From positions 1 through 50,528 of the forward strand of contig JBAZEV010000002.1 of the NCBI GenBank assembly GCA_041653695.1: a stretch of DNA of 50,528 bases, given 5' to 3'. This DNA is from Candidatus Bathyarchaeia archaeon. GTDB taxonomy: Archaea; Thermoproteota; Bathyarchaeia; Bathyarchaeales; Bathyarchaeaceae. A program made the position numbers and the translations under genes. Each line of letters begins with the position of its first letter. Positions within the stretch are counted from its first letter, which is position 1. The notes under the pieces are model-generated. The model was not told where the DNA came from. It searched no databases and saw nothing but the letters and a program-made list of their open reading frames with translations. Shown here piece by piece: positions 1-50,528 of the stretch.

Positions 1-960
1 TGTGAGATGAACTGTGTATACTCCAACACTGGCATCGGTCAACTTGAAGCAGTCTGTGAAAAAACTCCAACTGTTTATGTTAAAACGAATGCCCCGCAGG
101 TTTTAGACCGCGAACTATCTACCGTGAAGACCCGCGGCGTACTGAGTATGGGCGTTGCCACTGATGTTTATCAGGCTGCGGAAGAAAAATTTCAGGTTAC
201 CCGTCAGCTTTTAGAGGTAATGCGGGACCACCGTTGCCCTTTTGCGTTGGGTACTAAATCTGACCTTATTCTTCGGGACTTGGACGTTATTTCTGAGGCA
301 GCAAAAAATGTTTGGTGTTGTGTTTCGTTGAGTATTGCTACGCTTGACGAAAAATTGGCACAGTTGCTGGAACCAAATGCTTCGCCTCCAAAAGACAGGT
401 TAAATGCGGTGAAAAAACTTGCAGACGCTGGTGTGATGGTTGGTATTTGGGCTGCGCCTCTGCTTCCATATGTTACTGATACAAACCAAAACATGTCAGA
501 TGTTATCGAGTCTGCTGTGGCAAACGGCGCAAAATTTGTGCTTGGTGTAAGCACGGATTCGCGGAACCCGGTTCGTTTTAAACAGTTTTTGGACCAAAAC
601 TTTCCACAGTTGGTTTCAAAATATGAACGTTTGTACAGCGGGGTTGAACGTTCTGGGGGCGGGTTTCAAACATATTATCCTGACGAGGCTTACTTGTATG
701 ACTTGTATAAGCGGTTTGTTTCAGTTTGTCAACAGTATAATGTTCAACATTATATCCCCCATTTTCACACCCGCAGACAAGCATGGCTGTTTTTCCTGCG
801 CAACTTTGGGCACTTCAAGGGAACACCCGCGTTTGAGGCAACTCAGCTTCTTAACTACCTTTCTCCATCTAAGGAGTTACTTCAAACAGTTCGCATCCGT
901 GCTAAGAATAATCAATTAACCAATAGTTTTCTCAAAGTAATGGGCTATTTTCCTCACTAA
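1..960 (+). CDS. radical SAM protein, SplB-like (COG1533-type); 5' end lies outside the window
   Basis: The ORF is open to the window edge. The first residues, CEMNCVYS, sit where the CX3CX2C cluster motif of this family lies. The body shows the TKSDLILRDLD and EPNASPPKDRL signatures typical of the family. Confidence 0.6.
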   Translation, partial: CEMNCVYSNTGIGQLEAVCEKTPTVYVKTNAPQVLDRELSTVKTRGVLSMGVATDVYQAAEEKFQVTRQLLEVMRDHRCPFALGTKSDLILRDLDVISEAAKNVWCCVSLSIATLDEKLAQLLEPNASPPKDRLNAVKKLADAGVMVGIWAAPLLPYVTDTNQNMSDVIESAVANGAKFVLGVSTDSRNPVRFKQFLDQNFPQLVSKYERLYSGVERSGGGFQTYYPDEAYLYDLYKRFVSVCQQYNVQHYIPHFHTRRQAWLFFLRNFGHFKGTPAFEATQLLNYLSPSKELLQTVRIRAKNNQLTNSFLKVMGYFPH

Positions 961-1227
961 CTCTGGAATTTGTTTTTATTGGGGAACCTGTGGTTGTATT
1001 AATCGTATAATTTAGAGTTGTCTAATTTATACGCAATTATGGTTTAAAAATAAATTTCACTGGAAAAAATGTGCTTTTAGCTGAATGCTTCCACATTATA
1101 TTGAATCATTGCACCTTTTTTGGAAAAAAGCATAAATAGTGCCTGCCTTCCTAACTTAAACCACATCGTGATCGAGAACCAAATTTTTGGTACTCGCCAC
1201 GAGGCAAAAAACAAAAAAGTGAAAAAA

Positions 1228-4200
1228 ATGCAAAACAAAAAAAACCTCTATTCAGTAATAACTATCGCAATTTTAATTTCAATATTAGCAACTTCTTCAA
1301 TTGTTTACGGTGCAACAATAAACAACTATAACCCAAATGAAGGTACAGTAACAACCACATCTCCCACTTACATGACTTCAGACAATAGCGCATATGCAGC
1401 ATCTGCTGAGTATGGCAACTTATTGAATGAAGCTTATGGCTGGGAGAACCCACACGGTGGTAACATATACAGAACTGGTTTCAACGCAGGACCTGCGCCT
1501 GATAGGCCAGATGTCCTTTTCAAGACATCAAGCGGGTTAGCTATTCCTAAAGTGTTCCTTGGTAGTACACAAGCAACGGATGTAGTAAACCCGTTTGTGA
1601 ACACATTCAGCAGTCCTTCTCCTATCGCAATGGCTGGACAAATAATTCTTTGGGGAAGCATCAGAGTAAACTCTGGTAACTCTACCGCAAGAAACGCTGT
1701 AATCTCAATTAACCCACACACTGGTGCATGCAACTGGGCATCCATCATCGGATATGGACCAACCACTGGTGCAACTAGCGGTTCTAGCATGGCAGGCGCC
1801 GGATACATGTTCAAAGTTGATGATACTCACTTTGCAACAGTTTCTGGTGGACTCTCAATGTTCAGAATTACTGGTGAATTCCTGTGGCGTGATTCTACCG
1901 TTAACCCCAATGCAGTCTATCACAGTATTCTGGGTGTTGGTGAACCAGTCCAAATGGTTTTTGGACCCCACAGTGTCTCTGGTCAATATGTTCCAACCTG
2001 TAGTGGCTGGACCGTAGAAAACCCAGAAACAGACATGGGTGAAGGAAACCGCAAAGTCTTCGATTATATCATGGACGAACCTGGAAACCCAATGCTCAGT
2101 TATGGTGATGGCAAGTTATTGATGGGATCTTACAGCAGTTGTTCAGTATACGCTATTGATATCGCAACAGGTGACAAAGTCTGGGAAACATTCGTAGAAA
2201 CTGCCATGGGTTACATGACCTCCTTTGGTGATGGCAAATTCTTCATCGGAACTCAAAGCATGCACATCTATGCATTGGATTCCGAGGATGGTTCAGTTAT
2301 ATGGCACAATACTGATGGTGTTCGTAACCGAGCATTCAACGTATGGTGCATTAACTACGCCTATGGAAACATCTACCTACACGACCTAGGTTTCGCACGA
2401 ACTGGTGCAGAAAAATGTCTTGACGCTGAAACAGGTAAAATGCTATGGGCATCAACCGCACTCTTTAGCATCGGCTACTACTCAACAGTAGTTGCAGATG
2501 GCAAAGTCTACGGTAACCAAGCAGACGGCTCAACCACAACTGGACGTGAAGCAGACCCAACAGCATTCGCTTGCTGGGATGCATTCACCGGTGAAGTCCT
2601 ATGGAAAGTGAACCAAGCTATTAGCAGCCCAGTAATTGCTTATGGTTGCCTCTACTTCGTGAGTAGTAGCCAATTATGGGCAATGAGCACTGCAGTAGCA
2701 CCCGAAGACTTCAGCATGTGGCGCGGAAGTGTTGAAACACCTAGCGTTGTACTTAGCAAAGGACCTAGTGACATTAGCACTCCTAAATGGGTCTTCACCA
2801 CTGGTGCAGCTGTTATCTCCTCTCCAGTAATATCTGACGGCAAACTATACATCACCTCATGTGACCGCAACGTTTACTGCTTAAACGCATATTCTGGCGA
2901 AGAAATCTGGACATTCCTGACAAACCAACCAAAAATGACCACCTTTGGTAGCACACCTGCCGTAGTAAACGGCAAGGTCGTTGTTGGTCCTGACGACGGC
3001 AACCTATACATCCTAGACGCAGACGACGGCTCAGTACTCAGCACTGTACCTATGGGCACCTACAGACCTGTAGAAGCTTCATTAGGTCAACACAACATCC
3101 GCTCAAGCCCAGTAATCTACAACAACAACATCTACGTAGGCTCACAACACAACGGAATGCTATACTGTGTCTCCCTTAACGGACAAGTACAATGGTCAAC
3201 AGTAATCGCTGACGGCGCACCAATTCTTGGCTCTGTCGGCATTGCTGATAACTACATCTACGTAATGGGTGATGACACAAACTTCTACAAACTTGACATG
3301 AACGGAAACATCATCATGAACTTCCCCATTTCCACCAGTGGAGATAGCTTCTGGTCAGGTTTCTGGGGTGTCAACTCCTATTCGCCAACAATTGACGGTG
3401 ACAGACTATGGCCTGGTGGTACTAACAACAAATTCCGATGCTACAACATAACCGACGGCTCATTAATCTATGAAGGAACTCAACCAAACGTCGCAGGTGA
3501 AACCTCTCACGGTTCATTGCTATATGTGCCAAGCACAGTATTGACTAGCACGGTTAACCAAACATCAGGCGCCACTGTTTCAGGTTCAGGCGGCTTTATC
3601 ATAAGCCAAGCTGGACCTACAGTAGCATGTGCACGCGCTGACAATGGTCTAAACGTCTGGTCTGCTTGGGGTGGCTGGGAAGTTTGGAGTTCACCACTCT
3701 TCGCAGGTATTGGCTCTAGTGCAGTTGTCTACTTTGGTTCTGACAGCTACAGCATTACTGCCCTTGATGCAGCAACTGGAGCACCACTCAGCTGGTACAC
3801 AACTGGTGGTAACATCGTTGGCTCCGCAGCAGTTTGGGATGGTAAGCTATACGTTGGCTCATACGACAACAAAGTCTACTGCTTCGAAGACCACGCAACA
3901 CAAGAGATGACTATCTCTGCTTCAGTTGACACTAACGCAGCTAACGTAGACCAAGACATCACTGTAACTGCTACTCTTACTGGCGTTCCACAAATTGATG
4001 ACATCTACAGCGAAATTGGTGCACCTGCTCCAATTCCACCAATGCCCGACACTGAAATCCTAGTGACATACACTAACCCAGAAGACGTCGAAGCTGAACT
4101 ATCTGCAGTAACCGACAAAACTGGAACCGCAACAGTAACCTTCACAGCTGACATGGCCGGCACATGGAAAGTAATCGCATGGTATATGGGTGAAGATGGA

Positions 4201-4656
4201 CCCGTTTCATCACGCACATATGCATTCAGCGATGAACTAACCCTAAGTGTATCTGAAGGAGAATTACCATCTGCAGAAACATTGATTGCAACTGTTACTC
4301 CTGCAACAACAACACTGAAGCTTGGCGAATCTGTAGTTCTTACAGCTTCTACATCCGGTGGAACAGCTGGCTTCACATACAAGTGGTACCAAATAATCAG
4401 CGGTACTCCTGTTGTGATGTCTGGTGAAACGGCATCAACATTGTTGGTGGCGCCAACCGCAGAAGGAACATATGGATACTATGTTGAAGTAACAGATGCA
4501 GCCGGACAAGTAGATTCAACAGACACTGCACAAGTCAAAATGGGCACAGCAGAAGCCGCAGGCATACCAATGGAATATATCTACGCTATAATCGCTGTCA
4601 TTGCAATCGTCATAATCGTTATCGTAGCATACATGTTGCTGAAAAAGCGCAAATAA
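1228..4656 (+). CDS. cell-surface PQQ-like beta-propeller repeat protein with Ig-like C-terminal domains and a C-terminal TM anchor (paralog 1)
   Basis: ATG at 1228 gives MQNKKNLYSVITIAILISILATSS, a signal/anchor sequence. The body has many (D)GKLY/GKVY...G..Y.LD propeller repeats. The protein ends IPMEYIYAIIAVIAIVIIVIVAYMLLKKRK. The TTG at 1120 in the ORF track only adds a non-hydrophobic leader. Confidence 0.85.
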   Translation: MQNKKNLYSVITIAILISILATSSIVYGATINNYNPNEGTVTTTSPTYMTSDNSAYAASAEYGNLLNEAYGWENPHGGNIYRTGFNAGPAPDRPDVLFKTSSGLAIPKVFLGSTQATDVVNPFVNTFSSPSPIAMAGQIILWGSIRVNSGNSTARNAVISINPHTGACNWASIIGYGPTTGATSGSSMAGAGYMFKVDDTHFATVSGGLSMFRITGEFLWRDSTVNPNAVYHSILGVGEPVQMVFGPHSVSGQYVPTCSGWTVENPETDMGEGNRKVFDYIMDEPGNPMLSYGDGKLLMGSYSSCSVYAIDIATGDKVWETFVETAMGYMTSFGDGKFFIGTQSMHIYALDSEDGSVIWHNTDGVRNRAFNVWCINYAYGNIYLHDLGFARTGAEKCLDAETGKMLWASTALFSIGYYSTVVADGKVYGNQADGSTTTGREADPTAFACWDAFTGEVLWKVNQAISSPVIAYGCLYFVSSSQLWAMSTAVAPEDFSMWRGSVETPSVVLSKGPSDISTPKWVFTTGAAVISSPVISDGKLYITSCDRNVYCLNAYSGEEIWTFLTNQPKMTTFGSTPAVVNGKVVVGPDDGNLYILDADDGSVLSTVPMGTYRPVEASLGQHNIRSSPVIYNNNIYVGSQHNGMLYCVSLNGQVQWSTVIADGAPILGSVGIADNYIYVMGDDTNFYKLDMNGNIIMNFPISTSGDSFWSGFWGVNSYSPTIDGDRLWPGGTNNKFRCYNITDGSLIYEGTQPNVAGETSHGSLLYVPSTVLTSTVNQTSGATVSGSGGFIISQAGPTVACARADNGLNVWSAWGGWEVWSSPLFAGIGSSAVVYFGSDSYSITALDAATGAPLSWYTTGGNIVGSAAVWDGKLYVGSYDNKVYCFEDHATQEMTISASVDTNAANVDQDITVTATLTGVPQIDDIYSEIGAPAPIPPMPDTEILVTYTNPEDVEAELSAVTDKTGTATVTFTADMAGTWKVIAWYMGEDGPVSSRTYAFSDELTLSVSEGELPSAETLIATVTPATTTLKLGESVVLTASTSGGTAGFTYKWYQIISGTPVVMSGETASTLLVAPTAEGTYGYYVEVTDAAGQVDSTDTAQVKMGTAEAAGIPMEYIYAIIAVIAIVIIVIVAYMLLKKRK

Positions 4657-4660
4657 GCGC

Positions 4661-4680
4661 TTCCCCTTTTTCTTTTTTTT
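4661..4680 (+). terminator. oligo-T transcription terminator after PQQ paralog 1
   Basis: The tract ttccccttttt cttttttttt lies directly after the stop codon, as expected for an archaeal poly-T terminator. Confidence 0.5.
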
Positions 4681-4935
4681 AGAAAAAAATTAGTAACGGC
4701 GAAAGAAAAACTGAGTGCTGAGAAGGCTTTGGGACGAGTCCGTATTTGATCACAACGGGGGCGAAGGTTTTTGAGGTTTTTACTCCTTCCCTTTTACGCT
4801 CATCTCATTGCCTCAGCAAAACTCTAGTTTTCGCCTAGGAATAACAAACAAAACAAGTTTGCCCTATAAAAATCTGCTTCCTTTCTCCGCTTTACACTTT
4901 TTTAGCTAATTATTATCAAAAATACTTGAAAGGGA

Positions 4936-5159
4936 TGGTGGGGCCGGCCGGAATTGAACCGACGACCTTTACCCGAAACAGATCATTTTCTGTCCCTACG
5001 GGTTTCTCCTCGCTCCAGAATTTCGTCATCCCATATTCTGGTCAGCAAACCCTTGCTTATTTCTGGAGCCCTTAACGGTTGGCACCGTTTGCCGGTACGA
5101 CTATCGTCATCCCTTTCTAGCGCCCGTCAAAAGACAAGGCGTGGCTAGACTACGGCCCC
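4936..5159 (-). tRNA. tRNA-Trp (anticodon CCA at 5066-5064) with about 147 nt of intervening sequence, modelled as five exons and four introns; CCA end encoded
   Basis: The reverse complement starts GGGGCCGUAGUCUAGCC. It ends AGGUCGUCGGUUCAAUUCCGGCCGGCCCCACCA, giving a 7-bp acceptor stem, a canonical T arm and A73. Predicted exons are 5159-5143, 5114-5103, 5071-5063, 5003-4998 and 4968-4936. Confidence 0.85.
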
Positions 5160-5184
5160 TCCCAACAACATTCAGCAAGTTCCC

Positions 5185-5192
5185 AATATATA
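5185..5192 (-). promoter_or_regulatory. TATA box for the tRNA-Trp gene
   Basis: TATATATT on the minus strand is centred about 29 nt upstream of tRNA position 1 (5159). Confidence 0.45.
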
Positions 5193-5217
5193 CGTTTCTT
5201 GAACATCAAGCGAAACA

Positions 5218-5224
5218 TTAAAAA
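5218..5224 (+). promoter_or_regulatory. TATA box for the 5S rRNA gene
   Basis: TTAAAAA lies about 27 nt upstream of the 5S 5' end, divergent from the tRNA promoter. Confidence 0.4.
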
Positions 5225-5247
5225 GGCAATAGTGATGTTGATATGAA

Positions 5248-5368
5248 GATTGCCGGCCATAGGGCGTGGGATCCACCTGATCCCATTCCGAACTCAGAAG
5301 TTAAACCATGCTCCGTTTCCGGTGCTAGTGTGGTCTTCGGCCACGTGAACCCGGGAAAGCTGGCAATC
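5248..5368 (+). rRNA. 5S ribosomal RNA, not linked to a 16S/23S operon in this window
   Basis: The sequence contains GAUUGCCGGCCAUAGGGCGUGGGAUCCACCUGAUCCCAUUCCGAACUCAGAAGUUAAAC...GGGAAAGCUGGCAAUC. Helix 1 closes between 5248-5257 and 5359-5368, and the CCGAAC / AGUUAAGC-like loop motifs are conserved. Confidence 0.92.
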
Positions 5369-5492
5369 ACTTCTACCTTTTACGTTATTTTTTGTAAATA
5401 TTTTCTGTGTAATTTTACCTTTGATTAGTATTTCTTGAAAATACTCAAAACTTATTACCAACTATGCTGTCTTTGAGTTTGTGTGACTATTG

Positions 5493-6614
5493 ATGAATAC
5501 GATACTTGCAGGACTTTTTGCTGGCGGAGACAATATTGTTTCATGGATTATTCAGTTTGCCTTTATGGGTGTCTTTATTGTTTTCATGTTTTATGGTCAA
5601 CGTTTCCAAATGATGGTGATGATCAGAGACGTTGAAACTAGTCTGAGACGCCTTAAACTCATGAAAGATGATGGCCGAAAAATTGCGTTAGAAACAATAA
5701 AGGAAATAGGTAAACCAGTTGGAGACCCCGCAGAACGGGTTGACCAGTTTTTGGAATATATCGCGATTACTCCGCAGGATATGGATCCTTCAGGTATTGT
5801 CTGGAAGTTGGAGCATGTTCTTGACGTTCAAGAGGCCCGCTTCAAAGATGAAGTTAAATTGATGGCCCCTGAAGCCGATGAAACTCAGTTGAATAACATA
5901 GAAAACACGTTAGAAGCTGCGATGGCACTTCATATGATTTACAAGGTCATACGGCACTTCTATTTGTTGGGCAAAAAAACTATGAGCTTGTATGTTATAA
6001 TGCAGGTTCAGATGGTTTTGCCTCTTATCATGCAACAAGCGGACGCATATTCACAAGCCTTACGTGCATTTGCTCTTGGTCAACCAATCGGTGACGGAGC
6101 TGGGCCATTAGTTGCCGCTAAACTCATGCAGGGCCATGAAACACGCGAAGTAGCCCGAGATGTTGTAGCAGCAACAATCGACATTGAAGGTCGAACTGTT
6201 CATGTTTTGAAGGCAACCGGTCCAGGTGGAAACGTTGGGAAACCAGGCGACGGAATCGTTCAACTGATAAAAGAGAAAAAAGGCAAAATCGCCACAATCA
6301 TAATGGTTGATGCTGCGCTTAAGCTTGAAGGCGAAAAACCTGGTGAAGTTGCAGAGGGTGTAGGTGCAGCTATTGGTGGTCCTGGTGTTGAGCAGTTCAA
6401 AATCGAGGATGAGATACTAAAATACAAGATTCCGATAAACGCTGTTATCGTGAAACAAGACCTTGGCGACGCCGTTTCTCCTATGCGTAAAGAAATCTTC
6501 GAAGCAGCAGACCCTGTAATTGAACGAATAAAACGTTTGATTCTTGAACGCACCCAAAAAGGTGATGACATCATTATAGCTGGAATCGGTAACTCGATAG
6601 GTATTGGGCAGTAG
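5493..6614 (+). CDS. conserved archaeal membrane-anchored protein of unknown function (DUF1512-like)
   Basis: Long ORF with an N-terminal TM helix (IIQFAFMGVFIVFMFYG) and a soluble GPGGNVGKPGDG...AIGGPGVEQF region. The family assignment is from memory only. Confidence 0.45.
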   Translation: MNTILAGLFAGGDNIVSWIIQFAFMGVFIVFMFYGQRFQMMVMIRDVETSLRRLKLMKDDGRKIALETIKEIGKPVGDPAERVDQFLEYIAITPQDMDPSGIVWKLEHVLDVQEARFKDEVKLMAPEADETQLNNIENTLEAAMALHMIYKVIRHFYLLGKKTMSLYVIMQVQMVLPLIMQQADAYSQALRAFALGQPIGDGAGPLVAAKLMQGHETREVARDVVAATIDIEGRTVHVLKATGPGGNVGKPGDGIVQLIKEKKGKIATIIMVDAALKLEGEKPGEVAEGVGAAIGGPGVEQFKIEDEILKYKIPINAVIVKQDLGDAVSPMRKEIFEAADPVIERIKRLILERTQKGDDIIIAGIGNSIGIGQ

Positions 6615-6624
6615 GTGAAAAAAG

Positions 6625-7020
6625 TTGTCTGAAAAAATTAATAATGTACGAAAAATGTCTCCATTTCTTCTGATGATGATTTTGGTAGCGTTTATTTTGT
6701 CGTTGACTTCGCTTTATGTTGCTGTTGACTCTATTGTAGTCCAACAAACTGAGGACCTGAACGCTTACTCGTTTTTGGCTATTGGGTTCTTTGGTTTAGC
6801 ATTATCTGTATACATGTTATTGCAATCCAAAACTTCGACCACAAATATCAACTTTGAACTACCCCATGTTGTAACAACGTTGGAGTGTCCAAAATGTGAC
6901 TTCAAGAACATCCGCGACTTTCAACGAGGCGACTACATATTCAAACAAGAAGGACAATGCCAGAAATGCCAAGAACCGATGAAGATAACCGCGATTTATC
7001 GTGAATCCAAAAAAAAGTAG
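6625..7020 (+). CDS. small membrane protein with a C-terminal zinc ribbon
   Basis: Two predicted TM helices are followed by CPKC...x17...CQKC. The ORF is tightly linked to the upstream gene. The start may instead be the ATG at 6655. Confidence 0.5.
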   Translation: MSEKINNVRKMSPFLLMMILVAFILSLTSLYVAVDSIVVQQTEDLNAYSFLAIGFFGLALSVYMLLQSKTSTTNINFELPHVVTTLECPKCDFKNIRDFQRGDYIFKQEGQCQKCQEPMKITAIYRESKKK

Positions 7021-7031
7021 TTAACCAATTT

Positions 7032-7934
7032 TTAGGTTAACACAACACACCCATCTTTCACTGCCATTATTGTGTACTCTTCTTGTGCAACCAGTTTTCG
7101 GCTTGACTCACCAAAAACGGGGTAACTAATTACAGCTTTAGATGACAACAGTTCAGAAAAAGCTGCTTTGTAGTTGCTAGATTTTGCAAAATCTGATAAC
7201 CAACGCTCTGCAAATGGTAGTGTTTGGAAATTTTTTTTGATGTGATTTAACATTTGTTTGGCGTACGGGTTCTTGAGTGTCTTGTTTTTTTGGTAACGGA
7301 AAATGTATGATTCAGGTAAATCGTTCACTTTTCCATCTGCGTCGGGCAGTGTCACGAAGGGTTCTACTCCGTAGATTTCGCCTTCTTTTATTCTCGATGT
7401 GGAGATGTTAAAGACGTTAGGTAACGACTTTCCTGCGTGTATAGTGTAACGCCTGATTAGGTGTCCCGTCAGGTTTGAAATTGGTTTAAATCCACGAGTT
7501 TTGATGACATTTTGAATTGTATTCCCAAACCTGCTTATTGAAAGTCCAGGCTGCATTATTTCAACTGCTTTTTGCAGGGCTTCTTCTGCGGTGTATACCA
7601 TGTTTTGGTATTCTGGGTCAAAACAAACCGTTGTAGCCGTGTCTGCGATGTAGCCGTCTATGTGGACGCCTATGTCGACTTTTACTAGTGCTTTTTCTGG
7701 GATTGTTTGTTTATCGTTGGGTGGTGAAGTGTAATGTGCCGCAATGTCGTTAACCGAAACGTTGCATGGAAACGCTACTTTGGCTCCTTTTTCACGGGTT
7801 AGCCCTTCCACCTTTTCACAGATGTCTATTATTGGCATTCCTTCTTTGACTGTTTTTTTGATTTCCACTCGGACTTCTCTTGCGATTTTGCCAGCGCGTT
7901 GATATTTTTGTAGCTCTTCTTCAGGAACTGCCAT
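7032..7934 (-). CDS. map: methionine aminopeptidase, type 2 (archaeal)
   Basis: MetAP2 motifs AHYTSPP, DIGVHIDGYIADTATT, HLIRRYTIHAGKSLP and AQEEYTIMV are present. The ATG at 7934 is preferred over the upstream TTG at 7949. Confidence 0.9.
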   Translation of the reverse strand: MAVPEEELQKYQRAGKIAREVRVEIKKTVKEGMPIIDICEKVEGLTREKGAKVAFPCNVSVNDIAAHYTSPPNDKQTIPEKALVKVDIGVHIDGYIADTATTVCFDPEYQNMVYTAEEALQKAVEIMQPGLSISRFGNTIQNVIKTRGFKPISNLTGHLIRRYTIHAGKSLPNVFNISTSRIKEGEIYGVEPFVTLPDADGKVNDLPESYIFRYQKNKTLKNPYAKQMLNHIKKNFQTLPFAERWLSDFAKSSNYKAAFSELLSSKAVISYPVFGESSRKLVAQEEYTIMAVKDGCVVLT

Positions 7935-8071
7935 ACTAATGCACGACAATCATTTACACTGTGGAAGGTTAAAAAGAGTTTAGGCGAAACGCGTTAACTT
8001 GTTTTGTTTTTCTTCCGTAAGCCTTAAACTTGTATAATATACCCGTTTAGCAAAAGGTGTGAACTCAAAAA

Positions 8072-9184
8072 TTGACTACTGCTGAAGACAAAAAATCTGT
8101 GCTTGACCCATGGGGAACAACTGTGGTTGACGACTACAATCACCTTTACGAAGAATTCGGCATACAAAAATTTGATTCCCTAATCCCAGAGATACCCGAA
8201 CCAAGCATGTACATGCGACGCGGCGTTATCTTCGGGCACAGAGACTTTGAACGCATCATTGCCACAATGAAACAAGGCGGAGATTTTGCTGTAATGAGCG
8301 GCATTAAACCAACCGGTGAATTCCATCTAGGAACCCTGATGACCGCCAAAGAAATCATTTATTTCCAGCAACAAGGCGCCCAAGCGTTTTACGCCATCGC
8401 AGACATAGAAGCCTACGAGGACAACAGGTTATCTTTTGAAGAAACAGAAAAAATAGCCGTTGGAAACGTGGCAGACCTTTTGGCGTTAGGTTTTGACCCA
8501 AAAAAAGGTCACATTTACAGGCAGTACAAAGAGATGCGTGTAAGAAATTTGGCGGTTCACTTTGGTGCGGGCGTAACATTAGCCACAATGAAAGCCATCT
8601 ACGGTGAACGCCATATTGGGCTTTATCTTTCAGCTTTGATTCAAGCAGGAGACATACTGTTGCCACAACTCAAAGATTTTGGTGGACCAAAACCAACAGT
8701 TGTTCCCGTAGGCGTAGACCAAGATGCACATCTTCGTTTGACAAGGGATTTAGCGAGTAAGTTTCATAAGAAATTCAAGTTTGTTCCACCGTCTTCGACG
8801 TATCACAAGATTTTGAAGGGATTGGACGGTTCGCCGAAGATGTCTAAACGAAACCCCATGAGTTACTTTACTCTTAACGAGACTCCAAAAGCTATTGGAA
8901 AAAAGATTGCCAGTGCATTCACTGGCGGCAGAGCAACCGTTGAAGAACAAAAACAGCTTGGTGGTGTGCCAGAAGTTTGCCCTGTTTACGAAATTGAGAT
9001 GTGCCACTTTGTTCAAGACGACAAACAGGTAGTTGAAACCTACAATTGCTGCAAATGTGGAAGTCTACTGTGTGGCGAGCATAAAGCGCGAACAAAACAG
9101 ATTGTCATGAACTTCGTTGAAGAGCATCAAAGGAAACGGGAAAAACTTGTTGACCAAGCACGCGAAATACTGGGCGTCAACTGA
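8072..9184 (+). CDS. trpS: tryptophan--tRNA ligase
   Basis: Class I motifs PTGEFHLGTL (HIGH) and KMSKRNP (KMSKS) are present. The archaeal TrpRS-type N-terminus DPWGTTVVDDY is present, and the C-terminal segment is Cys-rich. Confidence 0.9.
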   Translation: MTTAEDKKSVLDPWGTTVVDDYNHLYEEFGIQKFDSLIPEIPEPSMYMRRGVIFGHRDFERIIATMKQGGDFAVMSGIKPTGEFHLGTLMTAKEIIYFQQQGAQAFYAIADIEAYEDNRLSFEETEKIAVGNVADLLALGFDPKKGHIYRQYKEMRVRNLAVHFGAGVTLATMKAIYGERHIGLYLSALIQAGDILLPQLKDFGGPKPTVVPVGVDQDAHLRLTRDLASKFHKKFKFVPPSSTYHKILKGLDGSPKMSKRNPMSYFTLNETPKAIGKKIASAFTGGRATVEEQKQLGGVPEVCPVYEIEMCHFVQDDKQVVETYNCCKCGSLLCGEHKARTKQIVMNFVEEHQRKREKLVDQAREILGVN

Positions 9185-9299
9185 TTCACAAATAACAAAT
9201 TTTTCGGTTTCTTATGGTTGAAACATTTAAAGCCTTCTTGTCCTAAAACTAAACATCGTCCCATTTCATGTATTAACTGGAGATGTCGCGGAGGAATAG

Positions 9300-10808
9300 T
9301 TGGTGGCTGAACTTCGGGAAAATGAACAAAAAACGTTGCTTGCCCTACAAACATTGAAGGGAAAAGCACCCGTAGAGTTGATAGTGGATGCAAGCGGTTT
9401 GGCTCATGCCGGTGTTATGCGGGCGGTTCTTTTTCTTACTGAAAATAAGTTAATCACAACACATGAACAAAAACAGACAATAGTAAAGTTAACCGAAGAA
9501 GGCAACTACCACGCAAATAAAGGGCTTCCAGAACGGCGTCTTTTTAATTCATTGACCAAACTTGGCGGAGAAGCAAAAGTAAACTCCGTTGTAGCGGATG
9601 CATGTTTGGATAAACAGTTTGTTTCTGTTGCATTGGGCTGGCTGAGCCGTAAAGGCTGGGCAAAAATCGAGCAAGGGGCGCTTAAACCGTTGCAGACGCC
9701 TTCGCTTGGTGGCGACGAAAAACTGTTGCAGTTGTTGGCTGAAAAAAGTCCTTTAATCGTTGAGGACCTAAATGCCGAACTGCAAGACAGTGTTTCTGTT
9801 CTGAAGGGACGAACCCTTGTGGATGTTGAAGAGAAAACCCTACGTGAACTTGAGTTAACCCCTGACGGTTGGGCGTTAGTGAAAAAGGGGATTACTGTTC
9901 AAGAAGAGATAAGCCAGTTAACCCCCGAGCTTATCCGAACTGGAAACTGGCGGAACGTAAAACTGCGCCGTTTTGATGTAACCGCACCCGGTCCAGTAAG
10001 CTACCCAGGAAAGATACACCCTGTTCAGCAGATAATTCAACAGGTTAAAGAAATCTTTTTGGAGATGGGTTTCACCGAAATCAGAGGCGACATGGTTGAA
10101 ACCGCCTTTTGGAATTTCGATGCGCTGTTTCAGCCTCAAGACCACCCCGCACGCGACATGGTGGATACTTTTTATTTGTCTAACCCACAACAGGGTGAAT
10201 TACCCGAAAAAGCTGTTGTTGATGCCGTAGCCCAGACCCACGAAAATGGTTGGATAACAGGTTCCCGTGGATGGCAGTATTCTTGGAGTGCACAAGAAGC
10301 AAAGAAACTGGTGCTCCGAACGCACACGACTGCTGCTACTATCCGTTACTTGACTGAGCATAAGGAATCGCCAATCAAGGTGTTCTCTGTTGACCGTGTT
10401 TACCGCAACGAGAAACTGGACTACAAGCATCTTGCCGAGTTCCATCAAATTGAAGGAATAATTATGGACCAAAAAGTCACGTTGCGGGATTTGATGGGCA
10501 CCCTGAAAGAGTTTTACCAAAAACTTGGCTTAGAAAAAGTACAGTTTTGGCCCAGCTACTTCCCGTATACTGAGCCCTCTTTGCAGTCCACTGTGTATGT
10601 TCCAGAACTAAATAATTGGGTTGAACTCTGTGGTATGGGAATCTTCCGCCCAGAAGTTTTGGCTCCATTGGGTGTGAAACACCCTGTTTTGGCTTGGGGT
10701 GGCGGTTTGGAACGTTTGATACTTCTTAAACTGCACCTTGACGACATCCGGTTACTGTATAAGAACGATTTAGGTTGGATAAGGAGGAATCCAGTATGCC
10801 AACTATAA
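9300..10808 (+). CDS. pheS: phenylalanine--tRNA ligase alpha subunit
   Basis: Class II core motifs FQPQDHPARD, VLRTHTT and GMGIFRPEV...AWGGGLERL are present, with an archaeal N-terminal winged-helix repeat region. Confidence 0.92.
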   Translation: MVAELRENEQKTLLALQTLKGKAPVELIVDASGLAHAGVMRAVLFLTENKLITTHEQKQTIVKLTEEGNYHANKGLPERRLFNSLTKLGGEAKVNSVVADACLDKQFVSVALGWLSRKGWAKIEQGALKPLQTPSLGGDEKLLQLLAEKSPLIVEDLNAELQDSVSVLKGRTLVDVEEKTLRELELTPDGWALVKKGITVQEEISQLTPELIRTGNWRNVKLRRFDVTAPGPVSYPGKIHPVQQIIQQVKEIFLEMGFTEIRGDMVETAFWNFDALFQPQDHPARDMVDTFYLSNPQQGELPEKAVVDAVAQTHENGWITGSRGWQYSWSAQEAKKLVLRTHTTAATIRYLTEHKESPIKVFSVDRVYRNEKLDYKHLAEFHQIEGIIMDQKVTLRDLMGTLKEFYQKLGLEKVQFWPSYFPYTEPSLQSTVYVPELNNWVELCGMGIFRPEVLAPLGVKHPVLAWGGGLERLILLKLHLDDIRLLYKNDLGWIRRNPVCQL

Positions 10809-12466
10809 CTTTGAACCAAAAACGTTTCAGTTCCTACGTTGGATGCGACATATCCGTGGAAGTAATGGCTAAATGGCTTCCGTGGTTGGGTACAGACACC
10901 GAAGACGTCGGCGAAGACTACGTGAAAATTGAGTATAACCCAAACCGTGTAGATTTTTGTAGCTACAGCGGTATTGCCCGTGCACTTCAGGGTCTAATGG
11001 GCTGGAAAACAGGGTTGCCCAATTTTGAGGTTAAAACAGGTAACATCGTATTGACTGTCGATAAAACCGTAGCCAAAGTGCGTCCTTACATTGTTTCCGC
11101 TGTTGTCCGAGACTTACCAATCGACCATGAGAGCATACGGGAACTCATGGAAATGCAAGAAGCCTTGCACTGGATGATAGGCAGAGACCGAAAAAAGGCG
11201 TCGATTGGTGTGCACAATTTAGATGCGGTGGAACCGCCTTTCTGTTACACGACTTGTGCTCCGGATGGAATCAAGTTTATTCCGTTGGATAGAACAGAAC
11301 CTATGACTCCGCAGGATGTTTTGGAAAAACACGATAAAGGAATTGCATACAAAAACGAGGTTGACTGGGCTTCCCGGTATCCAATACTGGTTGACCGAAA
11401 ACAGCAGGTTCTGTCGTTTCCGCCAATAATCAACGGCGAATTAACACGCGTAGTCGAAGATACAAAAAACCTGTTCATTGACGTTACTGGCACAGAGCTA
11501 AACGCGGTACAAAGAAGCCTGAACGTTCTAGTTACTGCATTGGCTGACATGGGCGGTAAAATAGAAACGGTCCGGGTTGAGTACCCTGACCAAGTTTTGG
11601 TTACTCCCAACCTTACGCCACAAAAAATGAAGCTTCATGTGGCTTTTTCTAATAACCGTTTAGGTCTTGACTTCTCAGAAACCCAGACTATTGAGGCCTT
11701 GCAAAAGTCGCGGCTTGACGCAAAAACGGTTGAAGCAGGAGTTTTAGATGTTACAATTCCTGCTTACCGAACAGATATACTGCATGAAATTGATTTGGTT
11801 GAAGAAGTCGCTGTCGGTTACGGTGTTTTCAGGTTAGAACCCACAATACCCGCAACAGTTACCACGGGCAAACCACATAAAGTCACTGAGGTAGCATCTG
11901 CGGTTCGTCAGATTATGGTTGGTTTAGGTTTTACTGAAGCCCTGAACTTTGTTTTAACCAACCAAGTTGACCACTACCAGAAGATGCGTCAAGAACCAGA
12001 ACAGCTTGTTACTTTGGCGAACCCTGTTTCAACTGATTACTCGATTATACGAAACAACATACTGCCCAGCTTGATGAACAACTTGGCTGTAAGCAAACAC
12101 CACGTTTTTCCACAACGAATGTTCGAGGTCTCTGATGTTATCAAACTTGACCCAACCTCTGAAACCTATACACAGCGAAGAATACACCTTGCCGCAGTTT
12201 CGTCACATCCCACTGCAAACTTTACTGAAATAAAATCGGTTCTTGAATCGTTGCTAATGAACCTGGGATTCAAAGACTGGACAATGAAAGAAACTGACCA
12301 CCCAAGTTTTCTAGAAGGACGCGCAGCAGCAGTCATGCTGGCGGACATGGAGTTAGGTTTTGTCGGAGAAATTCACCCCGAAGTTTTGAACAACTTTGAA
12401 CTGGAAAACCCAACAGGGGCATTCGAAATAGACCTGCAAAAAATCGTTGACTCTGCGTCTTGTTAG
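10796..12466 (+). CDS. pheT: phenylalanine--tRNA ligase beta subunit
   Basis: MPTITLNQKRF begins at an ATG that overlaps the pheS stop by 13 nt. B3/4 and B5 domain-like sequence and a typical archaeal PheT C-terminus are present. Confidence 0.9.
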   Translation: MPTITLNQKRFSSYVGCDISVEVMAKWLPWLGTDTEDVGEDYVKIEYNPNRVDFCSYSGIARALQGLMGWKTGLPNFEVKTGNIVLTVDKTVAKVRPYIVSAVVRDLPIDHESIRELMEMQEALHWMIGRDRKKASIGVHNLDAVEPPFCYTTCAPDGIKFIPLDRTEPMTPQDVLEKHDKGIAYKNEVDWASRYPILVDRKQQVLSFPPIINGELTRVVEDTKNLFIDVTGTELNAVQRSLNVLVTALADMGGKIETVRVEYPDQVLVTPNLTPQKMKLHVAFSNNRLGLDFSETQTIEALQKSRLDAKTVEAGVLDVTIPAYRTDILHEIDLVEEVAVGYGVFRLEPTIPATVTTGKPHKVTEVASAVRQIMVGLGFTEALNFVLTNQVDHYQKMRQEPEQLVTLANPVSTDYSIIRNNILPSLMNNLAVSKHHVFPQRMFEVSDVIKLDPTSETYTQRRIHLAAVSSHPTANFTEIKSVLESLLMNLGFKDWTMKETDHPSFLEGRAAAVMLADMELGFVGEIHPEVLNNFELENPTGAFEIDLQKIVDSASC

Positions 12467-12514
12467 TTTGTTGTTGAATGGAAAGCTTTAATGTCTTTTG
12501 TATGCGACTATTTA

Positions 12515-12755
12515 GTTGCGATGATAGTTGGCTGGAGCATAATCCTGCCGGTACCTTATGCGGGCTCATGCAGACGGACTCGACCGAGGCTGATGTGTTC
12601 CATCTACCGTTGACGAAGGGTTTACCCATGCATGGGACACGGTAGGCGCGGGCAAAAATCGACCCACGTTTGAGAGAGCTCATCTGAGAGGAGCGTTATT
12701 GCTCCACCTGTGAGGATGAGAGTTAGTTGCGTGGGACACAATGCCCGCGACACTT
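12515..12755 (+). ncRNA. candidate structured non-coding RNA, class unresolved (3' hairpin has H/ACA-like geometry)
   Basis: GC-rich island in an otherwise AT-rich 560-bp intergenic region. There are nested helices: 12647-12653/12743-12749, 12663-12668/12730-12735, 12679-12684/12715-12720 and 12690-12694/12701-12705. ACA follows at 12750-12752. A TATA-like CTTTAATG lies near 12486 and a T-run near 12791. The strand is not certain. Confidence 0.35.
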
Positions 12756-13022
12756 ACAATAGTTAACGGTGAAAGTTCACACTTCTGTAATTTCTATTTT
12801 GAGCCTATTAGTCTCCTAATAGAGGTTCATTGTTGAAAACAGTCTTTTTTCTAAAATTTTCTATGCTGCACATTTTTTCAAAAAAGTTCACATTGATGTG
12901 TTATCATTCTCGGTTTTGTGTTTTGTTGTTCCGTTATGCTTTAATACAAGACGTTAACTATATCTAACATGGAGTTAGAAATAACTAACAAAAAGTGAGA
13001 AATAGCTCATGGAGGAAAAACG

Positions 13023-13220
13023 ATGAAAAACCTGAAAAACATCATCAGTGCTTTAGGAATCGCAACATGCCTAATAGGCGCATATTTGATGGCTTTTGGA
13101 GAACCAATCATAGGCGCAGACCACGCAGGCATAGCAACCGTTGTCGGCATAACCGGAATCGGCATAATAAGCACTGGTAACACATTATCGTTTTTAGGAA
13201 AGAAAAAGGAGGAACCGTAA
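13023..13220 (+). CDS. small two-TM membrane protein
   Basis: ATG preceded by GGAGGAAAAA, with a hydrophobic 65-aa product. It is the first gene of a three-gene unit. Confidence 0.5.
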   Translation: MKNLKNIISALGIATCLIGAYLMAFGEPIIGADHAGIATVVGITGIGIISTGNTLSFLGKKKEEP

Positions 13221-13223
13221 AAA

Positions 13224-13559
13224 ATGACCGATTTTGTGTGGCCAACAATTTTAATCGTGAACGCAATCCTTGTAATCCTTGTTGGTGTGCTTGTTTTATG
13301 GAAACTTCATAAAGACAAAAAATCGGGTTATCCTACTAAAGATGAACGCACCATAAAAATCAGTGGAAAAGCAGCTATTGGGACTTACTATATCAGTTTA
13401 GCTTTCATGATATCGCTAGCGTTATTCATAATCTTCGGAACAGAGTTTCTAGATTTGCCTGAGCTTGACGCTGGATGGGCCATAATTGCAATAATGCTCG
13501 TCTCTGGTATCACAAATGCTCTGTTAAGCTGGTATTACAGCAGAAAAGGCGACCTCTGA
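13224..13559 (+). CDS. membrane protein (DUF2178-like), usual partner of the downstream HTH regulator
   Basis: Three to four TM helices. The stop overlaps the next start (TGATG). Confidence 0.5.
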
Positions 13560-13765
13560 TGCGAACAAAAATCAAAGAACTACGGGCAAGACATAACCTT
13601 ACGCAAGACGATTTGGCCAAAATGGTTGGCGTTCGTAGGGAAACAGTTCTGTATCTAGAGAAAGGAAAATACAACCCTTCCCTAAAACTGGCACACGACA
13701 TAGCTAAAGTACTCCACACAACTATCGACAACCTGTTCAGCTTTGACGACGAAGACAACAAATAA
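13559..13765 (+). CDS. XRE-family helix-turn-helix transcriptional regulator
   Basis: The product [52 protein letters not shown] is a canonical HTH_3 domain. The ATG at 13559 overlaps the upstream stop. Confidence 0.85.
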
Positions 13766-13862
13766 ACAGGCATTGTTGCCCTTTTTTTCTCATTATTACT
13801 TGCTTTCAACAAGAACTTTTAAGTTAACAAACTAAAATGAGAATGATACGAGGGCAACATCT

Positions 13863-14948
13863 TTGGACCTGCAAAAAAGAATCGACTTGGTAATGAAGAA
13901 CACCGCCGAAGTAGTAACACCAGAAGAGTTACGAACATTACTTGAAACAAACAACAACCCCCGCGCCTACTGGGGCTTTGAATGCTCAGGACTATTGCAC
14001 ATCGGAATTGGGTTAGTTTGTTCAGCAAAAATCAAACATTTGGTAAACGCTGGTTTTGATTACACAATCTTTCTGGCAGACTGGCACTCGTTGATAAACA
14101 ACAAACTAGGTGGAAACATGGAAAACATCCACACCTGCGGAGAATACCTTAAACAAATCTTTGTTGCCCTAGGTTTAACACCAGACAAAGTAACATACCG
14201 CTGGGCCTCAGACATAACCGCTAAAGTTGATTTCTGGGAAAAAGTCATCCGCATCGCCAAAAGCGTTTCAATCAAACGAACATGGCGAGCATTACCCGTT
14301 ATGGGTCGTGAAACCAGCCTAACCGACATGGAAACCGCGTGGGTATTCTATCCCTGTATGCAAGCGGCAGACATCTTTGAACTGGGAATGGATGTTGCCT
14401 GCGCAGGAATAGACCAACGAAAAGCGCATATGCTCGCTCGGGATGCTGCGGAAAAACTCAAATGGCAAAAACCTGTTTGCGTTCACACACCATTGCTTAT
14501 TGGGTTGCAAGGTGCACAAACAACAGAAAAACAGTTCGACGAAAACGCGGAACTAAACGTTGAAATCAGCTCAAAAATGTCCAAGAGCATACCTCAAAGC
14601 AGCATACTGGTTCATGATTCACCTGAAGATATTGCATCAAAAATCAAAAACGCGTACTGCCCACAAAAAGTAGTAAAAAACAACCCCATTTTGGAGTTAG
14701 CGAAACTCATAATTTTCGCAGAAAAAGACATGCTGGAAATACCGCGCCCCGCAAAATATGGTGGTCCAGAAGTTTTTGGAAGCTTTGAGAACCTAGCAAA
14801 CGTTTACAGTGAAGGCAAAATCCATCCCTTAGACTTAAAGAATGGCGTAGCTAACGCGTTAATCGAAATACTTGAACCCGTTCGTGAACACTTCAAAAAG
14901 CATCCAGAAACGCTAGAAAAAATGTTGAAAATCGAGATAACTAGGTAA
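13863..14948 (+). CDS. tyrS: tyrosine--tRNA ligase (archaeal type)
   Basis: Collinear with the M. jannaschii TyrRS pattern: GFECSGLLHIG, IDQRKAHMLARD, KMSKS, NPILELAK and HPLDLKNGVA. TTG start. Confidence 0.9.
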   Translation: MDLQKRIDLVMKNTAEVVTPEELRTLLETNNNPRAYWGFECSGLLHIGIGLVCSAKIKHLVNAGFDYTIFLADWHSLINNKLGGNMENIHTCGEYLKQIFVALGLTPDKVTYRWASDITAKVDFWEKVIRIAKSVSIKRTWRALPVMGRETSLTDMETAWVFYPCMQAADIFELGMDVACAGIDQRKAHMLARDAAEKLKWQKPVCVHTPLLIGLQGAQTTEKQFDENAELNVEISSKMSKSIPQSSILVHDSPEDIASKIKNAYCPQKVVKNNPILELAKLIIFAEKDMLEIPRPAKYGGPEVFGSFENLANVYSEGKIHPLDLKNGVANALIEILEPVREHFKKHPETLEKMLKIEITR

Positions 14949-14953
14949 AAAAG

Positions 14954-15376
14954 TTGTCAACAAAAACTGAGAAACGCCTAGAAAACATCCAAAAACTCCT
15001 AGAACGACTACAAACACAAGCAATCAAAGGCACTCCAATTGTTGTCGAAGGAAAAAACGATGCACAAGCACTGCACATTCTGGGCATTACTGGTGACATA
15101 ATTTTAGCTAAAAGTTCAGGCAAATCATTTCTTGACGTTCTTGCTGAAATTGAAACCACACAAAAACGTGAAGTTATCCTATTATTTGATTTTGATCGAC
15201 GTGGCAAAGAGTGGACACAACGTTTGGCTGCATGTCTTGAGGGCGTTAAAATTATTCCAAATCTGGTTTTTTGGCGAATGCTTATGGGGTTAGTCGCCCG
15301 GGATGTTAAAGATATTGAGGGTTTAGCAACATTTTTTGGAACTCTGAATAATAAATGCTTAAGTCGTAAAGTATAA
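14954..15376 (+). CDS. small Toprim-domain protein (UPF0292 / RNase M5-like family)
   Basis: IVVEGKNDAQAL ... LLFDFDRRGKEW supplies the Toprim E and DxD motifs in a 140-aa protein. Confidence 0.7.
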   Translation: MSTKTEKRLENIQKLLERLQTQAIKGTPIVVEGKNDAQALHILGITGDIILAKSSGKSFLDVLAEIETTQKREVILLFDFDRRGKEWTQRLAACLEGVKIIPNLVFWRMLMGLVARDVKDIEGLATFFGTLNNKCLSRKV

Positions 15377-15501
15377 TAGACACTGAAGCCTTAAAAAGAC
15401 TCGTCTCAGTTTTCACGGGGACAATATTATGATTGAGGTGACTAGAAACGAAATCAGCACAAACTGTTACGATAAAGTATGTTATACGAGCCCGGTTCGA
15501 A

Positions 15502-16584
15502 GTGGAGGGGGTAGTTGAGAAGCCGGACGTTATCGGAGCGCTTTTTGGGCAAACAGAAGGACTGTTTGGACCCGATCTGGATCTTCGAGAACTACAAAAA
15601 TCAGGTAGAATCGGACGTATTGAAATAAATTTAGAATCAAAACAAGACAAAACAACAGGTAACATTAACATACCTACAAGTCTTGACAGAGTTTCAACAG
15701 CCATTATAGCTGCCAGTATTGAAAGCATAAACCGCATCGGACCCTGCAAAGCTGATGTGTTCTTAAACAAAATAGAGGACATACGCGATGCAAGACGACG
15801 GCTAATTATCGACCGCGCCAAGGACGTTCTTCGCAAATGGAATGTTGAAACAATGCCTGATACTGACGAAATCTTCAGAGAAGTATCAGAAATGTTAAGA
15901 CTTGCACGGGTTGAAAATTATGGACCCGAAGGACTTGCTGCTGGACCTGAAATTAACACTGCAAAGAAAATCATTGTTGTAGAAGGCAGAGCCGACGTAA
16001 TCAGTCTACTGCGTGCAGGTATACAAAACACAATAGCTGTTGAAGGCGCCAAAATTCCACAGAGTATAATCAAAATCTGCAAAGAACGCGAAGCAACTGC
16101 ATTTCTTGACGGCGACAGAGGCGGAGACCTTATTCTTAAAGAACTTTTGCAGGTTACAACCATCAACTATGTTGCAAGAGCTCCTCGAGGTAAAGAAGTC
16201 GAAGACCTAACATTCAAAGAAATCGAAAAAGCTCTGAAAGAAAAAGTACCCATAGAGAAACCCAAAGTCAAGAAAGAACGCAAGAAAAAGTTAGTGCCAA
16301 AACAGTTGATTGATGTTTCAACAGAATTGACTGGAACTTTGGAAGCTGTACTTTTAGACAAGGATATGAACCAGACCAGTCGGATGCCTGTAAGAGAACT
16401 TGCAGAAAAACTGCAGCAAATGAAGGATGTTGATACCGTGGTTTTTGACGGCGTAATAACTCAAAGACTTGTTGACATTGCTTCTGAGCGAAACATCAAC
16501 TTCCTTGTGGCTCCACGAATTTCAAAAACCGTGAAGCAGCCCTTAAAAGTAAAGCTAATGACCTTCGAAGAAATCAACAACTAA
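15502..16584 (+). CDS. dnaG: archaeal DnaG primase / exosome-associated protein; the true N-terminus probably starts near 15472
   Basis: GVVEKPDVIGALFGQTEGLFG, the Toprim motif VVEGRADV and LDGDRGGDLI are present. The conserved KYVIRARFEVEG continues in frame upstream of the GTG at 15502, with no ATG/GTG/TTG available. Confidence 0.88.
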   Translation: MEGVVEKPDVIGALFGQTEGLFGPDLDLRELQKSGRIGRIEINLESKQDKTTGNINIPTSLDRVSTAIIAASIESINRIGPCKADVFLNKIEDIRDARRRLIIDRAKDVLRKWNVETMPDTDEIFREVSEMLRLARVENYGPEGLAAGPEINTAKKIIVVEGRADVISLLRAGIQNTIAVEGAKIPQSIIKICKEREATAFLDGDRGGDLILKELLQVTTINYVARAPRGKEVEDLTFKEIEKALKEKVPIEKPKVKKERKKKLVPKQLIDVSTELTGTLEAVLLDKDMNQTSRMPVRELAEKLQQMKDVDTVVFDGVITQRLVDIASERNINFLVAPRISKTVKQPLKVKLMTFEEINN

Positions 16585-16928
16585 ACTTTCCTGAACTGCC
16601 TAAAACTATTTGGATATGGGGTATAATCCCCTCTCTTCATTTTTTATTTATTTGTTTTTGTTGGATCTGCTTTGTTGTGTATTTGTTTTATCTCTAGTCT
16701 AGTTTGTAAATTGCTCTTTACATGTGCTTGAATACTTTATGCTTCTGGTTGACATTTTATCACAAAAAAATGTTATGTCTAATTTAATTCCATAAAGAAC
16801 CTGTTGCAAATAGTTCTAAAATTCTTTATAATCGGTTTCCGCAATTATTATAAACTTACTTCGACAAAACATTTGATTTAAGCGTTCTAGCAAACTAGTT
16901 TCGCTAAAAAATATTAGAGGAAAAAAAC

Positions 16929-19790
16929 TTGAAAGAATCAACTCATTTGCACCCAATTTTTTCGACAATTATTGTAATCATTCTAATCTCAACGATTCTT
17001 TTAACCTCAACAATATATGTTAACGCAAATTCCATTGTTACCCCTGAAGATGGTTACGGCGATTTAATGCAGTACCCAAACTTGGACCCGATTGGAACTA
17101 ACCCCGAACGCACAAGTTACAACGCTGGACCTGCACCCGATACTCCAGAACTATTATGGCAATCTGATGTCACTGCGCCTGAAATTAGTTTGGTAAGCAG
17201 TGGACTTGGAGCCGCCTATTTGGTTGCTGATGGAAAATTTTTCTGTCGTGAATCAGGTTTTGGCGCAAACACCATCTATGCACTTGATGCCATAACTGGT
17301 AGACTGGAATGGGCAACTGACCTGCCTGATGGTGTAACGTTAAGCGGTTTCTTTGGTGGAGACGCTGTGTACCGGATTGATGATACCCATATCGTAACTG
17401 AAGCATCCACCGGACTTGCATGTTTTAACTCGGTTACTGGAAGACTCCTGTGGGTTAACTCCAATGTTACTTCGGGCGGTTCTTTTGCTTATTTCCCATT
17501 TATTGTAGTTCCTGAACTGCATATGTTCTACCGCCAAAATACGCCAGTTGGTGCATATACTATCGATTTAGTTGGTTACGACACATCAAATGCAGACCAA
17601 TGTTTCACTGAAGTTTGGAGATACACCAAGGTTGCCGCGGGGTCCTCTCCGTTATGTTATGGTGACGGAAAAATCTTTGAAAGCTCGACTGGTGACATGG
17701 AAGTTTACGCGTTGGATGCTCTTGATGGCACATTGCTGTGGGAAACACAGGCCAAAAACAGCTTAGGATATGCGGCTTCTTACAGTAACGGAAAACTGTA
17801 TGTAGCCTCAGAGTCGCAGTCACTTACCGTATATGATGCAGAAAACGGAAACGTTTTACGTGAATGGGTCGCCTCAGACCGACCTTTTATGTCCTATACC
17901 GGTGCAGTAGCCTACGGCAGAGTGTATCGTCACGTTCTTGCTGTTCCATCCAGTTATTTTGCTTGTTGGGATGCCGAAACACTGGAACTTTTATGGACCG
18001 CACCCACCTCATATTATATTGGATATTTCCAGTCTGTGGTTGCTGATGGAAAAGTCTATGTTACACAAAGTGAAGCTTCAGATTTAGTTCCTGCTAGTTT
18101 TGCATGCTACGACGCCTTTACTGGACAAAAACTCTGGGATATACCAAAATATTTTGCAAACCCTGCTGTTGCTTATGGAAACCTGTACCTAGTAGCTGAC
18201 GGAATAATATCCTGTTACAGTAACGTCAATCAACCTGCTGGCAAGTCTCCCCAACCGTGGTCTAACTGGCTTGGCAACCCTGAACAACCCGGCGTAGTTG
18301 TTGGAGAGTCTGCACCCAAAAGCATCTCATCTCCCAGATGGTCATATGAAACCGGCGGTGCCGTAACCGGTGGAATAGCTGTTGCTGATGGTAAAGTCTA
18401 CGCGGGATCAAGAGATCAATACCTATACTGCATTGACGCCTATGATGGTAGCTTCATCTGGAAGTTTGAAACCGGATTTAAGTTGCATTCTGGTCCAGCG
18501 GTTGTTAGTGGCCGAGTGTACCTTGGTCCAGACGATGGAAACATTTACTGCTTAGACGCAAATAGCGGTGATGTCATATGGACAACACCTGCAGGCGGAT
18601 TCATACCATACACTAGTGGTCTTGCATATCAAGCACGGTCTTCACCAATCATTGTTGGTGGCAGTCTTTATGTGGGGTCACTTGATGGGAAGCTGTATTG
18701 CCTTAACATCAATGATGGTTCAGTAGATTGGACGTATCAAACAGGTGCTCCAATTACGACTTCTCCAACTGTTTCTCATGGAGTAGTTTACATCGGCGCA
18801 GACAACCAAGTAAAAGCGATATCTGCAACAACAGGGAACCTTCTATGGTCTGCACCTTACAACATAGGAGCCAGAAGTCCACTGGTTGTTGGTAACACAG
18901 TTTACATCACTGTTCAAGTCAGTGTGAGCTTCTTTGTGTCTAATCATTATCTTATTGCTTTAGACGGTTCTGCATATGGTGCACAGCTATGGAACACTTC
19001 TATCAGCGCACAAATTATGGGTCATGGAAACACCGCATATGCAATGACCTACTATGATAGCGTAATTTACACTCCTGCAGGAGCACAAGTAGCTGCTTAC
19101 TCTGCATTGACTGGAGAAAACATATGGTCCAAATTCCTAGGATTTCTAATATACCCTGCTGTAACCGTTGCAGATGACCCAACAGGAACAAAAGTTTACG
19201 TTGGCTCAGATTCTTACTCGATTACTTGCATTGATGCGATAACTGGTGAATCAATTTCGTGGTTCACTACTCAGGGACAAGTTGAATGTGTCCCCGCAGT
19301 TTACGACAGCAGACTTTACGTTGGTTCTGCTGACCATAAAATCTACTGTTTCTATGATGACCCAACTGCACAGATGGCTGCTACTGTAGCTGTTGATAAA
19401 ACTGATGTTGACTTAGGTGACTCTGTAACTGTTTCTGCACAATTGGTTCCAGGGCTTCCTAATGCTTCGATGATTGTTACCTTCACTGACCCCGATGGCG
19501 TTGAAACAAATTTGGATGCTGTAGCAGACAACATGGGATTTGCTACAGTTACTTATAGTCCCAAGGCTGAGGGCAACTGGACCGTAATAGCATGGTATGA
19601 AGGGGCTCAATATACTGGAATAAAATACAGTAACGCCTTCAGTGGGCAGATTACTCTGGAAGTAGTCGACACCACGCCGCCAGTCCCAGATGACAGTGTA
19701 CCCCTAGAATACATTTACGCTGCAATCGGCGTCATTGCCACATTGATTATCATAGTTGTTGCATATATGTTCCTTAAAAAACGGAAATAA
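16929..19790 (+). CDS. cell-surface PQQ-like beta-propeller repeat protein with an Ig-like domain and a C-terminal TM anchor (paralog 2)
   Basis: N-terminal anchor IFSTIIVIILISTILLTS and the shared motif YNAGPAPDTPELLW are present, together with propeller repeats. The protein ends VPLEYIYAAIGVIATLIIIVVAYMFLKKRK. Confidence 0.85.
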   Translation: MKESTHLHPIFSTIIVIILISTILLTSTIYVNANSIVTPEDGYGDLMQYPNLDPIGTNPERTSYNAGPAPDTPELLWQSDVTAPEISLVSSGLGAAYLVADGKFFCRESGFGANTIYALDAITGRLEWATDLPDGVTLSGFFGGDAVYRIDDTHIVTEASTGLACFNSVTGRLLWVNSNVTSGGSFAYFPFIVVPELHMFYRQNTPVGAYTIDLVGYDTSNADQCFTEVWRYTKVAAGSSPLCYGDGKIFESSTGDMEVYALDALDGTLLWETQAKNSLGYAASYSNGKLYVASESQSLTVYDAENGNVLREWVASDRPFMSYTGAVAYGRVYRHVLAVPSSYFACWDAETLELLWTAPTSYYIGYFQSVVADGKVYVTQSEASDLVPASFACYDAFTGQKLWDIPKYFANPAVAYGNLYLVADGIISCYSNVNQPAGKSPQPWSNWLGNPEQPGVVVGESAPKSISSPRWSYETGGAVTGGIAVADGKVYAGSRDQYLYCIDAYDGSFIWKFETGFKLHSGPAVVSGRVYLGPDDGNIYCLDANSGDVIWTTPAGGFIPYTSGLAYQARSSPIIVGGSLYVGSLDGKLYCLNINDGSVDWTYQTGAPITTSPTVSHGVVYIGADNQVKAISATTGNLLWSAPYNIGARSPLVVGNTVYITVQVSVSFFVSNHYLIALDGSAYGAQLWNTSISAQIMGHGNTAYAMTYYDSVIYTPAGAQVAAYSALTGENIWSKFLGFLIYPAVTVADDPTGTKVYVGSDSYSITCIDAITGESISWFTTQGQVECVPAVYDSRLYVGSADHKIYCFYDDPTAQMAATVAVDKTDVDLGDSVTVSAQLVPGLPNASMIVTFTDPDGVETNLDAVADNMGFATVTYSPKAEGNWTVIAWYEGAQYTGIKYSNAFSGQITLEVVDTTPPVPDDSVPLEYIYAAIGVIATLIIIVVAYMFLKKRK

Positions 19791-19795
19791 CCCCC

Positions 19796-19819
19796 GTTTT
19801 TCCCTTTTTTCTTTTTTTT
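19796..19819 (+). terminator. oligo-T terminator after PQQ paralog 2
   Basis: gtttttcccttttttcttttttttc lies directly after the stop and resembles the terminator at 4661-4680. Confidence 0.5.
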
Positions 19820-19941
19820 CTAAAAATGCGCTTTTTTTGATTAAATCTTTGACGTGTCTAACTTCTAAGTTTCCAATATGCTTTTAACGGATTCAACCAG
19901 CAGTATTTTACACTGTACCGCGCGAAAAGGATAGAATATTT

Positions 19942-21021
19942 TTGAAGATTCTGTGTTTAGACCTCAAAAAGGGTATTGCAAAGGTTATGCCCGAAACTTT
20001 AGATGACCTTTGGCATTTGTATAACATAATTTTAGAAAAAGATGAGGTTCACGCTCGTACAACTCGGCAAACAAAAACGGATGAACAGTATGCGCGGTCA
20101 ACTCGAGCTAAAAGAGTTCCAGTTAACCTTGGTTTGACTGTTGATAAAATGTATTGGGACCGAACTCTTAATCGTTTAAGAGTAAACGGAATCGTATGCG
20201 AAGCACCAGAAAACCTGAGCATAAAAGGGTCTAGGCATACAATTAACATAACCATAAACAAACCCGTCACGATAATTAAGAAAAAATGGCTCAAACTTCA
20301 CCTTGACCGTTTACAAAAAGCAAGCAAAATTACTTCTGCGCCGCTTACAATAATTTCGATTGACGACGAAGAATACTGCGTCGCACTTTTACGTGAATAT
20401 GGAATTGAAGTAAAGTCTGGCGCAAGAACTAAACTTCCTGGAAAATTTGAAGCAGAGAAAAGAACAAAAGCAAAACAAGAATTTTTCATAGACGCATTAA
20501 AAGCACTCAGGGAAGCATGGATGCCTTTGCACAGCCAAATTGTTGTTCTTGGACCTGGCTATATCAAGGACGATTTTGCTGATTACGTAAAAGACACCGC
20601 CAAAGATGTTGCCTCATCCATTTCAGGCGTAAAAGGCACAAACAGTGCAGGTTTATCGGGAATAAATGAATCGCTTCGTTCAGGTATCCTTTCTAACGTT
20701 TTGGAACACATACGCGTGGCAGAAGAAATGAACGTCATGGAAGAGTTTCTAGCGCGACTAGGACGCGGAAAAGAAGACGCAACTTATGGCTTTGATGACG
20801 TTGAACGTGCAACAAATTATGGTGCTGTTGAAAAACTGCTAGTTGCAGATTCGACCCTACGTGAAACCACAGACGAAAAACGTGTAGCGTTGGAAACACT
20901 CATGAAAAATGTTGAAGACACCCGCGGAGAAATCTTGGTAATCAGCACAGAGAATGAAGCTGGAACACAGTTGCTCTCGTTAGGTGGACTTGCTGCGTTG
21001 CTCCGTTTTCCGTTGACTTGA
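19942..21021 (+). CDS. pelA: Pelota (aRF1-related mRNA surveillance / ribosome rescue factor)
   Basis: The TTG start gives MKILCLDLKKGIAKVMPETLDDLWHLYNII. The eRF1-like central and C-terminal domains are recognisable. Confidence 0.88.
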   Translation: MKILCLDLKKGIAKVMPETLDDLWHLYNIILEKDEVHARTTRQTKTDEQYARSTRAKRVPVNLGLTVDKMYWDRTLNRLRVNGIVCEAPENLSIKGSRHTINITINKPVTIIKKKWLKLHLDRLQKASKITSAPLTIISIDDEEYCVALLREYGIEVKSGARTKLPGKFEAEKRTKAKQEFFIDALKALREAWMPLHSQIVVLGPGYIKDDFADYVKDTAKDVASSISGVKGTNSAGLSGINESLRSGILSNVLEHIRVAEEMNVMEEFLARLGRGKEDATYGFDDVERATNYGAVEKLLVADSTLRETTDEKRVALETLMKNVEDTRGEILVISTENEAGTQLLSLGGLAALLRFPLT

Positions 21022-21026
21022 ATAAG

Positions 21027-21740
21027 TTATTTTTGGAAAAATTTAGCGCGACGGCGGACGGCTGGGTTTTTGTCGGCTACTTGTTTTAGTGCTTGCTCAA
21101 ATGTTTCGTCGGGAGTTAACTCTTTTTCTATGAACACACCTGTTCTGCCTACTTCATCGCGGCGTAACAATGCGTGAACACGGTCTAATACCGTGTTAAG
21201 TGAGACCCCTAGCAGGTTGGCTACTTCTTCTTCGCATCCGATTACTGTGCTCTCTCTATGACCTGTTTGTGTTGGTTCAATTAACATGAGACGTTTGTCT
21301 ACGCCTGCGACTCTTTTGTCTTGTTTGAGTGTGTCTATTGTTGCTTCGCCTCCGAACTTGTAAAATTCTTTTTCCGTGGAACGCATTTTCACCAACGGAA
21401 AAGATATGCTGCATTGGTCAGCCAGTTCTATGTACCCTTTCATGGCATACAATGGGGTTGCCTGCACAATTTTTCGTTGATAAACACTAAAACCTGAACG
21501 TTCAAGAGCCGTTTCTATAATAAACGAGGAAGGCGGATTTGGTAAAAAAACGTCAATGTCGCTAGTTTCAGACACATCTCCTCGGGCAATGCTCCCATGA
21601 ACTATAGACCTCAAATTATTATCATCTAAAACCTGCATCCTCTGAACAGTTTTTGCTCTTAACTCCTTAAGAATAGTCCAGCGCTTCTGTGAATAAACGG
21701 TTTCAATTTGTTCTGCTCGTTTCACAGGCTTTTTTGCCAC
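21027..21740 (-). CDS. pol-beta-type nucleotidyltransferase domain protein
   Basis: HGSIARGDVSETSDIDVFL matches the GS-x10-DxD motif. Function unknown. Confidence 0.6.
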   Translation of the reverse strand: MAKKPVKRAEQIETVYSQKRWTILKELRAKTVQRMQVLDDNNLRSIVHGSIARGDVSETSDIDVFLPNPPSSFIIETALERSGFSVYQRKIVQATPLYAMKGYIELADQCSISFPLVKMRSTEKEFYKFGGEATIDTLKQDKRVAGVDKRLMLIEPTQTGHRESTVIGCEEEVANLLGVSLNTVLDRVHALLRRDEVGRTGVFIEKELTPDETFEQALKQVADKNPAVRRRAKFFQK

Positions 21741-21746
21741 TCTGTT

Positions 21747-22064
21747 TCACCTGTTTAGACTATCCCTCAACCAGTTTGCATACGCCTGTGAAGCATCAAC
21801 TATCGGAAGTGCCAATAGCTCTGGGACTTCATAACTGTGTATCTCAGTTATCTTCTGTGACAGTTTTTTGAAAAGCGTTTCATGGGACTTCATTATTACT
21901 AGTGTCTCGTTTTGTTTGTCGATTTTTCCTTGCCACAAAAAAAGTGAAGAAACTTTGTCTAATATATTGGCGCAGGCAATCAGCTTCTCTTCTAACAAGG
22001 TGTATGCAATCTTTTCAGCCTCTTCCCTGCTGCTGGTGGTCATTAATACAACAATATATGACAT
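21747..22064 (-). CDS. cutA: divalent-cation tolerance protein CutA
   Basis: The product MSYIVVLMTTSSREEAEKIAYTLLEEKLIACANI...WQGKI...HSYEVPELLALPI matches CutA. The ATG at 22064 is preferred. Confidence 0.8.
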   Translation of the reverse strand: MSYIVVLMTTSSREEAEKIAYTLLEEKLIACANILDKVSSLFLWQGKIDKQNETLVIMKSHETLFKKLSQKITEIHSYEVPELLALPIVDASQAYANWLRDSLNR

Positions 22065-22107
22065 GTCTTTTCCCAACAAAGAATACGTGGGGTGGTATTT
22101 TAACTGG

Positions 22108-23364
22108 TTAACCTATAACAACCCGAATATTCTTGTTGGATACCTCGAAAACACTTTTTTCCAACAATTTTTTCTGTTCCTCAACCCTTGTTTGAGCATC
22201 TTTATGGTCCTTCTCAAACAGTCTATCCCTGTTTTCTAATACTTTCTTCTTTCGTTCTAAATCCTTCAAGCAATCGTGCAACTCTGCTCTTTCGTTTCGG
22301 GTTTCTGATATTATACCAGATTCTGCAAGTTCACCTTTTTTACTGAGCGTTTCTCGGCACCTTTGTTGAAGCACAACTAACGCTTTTTTATTCAGGATAC
22401 TGTCTATCTGGTCTTTTGCTTTTCGAAGCCTTGTTGACTTTAGTTTCACTTTGTCGTTATCTATTGCAGTATCCATCTTCTGAAGAATAACCTTCAGAAC
22501 TGGGTATCCATCTGTTTCTGTTGCTAGTGCATCAAACGGGTTTGATACGTAATCATTAAGTTTCTGGGTTGCCTCAGGGGTTAAACTATACCCAGGGTTG
22601 TTTACTAATGTCTGAAACTTCATGAGCGGTTTTTGAAGATGCCTAAGTTCATGCCTTACTTTTTCCGTTAACTGTTCTATTGTGTCATTGGTTTGGGCTA
22701 GTTCCACTATTTCATCTTTGGTTTGTATTGCATCAATTTTTTGTTGTGTTTCTGTAATCTGGTTTTCCAGAACTATTTCATCTTGTTTTCTTGTCTCTTT
22801 GGATTCCTCGATTTCCCGCAGATGTGCTATAAACTGTTTTAATTCCTCAATTTTGGAAGAAACATTTTCAGCGGTCTCAGCCTTTACATATTCTTTGGCT
22901 AAAAAGTCGTCAAACGCTCTAAGTGAGTCCTGTGCCCGCTTTAACATGACGTCAAATCTTCGGCGCGACATTATAAAAAACGGTGAAATTGGGCGCCACC
23001 ATCTTGTTCGTTCTATATCCATTGTTCTTAATGTTTTCCCGATTTGCTCTGCTGTTTCCTTTAGGGTTATTGCAGAAATTTCTTCGGGGATTTTAATCTC
23101 TTCAATCGAACTGGAAAAACCTTCGGCAAGTTTATGAAGCGCTTTTGCTCGGCGGTACGTCTTTTTGCTGCCTTTTGCGAGTTCTTTGTCTGCATCTTCG
23201 ATGAGTTTTTCACTGGAATCTAAGAGTTCTTCTAGTTTGTTTTTGGTGTCGTTAAGGTATTTTTTTGCGTTTGCTCTCAGGGGTTCTACTAATGATTTTG
23301 TTTCTTTTTCGGTCCATTCCTTGATGGCACTTAGGGGTATTTCGAGAGTTTCCGGCATTACCAT
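22108..23364 (-). CDS. long coiled-coil protein of unknown function
   Basis: 418-aa ORF rich in E/K/L with heptad-like periodicity. No enzymatic motif was recognised. Confidence 0.5.
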   Translation of the reverse strand: MVMPETLEIPLSAIKEWTEKETKSLVEPLRANAKKYLNDTKNKLEELLDSSEKLIEDADKELAKGSKKTYRRAKALHKLAEGFSSSIEEIKIPEEISAITLKETAEQIGKTLRTMDIERTRWWRPISPFFIMSRRRFDVMLKRAQDSLRAFDDFLAKEYVKAETAENVSSKIEELKQFIAHLREIEESKETRKQDEIVLENQITETQQKIDAIQTKDEIVELAQTNDTIEQLTEKVRHELRHLQKPLMKFQTLVNNPGYSLTPEATQKLNDYVSNPFDALATETDGYPVLKVILQKMDTAIDNDKVKLKSTRLRKAKDQIDSILNKKALVVLQQRCRETLSKKGELAESGIISETRNERAELHDCLKDLERKKKVLENRDRLFEKDHKDAQTRVEEQKKLLEKSVFEVSNKNIRVVIG

Positions 23365-23488
23365 TGTTCCACATTATTGTTGAATTTATTCTTTAAAACT
23401 TTTTTTAAACTACCGATATTATACTCTATTTTGAGTAGTTACTCTTAAATAAGTTATAGATGTAGAAACCAACAACTGGCGATTACAA

Positions 23489-24133
23489 ATGAACCTAAAC
23501 AGACCAACAATAAAAATCGCAGGAGCAGCCCTACTAGCACCATTAACCATTATCTTGCAAAGCTTACACCCAATCTTTGTTACACCTTGGATGTTACGAA
23601 TCGACTTGGTTGCCATTCCTTGGCTGATATGTTGGATTATTTTTGGATTAAAACCTGCTCTACTATGTTTACTGATCAGTTCGCCACTGGTTGGCTTTGT
23701 TGGTCCATTTGCAGGTGGTGCGGTTGGAGCAATAATGAAGCCACTTGCAAGTGTTTGGATGTTTTTGATTCCCGCTGTTTTTGCATGGAAACTTGGTGGA
23801 ACAAAACAGATTCTTGAAAACAAGCGCTTATTTGTTTTAGCAGGAATAATCGCACTTACAATACGAGCACTGGTTACTGTAATTGTTAACTTCTACTTTG
23901 CTTTACCAGTTTTCTACAACCTAACACCTGACATAATCGTTGGAATGTTCTCAAGCACACAAAACATCAGCTTCTTTGGAAACTCATTAGGGCTTATCGG
24001 ATTAGGCGCATTTATCGGTGAAGTAGCATTCTGGAATATCATACAAGGAATAATCGACCTGACCGCCTCGTTATCGTTAGGGTTAATTATTTTGCGCAGA
24101 TTTCCAGGACTTGTTGAAGCGAAAACCGACTAG
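23489..24133 (+). CDS. integral membrane protein, possibly an ECF-transporter S component
   Basis: Six predicted TM helices and a Gly-rich GPFAGGAVGAI segment as in vitamin S-components. It lies next to ubiX. The assignment is weak. Confidence 0.4.
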   Translation: MNLNRPTIKIAGAALLAPLTIILQSLHPIFVTPWMLRIDLVAIPWLICWIIFGLKPALLCLLISSPLVGFVGPFAGGAVGAIMKPLASVWMFLIPAVFAWKLGGTKQILENKRLFVLAGIIALTIRALVTVIVNFYFALPVFYNLTPDIIVGMFSSTQNISFFGNSLGLIGLGAFIGEVAFWNIIQGIIDLTASLSLGLIILRRFPGLVEAKTD

Positions 24134-24192
24134 TCATCGGTTTCCCAAAAACCTTTAGTGAAACCAAAACACGTTGTACTGTAGGTGCTTAT

Positions 24193-24756
24193 TTGAAACT
24201 AGTAATAGCGATAACCGGAGCCAGCGGCGTTATCTACGCAAAACGGTTGCTTGAAGTGTTACATAACACAGAAATTGAAACTTACCTTGTGCTCAGCGAA
24301 GCCGCAGAACACATAATAAAACATGAACTTGGAACTACCAAACAGGCTCTGGAACAGTTAGCAGACCACGTTTATGCCAACAACGAGTGGGATTCTCCAA
24401 TTGTCAGTGGGTCATTCAAAACAGATGCAATGGTAATTGTTCCATGTAGCATGAAAACCATCGCGGGAATCGCCAACGGTTTTGCAGAAAACGTGATTTT
24501 ACGAACATCCGATGTAATGCTCAAAGAAAAAAGAAAACTAATCCTAGTACCAAGAGAAACACCCCTGAACACAATTCACCTAAAAAACATGATGGAACTC
24601 TCACAACAAGGCGCATTCATTTTACCTGCAATGCCTGCGTTTTACCATAAACCACAAACGGTTCAAGATTTAGTTGATTTTGTTGTCGGAAGAATCTTAG
24701 ACCTTTTAGAAATAGAAAACCACCTTTACAAAAGGTGGCAAGAAAACAAAAAATAG
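24193..24756 (+). CDS. ubiX: flavin prenyltransferase UbiX
   Basis: The TTG start gives MKLVIAITGASGVIYAKRLLEVL. The motifs VPCSMKTIAGIANG and LILVPRETPL are present. Confidence 0.88.
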   Translation: MKLVIAITGASGVIYAKRLLEVLHNTEIETYLVLSEAAEHIIKHELGTTKQALEQLADHVYANNEWDSPIVSGSFKTDAMVIVPCSMKTIAGIANGFAENVILRTSDVMLKEKRKLILVPRETPLNTIHLKNMMELSQQGAFILPAMPAFYHKPQTVQDLVDFVVGRILDLLEIENHLYKRWQENKK

Positions 24757-24760
24757 TTGG

Positions 24761-25753
24761 TTACTGCAGTTTTATTGACTGCTTAAAGACTTCAACATCT
24801 ATTTTTCCGGCTCGGAATGTTTTTCCGCTTTTTGCGTTGTTAATCACAAAAATTGCTGGAGCAAACAATCCGGGGTCAATCTTGTAGAAGTCGTAGTCTG
24901 CTTCTTTGAATATGTCCATAAACGGTTTACCGTAACCCTTAGACTTTGAAGCAGGTGCCTTCTCAAGCAATGCTTTGATTTCTTCGTCTTCAGCATTTAT
25001 TGTGTAATATGCAGTACCAGCGTAGATTATGGCGTCGTTGGTTCGTCCCATAGCTTGAGCAACTTTAGGGTGAACCGGTGCAATAGGTGCGTACCCGCAA
25101 CCGTGTGTTACTACTTTGGGGTCAAGTCCCAGTTCCGTGAGTTTATGCAATCCAGTTTCAACGATTCTTCCAGAAATCTGAACCGAACCCGCAACACATG
25201 TAGTAGGCACAAGAACCAAAACCAGATTCTTTGGGTCAACGTTGCATGCAGAGGAAATCTTTGTTATTGCTTCCTCTGGTGGTTCAGTGGATGTTTCCAG
25301 AACAAGAACTGCAACATCTGAGGTATCTTTGTAATCAATTTTTTCGTACAACTCTTTTGGCTTTAACGATATTGCCCGCGCTGGACCAGAACCCATTGCA
25401 GTGTATTTGTCGGCTTTGATTTGCCAACCCGCAAACTGAGAACCCAAAGTCGATATTGCTGGGTAATCTGTGTGAACGATAATGGATGGCAGGTCTAGGT
25501 CTTCATAGTTTTTGTAGGCTATCTGGGCTGTTCCCAATCCGCCAAGGCAGATTTCTGTAATTATTTTTCCCGCAGCATAACCGCCTTTGACTTCAATTCC
25601 TGCGTCAATCAATGTTGCACCAGACACAGATTCTTTGACTGCAACACAGTACTCTTTGGCGTTGTCACAGAGCTCTTTTGCAAGATTGTATGCTAGTTGG
25701 TTAACACACACTTTAGTTGTCAACTGTATTTGGCCCCTTTTTTTATTCTTCAT
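24761..25753 (-). CDS. mch: methenyltetrahydromethanopterin cyclohydrolase
   Basis: The length and the pattern VNQLAYNLAKEL...GATLIDAGIEVKGGYAAGKIITEICLGGLG are typical of Mch. The gene overlaps the fwdC stop by 11 nt. Confidence 0.85.
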   Translation of the reverse strand: MKNKKRGQIQLTTKVCVNQLAYNLAKELCDNAKEYCVAVKESVSGATLIDAGIEVKGGYAAGKIITEICLGGLGTAQIAYKNYEDLDLPSIIVHTDYPAISTLGSQFAGWQIKADKYTAMGSGPARAISLKPKELYEKIDYKDTSDVAVLVLETSTEPPEEAITKISSACNVDPKNLVLVLVPTTCVAGSVQISGRIVETGLHKLTELGLDPKVVTHGCGYAPIAPVHPKVAQAMGRTNDAIIYAGTAYYTINAEDEEIKALLEKAPASKSKGYGKPFMDIFKEADYDFYKIDPGLFAPAIFVINNAKSGKTFRAGKIDVEVFKQSIKLQ

Positions 25754-26567
25754 CCAAGTACTTTTCGTAGGTGCTTAACTGTGCATTGTTTGCCTTGGAA
25801 ACAAACAGTTTTCCTTTTCCATCCGTAGCATTGTCACCCGAAAATACATAGAATGGACCTGCAACCTTCTCGCTTTCAGCTTTAACTGATGCTTTGATTT
25901 CTTCAATCGAGAACGATGGTAAGACGTCTTCGGTTGGTCCAACGAGAATTATTTTTCCGTTAGTCATATGTCCACCGGCTCTTCGGGCTGATTCTCCTAG
26001 AACAAGGATTGTTCCATTTCTCATGTGAACACCAGCGAATAATCCAACGCTTCCCATTACTTTGATGAACCCGTTTCTCATGTAGTTGCCAATTTCGTGA
26101 CCTGCATTTCCGTGGATAATGATTGTTCCACCATTCATTCCTTTGTCGCTTCCACGGTATGCTGAGCCAATGTAATCTCCTGCATCGCCGTTGATTTCGA
26201 TGGTTCCGCCTTTCATCTGTGAGCCAGCCCATGAACCAGCATTGCCAGTGACAATAATTGAGCCGCCTTTCATTTCTTCACCAACGTGCATGCCAACATC
26301 ACCGTCGACAATTATTTGTCCCTTGGTCATTTGTGCGCCGATGTTTCGAACTTTACTTGCGTTTCCTTTGATGTTTATTATGACTTCTTCCGTGGTTGTG
26401 TTGTCTGCTTTTATTTCAAAAAGGTCGCCTAGTGTTAGTTTGCGGTTTCCTTCCCATGCTTCTAGTTCTGCGATTTCTTTGACTGATTTACCTGCAAAGA
26501 TGTCAGGGGTTATACTTTTTCCTTCAATTGGATATCTGGAAAAATATTTTGGAACTAAAGTAACCAT
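25743..26567 (-). CDS. fwdC: formylmethanofuran dehydrogenase subunit C
   Basis: Repeated G-x-x-G-x-x-M-x-G-G beta-helix units are present (GNAGSWAGSQMKGGTIEINGDAGDYIGSAYRG and similar). Confidence 0.88.
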   Translation of the reverse strand: MVTLVPKYFSRYPIEGKSITPDIFAGKSVKEIAELEAWEGNRKLTLGDLFEIKADNTTTEEVIINIKGNASKVRNIGAQMTKGQIIVDGDVGMHVGEEMKGGSIIVTGNAGSWAGSQMKGGTIEINGDAGDYIGSAYRGSDKGMNGGTIIIHGNAGHEIGNYMRNGFIKVMGSVGLFAGVHMRNGTILVLGESARRAGGHMTNGKIILVGPTEDVLPSFSIEEIKASVKAESEKVAGPFYVFSGDNATDGKGKLFVSKANNAQLSTYEKYLDEE

Positions 26568-26570
26568 TTT

Positions 26571-28262
26571 TTAGACCTCCGCTTTAACTGGAATTGGATT
26601 TTGTGAATGTATGAATCCTTCTTGTATTGGGTAGTTCTCGTATTCGACTGTTACATAATCCTTGAATTTCCGCTGGATTTCACCTGTTGGATCAGCAGGC
26701 ATCTTTGTTTCAATGTCAACCCAGTAAGTTTTTCCGAAGACCTCTTTCAGGATTTCGCCATCTTTGGCTACAATCTCTCCGCCTTTAATTGTGTATGCCG
26801 TATTCTCAAACGCCTTTCTGGCTACAACAGATTCCTTAGCGATGTCAAGCCGTTCTGGGTTAATGTTAAAGATTGCAACATCAGCATCAGCTCCAACACC
26901 AAGGTGCCCTTTGTTTTTCATGCCTAACGCCTTTGCTGTTCCGGCACGTGTAACAACTGCAACCTCATACAGTGTATATTCGCGGTCAATTGTAGGTAGC
27001 AAGCTTTTTCGTTTTGCTCGTTTGTTTATTTTGTTAAAGATTTTCTCTCTTGCTTCGCGGCTGAATAACCACTCCAAAACCTTGGGGTAATTAGTGAACG
27101 GTCCACCGTTTGGATGGTCGGTTGTCATGAATATTTTCCATGGGTCTTTAACTAGAAGCGACATTTCAAGTCCGATTGACCATTGTATTGCATTTATCGG
27201 GCTTGTTCGTTTGTATCTGATTGGAACAATTCCACCAGATGTTTCTGCGCCTACATCATGGTTAATCCACTTGTTGCCAGTTAAGCTGGAAAGATAAAAC
27301 TGGGCTGGGCCATCAGCGGTCATCGTGGTTGTGTCTGTAAAGATTACCTGACCCGTATCCATTGTAACATGGTTGTGAGCATTCATATAATTTGACAATT
27401 CTTCTGCGCCAGAACCAAAAGATGTCCAATCATCACCACCGTATCCACAGAATTGGATATGAGTAATGTGGAGAATTGGTTTGTCATCTTTTGCTAAATC
27501 TTCTACTGCCTTCATTGTCTCTAGAGATGTTGCATAGTTACCAGGTTGTCCTAGCCTGTTTGTGTGAAGGTGTATCGTGTGAGGTAGATTAAGAAGTGTG
27601 TTGGCTTTGATTAATCCCCTAATGATTTCTCGTGGTGTTATTCCAAAGTTTGGTACAACATCATCGATACTTCGCATGTTGCGTCCAAAGCCCCAAGACT
27701 CCAAACCTCCAGGATTTACAACTTTAATAGCATACGCCCGTGAAGCTTTAAGCATCCACGCTAAGTGTGCAGCATTTTCTTTGATTAATCCATCTCTGAT
27801 GTTTTCTAGGCTGAACCACCAATCTCCTAACAGTGTGTATACACCTTTGTCTAACATTGGTGTATCAGCCAGTTCTTCGTGAACGTGACGTGCTTGCAGG
27901 GCAACAGTTGACGGAGCCATAGCGGTTGTGTAACCCATCTTGGAGTAACGGTAACCCGCTATGTATGTTGAGGGCAGTGAGCGCCCTGTTCCTAAATGTG
28001 TAATGGCTGTTTTAGCCACAACATCTTTGTAGTGGTCTTCTGGTCTCAGCATACGCGCTGTATCAACTTCACCACCCGCATAGTGACTGTGCATGTCAAC
28101 GCCTCCTGCCATTACGGTCAGGCCTGAAGCGTCAACGACTTCTGCTTTATCACTGACGGATTCTACAACTTTTCCGTCTCGGATGCAGATGTCCATTTTT
28201 TCTCCGTTTATTTTGTTCAGGGGGTCAAAGACGAAACCGTTTTTGATTATTAGTTCTTTCAT
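26571..28262 (-). CDS. fwdA: formylmethanofuran dehydrogenase subunit A (amidohydrolase fold)
   Basis: GGVDMHSHYAGG and HLHTNRLG metal-binding motifs, 563 aa, located between fwdD and fwdC. Confidence 0.88.
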   Translation of the reverse strand: MKELIIKNGFVFDPLNKINGEKMDICIRDGKVVESVSDKAEVVDASGLTVMAGGVDMHSHYAGGEVDTARMLRPEDHYKDVVAKTAITHLGTGRSLPSTYIAGYRYSKMGYTTAMAPSTVALQARHVHEELADTPMLDKGVYTLLGDWWFSLENIRDGLIKENAAHLAWMLKASRAYAIKVVNPGGLESWGFGRNMRSIDDVVPNFGITPREIIRGLIKANTLLNLPHTIHLHTNRLGQPGNYATSLETMKAVEDLAKDDKPILHITHIQFCGYGGDDWTSFGSGAEELSNYMNAHNHVTMDTGQVIFTDTTTMTADGPAQFYLSSLTGNKWINHDVGAETSGGIVPIRYKRTSPINAIQWSIGLEMSLLVKDPWKIFMTTDHPNGGPFTNYPKVLEWLFSREAREKIFNKINKRAKRKSLLPTIDREYTLYEVAVVTRAGTAKALGMKNKGHLGVGADADVAIFNINPERLDIAKESVVARKAFENTAYTIKGGEIVAKDGEILKEVFGKTYWVDIETKMPADPTGEIQRKFKDYVTVEYENYPIQEGFIHSQNPIPVKAEV

Positions 28263-28276
28263 TTCTCGTTTCCCTC

Positions 28277-28681
28277 TTACTTTGTTCTAAGCTCCGCAAG
28301 TACTTGGTCTATAGTTAGAACTTTTTCTGTGGGTGTTGGTTCGATTGTTCCAGTTACCCATTTTATTGACGGCATACCTGTTCCATGGGTTCGGTAATCA
28401 ACAATGTAGTTTACCCATGGACCATAACTGATGAAAACCCGTTTTGGATGTGGAAGTTCACGGGAAGTAACCGCCCGCAAAACTACGCTTCCAAATTGAG
28501 TGGTAAGTTTAACGTTGGAGTTTTCTTCAATGCCCAAAGTTTTCATGTCTTGGGCGTCAATTTTTACTTCGGTCACGTCTTTTATGTAAACATCTGATAA
28601 TTTTCCCATTTCTTTGCCTCTGCCTTGGTTAAGACTTCGACCGGTTAAAATCAAAACATCCATTTTTGGCAACATTATCAC
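28277..28681 (-). CDS. fwdD: formylmethanofuran dehydrogenase subunit D (molybdopterin dinucleotide-binding domain)
   Basis: The 134-aa product LILTGRSLNQGRGKE... is typical of FwdD/FmdD. It is the first gene of the fwdDAC-mch unit. Confidence 0.8.
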   Translation of the reverse strand: MIMLPKMDVLILTGRSLNQGRGKEMGKLSDVYIKDVTEVKIDAQDMKTLGIEENSNVKLTTQFGSVVLRAVTSRELPHPKRVFISYGPWVNYIVDYRTHGTGMPSIKWVTGTIEPTPTEKVLTIDQVLAELRTK

Positions 28682-28900
28682 TTGGAAAAAAAGTTACCCT
28701 GTACAACCTATTAACGTTACTGGTTTTTCGTCGATTCAAAACGGATATAGTAACTTAAAAATCAAAAACAGACAACTTTTTGGTTCTTAAACATAAAACC
28801 GTTCTTTTATTGTTCTTCTTTTCCTATTGAATATTGCTACCGATTGAATCGTGTTTCTTATTGTTTAACCTTTTTCTCAGTTGCGAGTTTAGTTAATTAG

Positions 28901-29974
28901 TTAGAGTCTTGTTTGTTCTTTAGTTGAGAACAGGTTCGAAAGCCGAACACCAATCAAACGAATTTTTCGTTCAGGACTCAAATAATCCTGTACCAACTCT
29001 ATGGAACTCTTTTGAATGTCTCTTAGTCTATCTGTCAAAAATGGTAATGTTTTGCCGTGCGTGTGGGTTTCAAAGTTTTCGTACCTAATTTTCAGAGTAG
29101 TTGTTTTAAACGTAAAATGTGTTGCCACCAGTTCATCATGTAAATCTTTTGCGATTGCTTCCAGCGTTTCAAAGATTAGTGCATAATTGTTTGTGTCTTC
29201 TTCAAATGTGACTTCACGGCTCATGGATTTTCGTTCCCAATGTTCCTGAACTTCGCTGTTGTCTATTCCACGAGCTGAAAGATACAACTGAGCACCTCCA
29301 GCACCAAACTTTTCAGTTAAAACAGATGGGTCATAGTTAGCCAAATCACCGATAGTTTTGATTCCCATACTGTTGAGTCTTGCTTCAGTTTTTTTGCCAA
29401 CCCATAACAGTTTACGCACACCCAGTGGAGCCAAAAACGCCTCTGCATCCTCTTTAGTGACAACTGTTAACACATCAGGTTTCTGAAAATCGCTGCCGAT
29501 TTTAGCCACAAGTTTGTTAGGTCCAACACCTATGGAGCATGTCAGTTTTTCCTTTTCATATACCTCTTTTTTTATTTTTTCTGCTAACTGTTTTGCTTCC
29601 TCAAAATTGTTGACACGACTGGTAACATCCAAGAATGCTTCATCTAAGCCCCATTGTTCAAACTTGTCTGTGTAACCCTGCAGTATTGCCATAATTCTTG
29701 CTGAGACCCTCTGGTACAAACGGTAATCTACTGAAACAAAAACTGCGGTTGGACAAAGTCTCCACGCTGTAGTTATTGGCATACCAGATTTTATGCCATA
29801 TTTTCGGGCTTCATAGTTACATGTGCTAACAACGCCTCTACCTGTTCCCTCCTTTGGGTCCGCGCCCACAACAACGGGTTTATCCTTGATAGCAGGGTTT
29901 TTTCTTTCTTCTACTGCAGCAAAAAACTGGTCCATGTCAACATGAAAAATTATTCGTTCCCTTTTTTTCGTCAC
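28901..29974 (-). CDS. dinB: Y-family DNA polymerase IV (Dpo4/DinB type)
   Basis: IIFHVDMDQFFAAVEERKNPAIKDKPVVVG, LDEAFLDVT and SIGVGPNKLVAKI motifs are present. Confidence 0.9.
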   Translation of the reverse strand: MTKKRERIIFHVDMDQFFAAVEERKNPAIKDKPVVVGADPKEGTGRGVVSTCNYEARKYGIKSGMPITTAWRLCPTAVFVSVDYRLYQRVSARIMAILQGYTDKFEQWGLDEAFLDVTSRVNNFEEAKQLAEKIKKEVYEKEKLTCSIGVGPNKLVAKIGSDFQKPDVLTVVTKEDAEAFLAPLGVRKLLWVGKKTEARLNSMGIKTIGDLANYDPSVLTEKFGAGGAQLYLSARGIDNSEVQEHWERKSMSREVTFEEDTNNYALIFETLEAIAKDLHDELVATHFTFKTTTLKIRYENFETHTHGKTLPFLTDRLRDIQKSSIELVQDYLSPERKIRLIGVRLSNLFSTKEQTRL

Positions 29975-29989
29975 ATCCGATTTCCCCTA

Positions 29990-31240
29990 CTAGAAAATGG
30001 ACTGAAAAACATAATCAATTTCTTTTAGTTGTGCCAAAGCAGCATTAGAATCTTCATGGCTTAACAACTGTTTTTCATTTAGTTCCACTAAACATGAAAC
30101 CGTTTTACAAATCGCGTCACAAGCAGCCTTCACCTGAAGGTCGTTATTCATGTTTTCCTCAAAATCGGTCTTAATTTTTTTCACTAATTCTTTGGCTTTT
30201 TTGCTTGACTGAACCTGAACGTTTTCAGCAACTTCCAGTCTGCTTACAATCTCTCGGAATTCTCTTAGGTCTTTACAGACTTGAGTGTATTTTTTGAACG
30301 CAAAATCCAGTTTATGCCTGTAGTGCCCGTAAATAAAAAAGAACCTGATATGATTCCATTTACATTCACTTTCCAGCAAATCCTTGGGGTAATGGATGTT
30401 GCCTTTACGTTTTGACATTTTTTCTCCTTCATACATCAAATGTCCAGCGTGAAGCCAGTAATGGACAAACGGTTTACCCGTAATCGATTCTGCTATAGCA
30501 ATTATGTAATCGTGGTGACGGTAAGTGCTGTCGATTCCGCTACACCAGATATCAGCTTTAAAATTAAACGTTACAGGAAGCATTGCGGGGTCTTGAATAT
30601 TCCATGATGGTCTGCCTTTGCCAATTTTTGTGTCCCAGTATACTTTGTCGCCCTCTTTGTAGCCATGCCATAGGATAAAGTCTCCAAGATTCCATTGAAT
30701 ACCCGGGTATGTATCTTGGTGAAAACGTTTCTTTTGTTTAGGCCATTTACTCATATCTAACCTGAACAGTTTCCCAAAACCCTCAAACTTGGATGGGTCA
30801 AAATAAATATTTTTTCTGCCTTCATGAGTGTGCCAATACGCAACACCTTTCTTCAGTAGCATTTCAATGACATTAACTGCCTCTTCAACGGTGGCAGACG
30901 ACCTTTGCATGTACTCTGGAATCTTTACTTTGAGGTGTTTTAGTTCTTCAACAAAATGTTTCACGTTTTCGTCTGTAAGATCCTTTAATGGGATGTTACG
31001 TTTTTCTGCTTCTGCTAAGGCTTTGTCTTCTACATCTGTGATTGTTAATACGCGTTCCACTTTGTAGCCACGGTATTCAAGGTAACGGTGCAGAACGTCT
31101 TCGAAAACAAATGTGCGGTAGTTCCCAATGTGTGGCATCTGGTAAATTGAAGGTCCACAGGTGACTAGTTTCACTTTTCCCTGTTCGTTAGGTTCGAACG
31201 TTTCAAGTTTTCGGGTTAATGTGTTATATAGTTTAAGCAA
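29990..31240 (-). CDS. cysteine--tRNA ligase-like class I synthetase with a divergent zinc site
   Basis: The TTG start gives MLKLYNTLTRKLETFEP, and CGPSIYQMPHIGN (HIGH) and KMSKRKG (KMSKS) are present. However, GRPGWHIECS reads GRPSWNIQDP and FPHHENE reads YRHHDYI. The product is 416 aa. Confidence 0.7.
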   Translation of the reverse strand: MLKLYNTLTRKLETFEPNEQGKVKLVTCGPSIYQMPHIGNYRTFVFEDVLHRYLEYRGYKVERVLTITDVEDKALAEAEKRNIPLKDLTDENVKHFVEELKHLKVKIPEYMQRSSATVEEAVNVIEMLLKKGVAYWHTHEGRKNIYFDPSKFEGFGKLFRLDMSKWPKQKKRFHQDTYPGIQWNLGDFILWHGYKEGDKVYWDTKIGKGRPSWNIQDPAMLPVTFNFKADIWCSGIDSTYRHHDYIIAIAESITGKPFVHYWLHAGHLMYEGEKMSKRKGNIHYPKDLLESECKWNHIRFFFIYGHYRHKLDFAFKKYTQVCKDLREFREIVSRLEVAENVQVQSSKKAKELVKKIKTDFEENMNNDLQVKAACDAICKTVSCLVELNEKQLLSHEDSNAALAQLKEIDYVFQSIF

Positions 31241-31364
31241 AAAATGTCACCCATTTATTGTTGGTTACATGGGCTGTTAGTATATTATATCTTGTTTGGT
31301 TTCTGGTTAATTAGTTTTACAAAAAACATAAATGCGCTTACACAAGACTACATCTCATTAAAAA

Positions 31365-32276
31365 TTGAGGTTACAAGCCTTGTCAAGCCGAAAAAATGTA
31401 ATAATATTCTTAGACACAGACAAATACGCAAGCCCTTTTGACATTTTAGTCGCCATTGACCTATATCCAGAAGCCCAAATCATCAGCTACAGCGGCGTTG
31501 AAGTCAGTGACGCACAACGTCTAATCCAAGACGCCATGTTCCCACGAGGACCTGACGGAGCAAAATTCACCAAAGTATTCATAGGCGGTCAAGACGTCGA
31601 AAAAGGCCTTGAAATACTTGAAGCAATAAAGAAATCCATGTTTCCACCATTCGAAATGTCTGTAATAGTTGACCCCCGAGGATCAAACACAACCGCATCC
31701 GCAGCGGTAGTAAAAACCCTGAAACTTTACGAAACAAAAGGATTCGGAGAAATCAAAGGAAAAACTGTAACACTTTTGGCAGGAACTGGACCCGTTGGTG
31801 TGGTTGCAGCAAGACTATACGCAAGTGAAGGCGCAAATGTTGTTCTTACTTCACGCAAACTGGACCGTGCCTTGGAAGCAGCAAACAAAATTAACGAAGA
31901 ACTTGGAACAAAACAGATATGTGGTGTCCAAGCAGCAACAGCAGAAGAAACAGGTAACTCCATCAAAGATGCTGACCTTGTTTTGGCATGTGGTGCTGCG
32001 GGAATTCAACTGTTGCCTATGGCGGTTCTTGAGAAATATGGAAAGAACGTCAAAGTTCTTGGAGACATCAACGCAGTTCCACCGTTGGGTATTGAAGGCT
32101 TGAAAGCAACCCAAAAAGACAAAGAATTTTCTCCTGGCAAATTTGGAATCGGAGCTCTGGCAATAGGTCCGCTTAAAATCCAAATTGAAGGCGAAATGTT
32201 CAAGCAGGCAGTTGAGTCTCCTAGCGGAATAGTGGATTACAAGACTGCTTATGCCCTAGGCAAAAAACTAGCCTAA
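31365..32276 (+). CDS. NAD(P)-dependent methylene-tetrahydromethanopterin dehydrogenase (MtdA/MtdB family)
   Basis: DTDKYASPFDILVAID...VFIGGQDVEKG...DPRGSNTTASAAV...GTGPVGVVAA resembles the methylotroph MtdA/MtdB layout. The start codon is uncertain. Confidence 0.7.
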   Translation: MRLQALSSRKNVIIFLDTDKYASPFDILVAIDLYPEAQIISYSGVEVSDAQRLIQDAMFPRGPDGAKFTKVFIGGQDVEKGLEILEAIKKSMFPPFEMSVIVDPRGSNTTASAAVVKTLKLYETKGFGEIKGKTVTLLAGTGPVGVVAARLYASEGANVVLTSRKLDRALEAANKINEELGTKQICGVQAATAEETGNSIKDADLVLACGAAGIQLLPMAVLEKYGKNVKVLGDINAVPPLGIEGLKATQKDKEFSPGKFGIGALAIGPLKIQIEGEMFKQAVESPSGIVDYKTAYALGKKLA

Positions 32277-32421
32277 AACCATTAAACCTGTCCGGAAGCC
32301 CTCTTTTTGTGTGGTTTCCGTTTAACCTTTTTTGTTCTTTTTAGATTCAGTATTTTGAGTACATATGCTTCGTTCATAGCTTTTTAGTATTCAGCAACGA
32401 CAACGTGACATCCGATGACAT

Positions 32422-32592
32422 ATGCAGTTTTCAAACAAAATTGTGCTATCGTGGCTTGCGGTGATGTGGGTTATCTTTTCGGTTTGGGTGGTTTCAGTAA
32501 CATCTTTTCCGTTGAACCTAGGATTTGTTGGAATGCAATCCTTAACAGGTATCGCTTTGATGTGGACAACCTTGTGGTATAAAAACGGTTAA
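32422..32592 (+). CDS. possible 56-aa two-TM micro-protein
   Basis: An ATG ORF below the track cut-off encodes MQFSNKIVLSWLAVMWVIFSVWVVSVTSFPLNLGFVGMQSLTGIALMWTTLWYKNG. A T/A-rich box lies about 35 nt upstream. There is no homology evidence. Confidence 0.25.
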   Translation: MQFSNKIVLSWLAVMWVIFSVWVVSVTSFPLNLGFVGMQSLTGIALMWTTLWYKNG

Positions 32593-32599
32593 TCAAAGG

Positions 32600-32665
32600 T
32601 GCCGTCGGAGTAACTCTGAGATTTCATCCTGAAACGTCAAGCTAATGCCTTTTCGTCATCCGGCA
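32600..32665 (-). ncRNA. candidate box C/D guide sRNA
   Basis: The minus strand reads UGCCGG-AUGACGA(C)-12 nt-UUGA(D')-loop-AGGAUGAAAU(C')-guide-CCGA(D)-CGGCA. A 5-bp terminal stem UGCCG/CGGCA closes it. TTTTATT lies about 27 nt upstream and a T-run lies downstream. Confidence 0.5.
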
Positions 32666-32836
32666 TGTTAGTATATGTCTGTTCAGGAATAAAAGTTAGT
32701 TCATTATTCTTTGAATATCCGAGAAGCAATGATTTTCCCCTGTTAAATGGATATGATTTTTAAAGAAACATTAGCTATTACATTTTGTAACACCGTTGTT
32801 TGTCAACATTTTTGTTTATTTAGCACCTAACGGGAG

Positions 32837-33265
32837 GTGAACAGCTTAAAAACAAATGTAAATAAAACTGAAAAAGACTGGAAAAACGTTCTTTCGTCTG
32901 AACAATTTCATGTTTTGCGTGAAAAAGGAACTGAACCAGCGTTTACTGGTAAACTCTTGAAAAACAAGAAAACTGGAATGTATGTCTGTGCTGCTTGTGG
33001 AAACACGCTTTTCAGTTCTGACACAAAATTTGATTCGGGCACGGGTTGGCCAAGTTTCTGGAACGCTGTTTCTAAGGATAGTGTAGAACTAATAACTGAT
33101 AACAGTTTTGGGATGCACCGAACCGAGGTTACCTGCAAAAAGTGTGGTAGTCATCTGGGGCATGTGTTTGATGATGGTCCCGTGCCTACTGGTCAACGTT
33201 TTTGTATTAATTCGGTGTCGTTGGACTTTAAAGAGAATAAAGAATCTGCTGAAAAAACGAAGTAA
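32837..33265 (+). CDS. msrB: peptide-methionine (R)-S-oxide reductase MsrB
   Basis: The two CxxC pairs (CAACGN, CKKCGS) plus [16 protein letters not shown] and RFCINS are present. Confidence 0.92.
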
Positions 33266-33301
33266 CCTTGGATTTATGGAAATGATATATCTAGTGCAAT
33301 T

Positions 33302-34393
33302 GTGATAAAATTATCTTCTGTGTTGCATCAAAACCCGAGGAAAGTCAAAACTACCATGTTAACAAATGTTGTCGAACAACTCAAGATAACCCTATTCGGA
33401 AAAGACAAACGCTTTGTTTTGCAGACCTGCCTTTTTTTCTTGGCGTTTATTGTACCTTTGGTTATTCTTTACCGGTTTGATGCAGGGTCATTTGATTACT
33501 TGTGGAAAGGCAGAGCACCTTTCGTTCTGTTTTTGTGGTTGCTCGTTTTAGAGACCTCTCTGGGTTGGAAAAAACTCAAAGAAACTCCAACACTTACATT
33601 AAACCTGAAATCTGTTGTAACCTCTGTATTTCTGGTTCTGCCAACTGTTTACGCTGTTGCGTTAAACAACGGATTGTATGATGCTATCATAGAGCTTGGA
33701 CGCGTTGTTGGGGTTCCATCAGCACAGTTTGGCGAATGGTACCTGACCCATTCTTGGACGTTTTCGTTTGAATATGTCCTTTTTGCAACATTTTTTTTGG
33801 TTTCAATATGGCTTTTGTATGGACGTCTGGGGCTCAAAACCTTAGCTGTATCATCGTTCTTTTTGGCGGGTGTTGGCATATTCTATATGATTGACACGTT
33901 TTACCCATACGGGACATTCACTGTTTTGCAGTCGTTTGTTCCAGTAACCGTATTTTTTGCTTCTTCATTACTGAATCTGTTTGGATACGGAACACAAACA
34001 TTCCCCGGCGGAGCAGACGGACTTGGTTTAACAGTTTCATCGGCGACCAGTACCTACTCAGCTATTGTATCTTGGTCATGTGCCGGCAGCCACAGCCTAT
34101 TCATTTACTCTTTTATGATTATGCTCTTTCTCAGGGGAACCAACATAACGCGAACAAGAAAAATAATTTATGTTGTAACCGGTGCGCTTGGAACATTTTT
34201 TGTTAATGTACTCCGTATTGTGGCAATTCTATTAGCAGGAGTCAACAGTGGAGCCTCATTAGCTGCAACATTTCATGAATTTTATGGCGAATTCTTTTTC
34301 ATAGCTTGGATGTTCATTTACCTCTCTGTAATATACTTGTTAGAAACAAGGTTTCTTAGAAAGAACGTGAACACAAAAAATCTTCAGATATAG
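33302..34393 (+). CDS. archaeosortase/exosortase-family transpeptidase (polytopic membrane protein)
   Basis: About eight TM helices. The family catalytic signature is in the conserved order: Cys in SWSCAGSHS (34079-34081), Arg in FVNVLRIV and His in ATFHEFYG. The start may be the ATG at 33356. Confidence 0.75.
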   Translation: MIKLSSVLHQNPRKVKTTMLTNVVEQLKITLFGKDKRFVLQTCLFFLAFIVPLVILYRFDAGSFDYLWKGRAPFVLFLWLLVLETSLGWKKLKETPTLTLNLKSVVTSVFLVLPTVYAVALNNGLYDAIIELGRVVGVPSAQFGEWYLTHSWTFSFEYVLFATFFLVSIWLLYGRLGLKTLAVSSFFLAGVGIFYMIDTFYPYGTFTVLQSFVPVTVFFASSLLNLFGYGTQTFPGGADGLGLTVSSATSTYSAIVSWSCAGSHSLFIYSFMIMLFLRGTNITRTRKIIYVVTGALGTFFVNVLRIVAILLAGVNSGASLAATFHEFYGEFFFIAWMFIYLSVIYLLETRFLRKNVNTKNLQI

Positions 34394-34435
34394 TTCAGCC
34401 TGTTTAACCGCCCACAAAATTAACCAACATTTTGT

Positions 34436-35892
34436 CTAAGTAGTTTTTTCTGGTGCGCCTATTCTTTTTAGTGTTCCCCATTTCATTTCTCGTTTTGAGA
34501 GTATATCAAAAAGGCTCTTGATTTTGATGAAATTTCTTAGTTCCTTGAAGCCTACAACGAATAGTGGCGAATAAATTAGAAGTTTCATGTCTTCGTTGTC
34601 CATTTCCACTGCTAAGTAACTATATGTGGTTTGAATCAGCATAAAAACAAGCATCACAATTAGTGCTTGCATTCCATACCCCGTTAAAACTGCAATTGCG
34701 ATCACGATAATTGATACCACAGAAACGAACGGAACAAACACCATTGAAAGTAGTACATATTGGAACGTCAAGTTTCTCAAGTATCCAAATCGTGGATTTC
34801 CAAAAACATTTCTGTGTTTATTATTGTCTGGAATGTTCCTCTGTTCCATCTTGTTCTCTGTTTGATAAAATCTCTCCATGTGTTGGGGGCTTCGGTGTAA
34901 ACATAGGCGTCACTTAATGCTTGCACAACCCTTTTTGTTTTCAAAAGCTTGATCGTGACGTCAAAATCTTCGGTTAATGTATCCCTGTCGTAGAAGCCAA
35001 TTTCTTTTAAGCTTCGTTTCCGAAAAGAAGCTAATGGACCAGGAACCACTGGTACTACACCGAAAATGTCGAAGACCCTTCTGTAAATGTTTTCGTTGAC
35101 TATGTATTCAAGTGCCTGACATTTTGTTACCAAGTTTGTTCTGTTTAGAACCTTCACGTTTCCTGCCACTGCACTGATTGTTGGGTCTTGGAATCTGCTT
35201 ACGATTTTTCGAAGTGCTGATCTGGCAATCATGCTGTCTGCGTCACATGTTATGATGATTTCGCCATTTGCAATCAATATTCCAGTGTTTAATGCACCCG
35301 ATTTTCCACCTGCCTCGGTTCTACGAAGCACCTTTACTCCTTTTGATCTGTAACCCAATGCCAACTGGTACGTTCGGTCCGTGGAACCATCATCAACTAC
35401 TATGATCTCTTTTTTCAGGTAATCAATTTCTAAGATTGCGTCAAGACAACGTTCTATTCCTTTTTCTTCGTTGTGAGCTGGAACAACTAGGGTAACCAAA
35501 GGCCAATGTTGAATGGGCGTTAGGTTCATTTTCAATTCTAGATATCGATGGTATACGCAGAGTGGAAGTGCAAGATAATTTGAGAAAAACTCAACAGTTA
35601 AAGCCGTTGCAAGAAGTGCTGTTGCAATCGAAAGGTACCCAAGATACAACGTGAGCCAACCAACAATTACTGGAATTATGAGCATTGACAAAACCGCGAG
35701 TACTGTGATGTGTCTTGAAGGTTCCCTAATTTTGCTGTTATGAGCTTTCCGGGCAGCAAATAGAAAATATGAAGCCGCTGCGGCTCCTAGGATTAGGCAT
35801 ATCCATGCGATGTAACCTGGTATAACAAAAGCTACTAAAACCAGTTCACACGCTAACACAATAGCAGTTGCTATTAACTTTTTGTTATTCAT
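34436..35892 (-). pseudogene. processive family-2 glycosyltransferase (PgaC / cellulose-synthase-like) interrupted by a -1 frameshift or assembly indel
   Basis: ORF 34777-35892 carries DDGSTD, CDADS and QRTRWNRG, then stops. ORF 34436-34879, in the -1 frame, continues with KHRNVFGNPRFGY plus the expected C-terminal TM helices. The switch point is in the run ACAATAATAAACAC near 34815-34828. Confidence 0.65.
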
Positions 35893-35913
35893 GCCTTAAC
35901 GACCAAATTTTTT

Positions 35914-36930
35914 TCAAGTTTTTTGGCTGGCTTTTTTATCTTGGCTTTTTTCGGTTAATTGGGTGGCTTTTACTCCGAGTTTTAACATTTGAAGTCCACT
36001 TGTTGTTAGTTTGTAGTTATGTAACATGTCTATTCTTGTTTCTTCTAATGTGAATCGTCCGCTACATTTAGAACATCCAAATTTGAAGTTGGGTTGACCA
36101 AAGAAATGTTTGTTGGAACATTTGTACCAGTTTTCGATTTTTCTGTAGTCAACACCTATTACTTTGAGTTTTTTTTCACATTTGGGACAAACTAGTCTGC
36201 CTTCGCCGTTGTCGTATTTGGATCTGAAATCGATGTTGCCACAGTCGAAGTGTTCGAGTGCTTCTTCCTTAGTCATCTGGGAACTTTCACATTCAGGGCA
36301 CTCTAAATAGAGTGTAGATGTTACAACATCGCAGTCTGGGCAAACTATTACTGAACGGGAATGTTCTTCTTCTAAAATTTTTATTTCTGCGAAGCTTTTC
36401 AACGTTGGGACAAGTTGTTCAGTGGGGATTTCGCTTTCTGGGTTTGTTGTTAAAATATTTGTTGATTCTATTTGTATAACTGGGTTTTTAGCGAAAAGGT
36501 CTAGGATTGCTTTTGCTGTTTCGATGTTTACTGTTTCAGGTAACGCTGAGGCAAGTAATATTTCTTTGATGCTATCAATTAAACGTGTTGAGGCAATTTC
36601 ATCTTTGTTCATGTAATCTCGTATACCCAGTTTCATTGCTTCTACTGCAATGTTTTCGCTTCCTTTGCCTGTGACTAAAATAATCGGTGTTTTGTTGTGT
36701 TTTTTTTGTAGTTGTTTAACAACTTCGATGCCGGTCATGTCTGGCAATCTGTAATCCAAAATTATTATGTCAAAGTTTTCTTTTTCAAGTTTCGCTAAAC
36801 CCTTTGCAGCGGTGTCTGTGGCGGTTAACTCAAATTTGGTTGGCATCTTTTCGGTGAGTGAACGTTTTAGAATCAGTTGGTCGTCAGGGTTGTCTTCGAT
36901 ATGTAGTATTCGAATTTTCATTTCGGTCAA
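35914..36930 (-). CDS. response regulator: receiver domain plus Cys-rich (4 x CxxC) metal-binding output domain
   Basis: The REC motifs ILHIEDNPDD and DIIILDYRLPDMTG are present. The C-terminal half has CPDC...CPEC...CPKC...CSKC, as in the TACK-type output domain (named from memory). Confidence 0.75.
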   Translation of the reverse strand: MTEMKIRILHIEDNPDDQLILKRSLTEKMPTKFELTATDTAAKGLAKLEKENFDIIILDYRLPDMTGIEVVKQLQKKHNKTPIILVTGKGSENIAVEAMKLGIRDYMNKDEIASTRLIDSIKEILLASALPETVNIETAKAILDLFAKNPVIQIESTNILTTNPESEIPTEQLVPTLKSFAEIKILEEEHSRSVIVCPDCDVVTSTLYLECPECESSQMTKEEALEHFDCGNIDFRSKYDNGEGRLVCPKCEKKLKVIGVDYRKIENWYKCSNKHFFGQPNFKFGCSKCSGRFTLEETRIDMLHNYKLTTSGLQMLKLGVKATQLTEKSQDKKASQKT

Positions 36931-36952
36931 ATATTTCTTCCTCCTTATTTTT

Positions 36953-37396
36953 TTATGGTATTTTAGAAATCGTTAACCAGTAACGTTTGATTTCCATAAC
37001 TGCTTCAATGAAATCTTCAAAACTTGCTGGTTTTACAATGAAGCTGTTACATCCTAGTTTGTATGCGCGTTCTATATCTTCAGGTCTGCTCGAAGAAGTC
37101 AAAACAATTATTGGAATGCTTTTTAGTTTGTCGTCTCCTTTAATTGTCTTCAAGACTTCAAAACCGTCAATCTTTGGCATGTTCAAGTCCAATATTACTA
37201 AACCCGCTGTTGGGACGTCGATGTATTTTCCTTGTTTACGCAAGAATTGAATCGCATCTTCTCCATCTTCAGTAACGAAAACCTTGTTATGAATCTGAGA
37301 TTTGGTGAACGCTCTTTTGGCTATCATTACATCGTCTGGGTTGTCGTCAACTAACAGAATTGGTTGGTCTATTATAGACTTATTTTTATTTTCCAT
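36953..37396 (-). CDS. single-domain CheY-like response regulator
   Basis: The ATG at 37396 gives MENKNKSIIDQPILLVDDNPDD, and LVILDLNMPKIDG and IPIIVLTSS are present. The longer track ORF would overlap the kinase gene. Confidence 0.85.
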   Translation of the reverse strand: MENKNKSIIDQPILLVDDNPDDVMIAKRAFTKSQIHNKVFVTEDGEDAIQFLRKQGKYIDVPTAGLVILDLNMPKIDGFEVLKTIKGDDKLKSIPIIVLTSSSRPEDIERAYKLGCNSFIVKPASFEDFIEAVMEIKRYWLTISKIP

Positions 37397-37397
37397 T

Positions 37398-40300
37398 TCA
37401 TTCCTCCCCTGATTTTTTCTTTTCTTTTGGTATGTTGAACATGAATGTACTACCTTTACCGGGTGTACTCTCAACCCAGATTTTTCCTCCAAGTTGTTCT
37501 ACAATCTTCTTACAGATTGATAACCCCGCACCAGTTCCTTCATACTTCTTTTCAGTAGGGGCACGTTCGAAAAGGTCGAAAATAATGGTCTGATATTTTT
37601 CTTCGATACCTATTCCGTTATCCCGAACCTTGAACAAGTGTTCGTTTTCATTTTCCTGATACAAAACTTCGATTTTCGGAGTTTTCGACTCGTTAAACTT
37701 TAATGCGTTGCTGATTAGGTTCATGAATAGTTGCTTCATCCAAACTCTTTGAACAAGCAGAACTGGGAGTTTATCAACAACTATCGTTGTGTTATGTTCT
37801 TTAATTGTCATTTCAAGGTCAAGCTGAATTTCTTCTAGTATCTTATTCAGGTCTGTTTGTTCAAATTCAGTATATTTTCGTCCAACACGTGAAAGAACCA
37901 GCAAATCTTCAATCAAAGTATCCATGTGGGATGCCGCGTTTATCATCCTGTTTAGGTAATCTTTACCTGTTTCATCGAGCCTTTGTGCATAATCTTCTAG
38001 TATGAACGAGCCAAATGACCGTATTGTTCTCAGAGGAGCCTTCAAGTCATGAGAAACAACATATGTATAACTTTCAAGTTCCTTGTTCGACTGTTCCAAC
38101 TGGTGCATAGCCGCATCTATTGCTAATTGTGCCCTCTTTCGTTCAGTGATGTCTCGGTCAATGCTTAATATCGCAGGTTTTTGTTGGTATTTTATAAGCC
38201 CTGTGCTAATTTCAATCGGAATTTTTTTTCCGTCTTTGGTTTTGTGTGCTGTTTCAAAGACCAGTTTTTTGTTTTTTTTCACTGATTCAATAAGACCATT
38301 TATTTGTTCCGGAGTTAGGGCATCATCGATATCTAGAATTCCCATCGACAGCAATTCTTCCCTAGAATAACCCAAATTCTTTCCAGCGGCGTCATTGACA
38401 TCAATGAATTTGCCATCAAAATCAATAACCCAGACTGAGTCATTCATTGTATTAATTATTGCTCGATACTTCTCTTCACTATCTAGAAGTGCCTCTTGAA
38501 CTCTCTTTTGTTCAGTCACGTCCCTGAAGAAACCTATTAAAAATTGTTGGTTTCCGATTTTCATGAGTCTGGAACTGATGTCACAATAGATTACTGTCTT
38601 GTCTTTTCTTAAAATTGGTATGTTTCTACTAATAGATATTTTTCTCTCAATCTGTTTCTGGAACTGTTCAAGTGCAAAAGCTAAATCTTCTTTGGGAATA
38701 ATGTCAACAACAGTCAATTTGGGTAACTCGTCAAACGAATAACCTAGAATTTCGTAAATTCTAGGGTTGCCAAAAGCAAATTTCCGTGTTTCAGGATCGG
38801 CAGCAAGAATGCCGTCCGTTGCTCCCTCAAAGATTGTCCTAAATTTTAGTAAACTTTCTTTCAGTTCATTTTCCATTTTTTTGCGAGCTGTTATATCAAC
38901 GGACATTTCAGATGCTGCAACGATTTTTCCATGTTCGTCTCTGATTGCAGTTGCATTAACTTCTAACCAGATGTCTTGACCGTCTGGAGTTTGGACCAAT
39001 TGTTCGTGAATAACCCAGTCTTTTCCGGTCTCAAAAACTTCTTTAACTCCACATCCATGACAAACATCTTCTAACTGATTGAGTGATGAGTAACACTGTT
39101 TTCCTTCTATTTCACCCAAATATTTCTTTAGAACCGCATTTGCCCATAAAACAACATAATCCTTCGATACAACTACAAGCCCAGCATTAATATTGCCTGT
39201 AATATTTTCAAGCATGTCTCGATCCTGACGTAGCGCTTCTTCCACTTCTTTACGGTCACTAATATCTATGGATAATATGAAAAGACCTTCAGGCACGGGC
39301 TCTATGCTGAGTTTAAACCACGCATTCTCACCTGTAGAAAACGTAAATTCATTTTCTATACTTGCCGACACACGTTTTTTCATGCATCTGGTGAAAACCG
39401 AAAACAATTCGGACTTTTCAATTCCGGGATAAACGTCCATAATTGTTTTACCCAAAAAATCTTTTTTAACCAAGCGTCCATGCTTTGCGGCGGCATCATT
39501 AACATATAGATAATGCCAATTATAATCAACAATCTGACAGCCTTCCATCATACTTTCAAGAGTGCTCCGGAAACGTTCCTCAGACTTCTTGAGCAATTCT
39601 TCCGCTTTTTTGCGGTCAGTGATGTCTACAATTAATCCTCTTGAGCCCGCGGGTCTATTTCCGCTAATAATAGGAGTTGCGTGTATAATAATCGGAAATG
39701 TGCTACCGTCTTTCTTCAATGCAGTGTACTCAATAAAACCTACATCAGTTCCAGTCAATATTTTAGTAATTACTTTCTTGGCTCTGTTGCGATCCTTTTC
39801 AATCAGCATCTGAAAAGCAGTCAAACCTTTATCAAAATCATTCTGAGAATAACCAAAACGTTCAAACGCAACATTATTCACGAATGTGAGTCGTCCAGCT
39901 AAATCCATTTCAAAAACAATTTCAGGAAGTAACTCACTTAACTCTCTAAACCGCTTCGCACTATCCTGAAGCGCATCTTGTGCTTTCTTTTGCTCTGTAA
40001 CATCCTTGAGAAATGCTACTATGTATTGTTGGTTTTCGATATTCATGAATTGCGCAGAGATATCAACATAGATTCTTGTTTTATCTTTTCTCAGAATGGT
40101 TTGGTTCCTGACCATTTGTAGTTTTCCTGCCAACTGTTTCTGGAATCGTTCAACGGTCAAAGGTATCTCATCTTTGGGAACATAGTCAAGAATAGTTGAT
40201 TTGAGCAATTCTTCAAGAGGAGCACCGGTTATTTTGACAATTCTGGAATTAGCGAGAACAAATTTCATTGTTTTAGGATCTATAGCAGCAATGCCATCAG

Positions 40301-41915
40301 TTGCGCCCTCAAAAATTGTTTTGAACTTTCCTAAACTATCTTGTAACTTAAGTTCAATTTTCTTGTGCTCAGTTACGTCTCGAAATATAGCTTGAACTAC
40401 TTTCTTATCTCCAAGTTCAATGATGTTAGCTGTTATTGCAGCAGTTCTGATTTCTCCACTTTTTGTAATAATTGGGGCTTCCAGAATATCCCCTTTATTT
40501 TCTTTGACGCGCTGTCTGAAAGCTCTGCCAACTTCATCATTGGATTCTGGGGGATGAAGAATCTGCGAATTTTTACCAATTATTTCTGATTTTGTTCTGT
40601 CAACTAATTTTGTGGCTGCACGGTTACAATCAACTATTATTCCTGTTTTGGCATTAACCAAGAAAATAGCGTCCATCGTCTCCTCAAACTGCCTCCTGTA
40701 GCGCTCTTCTGATTCTCTAAGTTTTTGTTCCACATTCTTGCGGTCAGTTATGTCCCGTGTTATGCCTATAATCTCGATTTTTCCATCTCTTTCAACGGGT
40801 ATGGTGGATGCTTCAACAAAAACTAGCGTCCCATCCTTTTTCATCAATTCTAACTCGTGGAGCCCACTTATTTCTCCATGCATGTTTGGCTTGAACGCTT
40901 CCATAAGCGCTGGTACAGACTCTGGTGGAACAAGAATCCCCAACATGTTTTTTCCGAGTAATTCTTCCTTCTTGTAACCCGTTAATTCCTCTGCCTTTTT
41001 GTTACCATCAAGAAAAGTTCCAGCAATATCCTGCACCCAAATGGCTTCAGGAGCATTATCCAAAAAATATTTGAACCGTTCTTCGGACTCTTGAAGTTTC
41101 TTTTCTACTTGTTTCTGGTCAGTAATATCATGAAATATACCGAGGATTGCTGGTTTATCTTTGTAGATTATGCGTGCAGTACTCAATTGAAACAGTTTCT
41201 TTTTTCCATCTTTTGTAACTGCCTCAATGCGATGCGGCTCAACAAACAAACCCTTTTTTAGTTTCTCAAGATTTTTTGCCAAAATGGTTTTGCTCTCAAC
41301 CGTGGTGGCATGGGTGTTAAGAAAACTTCTTCCCACAAGTTCCTCTTTTGAGAATCCCAGTGTCTCTTCGACTGATTGTGAAATCTCTACAATATTTCCG
41401 TTCATTTCTATGATGACAACCGGCTCTTCCATGATTTCTAATAACGTGTCCAAATGTTGTTTTGACTGTTTAAGTTCCTCTTCCTTGCGTATAATGTCCG
41501 TGAGGTCTTTGCCTGTTGCTTGTGCTCCCACGTAGTCTCCTGATTCGTCAAAGACTGCAACCCCGTTCCATGCTACGGTTCTAAACCCTTTAGGGCTCTT
41601 TACTCGGAGCATGAACCCTTTAACTTGGTTCCGATTTTCAATCAGGCTTTGAAGCGTAAAAACTGCCTTTTTTACATCTTCTAAGTGTAAATAATTTGTG
41701 AAATGAGTTCCCAAAATTTTTTTTCGTGGTTTACCCCAAAACTCAACGGCGGCATCGTTAACAAAATTAAACTTTCCATCTTTATCGATGCTTACAACAA
41801 GGTCATGCATTATTGTTAGCATAATGAGAAGGTAGTTGTCTCTCATTTTTTGTACGTAATCTTCCCTGATTGTCTGTGCCTTCTTTTTCAATGGTTTCAC
41901 CGTAAATTTATCCAA
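37398..41915 (-). CDS. giant multi-PAS sensor histidine kinase (at least nine PAS/PAC modules, HisKA and HATPase_c)
   Basis: Repeated ...DITERKxAEE/DVTEQKK... PAC ends are present. The H-box is VVSHDLKAPLRTI, and the N/G boxes are FMNLISNALKF, DNGIGI and GTGAGLSICKKIV. Confidence 0.9.
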   Translation of the reverse strand: MDKFTVKPLKKKAQTIREDYVQKMRDNYLLIMLTIMHDLVVSIDKDGKFNFVNDAAVEFWGKPRKKILGTHFTNYLHLEDVKKAVFTLQSLIENRNQVKGFMLRVKSPKGFRTVAWNGVAVFDESGDYVGAQATGKDLTDIIRKEEELKQSKQHLDTLLEIMEEPVVIIEMNGNIVEISQSVEETLGFSKEELVGRSFLNTHATTVESKTILAKNLEKLKKGLFVEPHRIEAVTKDGKKKLFQLSTARIIYKDKPAILGIFHDITDQKQVEKKLQESEERFKYFLDNAPEAIWVQDIAGTFLDGNKKAEELTGYKKEELLGKNMLGILVPPESVPALMEAFKPNMHGEISGLHELELMKKDGTLVFVEASTIPVERDGKIEIIGITRDITDRKNVEQKLRESEERYRRQFEETMDAIFLVNAKTGIIVDCNRAATKLVDRTKSEIIGKNSQILHPPESNDEVGRAFRQRVKENKGDILEAPIITKSGEIRTAAITANIIELGDKKVVQAIFRDVTEHKKIELKLQDSLGKFKTIFEGATDGIAAIDPKTMKFVLANSRIVKITGAPLEELLKSTILDYVPKDEIPLTVERFQKQLAGKLQMVRNQTILRKDKTRIYVDISAQFMNIENQQYIVAFLKDVTEQKKAQDALQDSAKRFRELSELLPEIVFEMDLAGRLTFVNNVAFERFGYSQNDFDKGLTAFQMLIEKDRNRAKKVITKILTGTDVGFIEYTALKKDGSTFPIIIHATPIISGNRPAGSRGLIVDITDRKKAEELLKKSEERFRSTLESMMEGCQIVDYNWHYLYVNDAAAKHGRLVKKDFLGKTIMDVYPGIEKSELFSVFTRCMKKRVSASIENEFTFSTGENAWFKLSIEPVPEGLFILSIDISDRKEVEEALRQDRDMLENITGNINAGLVVVSKDYVVLWANAVLKKYLGEIEGKQCYSSLNQLEDVCHGCGVKEVFETGKDWVIHEQLVQTPDGQDIWLEVNATAIRDEHGKIVAASEMSVDITARKKMENELKESLLKFRTIFEGATDGILAADPETRKFAFGNPRIYEILGYSFDELPKLTVVDIIPKEDLAFALEQFQKQIERKISISRNIPILRKDKTVIYCDISSRLMKIGNQQFLIGFFRDVTEQKRVQEALLDSEEKYRAIINTMNDSVWVIDFDGKFIDVNDAAGKNLGYSREELLSMGILDIDDALTPEQINGLIESVKKNKKLVFETAHKTKDGKKIPIEISTGLIKYQQKPAILSIDRDITERKRAQLAIDAAMHQLEQSNKELESYTYVVSHDLKAPLRTIRSFGSFILEDYAQRLDETGKDYLNRMINAASHMDTLIEDLLVLSRVGRKYTEFEQTDLNKILEEIQLDLEMTIKEHNTTIVVDKLPVLLVQRVWMKQLFMNLISNALKFNESKTPKIEVLYQENENEHLFKVRDNGIGIEEKYQTIIFDLFERAPTEKKYEGTGAGLSICKKIVEQLGGKIWVESTPGKGSTFMFNIPKEKKKSGEE

Positions 41916-42227
41916 CTGTTTACACCCATTTGTTACGAATCGCCAATGAGAGACCGAATGTACATTGACCCACTTTAATCATACCGTCCATGTGCCGTCA
42001 GAGATTATTTACTTTTCGGTTTAAATGCAATCCTATAATGCTTTTAAGTTCAACAATGAACGAGCCAAAAAGGCCGTATCATGAGCATGCACTGAAAACG
42101 TTGTTTTTTTCAAAACAAAGAACTAAAAAACCATAACATCTAAAAGTATAAATGACGCTGAGAACATCAACAAATAGTTCCAGACCTGTTTCGAATTGGG
42201 ATGAAACAAAACTAATTGGAGCAAAAA

Positions 42228-43187
42228 ATGATGGCAGACCTTGAATTATTAAAAAAAGAAGGTAACGACTTAATTGTTAAAGTTCCCGGACGAGAAGACC
42301 CCGTAAAAATAGAGGACACATACGCAGAAATGTTCCCAATGTGGGTTGGGCGCGTACTAATAACCGCTGCAAACGAAAAATGGGCACTAATCGCAGCAAA
42401 AACTGCCACCGGATTTGCATCTTCAATTATCATGTCGCCCGCTGAAGCATCACTTGAACGTCTTGCAGACCCAAAAGAAACACCAGATGGACGTCCAGGT
42501 GCATATATCCAGATTTACCACAGCTCACGAGCAGCCCTAAAAGGGCAAATGGCTGCAAGAATTGGACAATGTGTTATGACTTGCCCAACAACAGCAGTTT
42601 TTGACGCTTTACCCAAAGCAAGACGAAGAGCGAAAATCGGAAGAACCCTACGTGTTTTTGGAGACGGCTTCCAGAAAAGTGATGAAATCGCTGGAAGAAA
42701 AGTTTGGCGCATCCCCGTTATGGAAGGCGAATTTGTTATCGAAAACGATTTTGGAGTCATGAAAGCCGTTGCTGGTGGAGCGTTGTTGCTTTTGGCAAAA
42801 GATTGGGAAACGGGACTTAAAGCAACCGAAAACGCCGTAGATTCTATAGCCAAAAACGTTCGCGGAGCAGTTATGCCCTTTCCGGGTCACATATGCAGGT
42901 CTGGGTCAAAAGTTGGTTCAATTAATTATAAGCTTCCTGCGTCAACAAATCAGTTGTACTGTCCAACTCTTAAAAGTCAAGTGCCAGACACTAAACTGTC
43001 AGCCGACGTTAACAGCGTTTACGAGATTGTAATAAACACCTTGAACTTGGATGTCATGAAAAAAGCGTTGGCTGAAGGAATAAAAGCCGCAGTTAAAGTT
43101 CCTGGTATTGTAAAAATTACTGCACCAAACTATGGCGGTAAGCTTGGTCCGTATAAAGCCGAACTAAAAGAAGCTTTGAATCTATAA
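42228..43187 (+). CDS. ftr: formylmethanofuran--tetrahydromethanopterin N-formyltransferase
   Basis: IEDTYAEMFPMWVGRVLITAANEKWALIAAKTATGFASSII is the typical Ftr N-terminal core. The ATG at 42228 is preferred over the TTG at 42216. Confidence 0.85.
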   Translation: MMADLELLKKEGNDLIVKVPGREDPVKIEDTYAEMFPMWVGRVLITAANEKWALIAAKTATGFASSIIMSPAEASLERLADPKETPDGRPGAYIQIYHSSRAALKGQMAARIGQCVMTCPTTAVFDALPKARRRAKIGRTLRVFGDGFQKSDEIAGRKVWRIPVMEGEFVIENDFGVMKAVAGGALLLLAKDWETGLKATENAVDSIAKNVRGAVMPFPGHICRSGSKVGSINYKLPASTNQLYCPTLKSQVPDTKLSADVNSVYEIVINTLNLDVMKKALAEGIKAAVKVPGIVKITAPNYGGKLGPYKAELKEALNL

Positions 43188-43204
43188 TAAACCCATTTTT
43201 GGGT

Positions 43205-44248
43205 TTATTTTATCCTTTTTATGTATTCTTTGCCTTTGCCTTCAGCAGAACCGACTAATATTCGGTAATGTTGTTGGCTGTTTTCTTTTTCGTTTACTTT
43301 TTCCAGTTTGCCTTTTACCTGTATTGTTTCCCCGTTTTCTGCTATGCTATCATACAGTGTCTCGTAGGCAACTACCTCGGTAACGGGGTGCTGCTGTTTG
43401 CCTTCAATGAATTCTGCATCCTTTATTTTGTAAACTGCTGGAAGAAACAGTGAATCCGTGTTGTCTACTACAACTGCTCGGATTGTAACTTGACCCATTG
43501 GTGTGAACGTTTTTTGTCCATACCTTTCCGTTAATTCACTCTCGAGTTTAACTGGGTGAATGGAAACCCACGTATCCTCAAACCGTCCCAGATTCCATTT
43601 TCTTTCATAGATTCTCGAAGCTTCGTTGGCTGTGACTGGGTAATCCATGGTCTTTTTGTTGCTCCACTCTTCAAGCTGTTTTCCTTCTAACCGTTTGATT
43701 GGAGCTTTAGAACCCTGTTCGGTTAACGCGTTTTTTAGTTTCCAACTGTTTTTTGTGCCATAAACGGTTATGTCAATGTCTGAAAACTTTGGGTTATGAA
43801 TATCTAAAAGAAGTGAACCTGTTACTCCAAACATTTCCTGCTTTATGCCGCTTATTTGTTCCAGTTGCTGGGTGACGTTGACCAGTTTTTGTTGCAGTGA
43901 ATCTAACTGCTTTGTTTCTCTTAGTTGTGCAAGTTTTTGTTCAGGTTTGTAATGTGTTTTAATGTTTTGGAGCGGAACCGCAGTTACCGTGATGTTGTCC
44001 ACGGGTGAATGGAAAATGTACTGTGGGTAATTTTGTTTAAGGAAGTTGAATGTTTCCAGCAGGTTAGGTATCGTATATTTTTGGAGTATTCTGCTGAATT
44101 TTTCTTTGTCTGTTCCCCAGTTTCCCGTTTGCGAAGGTACATACTTGATGTAAGAAACTACCCTGTCGGGGGGATGCATTGTTCCGACTACGCAGAAGAA
44201 GAATCCCTCCTTTGTTTGAAGAAAATCCCTGTCCCTGAAGCTTCTCAT
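43205..44248 (-). CDS. pol-beta nucleotidyltransferase with OB-like C-terminal domain, paralog A
   Basis: The GS-x11-DxD motif FGVTGSLLLDIHNPKFSDIDITVYG lies at 43772-43819. The N-terminal module is RDRDFLQTKEGFFFCVVG. The C-terminal beta-rich segment ends KGKLEKV...YRILVGS. Confidence 0.7.
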   Translation of the reverse strand: MRSFRDRDFLQTKEGFFFCVVGTMHPPDRVVSYIKYVPSQTGNWGTDKEKFSRILQKYTIPNLLETFNFLKQNYPQYIFHSPVDNITVTAVPLQNIKTHYKPEQKLAQLRETKQLDSLQQKLVNVTQQLEQISGIKQEMFGVTGSLLLDIHNPKFSDIDITVYGTKNSWKLKNALTEQGSKAPIKRLEGKQLEEWSNKKTMDYPVTANEASRIYERKWNLGRFEDTWVSIHPVKLESELTERYGQKTFTPMGQVTIRAVVVDNTDSLFLPAVYKIKDAEFIEGKQQHPVTEVVAYETLYDSIAENGETIQVKGKLEKVNEKENSQQHYRILVGSAEGKGKEYIKRIK

Positions 44249-44289
44249 ATGTGTTCAGGCCTCAAACAGCGGTGCCTCATACAACGAGT

Positions 44290-45003
44290 TTATGAATACG
44301 CAAAATAGGTTATCGCTATGGCAATCGCGTCATACAATCCATGCATCCACGCCAGTGCAGTGGTGTTCCGGTCTGTTCTTTGCCACATGTATCCCAGAAA
44401 TAGGCTGACAACCGTTACCGGGATTATAGACATCAAAGAGTTCAGTCCATGCAACAACCCGAACATTACTGACGCAACCACAAGACCAACTTTTGGTCCA
44501 TACGAATTTTCCAACCCTCTTTGAATAAAGCCCCTGAATGCTGCTTCTTCGGCTGGTCCAACTAACAAGAATGAGATTAAAAGTAACGCGATTAACTGCA
44601 GTGCATTTTGGGGTAATGTTGCGTCTAAAACTATGTCTGTTGATGGGTCTGGACCAACAATGGTTTCTTGGACTAACGCAATTGCTCCTCCGAGCCAAAG
44701 AAGTAGAACTGCTGCAATGGACAATATTATTATTGTTTTAATGTTTGGTTTTTTGAAGCCTAGCTGTTTTAGTCCTGCTTTGTGTTGTCTGGCGAGTAGT
44801 AACGTGATTGACAGTATTATCACTTCGTTTATTGGAAGCGATAATAATGCAGATGGAAACGGTAAGTTCTCTACGCCAAGTCCTGTTCCAAGCAGTATTA
44901 TTACTAGTATTATGCTGCCCACAATTAGTCCGACTGCTACAAATAGGTAACAGATGAATGCTGACTTGGCTTTCCAAAAAGGCGTGTTAGATGTGTTCTC
45001 CAT
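44290..45003 (-). CDS. CPBP-family (CAAX/Abi-type) intramembrane glutamic metalloprotease
   Basis: All three family motifs are intact: EEAAFRG, FGLLHG and MHGLYDA. Six to seven TM helices. Confidence 0.8.
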   Translation of the reverse strand: MENTSNTPFWKAKSAFICYLFVAVGLIVGSIILVIILLGTGLGVENLPFPSALLSLPINEVIILSITLLLARQHKAGLKQLGFKKPNIKTIIILSIAAVLLLWLGGAIALVQETIVGPDPSTDIVLDATLPQNALQLIALLLISFLLVGPAEEAAFRGFIQRGLENSYGPKVGLVVASVMFGLLHGLNSLMSIIPVTVVSLFLGYMWQRTDRNTTALAWMHGLYDAIAIAITYFAYS

Positions 45004-45212
45004 GTTTATCCCTTATTGTTGTTGGATGTAAATATGATGGTGTTTTTTCTATTAACAATTGCTTTTTCTGTGAATTTTTGAGTGCCCTCATTTTTGTTGT
45101 TTGCCTTTCTACTTTTAACATAGGAGATTAAACATCTTCAGGCAACTTTCTTTGTGAATGTTTATTCAACTCATTTTATTTTTATCCATTTTTCCTTCAA
45201 TTGTGGGGAAAT

Positions 45213-45220
45213 ATTTATAT
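45213..45220 (+). promoter_or_regulatory. TATA box for the AsnB-like gene (divergent from the CPBP gene)
   Basis: ATTTATAT lies about 47 nt upstream of the ATG at 45267. AAGGTG lies 7 nt upstream of that ATG. Confidence 0.4.
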
Positions 45221-45266
45221 GTAAAACTGTAATATTTTCAGTTTCTGTTGAATAAAGGTGTATTAT

Positions 45267-46310
45267 ATGAGCGCTAAAGAAAATGAAGCACTTTTAGCAA
45301 ACGTTGATGAAGTCACAGCCAAACTCCGCGATTTACTTGAAAAATCTGTAAAGAAAAACATGACCGAAGACATGCTCTTTTCCGGCGGCATAGACACCAG
45401 CATCCTTGCTACAATACTTTCAAAATATGTACGAATCAGAGGATTCACCTGTGCCTTCAAAGAAGCAAACCCATTAGACATCAAATTTGCAGACCTAATG
45501 GCTAAGCGGGTAAACATGGAACATCACCTGAATGCATTTGGTGCCGACCAAGTTTTTGAGGCTATTCCGCATGTGGTTAAAGTCTTGAACTCGTTTGACC
45601 CCATGGAAGTGCGAAACAGCATCACCATAACTATTGGGCTTAAGTACGCGAAATCTTTTGGCTCAACAAAACTGATTACAGGCGACGGCGCCGATGAACT
45701 GTTTGCTGGTTACCATATGTATTACCGTCATGTGGGTAACAAAGAAAAGTTAACTGAAATGTTACAGAAAATGTGGGCTATTATGGCGTTTTCTTCTGTG
45801 CCTCTTGGAAAATCGTTGGGCATCGAAGTACGTGCACCATTTTTGGACCCTGATGTGCAAAAGTTTGCTATGAGTATGGACCCAAGATACAATGTTCAAG
45901 AAGAACGCGGCGAAGTTTGGGGAAAATGGATTCTGCGCAAGGCATACGAGGATGTTTTGCCAACTGAGGTTCGGTGGCGGGACAAAAACCCAATTGAGGT
46001 CGGTTCTGGTACCACGATTTTGCCTACGTTTATGGCTCAGAAGATTTCGGATTCAGAGTTTGCCGCTAAAAAGAAGAAGATAATGGAAACAGACAACGTT
46101 ACTATCCGTGACAAAGAACAACTTGTTTACTACGAAGCATACCGCGAAGTTGTGGGAGTGCCTCACGCAGAAGACCCTGATGCGCGAACCTGTCCGCAGT
46201 GTAACTCGAACGTTGCCGAAAATGCTGTTGTCTGCAAAACCTGTGGAGCATATCCCATTGCTGCTGGCGGTAGGTCGATAACTAACGAGAATGCTTATTC
46301 TGACCAGTAA
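45267..46310 (+). CDS. asparagine-synthetase-type PP-loop ATP pyrophosphatase domain protein lacking the glutaminase domain, with a C-terminal zinc ribbon
   Basis: The PP-loop SGGIDTS lies at 45381-45401. The AsnB C-domain signatures ITGDGADELFAGY, APFLDPDV and KWILRKAYEDVLP are present. There is no N-terminal Cys2/Ntn domain. The protein ends CPQC-x11-CKTC. Confidence 0.75.
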   Translation: MSAKENEALLANVDEVTAKLRDLLEKSVKKNMTEDMLFSGGIDTSILATILSKYVRIRGFTCAFKEANPLDIKFADLMAKRVNMEHHLNAFGADQVFEAIPHVVKVLNSFDPMEVRNSITITIGLKYAKSFGSTKLITGDGADELFAGYHMYYRHVGNKEKLTEMLQKMWAIMAFSSVPLGKSLGIEVRAPFLDPDVQKFAMSMDPRYNVQEERGEVWGKWILRKAYEDVLPTEVRWRDKNPIEVGSGTTILPTFMAQKISDSEFAAKKKKIMETDNVTIRDKEQLVYYEAYREVVGVPHAEDPDARTCPQCNSNVAENAVVCKTCGAYPIAAGGRSITNENAYSDQ

Positions 46311-46329
46311 CTTTTTTTGTCTCATTTTT

Positions 46330-46362
46330 GGTGGGTTGGCTCCCACCCATGTTTTTGTTTTT
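46330..46362 (+). terminator. stem-loop plus T-run after the AsnB-like gene
   Basis: GGTGGG-ttggct-CCCACC is followed by atgtttttgttttt. Confidence 0.45.
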
Positions 46363-46412
46363 CAGGAAATGTTTAAAGCTTATAGTAATATGCATTTTTT
46401 GCTGTCTTTACT

Positions 46413-47456
46413 TTGAGGCTGGACTACGTGGCAACAAAAGATTGGATTCCCCGCGACGGTGAGACTCTTCTAACCAATGAAGGTTTTATTTTCTATGTTT
46501 TTGGGTATGAACACCCAGAAAACCGTGTTTTTGCGTTTCTGAAGTATATTCCCTCTGAGTATGCGCACCTGTTTCCTATTCGTTTTCTTAAACAGAAATG
46601 GAACCTAGACAGCAAGGAACTTTCTAGACCTGAAAAGCTTTACACGCCTCAAAATTACCAGAAGTTTTTGGAGACATTGCGTAACAGTTTTCCGCATTAC
46701 CTGTATTGCTGTCCGTTCCGGGGTAAAGAAGTTCTGAGTGTTCCGTTGAATCAGATTAAACGGGTGTATCTGCCTGGTGAATGTCTGCAGCGGATATTCA
46801 ACAAAGAGAGCAAGGATGCCATTCAGCAGGAGGCGGTTGATTTGGTTACGTTGTTATCAGAAGCCTCAAGTGTGCCTGTTGCGGAGTTTGGGATTCATGG
46901 TTCTGTTGGTTTGAATATGCATTCAGAGTATTCTGATATTGACCTTGTGGTTTATGGTTCTGAGAACTTCAAGAAGCTGGAAGATGCGGTTAACCGGTTA
47001 GCCGATGACGACGGCGTTTTTACGCATGTTTGTACCAAGAAGATTGATTTTGCTCGGCTGCATCGGGGACGTTACAACGACCGCCGTTTCGTGTATAATG
47101 CTGTACGAAAATATGATGAAATTGATGCTCCGCACGGTCAACTGAAGTACACACCTGTTAAACATGTTAACTTCAGCGCCGTGGTTGTAGACGACAAAGA
47201 GAACATGTTCCGTCCCGCAGTTTATCCAATCAAGAATTACCAACCAGACGATACTGATTCCGAGTTGTCTGCGGAACAGGTTCCAATTCATTTGTCATCG
47301 ATGATTGGTTATTACCGTAACGTTGCGCGGACTGGTGATGCTGTGAAGGTTTCGGGTAAGTTGGAGCGTATTGAGAACGTTGAAATCGGAGAAATAAGTT
47401 ATCACGTGGTTGTTGGTACCGCCACATGTGAAAAAGAGTATATTGAACCCCTTTAG
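46413..47456 (+). CDS. pol-beta nucleotidyltransferase with OB-like C-terminal domain, paralog B
   Basis: The motif [24 protein letters not shown] lies at 46899-46943. The architecture and length (347 aa) match paralog A. TTG start. Confidence 0.7.
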
Positions 47457-47457
47457 C

Positions 47458-48540
47458 TTGGTTATTGAGGGTGCTTTGTTGTTTAAGCTGCGCGACCGCG
47501 ACGCAATACTGACCAAAGACGGCATAATCTTTCGGGTTTACGGGTATCTTCACCCTAAAGGCGCGTACGTCTGCGACCCAGAGTATGCATCGCCAACGGT
47601 TTTTGCATCAACTAATTCCCGTGCGCGGCGTGGCAAAGACGCTGTTGTTTATTACAAGTTTTTTGCAGACGCGGGCATGAAACTGGTTTTGAACAAGTAT
47701 CCACAGTACACCGTTTTTTATGAACCCCTGCAAAAGTGTTTGGTGGGCGTTAACGAGCCAGACATCTTTGAAGTTCGTCAGCCTGAGGTTGGTTTGCAGA
47801 ATGTTCTTGCCCGAAAAGCGGATGATGTGTTGTTGAAAGCGTTTCATGATTTGTTTTCGCGGGTTTTGGCGCAGTCCAGCTTGAAACAAACCGATTTTGG
47901 GGTGTTTGGTTCTTTGTTACATGGTTTTTATCATCCAAGTTTTTCGGATTTGGATTTCACGGTTTATGGAAAAAAGCAACTGGATGAGCTATGTGAAACC
48001 CTTGATGTCCTTTACAAGGAAGACAAAACCTTGTGTAACGAGTTTGACCACATGAAATCTGTTGAATCTAAGGACTGGAAGTTTGTGAACTACAGCCTCA
48101 AGGAATATCTTTGGCATCAGCATCGGAAGATGATTTACCCCTATTTTGATTCAAAAGATGCTGGGCGCACCGTGAAAGCCGAGTTTGAGCCAGTGAAAAC
48201 GTGGGCAGAGAACGTTAATGAGTTCAACAATTTTGCAAGGATTTGTCATGTGAGTTGGATTAAAGCGGTTGTCGAGGTAACGGATGACAGTAATGCGCCG
48301 TTTATTCCTTCGGTTTACCCGATTGAAGTAAAAGAAATCATTGAAGGCCCAAAAGTTGACAACATAACACGCATATTCTCTTACATGGAAGAGTTCAGGC
48401 TCCAAGCAAAAAAAGGTGAAACCGTTCTGGTTGAAGGCAACCTCGAAAAAGTCATCGACGGCACAAACATTTACCACCAAATCACGTTAAGCTACGGTCA
48501 CCGCTACTACGAACAAACATTCAAAGTTATCAAGACATAG
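47458..48540 (+). CDS. pol-beta nucleotidyltransferase with OB-like C-terminal domain, paralog C
   Basis: The motif FGVFGSLLHGFYHPSFSDLDFTVYG lies at 47908-47955. The TTG at 47458 lies one nucleotide after the paralog B stop (TAG 47454-47456) and matches the N-terminal alignment (LRDRDAILTKDGIIFRVYG). Confidence 0.7.
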   Translation: MVIEGALLFKLRDRDAILTKDGIIFRVYGYLHPKGAYVCDPEYASPTVFASTNSRARRGKDAVVYYKFFADAGMKLVLNKYPQYTVFYEPLQKCLVGVNEPDIFEVRQPEVGLQNVLARKADDVLLKAFHDLFSRVLAQSSLKQTDFGVFGSLLHGFYHPSFSDLDFTVYGKKQLDELCETLDVLYKEDKTLCNEFDHMKSVESKDWKFVNYSLKEYLWHQHRKMIYPYFDSKDAGRTVKAEFEPVKTWAENVNEFNNFARICHVSWIKAVVEVTDDSNAPFIPSVYPIEVKEIIEGPKVDNITRIFSYMEEFRLQAKKGETVLVEGNLEKVIDGTNIYHQITLSYGHRYYEQTFKVIKT

Positions 48541-48583
48541 TTGTGCAACAATACAAAAGATGATTTTGTTTAGTTTTTGATTG

Positions 48584-49063
48584 TTATTTGCTGTTCTGGA
48601 AACTCTGATCATTACATGTAGGATTCAAATCAATTTTTTCCCATGAGACGCTTCCCGAAGTATCAAATTTTGTTATGTTTATCTTCAATTTTGCCAATTC
48701 AGTTCTCAGTTTGTATATGCATTTTCCTACGTCATTCTTGTTACATAACATCGTGAAAACTATGTCATGGGTACCATATGTTTTCCAAAGAAATTTGACA
48801 TTAATTTGAGTTTTTAAAAATGCAATCGTTTTTTCAGTTTCTTCTATGTTTACATTAGCACCGATGACTATCGCTGAGAGATCTAACTTGTCAAAATTTG
48901 GGATTACCATGATTCTCTTGCGAATTATGCCTTCTTTTTCAAGTTTTCCAATTCTTCGATAGACCGTGTTACGTCCAGCATTACATAGTTTCGCCAACTC
49001 GTTGTAAGAGTATACACCATTGCACATGTATGACACAATCTGCCTATCTAGATAGTCAATCAT
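48584..49063 (-). CDS. Lrp/AsnC-family transcriptional regulator
   Basis: An N-terminal HTH (LDRQIVSYM...YNELAKLCNAGRNTVYRRIGKLEKEGIIRK) is followed by a RAM-like C-terminal domain. Confidence 0.8.
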   Translation of the reverse strand: MIDYLDRQIVSYMCNGVYSYNELAKLCNAGRNTVYRRIGKLEKEGIIRKRIMVIPNFDKLDLSAIVIGANVNIEETEKTIAFLKTQINVKFLWKTYGTHDIVFTMLCNKNDVGKCIYKLRTELAKLKINITKFDTSGSVSWEKIDLNPTCNDQSFQNSK

Positions 49064-49206
49064 CTTTTACTACCCACCGAATTATTTTCATAAAAATCTA
49101 ACATTAACCAGACATCATCACCAAAACTGAGTATAACCGTACCTTTCTAGTTCCCCGTCTAGATGACACAATACTGTATTGAATTTAGTATTTAACGTGT
49201 TGTACA

Positions 49207-49827
49207 TCATTCTCTCCCTGCGAGGATGTCATCAATGTTAGAGAATGGTGGATCTACACCTGTGGACGTTATTCTTCCTGTCGGGCATACTACATAGCAA
49301 TAATTACAATTCGCGCAGACTTCTTTCCTTTCTGGATAAATTGCGACACGCCTACTTGTTCCCCTGCCTACAAAACCGATGACGCTATCCCAATTTGCTT
49401 CAACACAACGTCGTATGCATAACCCGCAAAGGACACATTTTGTTGGTTCCATCTTTACCCTTGAACTGAACCGCGAGAGATCTGCGTTGTATTCAAGAGC
49501 TAATGCCCTAAGCTTGCCAGAGTCTTCTCCACTTGATACTGCAGCTAATTCTATTAGCGTTTTTCTTATTTTGTCTATTTTGGGAGACCTGGTTATTACC
49601 GTTAGGCCTTCCTCAACGGGATAGCAACATGCGGCTACTATACGTGTTCTTCCCCGTTTTTCAATTTCAACACTGCAAATGCAACAGGCACCGTAGAGCT
49701 CCAAGCCTTCATGATAACAAAGAGTTGGTATTTCAATGTCTAGAAGTTTTGCAGCCTCTAGAATAGTCATTTCTTCCTCTGCTTTAACCTCTTTTCCATC
49801 AATTTTTAAGGTGCATATTTGCTTCAT
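49207..49827 (-). CDS. 2Fe-2S plus 4Fe-4S ferredoxin-domain protein (HoxU / NuoG N-terminal-like)
   Basis: KIDGKEV...TILEAAK...IPTLCYH...CCICSVEI is followed by CxxCxxCxxxC clusters. The gene abuts the upstream NuoF-like gene with no gap. Confidence 0.75.
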   Translation of the reverse strand: MKQICTLKIDGKEVKAEEEMTILEAAKLLDIEIPTLCYHEGLELYGACCICSVEIEKRGRTRIVAACCYPVEEGLTVITRSPKIDKIRKTLIELAAVSSGEDSGKLRALALEYNADLSRFSSRVKMEPTKCVLCGLCIRRCVEANWDSVIGFVGRGTSRRVAIYPERKEVCANCNYCYVVCPTGRITSTGVDPPFSNIDDILAGRE

Positions 49828-50528
49828 TTATTTTCCTCCTTTGCGTATCGGTTTCATAGGTTTTGGTATAAACGAGGGAATTGGCTCACCTGAAAGTTTT
49901 TTCACCGCATCAAGATTGCACATCTCATAACAAGTTCCACATTTTACGCATTTTTCTTGGTTAATCCACTGGGCCTGACCTTTATCCCCCTCAACGGCTC
50001 CTACTGGGCATTCTTTGAAACATATTTGACACCCTTTACAGTTTTCAAAGTCAATAAAGTAAGTTATCAATTCCTTGCATGCCTTGGCTGGACAAATTTT
50101 CTTTTGTATATGCTGCTCCCATTCGTCTCTGAAGTATTTCAACGACGTGAGAACTGGGTTAGCGGCGGTTCTGCCTAACGCGCAAAGTGCAGCATACTGC
50201 ATCGTTTCGGCGATGTCTTCGATTGTTTGTATGTCCTTTGTTTTTCCTTTTCCTTCACAGATGTCTTTCAAAATCTTCGAAAGCACTCTCAATCCTTCAC
50301 GACAAGGAGTACACTTTCCGCAAGATTCCTCAAGAAGAAAATCGACAAAGTACCTTGCTGCGTCTACCATGCACGTTTCTTCGTCCATAACAACCATTCC
50401 TCCAGAGCCCATCATGGAGCCAACTTTGCTAAGTTCGTCGAAGTCTACTGGAAGGTCAAGCCACTCTTCTGAGATGAAACCTCCAGAAGGACCCCCAGTT
50501 TGCACAGCCTTGAATTTTTTGCCGCCTC
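49828..50528 (-). CDS. NuoF/HoxF-like NAD(P)H-binding flavoprotein subunit, C-terminal part (N-terminus outside the window)
   Basis: [21 protein letters not shown] and [12 protein letters not shown] (N3 cluster) are present, plus two extra C-terminal CxxCxxCxxxCP ferredoxin motifs. The ORF is open to the window edge. Confidence 0.85.

Follow-up and report, generated by a model that had tools for sequence, protein, structure and literature searches.

A conserved tripartite C-terminal tail on PQQ-type β-propeller surface proteins of Bathyarchaeia: a candidate retained membrane anchor compared with archaeosortase sorting signals

Bathyarchaeia are among the most abundant archaea of anoxic sediments. 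Of the named C-terminal (CTERM) signals, PEF-, PEFG-, Heimdall- and Loki-CTERM are substrates of archaeosortase C, thaumarchaeosortase and the presumed Asgard sortases. In substrates of exosortases and archaeosortases, a low-complexity linker rich in Thr, Pro and Glu leads into the signature, which borders directly on the transmembrane (TM) helix (Haft 2023). For ArtA of Haloferax volcanii, cleavage and lipid attachment have been demonstrated, as summarised by Haft (2023), and a sorting enzyme of the CPBP type has reportedly been demonstrated for MYXO-CTERM (PMC11980579). Genomes of Bathy-6 contain up to 46 PQQ-domain genes each, encoding proteins with Sec signals and Ig-like domains for which a role in extracellular electron transfer or an action on lignin has been suggested (PMC11697101).

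Here, a window of 50,528 nucleotides from a Candidatus Bathyarchaeia archaeon (assembly GCA_041653695.1, contig JBAZEV010000002.1, positions 1 to 50,528) was analysed, in which two genes on the forward strand encode PQQ/BamB-like β-propeller surface proteins. Protein 1 (1228-4656; 1142 aa from the first ATG; PF13360 137 bits) starts with a Sec-type signal peptide, MQNKKNLYSVITIAILISILATSSIVYG, followed by propeller repeats, an Ig-like and a PKD-like domain, a short linker and the tail; weaker domain matches are to K319L-like PKD, Ig_7 and Big_1. Protein 2 (16929-19790; 953 aa; PF13360 204.9 bits) likewise has a Sec-type N-terminus and uses a TTG start, backed by the orthologues P0121 and L017, which begin with MK or MR at the same place. 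Its signal peptide is followed by propellers, an Ig-like domain (residues ~822-896), the linker TTPPVPDDS and the tail, and the architecture of the family as a whole consists of a Sec signal, BamB/PQQ-like β-propellers, an Ig-like domain, a P/T/E-rich linker and the tail. Neither protein reaches the cut-off of the PQQ-dependent dehydrogenase model TIGR03075 (59.5 and 85.1 against 480 bits), and the PDB matches of the propellers are BamB and designed or archaeal 'cell surface protein' propellers, with true quinoproteins scoring ~30 bits or less. As the propellers are far closer to BamB and archaeal 'cell surface protein' than to quinoprotein dehydrogenases, an enzymatic label is doubtful.

The tail of protein 1 (4564-4653, forward strand) translates as IPMEYIYAIIAVIAIVIIVIVAYMLLKKRK, with the stop at 4654-4656, and forms the C-terminus of ORF 1228-4656, while that of protein 2 (19698-19787, forward strand) translates as VPLEYIYAAIGVIATLIIIVVAYMFLKKRK, with the stop at 19788-19790 ending ORF 16929-19790. 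They open with I-P-M-E-Y-I-Y-A and V-P-L-E-Y-I-Y-A, respectively, each followed by a hydrophobic helix, A-Y and KKRK. An earlier, sequence-only reading of this DNA described the two tails as near-superimposable on diverged paralogues, and this was borne out by BLASTP: the protein bodies are 32% identical over 977 aligned columns, whereas the tails form a separate HSP with 21/30 identities (70%; E = 5e-10). The layout it had pointed out, a short signature, a hydrophobic helix and a basic end, likewise proved to be a real, non-random tripartite module that always occupies the extreme C-terminus. When P-x-E-Y-[IVM]-Y-A-13aa-A-Y was searched for as a degenerate DNA pattern, the window gave exactly two matches (0.00 expected from shuffles), and no comparable C-terminal tail was found on any other ORF of the window.

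Across the collected proteins, the tail follows a P/T/E-rich low-complexity linker and has the consensus φ-P-x-E-Y-[IV]-Y-A, ~13 hydrophobic residues, A-Y, a K/R cluster and the stop. The signature abuts a hydrophobic helix of 21-22 residues, and the tail thus has the tripartite C-terminal form, with signature against helix, that is generic to exosortase/archaeosortase signals. In true matches, the inner A-Y is followed by 6-14 residues that include a K/R cluster, and then by the stop, the exception being L040, in which the frame continues beyond the usual stop. The segment P-x-E-Y-[IV]-Y-A is ~95% conserved across paralogues of ~30% body identity, and columns left free by the search pattern are conserved as well (A/G11 96%, I/V13 100%, I/V15 98%, K/R27 98%). 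In the two window proteins, the best 19-residue windows have mean Kyte-Doolittle hydropathies of 2.75 and 3.35, and the N-terminal signal peptide, the one C-terminal hydrophobic helix and the KKRK at both ends point to a type-I single-pass topology.

The tail is not confined to the two window proteins, since more than 90 further proteins carry it, each time at the extreme C-terminus and in Bathyarchaeia only. A profile search of 1.84 billion representatives returned 24 matches, all at protein C-termini, 22 of which are PQQ-propeller/Ig-like proteins or C-terminal fragments thereof. Using a strict DNA pattern, which has a fixed 13-residue spacing and misses 12-residue cores or altered P/E/Y/A (~20% of known tails), 14 true tails were detected in five Bathyarchaeia MAGs among 185,579 species genomes, all on proteins of the PQQ-propeller and Ig-like family, and MAG DYS_6 has at least five strict matches. 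The same pattern yielded 40 true tails in metagenome contigs, and wherever 30 aa or more of the preceding body were present, in 36 cases, BLAST matched the protein to the PQQ family (32-99% identity). An alignment of the two window tails (45 aa) gave no candidates in a word-indexed search of 5.8 billion proteins.

Viewed from the family, 50 distinct C-termini of PQQ-family proteins were compared that extend as far as the Ig-like domain; 41 of them have the strict motif and seven have variants of it. The remaining two are no real exceptions, since one has the motif in a frame that runs on beyond its usual stop and the other is broken by a sequence gap. Essentially every family member that was checked carries the tail. 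Conversely, in searches seeded from PQQ-family tails, the tail was not found on several unrelated families, all classifiable tail proteins belonging to the one PQQ-propeller/Ig-like family. Matches outside it are P0125, a 63-aa ORF, and P0140, a 101-aa fragment, neither assignable to another family. P0140 was considered as the possible end of a C25-type peptidase, which would have made a second architecture, and was rejected, as it has no Pfam support and its 101-aa ORF stands alone on a contig of 1.3 kb; P0125, in which the N-terminus of a shikimate dehydrogenase runs into the tail, is taken as a chimera or pseudogene.

The sequence-only reading had also placed the signature outside the named CTERM classes, and indeed neither the two window tails nor 39 collected tails give a score clearly at or above cut-off with any NCBIfam or Pfam model. 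PEF-CTERM (TIGR03024; cut-off 23 bits) does not match the window tails and has E < 1 on 4/39 tails, with a best E of 0.0053. PEFG-CTERM (TIGR04296) gives no match to the window tails and is absent from the best 25 of the 46 families matched by any tail. The best-scoring curated model is GG_III-CTERM (NF041738, GGIII-like transmembrane region; cut-off 22 bits), which scores 11.0-12.8 bits on tail 1 and 19.7 bits on tail 2; it matches 22/39 tails with E < 1, the best E of 1.5e-4 corresponding to an estimated ~21-22 bits, possibly at cut-off. Its match spans model positions 2-27, covering the helix and the basic cluster, and starts after P-x-E. Literature searches for the strings EYIYA and EYVYA retrieved name matches only.

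An archaeosortase-family gene had been noticed in the window, and its identity is secure: the ORF at 33302-34393, with the real start at 33356, encodes on the forward strand (33356-34393) an exosortase/archaeosortase-family protein of 345 aa that scores above cut-off with TIGR04178 (49.6 against 23 bits) and PF09721 (38.3 against 25.7 bits). Cys242, Asn284-x-x-Arg287 and His307 are at least 98% conserved among 120 orthologues, which together with both models places the protein in this enzyme family. Scores fall below the curated cut-offs for thaumarchaeosortase (TIGR04297, 104.6 against 250 bits) and archaeosortase C (TIGR03762, 33 against 100 bits), and the enzyme is a member of a Bathyarchaeia-specific subfamily that lies nearest thaumarchaeosortase. 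Many of its orthologues are labelled 'thaumarchaeosortase' by JGI; a literature search for that term gave no match. No solved structure related by sequence was found, and no second sortase paralogue appeared among the best 120 matches.

The archaeosortase gene lies 13.5 and 28.6 kb from the two PQQ genes, and the shared contig is all that connects it with the tail. Its synteny, msrB - sortase - ftr, is a housekeeping context kept in other Bathyarchaeia, as seen for the orthologues P0002, P0117 and P0029, which come from NCBI assemblies other than the tail-positive MAGs. In the complete Bathyarchaeia genome CP122380.1, neither a PQQ-family gene nor a PQQ tail occurs in the 21 kb around the sortase gene. 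Tail and sortase are both Bathyarchaeia-specific and share one contig in the window, yet syntenic orthologues of the sortase also stand at loci without a visible tail. Since the tail occurs on one expanded Bathyarchaeia family and not on unrelated proteins, its link to the window archaeosortase is unproven. Besides the archaeosortase, the window has a single candidate intramembrane protease, a CPBP/Rce1-like intramembrane glutamic protease (44290-45003, reverse strand; PF02517 65.1 bits), whose gene also belongs to the sortase's conserved surroundings in other Bathyarchaeia. The window has no tRNA genes.

A second abundant tail class, [IV]PEFP followed by a TM helix and YRRK, is found on β-helix proteins of the same genomes and resembles PEF-, PEFG- and Heimdall-CTERM as a sub-threshold class. 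None of 120 β-helix proteins of the lineage has the PQQ tail, and none of the PQQ-family C-termini examined has a PEF-type tail. Homology between the two tails was rejected, their profiles having no detectable relation (hhalign probability 4%). The [IV]PEFP class fits the nearest sortase subfamilies far better and, from this resemblance, appears to be the better candidate for the archaeosortase substrate. The PEF-type tails of the β-helix family are conserved within that family as strongly as the PQQ tails are within theirs; as these presumed sortase-type tails are equally conserved, family-wide conservation is no argument against processing.

Several explanations of the PQQ tail can be weighed. 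That the similarity of the two window tails is an artefact of recent duplication, gene conversion or TM composition is extremely improbable. While TM segments of Ala, Ile and Val reach ~29-32% identity through composition alone, the TM core is 44% identical among proteins with 25-35% body identity, compared with 29% for shuffled cores, and remains above the shuffled control across all divergence bins. A recent copy is equally at odds with the low identity of the two window bodies and with a signature kept in more than 90 proteins of different MAGs and metagenomes. Synonymous codons differ at 10 of the 21 identical tail residues, and nucleotide identity between the tails is 64/90, which argues that their similarity is held at the protein level, with no recent gene conversion. 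Gene conversion and compositional artefact were both rejected on the codon differences and the shuffled cores, and the two window tails are, on this codon evidence, maintained by purifying selection. The explanation that we favour, with about even confidence, is that the tail may be a retained type-I membrane anchor private to an expanded, Bathy-6-type family of BamB/PQQ-like β-propellers in Bathyarchaeia. The propeller protein would be exported by Sec as directed by its N-terminal signal peptide, the hydrophobic segment of the tail would serve for stop-transfer, leaving the K/R cluster cytoplasmic under the positive-inside rule, and a P/T/E-rich stalk would display the propellers and Ig-like domain on the cell exterior. 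The Pro could serve as a helix cap, and two aromatic belts would be formed by Glu-Tyr-x-Tyr and Ala-Tyr-x-[YFW] at the outer and inner membrane interfaces, respectively. Small residues (A8, A/G11, A19, A22) line up as a stripe between these belts and suggest helix packing, which might be on itself or on the helix of a membrane partner. In favour of an anchor are the coincidence of tail and family in both directions, the lack of tail exchange with the β-helix proteins, the Sec-type N-termini, the conservation of the free columns and of the TM core, and the missing relation to the PEF-type profile or clear match to a curated CTERM model. What the sequences show directly is the conservation of the tail, its place at the C-terminus and its confinement to a single family and lineage, whereas topology, helix retention and helix packing are inferred. 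The conserved tail residues fit a helix that may be retained; however, it is not obvious why a pure anchor should keep P-x-E-Y-[IV]-Y-A conserved to ~95%, whereas recognition by a membrane enzyme would give such conservation.

The sequence-only reading had put the tail forward as a candidate new sorting signal of the archaeosortase kind, and this proposal is weakened by the comparisons above: the tripartite, recurrent tail of an unnamed class in a lineage with an intact archaeosortase stands, while its restriction to one family, the unlinked sortase and the better fit of the PEF-type class count against it. According to this reading, which we consider rather unlikely, the tail would be a family-dedicated, archaeosortase-dependent signal, with P-x-E-Y recognised at the outer face, the helix removed and the protein moved to a lipid or surface anchor. 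The tripartite architecture is at the extreme C-terminus throughout, the signature abuts the helix after a low-complexity linker as in exosortase and archaeosortase substrates, and copies per genome are many (at least five strict matches in DYS_6; up to 46 PQQ-domain genes, PMC11697101). An archaeosortase with invariant Cys, Arg and His is encoded on the same contig, and the geometry is PEF-like (hydrophobic residue, Pro, Glu-aromatic, ~19 hydrophobic residues, Tyr, basic cluster); four of the 39 tails have weak PEF-CTERM matches. Nevertheless, the tail is seen on a single protein family, the sortase sits in housekeeping synteny beside no PQQ gene, its surroundings in CP122380.1 are free of both family and tail, and these genomes are also rich in a different signal, the classical PEF type, so a single sortase, with no paralogue among the best 120 matches, would need to accept two unrelated signatures. 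P-x-E-Y-[IV]-Y-A with helix and K/R cluster might then be a family-dedicated CTERM signal read either by an uncurated Bathyarchaeia archaeosortase handling both PEFP- and PxEY-type tails or by a second enzyme, a possibility that is likewise doubtful. The tail could instead serve as a processing or shedding signal for another intramembrane enzyme, such as a rhomboid or, by analogy with myxosortases, the CPBP/Rce1-like protease at 44290-45003. For some tripartite C-terminal signals, sorting by CPBP proteases is predicted (Haft 2023), and the CPBP gene accompanies the sortase both here and in other Bathyarchaeia; but CPBP genes are common, and known myxosortase-type signals have an invariant Cys and rhombosortase signals are Gly/Ser-rich (Haft 2023), neither of which is seen in the PQQ tail, making this reading quite improbable.

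Whether the propellers are helix-anchored or are processed and lipid-anchored decides their location, and hence how they may pass electrons or bind substrates. If the tail were a true sorting signal, Bathy-6 would lipid- or wall-anchor dozens of PQQ-like propeller proteins; if it is merely an anchor, the finding is an ordinary one apart from the unusual conservation. For curating a new pair of sortase and signal, the uncurated archaeosortase subfamily and the PEF-type class are more promising. The tail also provides a simple sequence tag for spotting the PQQ-propeller family in metagenomes.

Compared with described systems, the PQQ tail resembles PEF-, PEFG-, Heimdall- and Loki-CTERM (TIGR03024, TIGR04296, NF045529, NF033507) in its three parts and its position at the very end of the protein: after a low-complexity linker, a hydrophobic residue and Pro lead up to Glu and an aromatic residue at the outer edge of the membrane, the helix begins with no spacer, and a basic cluster comes after it. 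Unlike these PEF-type signals, it has an extra residue between Pro and Glu, its signature runs on as Y-[IV]-Y-A, its helix is rich in Ile, Val and Ala without Pro or Gly, the inner A-Y is conserved and the basic cluster is Lys-rich; moreover, it is found on one protein family and is sub-threshold on all four models. With the PGF-CTERM/ArtA system of Haloferax volcanii, it shares its setting, a secreted surface protein of large size whose Thr/Pro-rich stalk is followed by signature, helix and basic tail, in a genome with a Cys/Arg/His archaeosortase. However, it lacks P-G-F and a model hit, and ArtA substrates belong to unrelated families. The proteins themselves correspond to the 'PQQ-dehydrogenase' expansion of Bathy-6 (PMC11697101), the same extracellular family with a Sec signal, multiple PQQ_2 propellers and Ig-like domains, present tens of times in each genome; the terms C-terminal, transmembrane and sortase are absent from the main text of that report. 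Finally, the tail resembles ordinary type-I stop-transfer anchors, in which a protein with a Sec signal at its N-terminus ends in one helix of ~21-22 residues, flanked by Tyr at either interface and followed by positive-inside Lys/Arg, and differs from them in a juxtamembrane signature that is unusually conserved across paralogues of ~30% identity.

The two PQQ-propeller proteins of the window end in a real, undescribed and strongly constrained C-terminal module, a tripartite anchor or sorting domain specific to the PQQ-propeller expansion of Bathyarchaeia. Protein 1 (ORF 1120-4656, first ATG at 1228, forward strand) and protein 2 (16929-19790, forward strand, with a TTG start that agrees with the start positions of orthologues) are 32% identical across 977 aligned columns (BLASTP), while their tails form an HSP of their own, with 21 of 30 residues identical (E = 5e-10). 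Translation of 4564-4656 and 19698-19790 returned exactly the 30-residue ends quoted in the sequence-only reading, each followed by a stop codon, which bears out its description of near-superimposable tails on diverged paralogs. Differing synonymous codons are used at 10 of the 21 identical residues, so the likeness is kept by selection on the peptide and not by recent gene conversion. A scan of the window with the degenerate pattern P-x-E-Y-[IVM]-Y-A-13 residues-A-Y gave these two matches against 0.00 expected, and no other ORF of the window has a comparable C-terminal end.

Both proteins have a Sec-type N-terminus, several PQQ_2/BamB-like propeller repeats (PF13360, 137 and 205 bits) and, ahead of the tail, weak Pfam matches to Ig-like or PKD-like domains, and both score far under the cut-offs of the BamB and PQQ-dependent dehydrogenase models. 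Among PDB structures, BamB and designed or archaeal 'cell surface protein' propellers are similar to them, whereas true quinoproteins match far more poorly, at ~30 bits or below. As many as 46 PQQ-domain genes per Bathy-6 genome have been reported, nearly all with Sec signals and many with Ig-like domains (PMC11697101, 2024); the main text of that paper does not mention C-terminal, transmembrane or sortase. Its label 'PQQ-dehydrogenase' may go beyond the sequence support seen at 1228-4656 and 16929-19790. The window otherwise contains archaeal housekeeping and C1-pathway genes.

The tail recurs beyond the window, at protein C-termini in a representative library, in species genomes and on metagenome contigs. 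Searching 1.84 billion representative proteins by HMMER with a profile built from the two tails (E ≤ 0.001) yielded 24 matches, each ending at most 5 residues from the C-terminus; 22 are PQQ-propeller proteins, either full-length or as C-terminal fragments sharing the Ig-like domain (…TFT.PDG….ATTD..G.A…P…G.W.V.AWY.G…). The other two probably stem from gene decay or chimeric assembly: P0125, a 63-aa ORF, joins the tail to a shikimate dehydrogenase N-terminus, and P0140 is an isolated 101-aa ORF (L025 451-756, on a 1.3-kb contig) that matches no family. A strict DNA pattern, run over 185,579 species with one genome apiece, matched 23 times. Of these matches, 14 are true tails with helix, K/R cluster and stop, all from five MAGs labelled Bathyarchaeia or 'uncultured archaeon' (five tails in the MAG DYS_6). 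The nine others, seven in bacteria, one in a Woesearchaeota MAG and one in a Thermoproteota MAG, lack a helix with K/R cluster and stop behind it and were set aside as chance matches. The absence of a strict-pattern match for the complete genome CP122380.1 is no more than suggestive, its place in the scanned collection being uncertain.

Metagenome contigs added at least 80 loci, with 40 true tails and one with read-through among the matches listed, and every metagenomic tail with at least 30 upstream body residues (36/36) matched the PQQ family (BLAST, 32-99% identity). Counted from the family side, 50 distinct PQQ-family C-termini reaching the Ig-like domain were available from the Bathyarchaeia loci collected. 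The strict motif is present on 41, and seven carry variants (A for P, W for Y, D-Y-V-Y-L, E-Y-I-C-A, E-Y-L-Y-A, G-Y for A-Y, and E-Y-A-Y-A, the last with a longer cytoplasmic end); the remaining two comprise a stop read-through and a C-terminus broken by a sequence gap. Tail and family therefore correspond one to one in everything sampled, with every search seeded from PQQ-family tails and a DNA pattern that requires seven fixed residues. One MAG with PQQ tails also encodes a propeller and Ig-like fragment (L014 3-608, forward strand) whose helix tail is of another kind (…PAYTTTDLAIIAAVVVAIVIGIVNLWALRKR) and follows a similar P/E-rich linker; related architecture can thus bear another anchor.

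Across 77 distinct tails, the consensus reads [IFLM]-P-[MIVT]-E-Y-[IV]-Y-A-x-[VI]-[AG]-[VI]-I-x-I-x-[IV]-[IV]-x-x-x-A-Y-x-[YFLW]-x-K-[KR]…, with the terminus 6-14 residues past the inner Tyr; the linker ahead of the tail abounds in Pro, Thr, Glu, Gly and Asn. Although the search pattern partly dictates P, E, Y, Y, A and A-Y, these positions are just as well conserved in the 24 matches obtained with the profile, and columns free of the pattern are conserved as well (A/G11 96%, I/V13 100%, I/V15 98%, K/R27 98%). In pairs at 25-35% body identity, the transmembrane core is 44% identical versus 29% in shuffled cores; this control and the codon differences exclude gene conversion or a compositional artefact as the source of the likeness.

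The view that the tail lies outside the named CTERM classes holds, as no NCBIfam or Pfam model clearly passes on the window tails or on 39 collected tails. GG_III-CTERM is the best NCBIfam model on the two window tails (19.7 bits against a cut-off of 22, spanning the helix and basic end only), Heimdall-CTERM and the LPXTG anchor reach ~13 bits, and Pfam has no match to the tail region. The commonest weak matches of the 39 tails are generic helix-plus-basic models, namely LPXTG_anchor (24/39, best E 0.003), GG_III-CTERM (22/39, 1.5e-4, which we estimate from the E-value to lie at about the 22-bit cut-off), Loki-CTERM (8/39, 0.018), Heimdall-CTERM (6/39, 0.04) and PEF-CTERM (4/39, 0.0053).

The archaeosortase-family gene noticed in the sequence-only reading is genuine: its product (33356-34393, forward strand) passes the exosortase/archaeosortase signature model and PF09721, and scores 104.6 bits on thaumarchaeosortase (cut-off 250) and 33 on archaeosortase C (cut-off 100). 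C242, N284-x-x-R287 and H307 are invariant across the best 120 orthologues, in agreement with the Cys/Arg/His set attributed to the family (Haft 2023). Among these 120, homologues 65-82% identical are labelled Candidatus Bathyarchaeota by NCBI.

A screen of ~400 kb of Bathyarchaeia loci for a C-terminal helix followed by basic residues revealed, beyond the PQQ tails, right-handed β-helix (NosD-like) proteins with [IV]-P-E-F-P tails. Two such proteins (L101 130-1248, reverse strand; L074 3684-4715, forward strand) are each encoded on the same contig as a PQQ-tail protein, and their tails score 15.2 and 19.9 bits on PEF-CTERM (cut-off 23) over the full model length. The L101 protein belongs to a very large family of secreted proteins (6394 matches among 8000 scored candidates); those members named by NCBI carry the label Candidatus Bathyarchaeota. 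The strongly conserved …[IV]PEFPSFLILPLFMIATLLAVIVYRRKH-type end is recovered by regular expression on 85 of the best 120 β-helix matches (P0145-P0264), the rest being mostly close variants such as SEFP, TEFP or PECP, and PxEYIYA occurs on none of these 120. At E < 0.1, 43 PEFP tails matched Heimdall-CTERM (18, best E 2e-4), PEF-CTERM (14, 6.6e-5), Loki-CTERM (12, 0.0015) and PEFG-CTERM (2, 3.1e-4), falling just short of the PEF-CTERM, Heimdall-CTERM and Loki-CTERM cut-offs. In TIGRFAMs, PEFG-CTERM is the partner signal of thaumarchaeosortase. PEF-CTERM is that of archaeosortase C (PMC5244752), and PEF-type signals are therefore partners of the window sortase's nearest relatives. Such a signal is abundant in genomes of the same organisms; the PEFP tails are probably sortase substrates, and together with the sub-threshold archaeosortase they look like an uncurated sortase/signal pair. 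Profile-profile alignment of PQQ and PEFP tails found nothing shared beyond the basic cluster (probability 4%).

How, then, should the PQQ tail be read? The most economical explanation, to which we give about an even chance, is a retained type-I anchor, of predicted topology, inherited through expansion of the family. Aromatic residues at both membrane interfaces would account for part of the conservation, and a small-residue stripe may serve helix packing. Processing by a sortase, with a predicted cleavage, appears less likely, even if the juxtamembrane signature is conserved beyond the needs of anchoring alone, the layout is that expected of membrane-embedded sortase substrates (Haft 2023), and the PEFP tails are equally conserved family-wide. 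It would require two unrelated signatures for one sortase, yet no second sortase paralogue is found among the best 120 matches and no linkage to PQQ genes is seen. In the window, the PQQ genes lie 13.5 and 28.6 kb from the archaeosortase, amid translation and replication genes; no PQQ gene adjoins it in any syntenic locus compared, and no PQQ tail occurs within the surrounding 21 kb of CP122380.1. Another intramembrane protease, e.g., the CPBP protease at 44290-45003, might conceivably process the tail, although nothing points specifically to one; neither the Cys nor the Gly/Ser traits that mark signals known for enzymes of this type are present in it (Haft 2023). The proposal of a new sorting signal is thus partly borne out: the conserved tripartite module outside the named classes stands, and the tie to the archaeosortase is conjectural. 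In everything sampled, P0125 and P0140 aside, the tail was found on no unrelated protein, whereas a general sorting signal would occur on several, and a retained anchor remains our preferred reading.

The archaeosortase is flanked by cysS, mtd and msrB on one side and by ftr, a 348-aa protein, an Rce1-like protease and an Asn-synthase-like gene on the other, a synteny kept in a complete 2.15-Mb Bathyarchaeia genome and other MAGs. In CP122380.1 (L001/L002 18782-19537, reverse strand), 8 kb away from the archaeosortase, a secreted protein of 251 aa has the C-terminus …DIPEGIHVITVVGLVIAVTIATTLWKHKK, a P-E-G, helix and basic tail that matches no CTERM model. Three paralogues of ~347-376 aa (43205-44248, reverse; 46413-47456 and 47410-48540, forward) flank the Asn-synthase-like gene (45258-46310) and the CPBP protease, an arrangement conserved in other Bathyarchaeia; two have a weak nucleotidyltransferase (PF01909) match and the third none. 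Between archaeosortase and ftr, the window and some relatives (L106 and L111, but neither L001/L002 nor L110) have an inserted reverse-strand cassette (34436-41915) of a GT2 gene, a TackOD1 response regulator, a receiver-only regulator and a 1505-aa multi-PAS histidine kinase. The chitin/cellulose-synthase-like GT2 gene (34436-35892, reverse strand), which adjoins the archaeosortase, is broken by a frameshift into overlapping ORFs at 34777-35892 and 34436-34879, so that it is either a pseudogene or misassembled; its orthologues in L106 and L111 are single proteins of 488-495 aa. A sortase next to a processive glycosyltransferase is reminiscent of exosortase/EPS loci.

Follow-up and report, generated by a model that had tools for sequence, protein, structure and literature searches.

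A conserved tRNA-Trp(CCA) gene with four predicted introns in a Bathyarchaeia archaeon

Introduction

Reviews give three as the maximum number of introns in an archaeal tRNA gene (PMC4033280, PMC8450103). Among the multi-intron tRNA genes of the Thermoproteales, tRNA-Pro(UGG) of Pyrobaculum islandicum carries introns at 25/26, 37/38 and 56/57 (Sugahara et al. 2007/2008, as cited in PMC4090602 and PMC4033280). Introns at non-canonical sites need a splicing endonuclease (EndA) of broad specificity, of the (alpha-beta)2 or epsilon2 type, according to the account in PMC5829648. In 2024, four-intron tRNAs were tabulated for Asgard archaea (Valentin-Alvarado et al. 2024, PMC11291895, Supplementary Data 4). 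In the table for Freyarchaeia and Atabeyarchaeia, tRNA-Arg(TCT) and tRNA-Ile2(CAT) have four introns by both methods used, and a 231-nt tRNA-Trp(CCA) has three by tRNAscan-SE and four by R2DT (PMC11291895). A further function is assigned to the intron of the euryarchaeal pre-tRNA-Trp, which in Haloferax volcanii guides the formation of Cm34 and Um39 (Clouet d'Orval 2001 and Singh 2004, as cited in PMC7714728).

The locus described here lies within a 50.5-kb window, the whole stretch of DNA that was analysed. Judged from its sequence and those of its orthologues, the minus strand from 5159 to 4936 is a real and conserved tRNA-Trp(CCA) gene of a Bathyarchaeia archaeon, with four introns and five exons. 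It is like the Asgard genes in having four introns and in length (224 nt against 231 nt), and its shortest exon of 6 nt is slightly shorter than the exons of 8-9 nt that can be derived from the Asgard table. The Asgard genes belong to a different phylum and are known as table rows, for which no comparative or structural validation was found. The sequence-only reading of this DNA had taken three introns as the known limit, which agrees with the reviews and is out of date given the Asgard entries in PMC11291895; the novelty of four introns in one tRNA gene is weakened by that table. As in the Thermoproteales, a canonical 37/38 intron is combined with non-canonical ones, relaxed HBh' or hBH motifs are used, and introns lie so close that one motif needs the prior removal of another (PMC8450103). 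No more than three introns are reported for any of the Thermoproteales genes, as opposed to four here, and the present lineage is Bathyarchaeia, with a G+C content of 37-47% in the window. A search of the literature on tRNA introns in Bathyarchaeia or Bathyarchaeum returned nothing relevant.

Results

Organization of the gene

The gene (4936-5159, minus strand, 224 nt) has a genome-encoded CCA end and aligns over its full length with 50 distinct four-intron orthologues. Its sequence from 5159 to 4936 proved identical, base for base, to that given in the sequence-only reading, and the exon lengths proposed there (17 + 12 + 9 + 6 + 33 = 77 nt), the introns of 28, 31, 59 and 29 nt and all their coordinates were reproduced. 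On the minus strand, exon 1 (5143-5159) covers positions 1-17, with the 5' strand of the acceptor stem, U8 and A9, the 5' strand of the D stem and the start of the D loop, and is followed by the 28-nt intron 1 in the D loop at 17/17a (5115-5142). Exon 2 (5103-5114, 12 nt) covers positions 17a-28, with G18 and G19, the 3' strand of the D stem, G26, A27 and U28, and is separated by the 31-nt intron 2 in the anticodon stem at 28/29 (5072-5102) from exon 3 (5063-5071, 9 nt), which spans G29-G37 and contains the anticodon CCA at 5066-5064. The canonical position 37/38 holds the 59-nt intron 3 (5004-5062). Exon 4 (4998-5003) consists of the 6 nt ACCCGU, A38-U43, which form the 3' strand of the anticodon stem, and precedes the 29-nt intron 4 at 43/44 (4969-4997). 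Exon 5 (4936-4968, 33 nt) supplies the variable loop, the T arm, the 3' strand of the acceptor stem, A73 and CCA. Introns thus occupy four sites in one gene, non-canonical ones included.

Reading of the flanking sequence identified a TATA-like box, TATATATT (5185-5192, minus strand), about 29 nt upstream of the mature 5' end and preceded by a purine-rich stretch, which is probably the archaeal promoter of the gene; its AAACGTATATATTG is also found in the orthologue L002. A run of five T (4918-4922, minus strand), 14 nt downstream of the CCA end, is likewise probably an archaeal oligo-T terminator.

Excision of the four introns leaves a canonical tRNA that is colinear with orthologues carrying fewer introns, and ARAGORN identified the spliced 77-mer as tRNA-Trp(cca), folded as a normal cloverleaf. 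Given the 50.5-kb window unspliced, ARAGORN found no tRNA, and at the Rfam gathering thresholds 5S rRNA was the sole match, the unspliced locus being missed by the tRNA model. Since both methods miss the gene, Bathyarchaeia genomes may seem to lack tRNA-Trp. At relaxed thresholds, the Rfam tmRNA model, which has the acceptor and T arm in common with this gene, matched the minus strand at precisely its ends (4936-5159); this match and those to HPnc0260 and Plastid-ycf2 reflect just these two elements and were rejected as RNAs of other kinds. A custom scan of both strands of the window for a T arm with a complementary acceptor stem returned this tRNA-Trp as the sole locus. In its minimum-energy fold the mature 77-mer does not adopt the cloverleaf (-33.9 vs -28.3 kcal/mol), which is common for tRNAs and was not taken to speak against the gene.

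Orthologues with one to four introns

From the genomes and metagenomes of Bathyarchaeia and Thaumarchaeota, 69 distinct orthologues (91 full-length genes) were recovered, with one, two, three or four introns and with exons colinear with those predicted here. The search pattern consisted of 22 nt of exon 5, the conservation of which is therefore partly by construction. Locus L001 (P0002) was left out because its sequence ends before the tRNA, and L118, a candidate for a 264-nt gene in five parts, was rejected as such, being a normal four-intron gene with 42 nt of its 3' end duplicated in tandem behind it. One intron is present in L013, two in L011, L027, L012, L023 and others, and three in L009 and L089. 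Four introns are present in 50 distinct sequences, among them the complete genome of the relative Candidatus Bathyarchaeum tardum (CP122380), and the same four-intron tRNA-Trp gene occurs in many public Bathyarchaeia genomes. The host of the gene is closely related to Candidatus Bathyarchaeum.

The orthologues with fewer introns read directly through the predicted junctions. Intron 1 is missing from L011, L013 and others, in which GTCTAGCC|AGG is contiguous; intron 2 is missing from L009 and L089, in which GACGAC|GGGCTCCAG is contiguous; and intron 4 is missing from L013, in which ACCCGT|AGGTCG is contiguous. Intron 3 is present in every orthologue recovered and is the best conserved of the four. 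Together with an exon diversity about nine-fold lower than that of the introns, invariant central helices and compensatory changes in the intron hairpins, these intron-lacking genes back the proposal of the sequence-only reading of five exons, four bulge-helix-bulge (BHB) introns, a 6-nt exon and an anticodon at 5066-5064.

Across the 50 four-intron genes, eight of the 77 exon columns are variable compared with 88 of the 152 intron columns, and pairwise diversity is 0.012 in exons and 0.114 in introns (Fisher p = 8e-13). Sixteen of the 17 columns of exon 1 are invariant, exons 3 and 4 are invariant throughout, and position 28, which faces G42, is either U or C. The TATA-like box and the neighbouring genes are also conserved. 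This pattern bears on whether the locus could be a decaying tRNA pseudogene with accumulated insertions, the functional tRNA-Trp being encoded elsewhere, for which the failure of ARAGORN and the Rfam tRNA model to recognise the unspliced locus might speak. Such a pseudogene would not retain a perfect cloverleaf upon exact excision of four segments, and is at odds with nearly invariant exons beside introns that diverge about nine-fold faster, with the invariance of the central helices and bulges and with the conserved surroundings. Furthermore, each of three chromosome-level assemblies holds a single copy of the 22-nt 3' signature. The pseudogene explanation is therefore highly improbable and already largely refuted.

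Bulge-helix-bulge motifs at the four junctions

At all four junctions a central helix of 4 bp, paired at four of four positions, lies between two 3-nt bulges on opposite strands, and the helices CUAG/CUAG, GACG/CGUU, CUCC/GGAG and ACCC/GGGU were recovered as first proposed. In the intron 1 motif, exon bases C12-G15 pair with intron CUAG between the bulges CC|A and AA|A, above an inner hairpin of 8-9 bp. The intron 2 motif pairs exon G23-G26 with intron CGUU (bulges AU|A and AA|G), the intron 3 motif pairs C32-C35 with GGAG at 5009-5006 (bulges AG|A and AA|A), and the intron 4 motif pairs exon A38-C41 with intron GGGU (bulges GU|A and AA|A) and has an inner hairpin of 8 bp.

In the strict hBHBh' form both flanking helices have at least two Watson-Crick pairs (PMC7714728). 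Read from the sequence, none of the four motifs has this form in the primary transcript. Introns 1, 2 and 4 have no outer exon helix, the outer position holding at most one G-U pair, and intron 3 has no contiguous inner helix. The relaxed form asks for at least one flanking helix of 2 bp or more. In introns 1, 2 and 4 this is the inner helix, of 8-9 bp and marked by compensatory changes, and in intron 3 it is the anticodon stem, which serves as its outer helix. All four predicted motifs are thus of the relaxed type. The earlier assignment of four BHB introns holds for the structure and not for the strict form, three being relaxed HBh' motifs and the canonical one lacking a clear inner helix.

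Within the 50-sequence alignment, 97.1% of cells are paired compared with 33-46% in slid controls, and pairing in the central helices reaches 99.5-100%. Nine pairs show changes on both sides, compared with 1.7 in shuffled alignments, and none of 500 shuffles reached nine; compensatory changes are seen at four pairs in the hairpin of intron 1 and at five in that of intron 4. These counts rest on few independent events because the 50 four-intron sequences have diverged little from one another (mean column identity 93%). A single fold can hold all four motifs, with local motif energies of -13.7, -10.4 and -13.1 kcal/mol. Unaided, RNAalifold recovered helix 1 and reproduced motif 4 in its exact geometry; the intron 2 motif was absent from the predictions of RNAalifold and RNAfold, and both programs favoured a guide duplex over the intron 3 motif.

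The exact cleavage register has to be considered separately, given that 2, 1, 2 and 4 registers for introns 1-4 would yield the same mature sequence. The 6-nt length of exon 4 hinges on the BHB register, the sequence alone permitting 5-9 nt. Among the equivalent registers, that of the sequence-only reading is the only one with four of four pairs in the central helix, and when introns were shuffled, 0.5-2.2% of the trials with each intron gave a complete central helix in the fixed register (product 2e-8). It is nevertheless conceivable that the gene is real and the intron map different, with fewer introns, other registers or one insertion kept as an expansion hairpin. The register ambiguity, the intron 2 motif that folding programs did not recover and a tRNA-Gln with one 131-nt intron offered by the intron mode of ARAGORN for the unspliced sequence could each be cited in its favour. 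The tRNA-Gln call was rejected as spurious, as exons 2, 3 and 4 are conserved islands and are contiguous in orthologues. The orthologues without intron 1, 2 or 4 pin the junctions to within the register ambiguity, the mature sequence is the same in all registers, and hairpins of 28-31 nt retained in the D loop or anticodon stem would, from established tRNA structure, be expected to clash with the L-shape. A different intron map is thus very unlikely.

All four introns start with A, end with AA and share the same order of 3-nt bulge, 4-bp helix and 3-nt bulge. Such common features argue against the removal of the insertions without EndA and the ligase RtcB, whether by self-splicing or by another nuclease, and against mobile mini-elements that have nothing to do with tRNA splicing. 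The 36 window ORFs scanned, of 41 with at least 100 codons, contained no EndA domain, and three of the motifs are relaxed HBh' forms, which would be compatible with such a route. However, a length of 28-59 nt leaves no room for a group I or group II ribozyme, and no similar copies occur elsewhere in the window, as judged indirectly from the scan for tRNA ends. Either possibility is exceedingly improbable compared with splicing of the four introns by EndA and RtcB.

Intron 3 as a possible methylation guide

Two parts of intron 3 are antisense to the tRNA around positions 34 and 39. The first, GGGUUUG (5052-5046, minus strand), is complementary to A38-C41 and is followed by CUGA (5045-5042); read from the sequence, GGGUUU pairs with A38-C41 and the two bases preceding them. 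The second part (5012-5030, minus strand) comprises the box C'-like GAUGACGA (5030-5023) and UUCUGGAGC (5020-5012), which is complementary to G31-G37 and the first two intron bases. GGGUUU, CUGA, AUGA.GA and UUCUGGAGC are invariant in the 50-sequence alignment and the G between GGGUUU and CUGA is nearly so. A 9-bp duplex between the anticodon loop and the intron is part of both the minimum-energy fold and the RNAalifold consensus, and is unchanged in 50 of 50 sequences. A second copy of GGGAUGACGA, inside intron 3, was considered as the true D-arm exon and rejected, there being no anticodon arm with U33 downstream.

CUGA was read as box D'-like because of the known guide in the euryarchaeal tRNA-Trp intron (PMC7714728). 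As in that intron, insofar as the available accounts of H. volcanii describe it, the location is 37/38 of tRNA-Trp, the antisense elements face the anticodon loop and the 3' strand of the anticodon stem, the CUGA fifth-base rule leads to position 39, and the guide duplex rivals the splicing motif. The fifth base upstream of CUGA pairs here with C39. The intron is shorter (59 nt vs 103 nt), position 39 is C instead of U and, unlike in the H. volcanii guide, whose box arrangement is taken from secondary citations, only one box pair is recognisable, the internal CUGA with GAUGACGA. Terminal C and D boxes were not recognisable in intron 3, and the D box expected for C34 reads AGGA. The only C/D match in Rfam was sR40 at 5015-5070, with 14.2 bits against a threshold of 50. 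By analogy with the euryarchaeal intron, it is reasonably likely that intron 3 also acts as a box C/D-type guide for the 2'-O-methylation of C34 and C39 before its removal.

Discussion

Proposed maturation of the pre-tRNA

The locus is very probably a functional tRNA-Trp(CCA) gene whose four BHB introns are spliced by EndA and RtcB. A pre-tRNA of about 224 nt would be transcribed from the TATA-type promoter with all four introns aboard, EndA would cut past the second base of every 3-nt bulge and RtcB would join the five exons into the 77-nt tRNA; we infer splicing at the four predicted junctions. The relaxed central helices of introns 1, 2 and 4 would borrow exon bases that are later used in the D stem and anticodon stem. 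C39-C41 are shared by the intron 4 helix and the anticodon stem, and intron 2 splits the 5' strand of that stem, so introns 4 and 2 have to leave before the intron 3 motif can form in full. The flanking introns would therefore be expected to leave first and the canonical intron last, an order that would spare release of the 6-nt exon as a free hexamer. Like its counterpart in euryarchaeal pre-tRNA-Trp, intron 3 could guide methylation of C34 and C39 ahead of its own removal.

A stronger proposal is that maturation is an obligatory cascade in which the four introns leave in a fixed order. Each relaxed intron would keep some bases of the D stem or anticodon stem paired in a way foreign to the tRNA; the three relaxed introns would be removed first, the anticodon stem would then form, and the canonical intron would leave last, after guiding methylation of C34 and C39 and with no free hexamer released. 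This proposal is rather doubtful. If true, the introns, by their number and position, would serve as an internal timer of folding and modification and would not be neutral insertions, and the series of one to four introns in Bathyarchaeia would be a natural system for the stepwise assembly of such a cascade.

The four-intron tRNA-Trp gene leaves the known splicing mechanism unchanged, and extends multi-intron tRNA genes, four-intron ones included, to Bathyarchaeia, which are among the most abundant sediment archaea. The orthologues with one, two, three and four introns at fixed sites form a clean natural test case for how introns are gained and lost, and the same series informs the substrate range of the splicing endonuclease. 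A culture of Candidatus Bathyarchaeum tardum exists, so that the predicted order of splicing and the predicted methylations would be open to experiment.

Relation to thaumarchaeotal tRNA-Trp genes

The tRNA-Trp genes of Thaumarchaeota (Nitrososphaeria; L021, L033, L065, L072, L098 and L028) have the same mature frame, with introns at 28/29 and 37/38. They contain two introns, or three in L028, where the extra one lies near 9/10, and differ from the gene described here in having no intron in the D loop or at 43/44. Their 28/29 intron is shorter (14-27 nt vs 31 nt), and starts with AGU.GUACCG and ends with CG(C/U)UAA, like intron 2 of the window. Given these shared ends, the 28/29 introns of the two groups may be homologous. 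Read by eye, exon position 24 and its partner in intron 2 co-vary, with G:C in Thaumarchaeota and A:U here.

Gene structure and predicted spliced product

On re-reading, the minus strand at 5159–4936 carried exactly the 224 nt in which a sequence-only reading had proposed a tRNA-Trp(CCA) gene of five exons and four bulge-helix-bulge introns. Removal of the proposed introns, located at sites 17/17a (intron 1, 5142–5115), 28/29 (intron 2, 5102–5072), 37/38 (intron 3, the canonical site, 5062–5004) and 43/44 (intron 4, 4997–4969), leaves exons of 17, 12, 9, 6 and 33 nt, and ARAGORN called the 77-nt product tRNA-Trp(cca), in agreement with that reading. The ARAGORN fold of the spliced 77-mer has acceptor, anticodon and T stems of 7, 5 and 5 bp, the anticodon loop CUCCAGA and a single mismatch (U13-U22) in the D arm. 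The interrupted gene is confirmed as an observation, and the interpretation of its structure is supported.

Part of the main interest of the gene is that it escapes standard tools. ARAGORN made zero tRNA calls in the unspliced 50.5-kb window, and the sole Rfam match in the window at gathering thresholds was a 5S rRNA gene (5249–5368, +), the tRNA-Trp locus having none. At relaxed thresholds the Rfam tmRNA model, which has the acceptor and T arm in common with tRNAs, matched exactly 4936–5159 (−). A custom scan of both strands of the 50.5-kb window for T arms that run into an acceptor strand matched by a complementary stretch further upstream returned the tRNA-Trp locus alone.

Splice junction motifs

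At each intron, four exon bases pair with four intron bases, the two strands ending two bases short of the 5' cut and the 3' cut, respectively. The central helices proposed from sequence, lying between two 3-nt bulges (CUAG/CUAG, GACG/CGUU, CUCC/GGAG and ACCC/GGGU), are each paired at 4/4 positions, an outcome reached with shuffled introns in 2.2%, 0.8%, 2.2% and 0.5% of trials for introns 1 to 4 (product 2e-8). Sequence alone permits 2, 1, 2 and 4 junction registers with an identical mature RNA, and the register originally chosen is the only one with 4/4 pairs at every intron. Every intron has A as its first base and AA as its last two. An 8–9 bp inner hairpin immediately follows the 5' bulge in introns 1, 2 and 4, which lack a real outer helix and are classed as relaxed HBh' motifs, with local energies of −13.7, −10.4 and −13.1 kcal/mol. 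In intron 3, as read from its sequence, the anticodon stem serves as outer helix and a contiguous inner helix is absent. Folding with the four motifs enforced gave −78.7 kcal/mol, compared with −90.0 kcal/mol unconstrained.

Orthologues with one to four introns

A 22-nt T-arm and acceptor signature, searched against species-representative genomes and metagenome contigs, recovered 91 full-length orthologues representing 69 distinct sequences, which were classed by spliced alignment against the predicted mature tRNA. A single distinct sequence (L013) has only the 37/38 intron, ten have introns at 37/38 and 43/44 (among them L011, from MCG-6 AD8-1, and L027), two have introns at 17/17a, 37/38 and 43/44 (L009, CP070759, and L089), and 50 have all four at the sites of the window gene, including L006 from the complete genome of Ca. 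Bathyarchaeum tardum M17C-01 (CP122380). This clean one-to-four series is the other main ground of interest. Genes without intron 1 read uninterrupted across the predicted junction from GTCTAGCC into AGG, those without intron 2 from GACGAC into GGGCTCCAG, and those without intron 4 from ACCCGT into AGGTCG. Each insertion is thus a separate unit at the position first proposed for it, and ordinary tRNA-Trp genes are orthologous to the 77-nt product. We consider this comparative evidence decisive.

Five distinct Thaumarchaeota sequences (including L021 and L033) form a further class with introns at 28/29 and 37/38, and another thaumarchaeal gene, L028, outside the class count, has three, the further insertion being 47 nt near 9/10. 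The 28/29 intron of the thaumarchaeal loci L021, L033, L065, L072, L098 and L028 is 14–27 nt long. It starts with AGU.GUACCG and ends with CG(C/U)UAA, resembling intron 2 of the window, and the matching ends suggest one old intron common to both archaeal classes. One metagenome locus with four introns, L118, was excluded from the alignment because 42 nt at the 3' end of the gene (TCCGGGTAAAGG...CCACCA) are repeated in tandem after it; the repeat may be genuine or may come from misassembly.

Conservation and covariation

Across the 50 distinct four-intron genes, aligned as A1, 8/77 exon columns vary as against 88/152 intron columns, with pairwise diversities of 0.012 and 0.114 (Fisher p = 8e-13), the exon figures including 22 exon 5 positions that the search pattern held constant. 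Over the acceptor stem, T stem, four central helices and three inner hairpins, 97.1% of cells hold standard pairs, against 33–46% in controls with the 3' partner slid by 1–3 columns; the central helices are paired in 100, 100, 100 and 99.5%. Changes on both sides affect nine pairs, all of them inner-hairpin pairs of intron 1 or 4 (mean of shuffles 1.7; 0/500 reach nine). These sequences are close kin (93% mean column identity) and so hold few independent compensatory events. The divergent L073 has quite different intron sequences with the four motifs unchanged, and exon position 24 and its intron 2 partner co-vary across phyla, by reading, as G:C in Thaumarchaeota and A:U in the window. Unaided, RNAalifold on A1 found helix 1, reproduced motif 4 with exactly the proposed geometry and did not recover motif 2. 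The sequences thus show the gene structure, the motifs and their conservation.

Predicted order of maturation

By analogy with the established archaeal pathway, the splicing endonuclease EndA would cut within the bulges and the RNA ligase RtcB would join the exons. The intron 4 central helix uses A38-C41, of which C39-C41 are also required by the anticodon stem, and intron 2 splits the 5' strand of that stem. The full intron 3 motif can consequently form only after loss of introns 4 and 2, a dependence also described for closely spaced introns in the tRNAscan-SE 2.0 paper (PMC8450103). The predicted order is thus removal of the three relaxed introns first and the canonical intron last, which would avoid release of the hexamer ACCCGU. 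Relaxed motifs require an (alpha-beta)2 or epsilon2 type endonuclease (PMC5829648); no EndA gene was found among the 36/41 window ORFs of at least 100 codons scanned.

Intron 3 as a possible guide RNA

Intron 3 is the most conserved of the four, with the invariant blocks GGGUUU, CUGA, AUGA.GA, UUCUGGAGC and GGAGAA in A1. UUCUGGAGC forms a 9-bp duplex with G31-G37 and the first two intron bases in both the minimum-energy and consensus folds, GGGUUU has its complement in A38-C41 plus the two preceding bases, and C39 pairs with the fifth base upstream of CUGA. The Haloferax tRNA-Trp intron is described as a box C/D RNA guiding methylation of C34 and U39 (PMC7714728). Given the invariant blocks, the duplex, the fifth-base pairing and this precedent, intron 3 is somewhat likely to be a reduced version of such a guide. 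It has only one recognisable box pair, and its one Rfam C/D match was far below threshold. The 10-nt GGGAUGACGA occurs twice on the minus strand, in exon 2 (5104–5113, G18 to A27) and in intron 3 (5023–5032), where it overlies a box C'-like element. Both copies are kept in four-intron genes, and the repeat may be a coincidence or a trace of the origin of intron 3.

Comparison with known multi-intron tRNAs

The expectation that four introns would be unusual agrees with reviews giving a maximum of three per archaeal tRNA gene (PMC4033280; PMC8450103), but not with the four-intron Asgard tRNAs tabulated in 2024. Supplementary Data 4 of Valentin-Alvarado et al. 2024 (PMC11291895) has fourth-intron columns, in which Freyarchaeia tRNA-Arg(TCT) and tRNA-Ile2(CAT) carry four introns by both methods, and the 231-nt Atabeyarchaeia tRNA-Trp(CCA) three by tRNAscan-SE and four by R2DT. 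Exon 4 of the window gene is short at 6 nt, though exon lengths of 8–9 nt follow from entries in the Asgard table. A literature search for tRNA introns in Bathyarchaeia found no paper; dozens of public Bathyarchaeia assemblies contain the four-intron gene itself. Given these copies and the Asgard entries, the window gene, which is well supported, sets no new upper limit on intron number; nor does it represent a new mechanism.

Genomic neighbourhood

A gap of 89 nt separates the 5' end of tRNA-Trp from the stand-alone, oppositely oriented 5S rRNA gene (5249–5368, +; Rfam 74.6 bits), which is followed by a DUF1512 protein gene (5490–6614, +) whose named relatives, at 75–85% identity, are from Candidatus Bathyarchaeota. 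The order tRNA-Trp (−), 5S rRNA (+), DUF1512 (+) is kept in two relatives, L002 and L003. The tryptophan--tRNA ligase gene trpS (8072–9184, +; several NCBIfam models, two above cut-offs) lies ~2.9 kb from the tRNA-Trp gene, an arrangement conserved in L001-L003. The same 50 kb holds pheS and pheT (9300–12466), a second class-Ib synthetase, probably TyrRS (13863–14948), an eRF1-family gene (19942–21021) and cysS (29990–31240, −).

An uninterrupted tRNA-Pro(UGG) gene, with the same GGGGCCG/CGGCCCC acceptor stem as tRNA-Trp, lies ~1.6 kb from it in L002 (1706–1783, −) and ~2.8 kb in L003 (435–512, −), so not every tRNA gene of the group is interrupted; the window yielded no counterpart.

Three very large ORFs are present: 1120–4656 (+, 1178 codons), in whose translation motif repeats and a C-terminal membrane anchor were seen by eye; 16929–19790 (+, 953 codons), matching PQQ-like beta-propeller repeats; and 37398–41915 (−, 1505 codons). 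Genes of the H4MPT-dependent C1 pathway, which has been reported in Bathyarchaeia, occupy 24761–28681 (−), 31365–32276 (+) and 42216–43187 (+), and fit a Bathyarchaeia origin. They comprise Mch, Ftr, a methylene-H4MPT dehydrogenase N-terminal domain protein and three further ORFs, carrying GXGXG, amidohydrolase and molybdopterin-binding domains, that may encode formylmethanofuran dehydrogenase subunits.

Follow-up and report, generated by a model that had tools for sequence, protein, structure and literature searches.

A probable single-kink-turn relative of the tRNA-Trp intron guide for positions 34 and 39 in the canonical tRNA-Trp intron of Bathyarchaeia

To judge from its own sequence and that of its orthologues, the canonical intron of the tRNA-Trp gene described here is probably a reduced relative, built on a single kink-turn, of the intron guide that methylates positions 34 and 39 of archaeal tRNA-Trp. 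The gene lies in the first 50,528 nucleotides of contig JBAZEV010000002.1 (assembly GCA_041653695.1, Candidatus Bathyarchaeia archaeon), which is the whole stretch that was analysed and is referred to as the window. It is very likely, in our opinion, that the intron is homologous to the tRNA-Trp dual guide and under selection, and it is likely that it still directs both methylations. The initial annotation of this DNA had proposed a box C/D-type guide for riboses 34 and 39, kin to the euryarchaeal intron, which is borne out by the shared guides, register, GA dinucleotides and covariation; the main reading is supported with a corrected box assignment, and the reduced form is lineage-wide. Intron-guided methylation of tRNA-Trp at these two positions is the textbook case of a functional archaeal tRNA intron. 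To our knowledge, it has been shown only in Euryarchaeota and was suspected in Sulfolobus, and the pre-tRNA-Trp intron guide of Haloferax volcanii and Pyrococcus was reportedly described by Clouet d'Orval in 2001 and by Singh in 2004.

The host gene is a tRNA-Trp(CCA) gene with an encoded CCA, located on the minus strand at 4936-5159, and it is hidden from the usual tools by its four introns: ARAGORN reported no tRNA in the raw window, and the Rfam gathering search of the window missed the gene and gave a 5S rRNA as its sole match. The acceptor stem, the T arm and the encoded CCA are readable directly on the minus strand. When the gene was aligned to an orthologue that has the canonical intron only, an intron in the D-loop (5142-5114), one at 28/29 (5102-5072) and one of about 29 nt in the variable loop became apparent in addition to the canonical 37/38 intron, which carries the guide. 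After the four introns were removed in silico, ARAGORN called a tRNA-Trp(CCA) with the anticodon at position 34, and the canonical intron is therefore fixed at 5062-5004, with a length of 59 nt, just as had been proposed. Exon 3 consists of only 9 nt (GGGCUCCAG).

Full-length orthologues with four introns were found by BLAST of the gene against relatives in 23 of the 24 sampled genomes of the same genus; the matches in other families of the order are partial and centred on the canonical intron. The tRNA-Trp genes in those other families contain one to three introns, and the 28/29 intron, with its GUUAA end before GGG, is also found in other classes of the phylum, in the tRNA-Trp genes L252-L256. 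A groundwater metagenome contains the whole window. Contigs from RNA libraries of relatives carry the unspliced gene (4935-5124) with no splice joints, and are uninformative on splicing, circular introns and expression. As for the surroundings, the 5S rRNA gene (5249-5368, plus strand, 74.6 bits in Rfam) is divergently oriented and about 90 nt away from the 5' end of the tRNA-Trp gene, while the gene of the cognate tryptophan-tRNA ligase (8072-9184, plus strand) is about 3 kb away and is adjoined by the genes of the phenylalanine-tRNA ligase alpha subunit (9300-10808, plus strand) and a type II methionyl aminopeptidase (7032-7949, minus strand).

Read along the minus strand, the intron starts with a linker AAAUA (5062-5058), followed by the 12 nt of guide-39, AGCAAGGGUUUG (5057-5046), a CUGA box (5045-5042), the hairpin CCA-GAAUA-UGG that closes the kink-turn (5041-5031, with CC at 5041-5040 and GG at 5032-5031), a bulge nucleotide together with the second box, G-AUGACGA (5030-5023), the 12 nt of guide-34, AAUUCUGGAGCG (5022-5011), and the 3' end AGGAGAA (5010-5004). 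Within guide-34, UUCUGGAGC pairs at nine of nine positions with GCUCCAGAA (5069-5061), i.e., G31-G37 plus intron bases +1 and +2, and C34 (5066) is opposite the eighth base after AUGACGA, which is the fifth base upstream of AGGA (5010-5007). Ahead of CUGA, GGGUUU pairs at six of six positions with AAACCC (5005-5000), i.e., the last two intron bases plus A38-C41, and C39 (5002) faces the fifth base upstream of the box. The whole guide-39 target covers the last two intron bases and A38-U43 (4998-5005); because an A stands opposite G42, this duplex has only 6 bp in the window (7 with the mature tRNA), compared with 8 in relatives. All coordinates and pairings of the initial annotation, these two duplexes and their registers among them, were confirmed by direct reading of the minus strand. 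The minimum free energy fold of the anticodon arm with the intron consists of the guide-34 duplex and the CCA/UGG hairpin. The 12-nt spacers with the target in the fifth-base register are those of archaeal box C/D sRNAs, and the two internal boxes are able to form a kink-turn or K-loop with tandem G-A pairs, a 3-nt bulge and a G-C pair. As in the sR40 type (RF01297), the guide is located in the canonical intron of tRNA-Trp and its two duplexes cross exon-intron junctions.

The tRNA-Trp guides of many archaea were aligned by Grosjean (2008, Additional file 4; PMC2584109), and every one of them is arranged as box C, guide-39, D', linker, C', guide-34 and box D. In that alignment the Pyrococcus intron reads ...GGGUUUG CUGA ... 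UGAUGA, 4 nt, UUGGAGCC, CCGA, with UUGGAGC after the 4 nt, a hairpin separates D' from C' in haloarchaea and Methanosarcina, and the haloarchaeal box variants include UGACGA, at the place of C' as in the window, and CCGA (PMC2584109). The window intron matches the published tRNA-Trp introns base for base from guide-39 through guide-34: it is the same canonical intron with the order guide-39, D', C', guide-34, its GGGUUUG-CUGA is identical to that of Pyrococcus, both have C', 4 nt and YUGGAGC, and in both systems the duplexes span the exon-intron junctions. The permuted box order suggested earlier therefore falls away, since the published introns read C, guide-39, D', C', guide-34, D and the window is collinear with them; for a circular RNA the two readings would have the same topology, but we rejected permutation as a description of homology, the published introns having the same linear order. 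Similarly, CUGA and AUGACGA were correctly seen as a kink-turn-type pair brought together by the CC/GG stem, but their identity is D' and C' and not the terminal D and C.

In comparison with the euryarchaeal guide, the window intron is without the 5' box C, a conserved 3' box D and the terminal stem, which leaves one kink-turn, and its host gene has three further introns. It is also shorter than the H. volcanii intron (59 vs. 105 nt), and position 39 is C instead of U. The weak match to Rfam sR40 (RF01297), whose consensus is the Pyrococcus tRNA-Trp intron, covers 5070-5015 with 14.2 bits (E = 2.3), where the gathering score is 50. A scan of genomes of all species found the same core in tRNA-Trp introns of Methanomassiliicoccales, Thermoplasmata and Poseidoniales (Thermoplasmatota); unlike the window intron, the Thermoplasmatota introns have both terminal boxes, with 12 nt separating box C from D' and 12 nt separating C' from box D, and they are closed by a terminal stem.

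The core was searched for with the pattern CTCCAG, gap, UGAnGA, 3-5 nt, CUGGAG, and the reversed pattern was used as control. Of the 401 genomes of the class, 216 had matches, whereas the control gave 0-1 matches per genome. Most genomes of the same Bathyarchaeia order have kept the core (18/18 in family f1, 79/103 in f9, 19/25 in f11 and 10/11 in f6), the same layout is present in other orders of the class, and several further classes of the phylum have the core too, its position in tRNA-Trp having been checked there. The pattern matches of one family, located in coding sequence, were set aside as chance, and so were the inspected class-level matches from outside the order (L041-L052, L114), which fall within coding sequence. 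Altogether, 81 distinct orthologues were parsed in register, 61 of them from the own order, and their introns are 51-71 nt long. Bathyarchaeia-type tRNA-Trp genes are also present in records labelled Krumholzibacteriaceae bacterium and Nitrososphaerota, and two MAGs labelled Thermococci and Methanomicrobia have a similar intron with a minimal 3' end, GAGAA (the whole set being L198, DATKLC010000167.1, and L174, L196 and L208); these records may be mislabelled or misbinned.

A terminal box C (UGAxGA) between the 5' splice site and D' is present in none of the 81 introns. The window has only 5 nt ahead of the 12-nt guide-39, with no RUGAUGA one spacer upstream of D', and it has neither a CUGA 12 nt after C' nor a terminal stem. 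At the position of box D, 37 of the 81 orthologues have xxGA and the others are GU-rich (GUGA 15, AGGA 9, GUAG 9, GUCU 7, GGGA 7, GUCA 7, and others). The AGGA that had been taken for a degenerate D' does sit at the box D position, but the 4-mer is variable and in this genus it overlaps GGAG (5009-5006, together AGGAG at 5006-5010), the 3' strand of the central helix of the bulge-helix-bulge (BHB) splicing fold. What had been described as a degenerate second box pair is thus, across these orthologues, a pair with its terminal C absent and its D not conserved. In the shortest introns guide-34 abuts the BHB strand GGNG-AA, which itself produces a GA. The BHB fold is conserved: GGAG pairs with C32-C35 in the window, C32 pairs with G in 52/52 orthologues and U33 with A or G in 50/50, and C34 and C35 are paired in about two thirds of them. 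The guide fold and the BHB fold are mutually exclusive and must alternate. A second K-loop formed across the circularisation junction was also considered and was rejected, as the 5' linker has no GA-bearing C-like element. The lineage retains one kink-turn flanked by both guides.

The loss of the terminal boxes, together with the erosion of guide-39 in some lineages, is what one would expect if the intron were a decaying remnant, i.e., a descendant of a box C/D RNA that is functionless and whose likenesses are inherited or due to chance. However, orders and classes alike have kept the element, and the two duplexes and the stem of the hairpin contain many compensatory substitutions that arose independently; because of this covariation such a reading is very unlikely. 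The covariation was checked on a MAFFT alignment of 52 orthologues, taking the three helices and the G6-C1 box pair. The proposed pairs held standard pairs in 95.2% of cells, against 87.9% for shuffled and 33-51% for slid registers, and both sides had changed in eleven pairs, among them all four hairpin pairs; the complementarity first noted in a single genome is therefore conserved, with covariation, in its relatives. In the species-permutation test, 0/2000 permutations reached the observed score for guide-39, and the same was true of guide-34 over all rows.

Position by position, guide-39 bases N2-N9 are paired with -2 to 43 in 55-61 of the 61 orthologues of the own order. Two pairs of guide-34 that the search pattern does not fix, N9 with intron base +1 and N10 with +2, are paired in 81/81 orthologues with three pair types and in 77/81 with five, respectively. 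Compensatory changes in guide-39 include GGGUAU with AU|ACCCAU, seen in one subclade, and, in G293, CAGG with CCUG accompanied by A29, where the sister genome has CGGG with CCCG; further examples are UUC with GAA and UCU with AGA; the pair UCGGG with CCCGA was also recorded. At the level of single pairs, N3/-1 changed from U-A to A-U and, independently, from U-A to C-G, N7/41 from G-C to A-U with position 29 changing along, N2/-2 from U-A to C-G, and N9/43 from A-U to U-A. At the other junction, AA, AU, AGC, CUC and UUUA at intron bases +1 to +3 are matched by the guide ends UU, GU/AU, GCU, GAG and UGAA. The hairpin stem is paired in 93.7% of cells, and each of its four pairs changes on both sides (e.g., CCGC/GCGG, CUCC/GGAG, CACC/GGUG and UUCCC/GGGAA). 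Since some of the covarying target positions are intron bases, selection acts on guide pairing with the unspliced pre-tRNA.

The boxes themselves are conserved as well. The GA dinucleotides of D' and C' are invariant across the parsed orthologues, where the GA of D' was the anchor of the parse and is for that reason present in every parsed box. The forms of D' in the 81 orthologues are CUGA (36), CGGA (26), CAGA (7), UUGA (5) and others (7), and its first base pairs with G6 of C' in 52/52. C' has the form N-R-U-G-A-N-G-A in 81/81, partly by ascertainment.

We propose that the single conserved kink-turn (CUGA, hairpin stem and G-AUGACGA) would bind L7Ae and recruit Nop5-fibrillarin. The 12 nt before D' would pair across the 3' exon-intron junction with C39 at the fifth base from D', and the 12 nt past C' would pair across the 5' exon-intron junction with C34 at the eighth base, a register that is the same as in the euryarchaeal introns, where box D comes next. 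The substrate would be the unspliced pre-tRNA, in cis or as another precursor molecule, because the guides covary with intron bases that form part of the duplexes, and methylation would come first, with refolding and splicing after it, because guide pairing excludes the BHB fold. For efficient methylation, reconstituted archaeal box C/D RNPs are said to need both C/D and C'/D', a result attributed to Tran and co-workers in 2003, and therefore a guide with one kink-turn may be inefficient or may be active only at site 39.

The last point leads to a reading in which the guide is half active, so that only site 39 would be methylated, by the guide beside the intact D', Cm34 would come from a stand-alone guide or a protein enzyme, and the pairing with the anticodon loop would be kept for something else, e.g., for holding the precursor open or for timing its splicing. 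In line with this, guide-34 has no conserved box D after it, and in Pyrobaculum there is a separate sRNA, sR26, for C34 of tRNA-Trp (PMC6009581). On the other hand, conservation within the intron is highest in guide-34 with the C' box, which persists in lineages in which guide-39 is degenerate or lost (L080-L083, L112, L113, L115, L118-L120). The spacing between C' and CUGGAG, which the pattern allowed to be 3-5 nt, is 4 nt in 81/81 orthologues of the class and in the 147 own-order matches listed, which puts C34 at the classical position, and it is 5 nt in a few of the matches from other classes. Moreover, no other element with a C box, guide-34 and sRNA features, i.e., no stand-alone tRNA-Trp guide, was found in this 89%-complete genome. 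On balance we regard a half-active guide as rather unlikely, and prefer a guide acting at both sites.

The decay of guide-39 takes several forms. A subclade of the order (L080-L083, from G393, G374, G353 and G382) has it replaced by an unrelated ..UGAUUGC UUGA and retains the kink-turn and guide-34, and similar erosion occurs in several families of other orders. In family f20 (L111, L122-L125), D' is split by 1-2 bases (CUCGA, CUUUGA, CUUAGA, CUAGA); the guide is still complementary to -2..43, and the fifth-base register would shift by one or two. Two genomes have two tRNA-Trp genes each, G384 (L084/L085) and G327 (L086/L087), and in each of them one copy has a mismatched or lost guide-39.

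It could also be argued that the intron is structural or a chaperone only, i.e., that the kink-turn binds L7Ae and the duplexes assist folding of the precursor or set the order in which its introns are taken out, with no methylation involved. In favour of this, the precursor has up to four introns, and the guide and BHB forms are mutually exclusive and yet both conserved. Nevertheless, relatives with a single tRNA-Trp intron retain the same intron core, the fifth-base registers are exactly those of proven methylation guides, and the genome encodes the full methylation machinery, with adjacent Nop5 and fibrillarin genes plus L7Ae on contigs C11 and C148/C8, so that we consider a purely structural role unlikely and retain the methylation guide as the preferred reading.

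Whole-genome pattern scans for canonical box C/D sRNAs gave 1-15 matches, which is not above shuffled sequence. One stand-alone candidate is located in the window at about 32600-32665 on the minus strand, with a terminal stem UGCCG/CGGCA and the boxes C AUGACGA, D' UUGA, C' AUGAAAU and a degenerate D CCGA. It has a paralogue on the minus strand of contig C133, near index 1825 of the reverse-complement strand, with AUGAUGA, CAGA and guides that are nearly those of the first copy. If these candidates are real, they suggest that this genome may have sRNAs with AUGACGA and CNGA boxes.

Two further proposals of the initial annotation fared less well. A conformational switch had been suggested in which UUCUGG of guide-34 pairs locally with CCAGAA (5041-5036); this pairing is real, and the excised intron is predicted to fold in this way, but CCAGAA occurs in only 7/81 orthologues. 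An alternative pairing of at least 6 bp between hairpin and guide is present in 31/81, against 11 +/- 3 for shuffled hairpins, with registers that vary and sequences that are not independent, and the switch is weakly supported and suggestive only. The 10-mer GGGAUGACGA is indeed present in exon 2 (5113-5104) and contains AUGACGA, but it looks like a coincidence, being tRNA D-arm sequence (D-loop G18-A21, D-stem U22-C25, G26 and A27). An exon AUGACGA within 70 nt upstream of C32 occurs in 45/81 orthologues, distributed about evenly between introns with AUGACGA and those with AUGAAGA, and it is absent from G048 (f20), G041 (f13) and G053 (f22), which represent other orders and families with the same intron layout. 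We considered it as a surrogate box C and rejected this, since it would have to be offset by 3 nt from the guide register, is absent in these three genomes and does not track the box variant of the intron.

Sulfolobus, a member of the Crenarchaeota and in GTDB of the phylum Thermoproteota, belongs to the same broad lineage as the host. The tRNA-Trp intron of Sulfolobus solfataricus is a stable 65-nt circle, complementary to positions 34 and 39 and without consensus C and D boxes (Danan et al. 2012, PMC3326292), and it is the nearest published precedent for the intron in the window. The two differ in that no boxes were reported there, whereas the lineage of the window keeps the D'/C' kink-turn, and circularity and stability are features shown for the S. 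solfataricus intron. The stand-alone dual guides, namely Pyrobaculum sR26, which targets C34 of tRNA-Trp (PMC6009581), an sRNA of P. arsenaticum and one in an Anstonellales MAG (L138), have the same two guides in the same order, but they are independent, non-intronic four-box genes whose targets are spliced or intron-less tRNAs; the Anstonellales MAG carries the core in this stand-alone form. The product itself, Cm34, was observed in tRNA-Trp of H. volcanii, T. kodakarensis and S. acidocaldarius (PMC7668247). In the literature we found no description of the reduced form or of tRNA-Trp introns of Bathyarchaeia.

One might also compare the intron with snoRNAs. Some eukaryotic box C/D snoRNAs combine a single strong, consensus C/D kink-turn with a degenerate second box pair, and their second guide lacks a box that can be recognised. 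A single-domain snoRNA is cited in PMC7994747. The asymmetry is the same as in the window; however, the snoRNAs belong to a different domain of life, work with Nop56/Nop58 and have their strong motif at the terminus and not closed by a hairpin, and the likeness implies no homology.

To hypothesize further, and only tentatively, the intron could be a natural archaeal guide that works on a single kink-turn, and this form could be the usual tRNA-Trp guide in much of Thermoproteota. A single L7Ae-Nop5-fibrillarin platform, assembled on the hairpin-closed D'/C' motif, would then serve both flanking guides, and the junction helices of the pre-tRNA or the circularised intron would replace the missing terminal C/D motif.

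The claim made here is a modest one, because systems of this kind have been described before and the methylation is inferred. What is new is an element kept with covariation across Bathyarchaeia and the sampled other classes of the phylum. Its one kink-turn bears on how box C/D guides measure their targets and on whether two symmetric motifs are required, and the covariation of intron bases points to the unspliced precursor as the substrate. The guide would also give a concrete reason for retaining the canonical intron in a gene whose other introns are freely gained and lost.

Follow-up and report, generated by a model that had tools for sequence, protein, structure and literature searches.

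Archaeosortase A of Haloferax, with its PGF-CTERM proteins, is an experimentally studied archaeosortase, and the substrates of thaumarchaeosortase are PEFG-CTERM proteins. The bacterial loci that come closest to the one described here are the XrtA(EpsH)-PEP-CTERM-PrsK/PrsR loci and those of the XrtG system, which consists of a Firmicu-CTERM protein, XrtG, and two XrtG-associated GT2 glycosyltransferases (PMC12854382). As in those loci, an exosortase-family gene in our locus adjoined a PgaC-like GT2 gene and a two-component system, and CTERM-type surface proteins were encoded in the genome. TackOD1, the output domain of one of the response regulators in our locus, was described by Galperin et al. 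in 2018 as having an "obscure" function and was known from thaumarchaeal type IV pilus loci (PMC5847659). A REC-wHTH-TackOD1 architecture, a resemblance of TackOD1 to double zinc ribbons, and fusions of a receiver to a BcsA-like glycosyltransferase in Methanobacteriaceae (e.g., MTH_548) were also reported (PMC5847659).

The stretch of DNA that we analyzed (50,528 nucleotides; the window) came from a Bathyarchaeum-type archaeon. All of the open reading frames listed in a first-pass annotation were found at their positions. That annotation proposed that the sortase, the GT2 synthase, and the two-component system form one module like the bacterial exosortase/EPS loci. Our results spoke against this proposal, and we consider it fairly likely that the interval holds two independent units, which are neighbors by lineage-specific synteny and not parts of one machine.

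To place the interval in its genomic setting, window proteins were compared via tblastn with 22 species-representative genome loci, and 18 of the species were informative on the four-gene cassette next to the sortase gene. The order of the backbone across loci was DinB-CysRS-Mtd-MsrB-sortase-[X]-Ftr-g43205-CPBP-AsnB, where X is a variable slot. The MsrB (SelR) gene (32837 to 33265, plus strand; PF01641, 177 bits) was the conserved upstream neighbor of the sortase gene, adjacent to it in 17 of the 22 genome loci; we use it as a synteny marker and claim no functional link. The Ftr gene (42216 to 43187, plus strand; Pfam FTR and FTR_C) formed the far border of the slot. The slot contained the cassette in eight loci, was empty in five, held a scar of the GT2 C terminus in L004, and held unrelated cargo in L013, L017, and L019; Ftr directly followed the sortase gene, at 95 to 730 nt, in L002, L010, L012, L014, and L015. 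Thus, the conservation expected of the neighborhood was found for the MsrB-sortase backbone but not for the cassette, which was kept in only 8 of the 18 informative species and was absent, scarred, or replaced in the other 10, with the sortase intact. Partial erosion was also observed: the kinase and CheY genes were missing and the GT2 gene was frameshifted in L036, and the kinase was shrunk to a 258-aa PAS stub and GT2 was truncated in L049. Because cassette-bearing and cassette-less genomes were interleaved on a neighbor-joining tree of the sortase (e.g., L002 with L050, and L004 with the window), the cassette appears to have been lost several times from genomes that retained the sortase, a loss count that is based on the neighbor-joining tree of one protein. 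In summary, the sortase gene belongs to the core gene set of Bathyarchaeum-type archaea, and the minus-strand string is an accessory, often-lost operon.

The archaeosortase-family gene is located at 33356 to 34393 on the plus strand and encodes a 345-aa protein. Its longest open reading frame spans 33302 to 34393, and the ATG at 33356, which matches database entry P0001, is the likely start. The catalytic-triad motifs reported for the protein (SWSCAGSHS, NVLRIV, and FHEFYG) were all found, and their residues C242, R287, and H307 were invariant across 24 homologs. The protein passed the exosortase signatures TIGR04178 (49.6 to 49.8 bits; cutoff, 23) and PF09721 (38.3 bits; cutoff, 25.7), and a hydropathy analysis indicated seven hydrophobic segments. 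These signatures and the triad place the sortase in the exosortase/archaeosortase superfamily. Among the named subfamilies, the thaumarchaeosortase model TIGR04297 scored highest with each of the 24 family members tested (best member, E value of 2e-38), and the window protein scored 104.6 to 104.8 bits against its cutoff of 250. The ArtA, ArtC (33 bits; cutoff, 100), and XrtG (17 bits; cutoff, 102.75) models were not reached either. Because the TIGR04297 score was about 105 bits versus a cutoff of 250, we assign the sortase family, by sequence, to a separate, Bathyarchaeia-specific subfamily that is nearest to thaumarchaeosortase and is covered by no curated subfamily model. Accommodation in a subfamily with a known and different signal was not observed, since even the nearest subfamily scored below its cutoff. 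Like thaumarchaeosortase, the sortase belongs to TACK-group archaea, bears the exosortase signature, and carries the Cys/Arg/His residues. It would be a transpeptidase-like membrane enzyme that, by analogy with archaeosortase A and PGF-CTERM, most likely frees secreted surface proteins of their C-terminal membrane anchor and then anchors them anew. Archaeosortase A and the sortase described here are expected to share this chemistry, in which a polytopic Cys enzyme removes a C-terminal transmembrane (TM) anchor, but their signal motifs differ.

Two surface proteins with a shared C-terminal tail had been noted in the window, and both were found. In surface protein 1 (1120 to 4656, plus strand), an N-terminal signal-like segment, the putative signal peptide, is combined with PQQ-type beta-propellers and Ig-like domains, and the protein ends in an IPMEYIYA-TM-KKRK tail at 4561 to 4653 (tail HMM, 55.7 bits). 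Surface protein 2 (16929 to 19790, plus strand) has the same architecture, with a VPLEYIYA-TM-KKRK tail at 19695 to 19787 (tail HMM, 45.5 bits). Both genes lie outside the cassette, with housekeeping genes in the 13.5 kb and 29 kb that separate them from the sortase gene; surface protein 1 is a candidate sortase substrate. When 1.84 billion representative proteins were searched with a profile of the tail, 54 clusters were found at an E value of 1e-3 or lower, nearly all with the match at the extreme C terminus, and the tail Pro was 28 to 30 residues before the protein end in about 45 of the 54 clusters. The consensus was G-[IL]-P-x-E-Y-[IV]-Y-A, followed by an 18-residue helix and K[KR][RGK]K, and the tail reached none of the curated CTERM models, PEP-CTERM included. 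The tail is therefore built like a C-terminal sorting signal, as proposed, and its recurrence across these sequences identifies the IPxEYIYA-TM-KKRK tail as a real signal. It is plausible that the tail is the putative substrate signal of the sortase, a link that rests on form and taxonomy. In form, it has a Pro/Glu/aromatic motif, a TM helix, and a basic end, as does the PEFG-CTERM signal of thaumarchaeosortase, although the motif here is P-x-E-Y-[IV]-Y-A and matches no curated CTERM model. As for taxonomy, the ortholog of surface protein 2 (P0241/P0295) is named Ca. Bathyarchaeota, and all three of the tail-bearing proteins with an organism name are from Bathyarchaeota. The PQQ-propeller/Ig proteins with this tail would be the best candidate substrates. 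Counting against the link, other large surface proteins located beside MsrB-sortase in L010, L011, and L017 had different TM tails.

The cassette is transcribed from the minus strand in the order kinase, receiver, REC-TackOD1 regulator, and GT2, with intergenic gaps of 1, 22, and 21 nt; the receiver gene starts 1 nt past the kinase stop codon. The same order recurred in L050, L033 to L046, L025, and the Dehalococcoidia locus L032, which indicates that the string is a true conserved operon, as had been claimed. The GT2 gene is convergent with the sortase gene across a 42-nt spacer, and because of this orientation, the sortase gene and the cassette are not co-transcribed. The domains reported for the kinase and the two receivers were recovered. 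Specifically, the kinase (37398 to 41915; 1,505 aa) has 9 to 10 PAS domains, a HisKA domain (44.4 bits), and a HATPase_c domain (92.3 bits), and its ortholog in L050 is 1,502 aa. Hydropathy revealed no TM or hydrophobic segment in the 1,505 aa, and the kinase is therefore predicted to be cytoplasmic. The stand-alone CheY-like receiver (36953 to 37396; 147 aa from the ATG at 37396) scored 84.3 bits with PF00072. The second response regulator (35914 to 36930; 338 aa) contains a receiver (PF00072, 80.1 bits) and a Cys-rich output domain. The output domain had been described as a 4 x CxxC domain; it is the zinc ribbon domain TackOD1 of Pfam (PF18551; 96.4 bits; cutoff, 32). No solved homolog of TackOD1 was found. 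From this domain content, the soluble kinase would sense an intracellular cue and phosphorylate the receivers, and phosphorylated REC-TackOD1 would then turn on the GT2 synthase-translocase.

The pairing of TackOD1 with GT2 extended well beyond the genus. The TackOD1 gene immediately preceded the GT2 gene in all cassette loci and in 8 of the 10 contexts of distant GT2 homologs from other archaea and bacteria (L025, L027, L029, L030, L031, L032, L051, and L052; gaps of 5 to 65 nt), the exceptions being L023 and L028, which represent one lineage. In contrast, no PF09721 gene was found within 6 to 10 kb of GT2 in the 10 contexts outside the genus. What holds together robustly is therefore the pair of TackOD1 and a synthase like hyaluronan synthase (HAS) or PgaC. 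The regulator described here is a clear member of the TackOD1 response regulators with a REC-TackOD1 architecture, but unlike those previously described, it is encoded at a fixed position upstream of a synthase gene, an arrangement shared by Bathyarchaeia and bacteria. The Methanobacteriaceae fusions likewise wire a two-component input to a cellulose synthase-like glycosyltransferase in archaea, but here the receiver and the glycosyltransferase are separate, with TackOD1 as an intervening output domain.

The GT2 gene was split into two open reading frames, at 34777 to 35892 (371 aa, ending just past QRTRWNRGTFQTII) and at 34436 to 34879, a frameshift that the earlier reading overlooked. The 5' part (34820 to 35892, minus strand; PF00535, 123.9 bits) encodes four N-terminal TM helices and the GT-A domain up to the frameshift, and the 3' part (34436 to 34819, in the -1 frame) encodes the C-terminal TM helices, as indicated by tblastn and an AF2 model. 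The frameshift site is an A3 run at 34817 to 34819, where eight orthologs have A4. Adding one A restored a 485-aa open reading frame whose product aligned with the intact orthologs over 100% of its length at 88% identity, and the two parts share one frame in L001, L003, L005 to L009, and L011 in tblastn alignments. Thus, either the GT2 gene in the window has lost 1 nt at this run or the homopolymer was misread in sequencing. The DDGSTD, CDAD, TED, and QRTRW motifs were read from the GT2 translation, which agreed with the QxxRW assignment made earlier. Its top NCBIfam match was PgaC_IcaA (177.8 bits; cutoff, 422), its second best was the XrtG-associated glycosyltransferase model (113.6 bits; cutoff, 364), and an XrtP-associated glycosyltransferase model also matched below threshold. 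The AF2 model of ortholog P0122 (87% identical; pLDDT, 85.6) places helices at residues 365 to 463, and its top Foldseek matches were hyaluronan synthases (TMq of 0.63 to 0.67, rmsd of 3.2 to 4 Å, about 420 columns) and BcsA, to which the predicted fold appears closest. The protein resembles PgaC/IcaA poly-β-1,6-GlcNAc synthases, NodC, and class I HAS in its length (about 485 aa), in the TM bundles that flank the GT-A domain, and in its D, DxD, TED, and QxxRW motifs. GlcNAc-supply and CE4 deacetylase genes also adjoin distant homologs (CE4 in L029, L031, L032, and L051; GlmS in L029 and L032; GlmU-like genes in L029). In contrast to PgaC/IcaA, GT2 lacks a PgaD/IcaD or c-di-GMP module, its partner being TackOD1; its gene is frameshifted in the window, and its score lies below the PgaC_IcaA cutoff. 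It is probably a HAS/PgaC-like, membrane-embedded synthase-translocase that would polymerize and export a polysaccharide, which is probably GlcNAc based.

How the parts of the interval work together can be read in more than one way. By analogy with XrtA/PEP-CTERM/EPS and XrtG, all three could form one regulated envelope module in which PxEYIYA propellers are sorted and attached to or assembled with a matrix polysaccharide. The XrtG precedent, in which an exosortase, PgaC-like glycosyltransferases, and a CTERM protein occur together (PMC12854382), agrees with this idea, as do the subthreshold XrtG- and XrtP-associated matches of GT2 and the presence of the tail proteins in the same 50-kb window. 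In addition, every Bathyarchaeum-clade cassette on a long-enough contig (eight genome loci, eight metagenome loci, L049, L050, and the window) adjoined the sortase gene, and because all of these far-reaching cassettes did so, there may be a clade-specific functional tie between the two. That adjacency, however, is a single inherited arrangement and not a set of independent events. It is limited to one genus-level clade, and unlike the bacterial units, those described here are convergent and not co-transcribed. The 10 informative species with an intact sortase and no intact cassette, the repeated losses, and the 10 GT2 contexts outside the genus, 8 with TackOD1 and none with a nearby exosortase gene, also argue against one module, as does the frameshift in the GT2 gene of the window. 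The PrsK/PrsR-like regulation that had been suggested was not supported either; the output domain is TackOD1 and not an NtrC-type PrsR, and the kinase is soluble. With the XrtG, XrtG-associated glycosyltransferase, PrsK/PrsR, and PEP-CTERM assignments all falling short, a single module is quite improbable, and two independent units remain our preferred reading. Within the cassette, we slightly favor a model in which TackOD1 binds the synthase directly and in a phosphorylation-dependent manner, a view that is evenly poised and takes the REC-glycosyltransferase fusions as its precedent. A less probable but still tenable alternative is that REC-TackOD1 is a DNA-binding transcription factor, with a winged-helix-like segment and zinc ribbons, that activates GT2 or the whole operon without contacting the enzyme. 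The segment ahead of the Cys cluster aligned with a helix-rich, wHTH-like stretch, and bacterial versions bear Mrr_cat (restriction-endonuclease-fold) domains, which are often nucleic acid binding. The published REC-wHTH-TackOD1 architecture and the likeness to double zinc ribbons point the same way (PMC5847659). On the other hand, no DNA-binding Pfam family scored significantly on the window protein, and the regulator gene is part of the operon, 5 to 32 nt ahead of the gene for the enzyme in both archaea and bacteria, which is a pattern typical of partner proteins. Moreover, TackOD1 was earlier known from type IV pilus loci, which encode another membrane machine, and the fusions are evidence that a receiver can act directly on synthases of this kind (PMC5847659).

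The nature and the integrity of GT2 also have to be weighed. The crenarchaeal PcManGT (6yv7) was its best PDB sequence match (E value of 1.2e-18) and was third by fold, and no curated EPS-synthase model was reached, findings that would fit a nonprocessive or lipid-directed transferase, such as one for N-glycan or glycolipid synthesis, and not an exopolysaccharide synthase. We consider such a transferase unlikely because the fold matches to HAS and BcsA were full length (420 to 530 columns, both TM bundles) and that to PcManGT was partial (TMq of 0.57), because the QxxRW, TED, and DxD motifs are complete, and because GlmS, GlmU-like, and CE4 deacetylase genes in the distant loci resemble a PNAG/chitin-type toolkit. 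In the case of the HAS/PgaC-like synthase that we favor, the frameshift has consequences. In HAS and BcsA, the C-terminal TM helices help to form the channel for translocation, and GT2 as sequenced is without them. The cassette is thus either decaying in this organism, a fate seen in several relatives, or fully functional, with the frameshift being an error introduced during sequencing or assembly. An error falls just short of an even call. It would account for a run of A nucleotides that is one base short in a gene that is otherwise intact, for a kinase and two response regulators that are full length compared to those of L050, and for the finding of no second split gene in the approximately 17 kb compared with relatives. 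Conversely, systematic homopolymer errors would be expected in runs longer than A3/A4, and true erosion of the cassette was seen in independent assemblies, namely, as the L004 scar, the L036 frameshift and gene loss, and the L049 truncations.

The locus lay in a Bathyarchaeum-type archaeon, whose named close homologs were all from Ca. Bathyarchaeota or Ca. Bathyarchaeum MAGs, and it was surrounded by core-function genes (aminoacyl-tRNA synthetases, eRF1/Pelota, Mch, Fwd subunits, DinB, CysRS, Mtd, MsrB, and Ftr). All of the ORFs listed in the first-pass annotation were found in place. Between the archaeosortase gene (33356-34393, plus strand) and Ftr, four minus-strand genes formed a cassette (34436-41915) with intergenic gaps of 1, 22, and 21 nt. 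The leading gene encodes a 1,505-aa histidine kinase with 9-10 PAS domains followed by HisKA and HATPase_c, in which a hydrophobic-segment check found no membrane segment. Downstream of the kinase are a stand-alone receiver protein, a receiver protein with a second domain, and, last of the four, a family-2 glycosyltransferase (GT2). The second domain had previously been labeled only as a 4 x CxxC output domain; the domain was present, and we now identify it as Pfam TackOD1. Both models exceeded their gathering scores (PF00072, 80.1 bits against a cutoff of 30.2; PF18551, 96.4 bits against 32), which made the protein a TackOD1 response regulator.

To examine how the sortase and the cassette were distributed, we scanned one genome per species, using tblastn to compare the window proteins. 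This yielded 22 loci, 18 of which were informative. The backbone order DinB-CysRS-Mtd-MsrB-sortase-X-Ftr-g43205-CPBP-AsnB was conserved, and X varied. The four-gene cassette occupied X in 8 of the 18 species (L001, L003, L005 to L009, and L011), and the sortase stood without it in 10. In five of these (L002, the complete genome of Ca. B. tardum, and L010, L012, L014, and L015) X was empty; in L004 it was a deletion scar that retained only the last 75 codons of GT2, and in L013, L017, and L019 it held unrelated genes. In L018, the downstream side of the sortase showed no cassette and no Ftr. Thus, the sortase was not consistently kept together with GT2 and the histidine kinase with its response regulators across species.

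Partly decayed cassettes were also observed. L036 lacked the kinase and CheY genes and had a frameshifted GT2 gene, and in L049 the kinase was cut to a 258-aa PAS stub, CheY was absent, and GT2 was truncated; the cassette was intact in L050 and in eight metagenome loci. In a neighbor-joining tree of the sortases, genomes with and without the cassette were interleaved: L002 was sister to L050, L004 was sister to the window, and L013 fell within a cassette-bearing clade. The scar and the stubs pointed to ancestral presence of the cassette followed by loss, and the simplest reading is that it was present ancestrally at a single site and was then lost or eroded repeatedly while the sortase stayed intact throughout. 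We rejected the idea that the cassette is a mobile island, as it had no integrase or transposase and occupied the same site in all clade members. The sortase-Ftr slot is a hotspot of gene turnover. Its cargo included a TIR-like protein, a universal stress protein, and a tyrosine-recombinase-like fragment in L019 (6400-12300), AsnA-like, MFS, ParA, and PadR-like genes in L013 (11500-17900), and Fe-S/FAD oxidoreductases in L017 (11100-20600). As a wider caution, "envelope" genes that sit side by side in a single genus need not form a functional module; they can owe their position to synteny inherited at a variable slot.

Homologs of the GT2 fell into three identity tiers (75-88%, 59-68%, and 42-50%), and we examined ten contexts from the two lower tiers, all outside the genus. 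In eight of the ten (L025, L027, L029, L030, L031, L032, L051, and L052), a TackOD1 gene was located directly upstream of GT2 and in the same direction, with a gap of 5-65 nt. The two contexts in which TackOD1 was missing (L023 and L028) represented one lineage. The complete order of PAS histidine kinase, receiver, REC-TackOD1, and GT2 was observed in L032 (Dehalococcoidia); L029 was also bacterial, as PriA, def, and bL19 were present, and in L052 TackOD1 occurred without a receiver. The bacterial TackOD1 versions contained extra Mrr_cat-like domains. None of the ten contexts had a PF09721 (sortase family) gene within 6-10 kb of GT2. Because TackOD1 was retained in 8/10 contexts and PF09721 in 0/10, the constant unit is TackOD1 plus GT2; the inputs differ, and the sortase lies outside this unit. 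For an uncharacterized output domain, the finding that this pairing is conserved in both archaea and bacteria is a modest, testable step forward. A metagenome scan with a five-sequence archaeal TackOD1 alignment recovered close relatives only.

Several features of the distant loci were observed in passing. One or two C-terminal Mrr_cat (restriction-endonuclease-fold) domains accompanied TackOD1 beside GT2 in L029 (8127-9989), L030 (6007-7971), L031 (6428-7981), L051 (4050-5993), and L052 (4414-5935), although in L052 Mrr_cat was a separate gene; this combination is absent from the description of TackOD1 (PMC5847659). In L023 and L028, the GT2 region (4800-9000) adjoined RNA polymerase genes and was near a second 420-aa GT2 paralog (~39% identity) and a GH2 beta-mannosidase-like gene. 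The database protein P0182 (571 aa, on a 2.3-kb contig) had PAS domains joined straight to this GT2 (72% identity); it may be an assembly chimera or the result of a deletion that brought the PAS array of the kinase and the synthase into one gene.

The GT2 translation contained the motifs DDGSTD, CDAD, TEDFD, and QRTRW, and the matching columns were invariant in 38 homologs; these correspond to the D, DxD, (T)ED, and QxxRW motifs of synthase-translocases of the BcsA, HAS, and chitin synthase type. As sequenced, however, the window gene consisted of two overlapping minus-strand ORFs (34777-35892 and 34436-34879), and the product stopped at residue 371, just past QRTRW, without the C-terminal helices. 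The window had AAA at 34817-34819 where eight orthologs had AAAA, and insertion of one A restored a 485-aa protein that matched the intact orthologs (483-495 aa) along its whole length at 88% identity. The missing nucleotide could be a homopolymer error in the assembly, or it could be a real mutation, which is plausible because the same cassette decayed independently in other assemblies. Programmed frameshifting was discarded, because the simple A3 run contained no slippery heptamer and the relatives all read through with A4.

The best curated model for the repaired GT2 was PgaC_IcaA (TIGR03937), at 177.8 bits against a cutoff of 422.3, followed by the XrtG-associated glycosyltransferase model and then NodC; the distant homologs P0196 and P0202 scored 189-202 bits on TIGR03937. 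An AlphaFold (AF2) model of P0122, an 87%-identical ortholog (pLDDT 85.6), had a GT-A domain placed between four N-terminal and four C-terminal helices; the fold was assessed on this ortholog rather than on the broken window GT2. A Foldseek search with this model returned hyaluronan synthases at the top (TMq up to 0.67, rmsd 3.2-4 A) and BcsA; the structural match to the crenarchaeal PcManGT was of partial coverage only. Genes for PgaD/IcaD or PgaB/IcaB-type deacetylases were not found in the window. Among the ten distant loci, a CE4 polysaccharide deacetylase gene was adjacent in four, GlmS in two, and GlmU-like genes in one. Because GlcNAc-supply and deacetylase genes neighbor the distant homologs, and given the fold, the most likely product is an exported GlcNAc-containing polymer.

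In the proposed mechanism, the soluble multi-PAS kinase would detect a cytoplasmic signal and would then phosphorylate the stand-alone receiver and REC-TackOD1, and REC-TackOD1 would in turn control the synthase. We prefer direct gating of the synthase by protein-protein contact, to which we give about an even chance. Its basis is that TackOD1 keeps a fixed operonic position beside membrane machinery in two settings that are unrelated, that fusions between REC and a BcsA-like glycosyltransferase, listed for Methanobacteriaceae (PMC5847659), provide a precedent, and that no DNA-binding family matched REC-TackOD1. This last result also counts against the alternative that REC-TackOD1 acts by transcriptional control, which a winged-helix-turn-helix-like stretch in REC-TackOD1 and the Mrr_cat additions in the bacterial versions keep in contention as a somewhat less probable explanation. 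A PDB profile search with TackOD1 returned generic zinc-ribbon noise only, and an AlphaFold model of REC-TackOD1 built from the single sequence was too poor to use (pLDDT 37). The function of TackOD1, which also occurs in thaumarchaeal type IV pilus loci, was "obscure" to those who described it (PMC5847659). Its fixed operonic partnership with a HAS/PgaC-like synthase in both archaea and bacteria gives this widespread TACK-archaeal output domain, which is also found in some bacteria, a first testable role. That role would be a phospho-switch for polysaccharide synthesis, in the place held by c-di-GMP/PilZ control in bacteria.

The sortase (longest ORF from 33302) probably starts at 33356, which gives a protein of 345 aa. 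Its scores exceeded the cutoffs of the exosortase/archaeosortase signature models (TIGR04178, 49.6 bits against 23; PF09721, 38.3 bits against 25.7), C242, R287, and H307 were invariant across 24 sequences, and seven hydrophobic segments were present, as expected of a polytopic membrane protein with a Cys/Arg/His triad. The thaumarchaeosortase model TIGR04297 was the best model for all 24 family members tested, but the window sortase scored 104.6-104.8 bits against its cutoff of 250, and the best of the 24 relatives had an E value of 2.2e-38. The other subfamily scores were likewise below their cutoffs (ArtC, 33 bits against 100; XrtX, 22.7 against 170; XrtA, 17.3 against 208; XrtG, 17 against 102.75). 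The superfamily assignment was borne out, and no named Art/Xrt subfamily was reached. A PDB profile search returned no solved homolog. The subfamily comprised more than 120 clusters at 65-82% identity, and, judged from sequence, the sortase belongs to a distinct, well-populated Bathyarchaeia subfamily. Literature searches on thaumarchaeosortase and PEFG-CTERM found no papers, and the published description of Ca. B. tardum mentions neither sortases nor the cassette operon.

Two surface proteins in the 50-kb window (1120-4656 and 16929-19790) shared a C-terminal IPxEYIYA tail. A word-indexed protein search with the two-tail alignment gave no matches, and an exhaustive search of 1.84 billion representative proteins with a 36-column profile of the two tails was used instead. 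This search identified 54 clusters at E<=1e-3, and nearly all matches lay at the extreme C terminus, ending at the last residue or a few residues from it. The consensus was G-[IL]-P-x-E-Y-[IV]-Y-A, an 18-residue helix ending in AY, and then K[KR][RGK]K, and in about 45 of the 54 clusters the Pro lay 28-30 residues before the C terminus. Nearly all passengers were PQQ-propeller and Ig-like proteins with signal peptides (one exception, P0293), and the three with organism names were from Bathyarchaeota. The tripartite form attributed to these proteins (a motif, one transmembrane helix, and a basic cluster) was thereby confirmed. Curated CTERM models were not reached; the best scores (GG_III-CTERM, 18.9 against 22; PEF-CTERM, 15.3 against 23) covered the helix part only. 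PEFG-CTERM did not match 12 tails at E<=1 to 10, a setting in which HMMER filters may mask weak matches to short models. The tail is consistent with a novel candidate sorting signal of this newly delineated sortase subfamily; the subfamily and its candidate signal are an incremental addition. Bathyarchaeia, which rank with the most abundant archaea in sediments, have barely been cultivated, and a sortase subfamily with a C-terminal signal on large propeller proteins would suggest which of their proteins are likely to be surface displayed.

Other tails were also present in relatives. Large surface proteins encoded just upstream of MsrB-sortase had other transmembrane tails (e.g., GGPGW...KRRAR and IPETPAY...RKQK) in L010 (5517-8552), L011 (5864-8491), and L017 (7073-8899); the surface proteins of Bathyarchaeum are thus not restricted to a single type of tail. 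In L021 (5535-11149; Ca. Bathyarchaeota bin28), a distant sortase homolog (37% identity) was located between two large secreted proteins with C-terminal transmembrane anchors and basic ends. We dropped these as carriers of a variant P-x-E tail, as the IPxEYIYA profile did not match them; L021 may contain a different sortase/signal pair.

The first-pass annotation had proposed a single module, an archaeal counterpart of exosortase/EPS loci. The closest known picture for this idea is the bacterial XrtG system, followed by XrtA/PrsK/PrsR loci. XrtA loci have a PrsK-type membrane kinase, an NtrC-type PrsR regulator, and a PEP-CTERM signal, whereas the window kinase had no transmembrane segment, the output domain of its regulator was TackOD1, and the tails matched no PEP-CTERM model. 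The XrtG system combines a CTERM protein, XrtG, and two PgaC-like glycosyltransferases (PMC12854382); in contrast, the window sortase scored far below the XrtG cutoff (17 against 102.75 bits), and the GT2 reached 113.6 bits against 363.95 on the XrtG-associated model TIGR03111. In addition, unlike in bacterial exosortase/EPS loci, the sortase and GT2 were not kept together across lineages (8/18 informative species, and 0/10 contexts outside the genus). The locus thus departed from the proposed counterpart on each of these points, and the comparative data favored the sortase and the cassette being two independent units. A functional tie between them that is specific to Bathyarchaeum is unlikely. 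In such a tie, the IPxEYIYA tail would be cut by the sortase, which would attach the propeller proteins to, or arrange them on, the GlcNAc-type polymer of the TackOD1-gated synthase, an arrangement we regard as improbable; if true, it would be an archaeal protein-polysaccharide envelope layer under two-component control, with the polymer branch lost repeatedly in some species.

The rest of the window yielded a few minor observations. A 5S rRNA gene stood alone at 5249-5368 (plus strand; Rfam RF00001, 74.6 bits), and no 16S or 23S rRNA genes and no tRNA genes were found across the 50 kb. Genes of the tetrahydromethanopterin C1 pathway (Mch, a FwdC-like GXGXG protein, a FwdA-like amidohydrolase, a FwdD-like molybdopterin-binding protein, Mtd, and Ftr) were dispersed at 24761-28681 (minus strand), 31365-32276 (plus strand), and 42216-43187 (plus strand), which fits the H4MPT Wood-Ljungdahl pathway of Bathyarchaeia. 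A paralogous family of ~350-aa proteins (43205-44248 and 21027-21740, minus strand; 46413-47456 and 47410-48540, plus strand) showed at most a weak NTP_transf_2 (nucleotidyltransferase) signal and no NCBIfam matches, and relatives had two more copies (~30% identity) in tandem downstream of an AsnB-like gene. Finally, a CPBP/Rce1-like intramembrane protease gene (44290-45003, minus strand), three genes past the cassette slot and kept in most relatives, encoded a second membrane protease in the vicinity of the sortase.

Follow-up and report, generated by a model that had tools for sequence, protein, structure and literature searches.

The three paralogous proteins encoded between positions 43,205 and 48,540 of the window (the whole stretch of 50,528 nucleotides of the Candidatus Bathyarchaeia archaeon contig JBAZEV010000002.1 that was analysed) belong to the NTase-OB proteins, an archaeal enzyme family not described before; it has four orthologous subfamilies (A, B, C and D), of which three are represented here. 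Our results show that this family itself, and not the five-gene cluster described in the initial annotation, is the conserved unit. Our guess as to function, made with low confidence and a probability of about one in three, is that these enzymes perform a CitX-like reaction, in which a group from a triphosphate donor is moved onto a hydroxyl of some acceptor. The five genes and both of their flanking genes were found where the initial annotation had placed them, and the features of the region are as follows.

42216..43187, + strand: FTR, formylmethanofuran:H4MPT formyltransferase (NCBIfam NF002554, 400.9 bits)
43186..43209, strand-neutral: hairpin AATAAACCCA...TGGGTTTATT between the convergent FTR and A genes, likely a bidirectional terminator
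43205..44248, - strand: paralog A, 347 aa, NTase-OB subfamily A, convergent with the FTR gene
43772..43819, - strand: active-site motif of A, pol-beta type, G-S-x11-D-I-D
44290..45003, - strand: CPBP/Rce1-like intramembrane protease, 237 aa (Pfam PF02517, 65.1 bits)
45267..46310, + strand: AsnB-like PP-loop enzyme, AsnB C-domain only, 347 aa, with a C-terminal zinc ribbon CPQC-x10-CKTC
46330..46362, + strand: terminator-like hairpin GGTGGG...CCCACC with T-runs, after the AsnB-like gene
46372-46385, + strand: TATA-like element TTTAAAGCTTATAG ahead of B
46413..47456, + strand: paralog B, 347 aa, NTase-OB subfamily B
46899..46943, + strand: active-site motif of B, G-S-x10-D-I-D (G163, S164, D175, D177)
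47476..48540 (start approximate), + strand: paralog C, about 354 aa, NTase-OB subfamily C
47908..47955, + strand: active-site motif of C, G-S-x11-D-L-D
48584..49063, - strand: Lrp/AsnC-like HTH regulator (Pfam HTH_24, 30.2 bits)

A, B and C share 30-34% identity and can be aligned end to end, with R-D...G..H-P invariant in the N-terminal part, G-S...S-D-x-D in the core, and F-x-P-x-x-Y and G-x-L-E in the C-terminal domain. A profile built from the three retrieved 1351 cluster representatives, with E<1e-30 for 350; almost all were about 350 aa long, of the same architecture and aligned end to end, so that the single architecture proposed earlier for the three proteins was confirmed by full-length alignment as well as by profile search. 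Judged from the sequences, this resemblance far exceeds chance. The family falls into four clusters, each with a consistent position within loci; subfamily D has no member in the window. Neither this fourth subfamily nor the link to a CitG-like gene discussed below was part of the initial annotation. Homologs of B number 1258; across the clade of the window, B orthologs have an identity of about 70-80%. Every named family member comes from a MAG assigned to Bathyarchaeota, Thermoproteota or Asgard archaea. Pfam and NCBIfam contain no model for the family, and it has no PDB relative and no defence-system model, in agreement with its description as uncharacterised.

The active sites had been reported as intact in all three paralogs, and both this and the motif coordinates were correct; the spacer of 11 residues, claimed for all, holds for A (G144-S145...D157-I-D159) and C, while B has 10. 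Conservation of the catalytic aspartates in the wider family had been proposed as a check, and among 265 aligned members D175 is conserved in 100% and D177 in 98%, as are G160, G163 and S164 in 100% and E236, the third carboxylate of B, in 92%. The same is true inside each of the four subfamilies, and the motif is kept in 96-98 of the 98 members of subfamily A. Pfam NTP_transf_2 (cut-off 21 bits) matches B (27.1) and C (21.4) above its threshold and A (15.6) below it, though the motif of A is intact. As for gene starts, B has an alternative GTG at 46428 that would give 342 aa. The ORF of C opens at 47410, and a GAGGGTG Shine-Dalgarno sequence (47467-47473) lies just ahead of TTG 47476/47479, which makes one of these two the most likely start rather than the TTG at 47458 chosen earlier. 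The tight B-C coupling stands, since C would begin no more than about 20 nt past the B stop codon TAG (47454-47456).

Each protein combines a basic N-terminal beta domain (median pI about 9), a minimal pol-beta NTase core and a C-terminal domain that is predicted to be an OB fold. The AlphaFold2 model of B (pLDDT 92.1, pTM 0.88) gave, in the Foldseek search that had been suggested as a check, partial matches to NTase and OB folds only, with nothing matching over the whole fold. The C-terminal domain matched SSB (probability 0.99, target TM 0.56) and the LysRS N-domain; it is acidic in subfamilies A, B and C (median pI about 5.1-5.3). Thus the OB fold assigned earlier was retained, while its proposed resemblance to TiaS, the tRNA-Ile2 agmatidine synthetase, was not: TiaS is archaeal and has an OB fold, but it carries a kinase-type catalytic domain and a zinc ribbon with no pol-beta NTase, and it was not among the sequence or fold search matches of the NTase-OB proteins. 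The nearest fold matches of the core are RNA-specific poly(A)/uridylyl transferases (PAP, Pla1, GLD-2/TENT2, Cid1, TUT4, TUT7 and CutA), all of them weak, with E about 0.01-0.06, query TM about 0.2 and about 110-150 residues covered. Non-canonical poly(A)/uridylyl transferases and class I CCA-adding enzymes (Cid1, GLD-2/TENT2, Trf4, PAP) share the signature G-S ... S-D-[IL]-D with the family, but instead of the PAP-associated/central domain or the CCA-enzyme neck, body and tail, the NTase-OB proteins have the N-terminal beta domain and the C-terminal OB fold. The sole Pfam family matched is that of the minimal NTases (PF01909, NTP_transf_2), such as kanamycin NTase, which aligns with the core at motif level, and the MNT of MNT-HEPN pairs; these proteins have about 100-250 aa and lack the two flanking beta-rich domains.

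The CitX-like reading comes from the neighbourhoods in Bathyarchaeia, where the recurrent theme is a CitG-like triphosphoribosyl transferase together with CoA, molybdopterin and C1 genes. The CitG-like neighbour is a true CitG-family protein (PF01874, E 3.5e-70), and in about 15 of 18 loci its gene diverges from the clustered D gene, often with a gene for an ECF-S-like membrane protein between them; D loci L022 and L024 have no CitG, and in L023 an unidentified ORF intervenes. In the reverse search, limited to the 29 CitG-like loci from metagenomes whose upstream flank reached 3.5 kb or more, D was present in 21 and any family member in 22, leaving 7-8 with no family member nearby. A single locus, L063 from the clade of the window, has CitG beside B, 188 nt downstream. 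In L069, L079 and L148, D-CitG has two further neighbours, PPAT (179 bits, cut-off 104) and a pantoate-kinase-like gene. PPAT makes dephospho-CoA, in which CitG/MdcB uses ATP and the adenosine 2'-OH to form a 5''-triphosphoribosyl compound, and CitX/MdcG are the NTase-type enzymes that partner CitG/MdcB. Such chemistry is plausible for a G-S...D-x-D active site. The family enzymes would then work like CitX/MdcG, with the donor supplied by a CitG-like enzyme for D at a minimum and, probably, for all the paralogs; the NTase would take the 5''-triphosphoribosyl compound as its 'NTP' and form a phosphodiester to a hydroxyl group, releasing pyrophosphate. Candidate acceptors would be the end of a tRNA or other RNA, to which the Asgard neighbourhoods point; a C1-cofactor intermediate, to which those in Bathyarchaeia point; or a serine of a protein.

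Several observations argue against this reading. E. coli CitX shows no sequence similarity to the family (hhalign probability 0.7%) and its structure 7dcm was not in the top 50 Foldseek matches. The NTase-OB proteins are about twice the size of CitX/MdcG, with extra N-terminal and OB domains, and comprise four paralogs. Neither a CitD/MdcC-like acceptor protein among the conserved neighbours nor citrate lyase or malonate decarboxylase genes in the loci were found. CitG was not found in this window, and in L027, L028 and all Asgard loci no CitG lies closer than 6 kb to B-C. The adjacency limited to Bathyarchaeia is partly inherited synteny.

The fold matches to poly(A)/uridylyl transferases and the Asgard neighbours fit an ordinary NTP-using RNA enzyme equally well, an alternative that we consider possible, if doubtful. 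A housekeeping B-C heteromer would move NMP from ordinary NTPs onto tRNA or other RNA, A and D would provide further specificities, and the basic N-terminal domain and OB fold would hold the RNA. The RNA/tRNA route suggested earlier gains some support from Asgard loci, in which the gene immediately upstream of B tends to encode a KTI12/PSTK-family tRNA kinase or GluRS. The kinase gene is on the same strand as B in L044, L047, L048, L146, L149 and L150, overlapping it or at a gap of up to 19 nt (the arrangement in L145 is convergent); the PSTK proteins have diverged to just 35-39% identity. Baldrarchaeia have an operon-like run GluRS-JAB-B-C, Hodarchaeota and Promethearchaeota have GlxRS and tRNA-intron endonuclease genes near B-C, and the identity among B orthologs looks housekeeping-like. 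On the other hand, the OB domain is acidic, the accessory domains of PAP and CCA enzymes are absent, the fold matches are weak, no tRNA or other known RNA gene was found nearby in the window, and the CitG, PPAT and C1 neighbours in Bathyarchaeia are left unexplained. A further alternative, which we regard as unlikely, is a small-molecule cofactor pathway tied to methanofuran/H4MPT C1 metabolism. Here the CitG-like enzyme and the NTase would build a ribosyl-phosphodiester side chain, such as the alpha-ribosyl-5-phosphate-hydroxyglutarate unit, on a C1 carrier that may or may not be H4MPT-like, and the paralogs would add different phosphodiester-linked groups. FTR is a conserved neighbour of subfamily A in Bathyarchaeia, present in 25 of 61 surveyed loci plus the window and adjoining A in nearly all (26 loci with A and FTR adjacent). 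In 8 loci CitG has FwdD/B/A beside it. Next to D-B-A-C in L028 is a true Mer, which scores 440 bits (cut-off 276); the paralog set of L039 is near a gene of the same BLAST cluster as that Mer, and in L134 the Mer-like matches are weaker, at 26-27% identity. The surroundings also include MobB and MoaA/C genes, and the best match of the ECF-S-like protein, though weak, is a folate-family S component. In methylotrophs, the H4MPT-linked gene islands include a CitG homolog, orf7. This gene is listed as 'H4MPT-linked C1 transfer pathway protein' (PMC3615186). However, none of the homologs found is from a methanogen or a cultured H4MPT user, B-C loci outside Bathyarchaeia, Asgard ones included, have no C1 neighbours, four active paralogs with an OB fold are hard to fit into a small-molecule route, and the Bathyarchaeia context may be just a syntenic C1 island.

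That the preferred enzyme neighbour differs per subfamily would also suit protein-modifying NTases (AMPylation/UMPylation, like GlnE, GlnD and MntA), each paralog regulating the adjoining enzyme: A acting on FTR, D on CitG, and B on PSTK or GluRS. The core is a minimal NTase of KNTase/MNT type and the acidic OB could serve as a protein-binding module, but we found neither a HEPN protein nor any other known partner, defence and toxin-antitoxin models gave no match, and the same subfamily has different neighbours between phyla; we hold this to be very unlikely. The least probable explanation is the one raised in the initial annotation, in which the three NTases, the AsnB-like amidoligase and the CPBP protease act together in one pathway or as an immunity module. 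Such a pathway could, for example, nucleotidylate and amidate a tRNA base, a peptide or a small molecule. Within the clade of the window the order A, CPBP, AsnB-like, B, C is kept even where protein identity has dropped to about 60-70%, tRNA modification often employs PP-loop enzymes, and the CPBP gene, which is indeed Rce1-like, is probably co-transcribed with A, being 41 nt upstream on the same strand. Yet the AsnB-like gene lies between A and B in only 23 of 61 loci, so the NTase paralogs do not always travel with it, and CPBP in 18 of 61 (counting the window). All these loci belong to one narrow Bathyarchaeia clade with high identity to the window; the more distant loci surveyed, whether from Bathyarchaeia, Thermoproteota or Asgard archaea, keep the NTase set but all lack both genes, and even some close relatives lack CPBP (L001, L011, L016) or the AsnB-like gene (L017, L018, L026). 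The hairpin after the AsnB-like gene and the TATA-like element of B suggest that AsnB-like and B-C are separate transcription units, and PADLOC returned no matches, which speaks against immunity. The AsnB-like enzyme (start most likely ATG 45267) was rightly described as glutaminase-less: it has the PP-loop synthetase domain with SGGxDS (Pfam Asn_synthase, E 4e-44) and covers only residues 202-512 of E. coli AsnB. Unlike the latter it has a zinc ribbon, with a spacer of 10 residues and not the 11 given before, and its NCBIfam AsnB score of 166 bits against a cut-off of 499 indicates that it is not an AsnB equivalog. Its orthologs are all from Bathyarchaeota and, at about 80-86% identity, are better conserved than the neighbouring genes, resembling an independent housekeeping enzyme. 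The flanking regulator is Lrp-like, as annotated, with an NCBIfam AsnC score (27.7 bits) far under its cut-off, and it is missing beside C in L001-L005. The AsnB-like, CPBP and Lrp-like genes are clade-specific neighbours, not conserved partners.

What persists across these lineages is the B-C gene pair. The order B then C is present in Bathyarchaeia, other Thermoproteota and Asgard loci, with ORFs that overlap or abut in most of them; the pair is ancient, and this arrangement suggests that B and C form a heteromer. Under the CitX-like transfer that we tentatively favour, ordinary NTPs may be the donors for B-C.

ORF listing and translation confirmed seven genes in the cluster region, and the nearest homologs are all from Bathyarchaeota MAGs. 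Three of the genes, A, B and C, code for the paralogous NTase-OB proteins:

42216-43187, plus strand, bona fide formylmethanofuran:H4MPT formyltransferase, FTR (NCBIfam, 400 bits)
43205-44248, minus strand, paralog A (ORF translation)
44290-45003, minus strand, CPBP protease (PF02517)
45258/45267-46310, plus strand, AsnB-like enzyme (PF00733)
46413-47456, plus strand, paralog B (NTP_transf_2)
ORF from 47410, end at 48540, plus strand, paralog C (NTP_transf_2)
48584-49063, minus strand, Lrp-like regulator (HTH_24)

No tRNA or other RNA genes were found in or near the cluster. Part of the methanofuran/H4MPT C1 gene set is present in the window, with FwdA-like and FwdD-like genes at 26571-28681, about 15 kb upstream of the cluster, and the FwdA-like protein is 50% identical to a Bathyarchaeia FwdA cluster. 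FTR adjoins a gene (37398-41915) for a multi-PAS sensor histidine kinase of very large size, 1505 aa, and the same gene is found on a related contig (L001) together with two response regulators, one of which has a TackOD1 domain. At 49207-50505, the translations of two cysteine-rich minus-strand ORFs suggest 2Fe-2S/4Fe-4S electron-transfer subunits of the NuoG-N-terminal and NuoF-C-terminal type.

Aligned over their full length, A, B and C are 30-34% identical, with the following motifs in common: R-D...G..H-P in the N-terminal part, G-S...S-D-x-D, and two more in the C-terminal part. Pfam recognized only the short NTP_transf_2/Polbeta motif in these proteins and nothing outside it (PF01909; B 27.1 bits and C 21.4 bits, gathering cut-off 21), with A falling below the cut-off at 15.6 bits though it is a full-length paralog, and NCBIfam gave no match. 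In the AlphaFold2 model of B (44 input sequences, pLDDT 92.1, pTM 0.88), a beta-rich N-terminal domain (residues ~1-120) is followed by a minimal NTase core (~121-240) and then by a beta barrel (~241-347), with strands running across residues 244-346 at high pLDDT. A Foldseek check of such a model had been proposed in the initial annotation and, when run for B against PDB and BFVD, it returned domain-level matches only, with no global match and none at E<=0.001. The barrel resembled E. coli SSB (probability 0.99, target TM 0.56), as well as mitochondrial SSB, M. tuberculosis SSB, the LysRS N-domain and phage SSBs, and in the model it appears as a five-stranded barrel like those of known OB domains. 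The core resembled poly(A) polymerases, GLD-2, Cid1, TUT4, TUT7 and CutA, and these PAP-type matches were confined to the catalytic core. The first description of these proteins as NTase plus OB is therefore right, since the Pfam motif, the model and the domain-level fold matches all agree with it. The N-terminal domain is basic (median pI ~9), while the OB domain, in which Y271 is conserved, has a median pI of 5.1-5.3 (acidic) in A, B and C and of 7.0 in D, a fourth subfamily described below.

NTase-OB is an undescribed NTase architecture. TiaS, to which the OB domain had been likened, consists of a TCKD kinase-like domain, an OB fold and a C-terminal zinc ribbon, but NTase-OB has no zinc ribbon; TiaS was missing from the PDB sequence and fold searches, which gave no evidence of a relationship, and the analogy is limited to the possession of an OB fold. 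PDB sequence and profile searches returned nothing under E 0.1, their sole yield being a motif-level kanamycin NTase match, and a solved relative was rejected on these and the Foldseek results. Assignment to a named family was also rejected, as Pfam, NCBIfam and PADLOC yielded the generic NTase motif alone.

A profile made from A, B and C retrieved 1351 representatives of 50%-identity clusters (350 at E<1e-30), nearly all of them ~350 aa long and covered over their whole length. Named members among the matches listed all belong to uncultured Bathyarchaeota, Thermoproteota/'Crenarchaeota' MAGs or Asgard lineages (Freya-, Jord-, Borr-, Baldr-, Hel-, Hod-, Wukong-, Prometh- and Ran-archaea). They are annotated as 'predicted nucleotidyltransferase' or 'hypothetical', nothing more, and neither methanogens nor cultured organisms occur among those matches. 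B orthologs are ~70-80% identical across one Bathyarchaeia clade. Typical Bathyarchaeia NTase-OB/FTR loci were also present on two contigs labelled as bacterial, L019 (DATKLC010000104.1, 'Krumholzibacteriaceae bacterium') and L029 (CAZPNF010000233.1, 'uncultured bacterium'), labels that are probably binning or labelling errors. Clustering of 265 members gave four subfamilies, A, B, C and D, each with a consistent locus position, and D is missing from the window. Across these members G160, G163, S164 and D175 are 100% conserved, D177 98% and E236 92%, with similar conservation within each subfamily, so the active site that had been described as intact in the three paralogs is preserved throughout. 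The pol-beta superfamily motif (hG[GS], then D-x-D on the next strand and a third carboxylate, which is probably E236) is present and, judged from sequence, the four subfamilies appear to be active; because these residues are conserved in every subfamily, all paralogs look catalytically competent and none looks like a decayed pseudoenzyme.

The neighbourhood survey covered 61 loci from genomes and assemblies, and the sole arrangement common to all phyla was B followed by C, directly adjoining on the same strand, with ORFs that usually abut or overlap. The B-C pair is ancient, and its order is what would be expected of two subunits in one complex. Only in the clade of the window are AsnB-like and CPBP genes found between A and B, and in the survey they were absent from all more distant Bathyarchaeia, Thermoproteota and all Asgard loci; close relatives were also found without CPBP (L001, L011, L016) or without AsnB-like (L017, L018, L026). 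The identities initially given to these two genes were borne out. The AsnB-like protein has the synthetase domain (PF00733, E 4e-44) with the PP-loop FSGGIDTS, but no N-terminal Ntn glutaminase domain, as its alignment begins at about AsnB residue 191-202 and the DNA upstream is intergenic, followed by CPBP on the opposite strand. The CPBP protein scored 65.1 bits with PF02517 (cut-off 22.4) and its translation holds all three Rce1-like protease motifs, EExxxR, FxxxH and HxxxD, as EEAAFRG, FGLLHG and HGLYDA. The Lrp-like gene matched HTH_24 above threshold (30.2 bits) and had no Pfam AsnC_trans_reg match, and ~110-120 of its residues aligned with NCBIfam AsnC and LysM at scores far under the cut-offs; it is not conserved beside C in related loci. 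A GC hairpin and T-runs at 46330-46362, after AsnB-like, are followed by a TATA-like element before B, and therefore AsnB-like and B-C are probably separate transcripts, while CPBP and A, with a 41-nt gap, may be co-transcribed. AsnB-like, CPBP and Lrp are bystanders. In 11 loci of the window's clade, though not in the window, a creatininase-family gene follows C (e.g. L001:16101-16985, L002:10194-10943, L004:10160-10909), with FMN-reductase-like and UbiX-type flavoprotein genes directly after it in L002 and L004 and several genes beyond it in L001.

The initial annotation had put these genes together as a five-gene cluster and had named lack of conserved neighbours as evidence against it, which is what we found for the cluster as a unit. 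The NTase set itself is kept across genomes and is not affected by that argument. Its observations therefore stand with small corrections, while its interpretation is supported only in part. The suggested immunity module is not supported either, since PADLOC defence models gave a single 15-bit motif-level match (PDC-S09) and nothing for A, C, CPBP, AsnB-like or CitG. A defence island or toxin-antitoxin system was likewise rejected, the neighbours being housekeeping or metabolic genes.

In Bathyarchaeia, 18 loci have a clustered D gene, and in ~15 of these D is divergently placed beside a gene of the CitG family of triphosphoribosyl transferases (PF01874, E 3.5e-70); CitG is lacking in L022 and L024. 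A reverse search with a CitG-like alignment against metagenome contigs gave 29 loci whose upstream flank is 3.5 kb or longer, and 21 of them contain D (22 contain some family member). In L063:4423-6580, a locus of the window's clade on the same contig as L012, the order is FTR, A, CPBP, AsnB-like, B, and C is missing, its place being taken, 188 nt downstream of B, by a CitG-family gene in the same orientation. A gene for an ECF-S-like membrane protein of ~300 aa often lies between CitG and D (L020:1472-2434, L129:1061-1963 and ~30 other loci), with weak similarity to ECF transporter S components (best NCBIfam match folate-family FolT, 32 bits, cut-off 60). Archaeal CoA-biosynthesis genes adjoin the D/ECF-S-like/CitG block in L069:1-6948, L079:2064-8034 and L148:1-12119, namely PPAT (NCBIfam, 179 bits, cut-off 104) and a pantoate-kinase-like GHMP kinase, and genes for DUF763 and DUF1786 proteins are also there. 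PPAT makes dephospho-CoA, the canonical CitG substrate. No conserved acceptor protein or further partner was found around CitG and D, and nothing ACP-like, the genes that came up being ECF-S-like, HTH (Lrs14-like), MobB, DUF1786, DUF763, PPAT and Cdv only.

In the Asgard loci L044/47/48, L146, L149 and L150, the gene immediately before B, in the same orientation, codes for a KTI12/PSTK-family kinase and overlaps B or is separated from it by up to 19 nt; in L145 the kinase gene is convergent with B. These kinases share only 35-39% identity, and therefore the adjacency has survived deep divergence. SepSecS, SelB and SelD are near B in most of these loci, and selenocysteine islands (PSTK-like, aSelB, SepSecS, SelD-like) with B directly downstream of the PSTK-like gene span the following regions, B lacking an adjacent C in L149 and L150:

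L044:5105-12715
L146:7130-17029
L149:1-8107
L150:1-8149

In Baldrarchaeia (L144:4643-10099), B and C end an operon-like DUF72-GluRS-JAB-B-C series with overlapping gene ends, in which GluRS is a tRNA-synt_1c protein and JAB a JAB/MPN protein. In other non-Bathyarchaeum lineages the B-C neighbours (V4R, PfkB, AAA-vWA, P-type ATPase, MgtE, SIS, FBPase, Ham1) show no shared theme.

In citrate lyase and malonate decarboxylase, CitG/MdcB form a 5''-triphosphoribosyl compound from ATP and dephospho-CoA, which CitX/MdcG then attach to a serine hydroxyl, releasing PPi. Because CitG is the sole neighbour with mechanistic precedent for partnering an NTase, we favor by analogy a reading, with a probability of about one in three, in which a CitG-like enzyme would supply the triphosphoribosyl donor, at least for D, and the NTase-OB enzyme would transfer it by CitX-like chemistry. 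However, there is no homology to CitX (hhalign probability 0.7% against E. coli CitX), whose structure, 7dcm, is not in the top 50 Foldseek matches of the B model. CitX/MdcG systems also have CitD/MdcC-type acyl carriers and lyase or decarboxylase subunits, none of which, carrier included, was found among the conserved NTase-OB neighbours. CitX/MdcG have CitG/MdcB as neighbour, and in the present family CitG adjoins D in Bathyarchaeia and B in L063 but is lacking in the window and at the Asgard loci. Our literature search found nothing on COG1665, on CitG with methanopterin or on CitG/CitX in archaea.

A tRNA/RNA enzyme working with ordinary NTPs deserves nearly equal weight, as it is supported by the fold matches and by PSTK and GluRS as neighbours, although the PAP-associated/central domain of non-canonical PAP/TUTases and the body and tail of class I CCA-adding enzymes are missing in NTase-OB. 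A role in a C1-cofactor side chain is less likely, in a family whose wider Bathyarchaeia surroundings include FTR, FwdD/B/A, Mer (440 bits), MobB and MoaA/C, and so are protein AMPylation and the original five-gene pathway, with its clade-restricted genes. CitX-like transfer and tRNA/RNA modification can also be combined, with a CitG-derived group put on tRNA or protein. In its full form, for which we hold out little expectation, up to four NTase-OB paralogs would assemble into a hetero-oligomer in Bathyarchaeia and Asgard archaea and attach a CitG-made 5''-phosphoribosyl-(dephospho-CoA-like) group either to a protein or to the end of a tRNA/RNA; if true, such a modification of RNA or protein would be of a new kind and would connect CoA metabolism with translation (PSTK, GluRS) or with C1 metabolism.

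NTase-OB is a new family and architecture inside a known enzyme superfamily, and its genomic partners are unusual and can be tested. It is well conserved, multi-paralog and to all appearance catalytically intact, without a Pfam, NCBIfam or PDB counterpart, and its B-C pair is common to Bathyarchaeia and Asgard archaea, with members among the matches listed so far confined to uncultured lineages important for carbon cycling and eukaryote origins. It has two strong neighbourhood partners, a CitG-type triphosphoribosyl transferase and members of the tRNA(Sec) kinase family, and the chemistry that each suggests is directly testable on recombinant proteins. A functional CitG link would be the first case of CitG/CitX-type chemistry beyond citrate lyase and malonate decarboxylase, whereas with a functional tRNA link the family would represent a new archaeal tRNA-processing activity.
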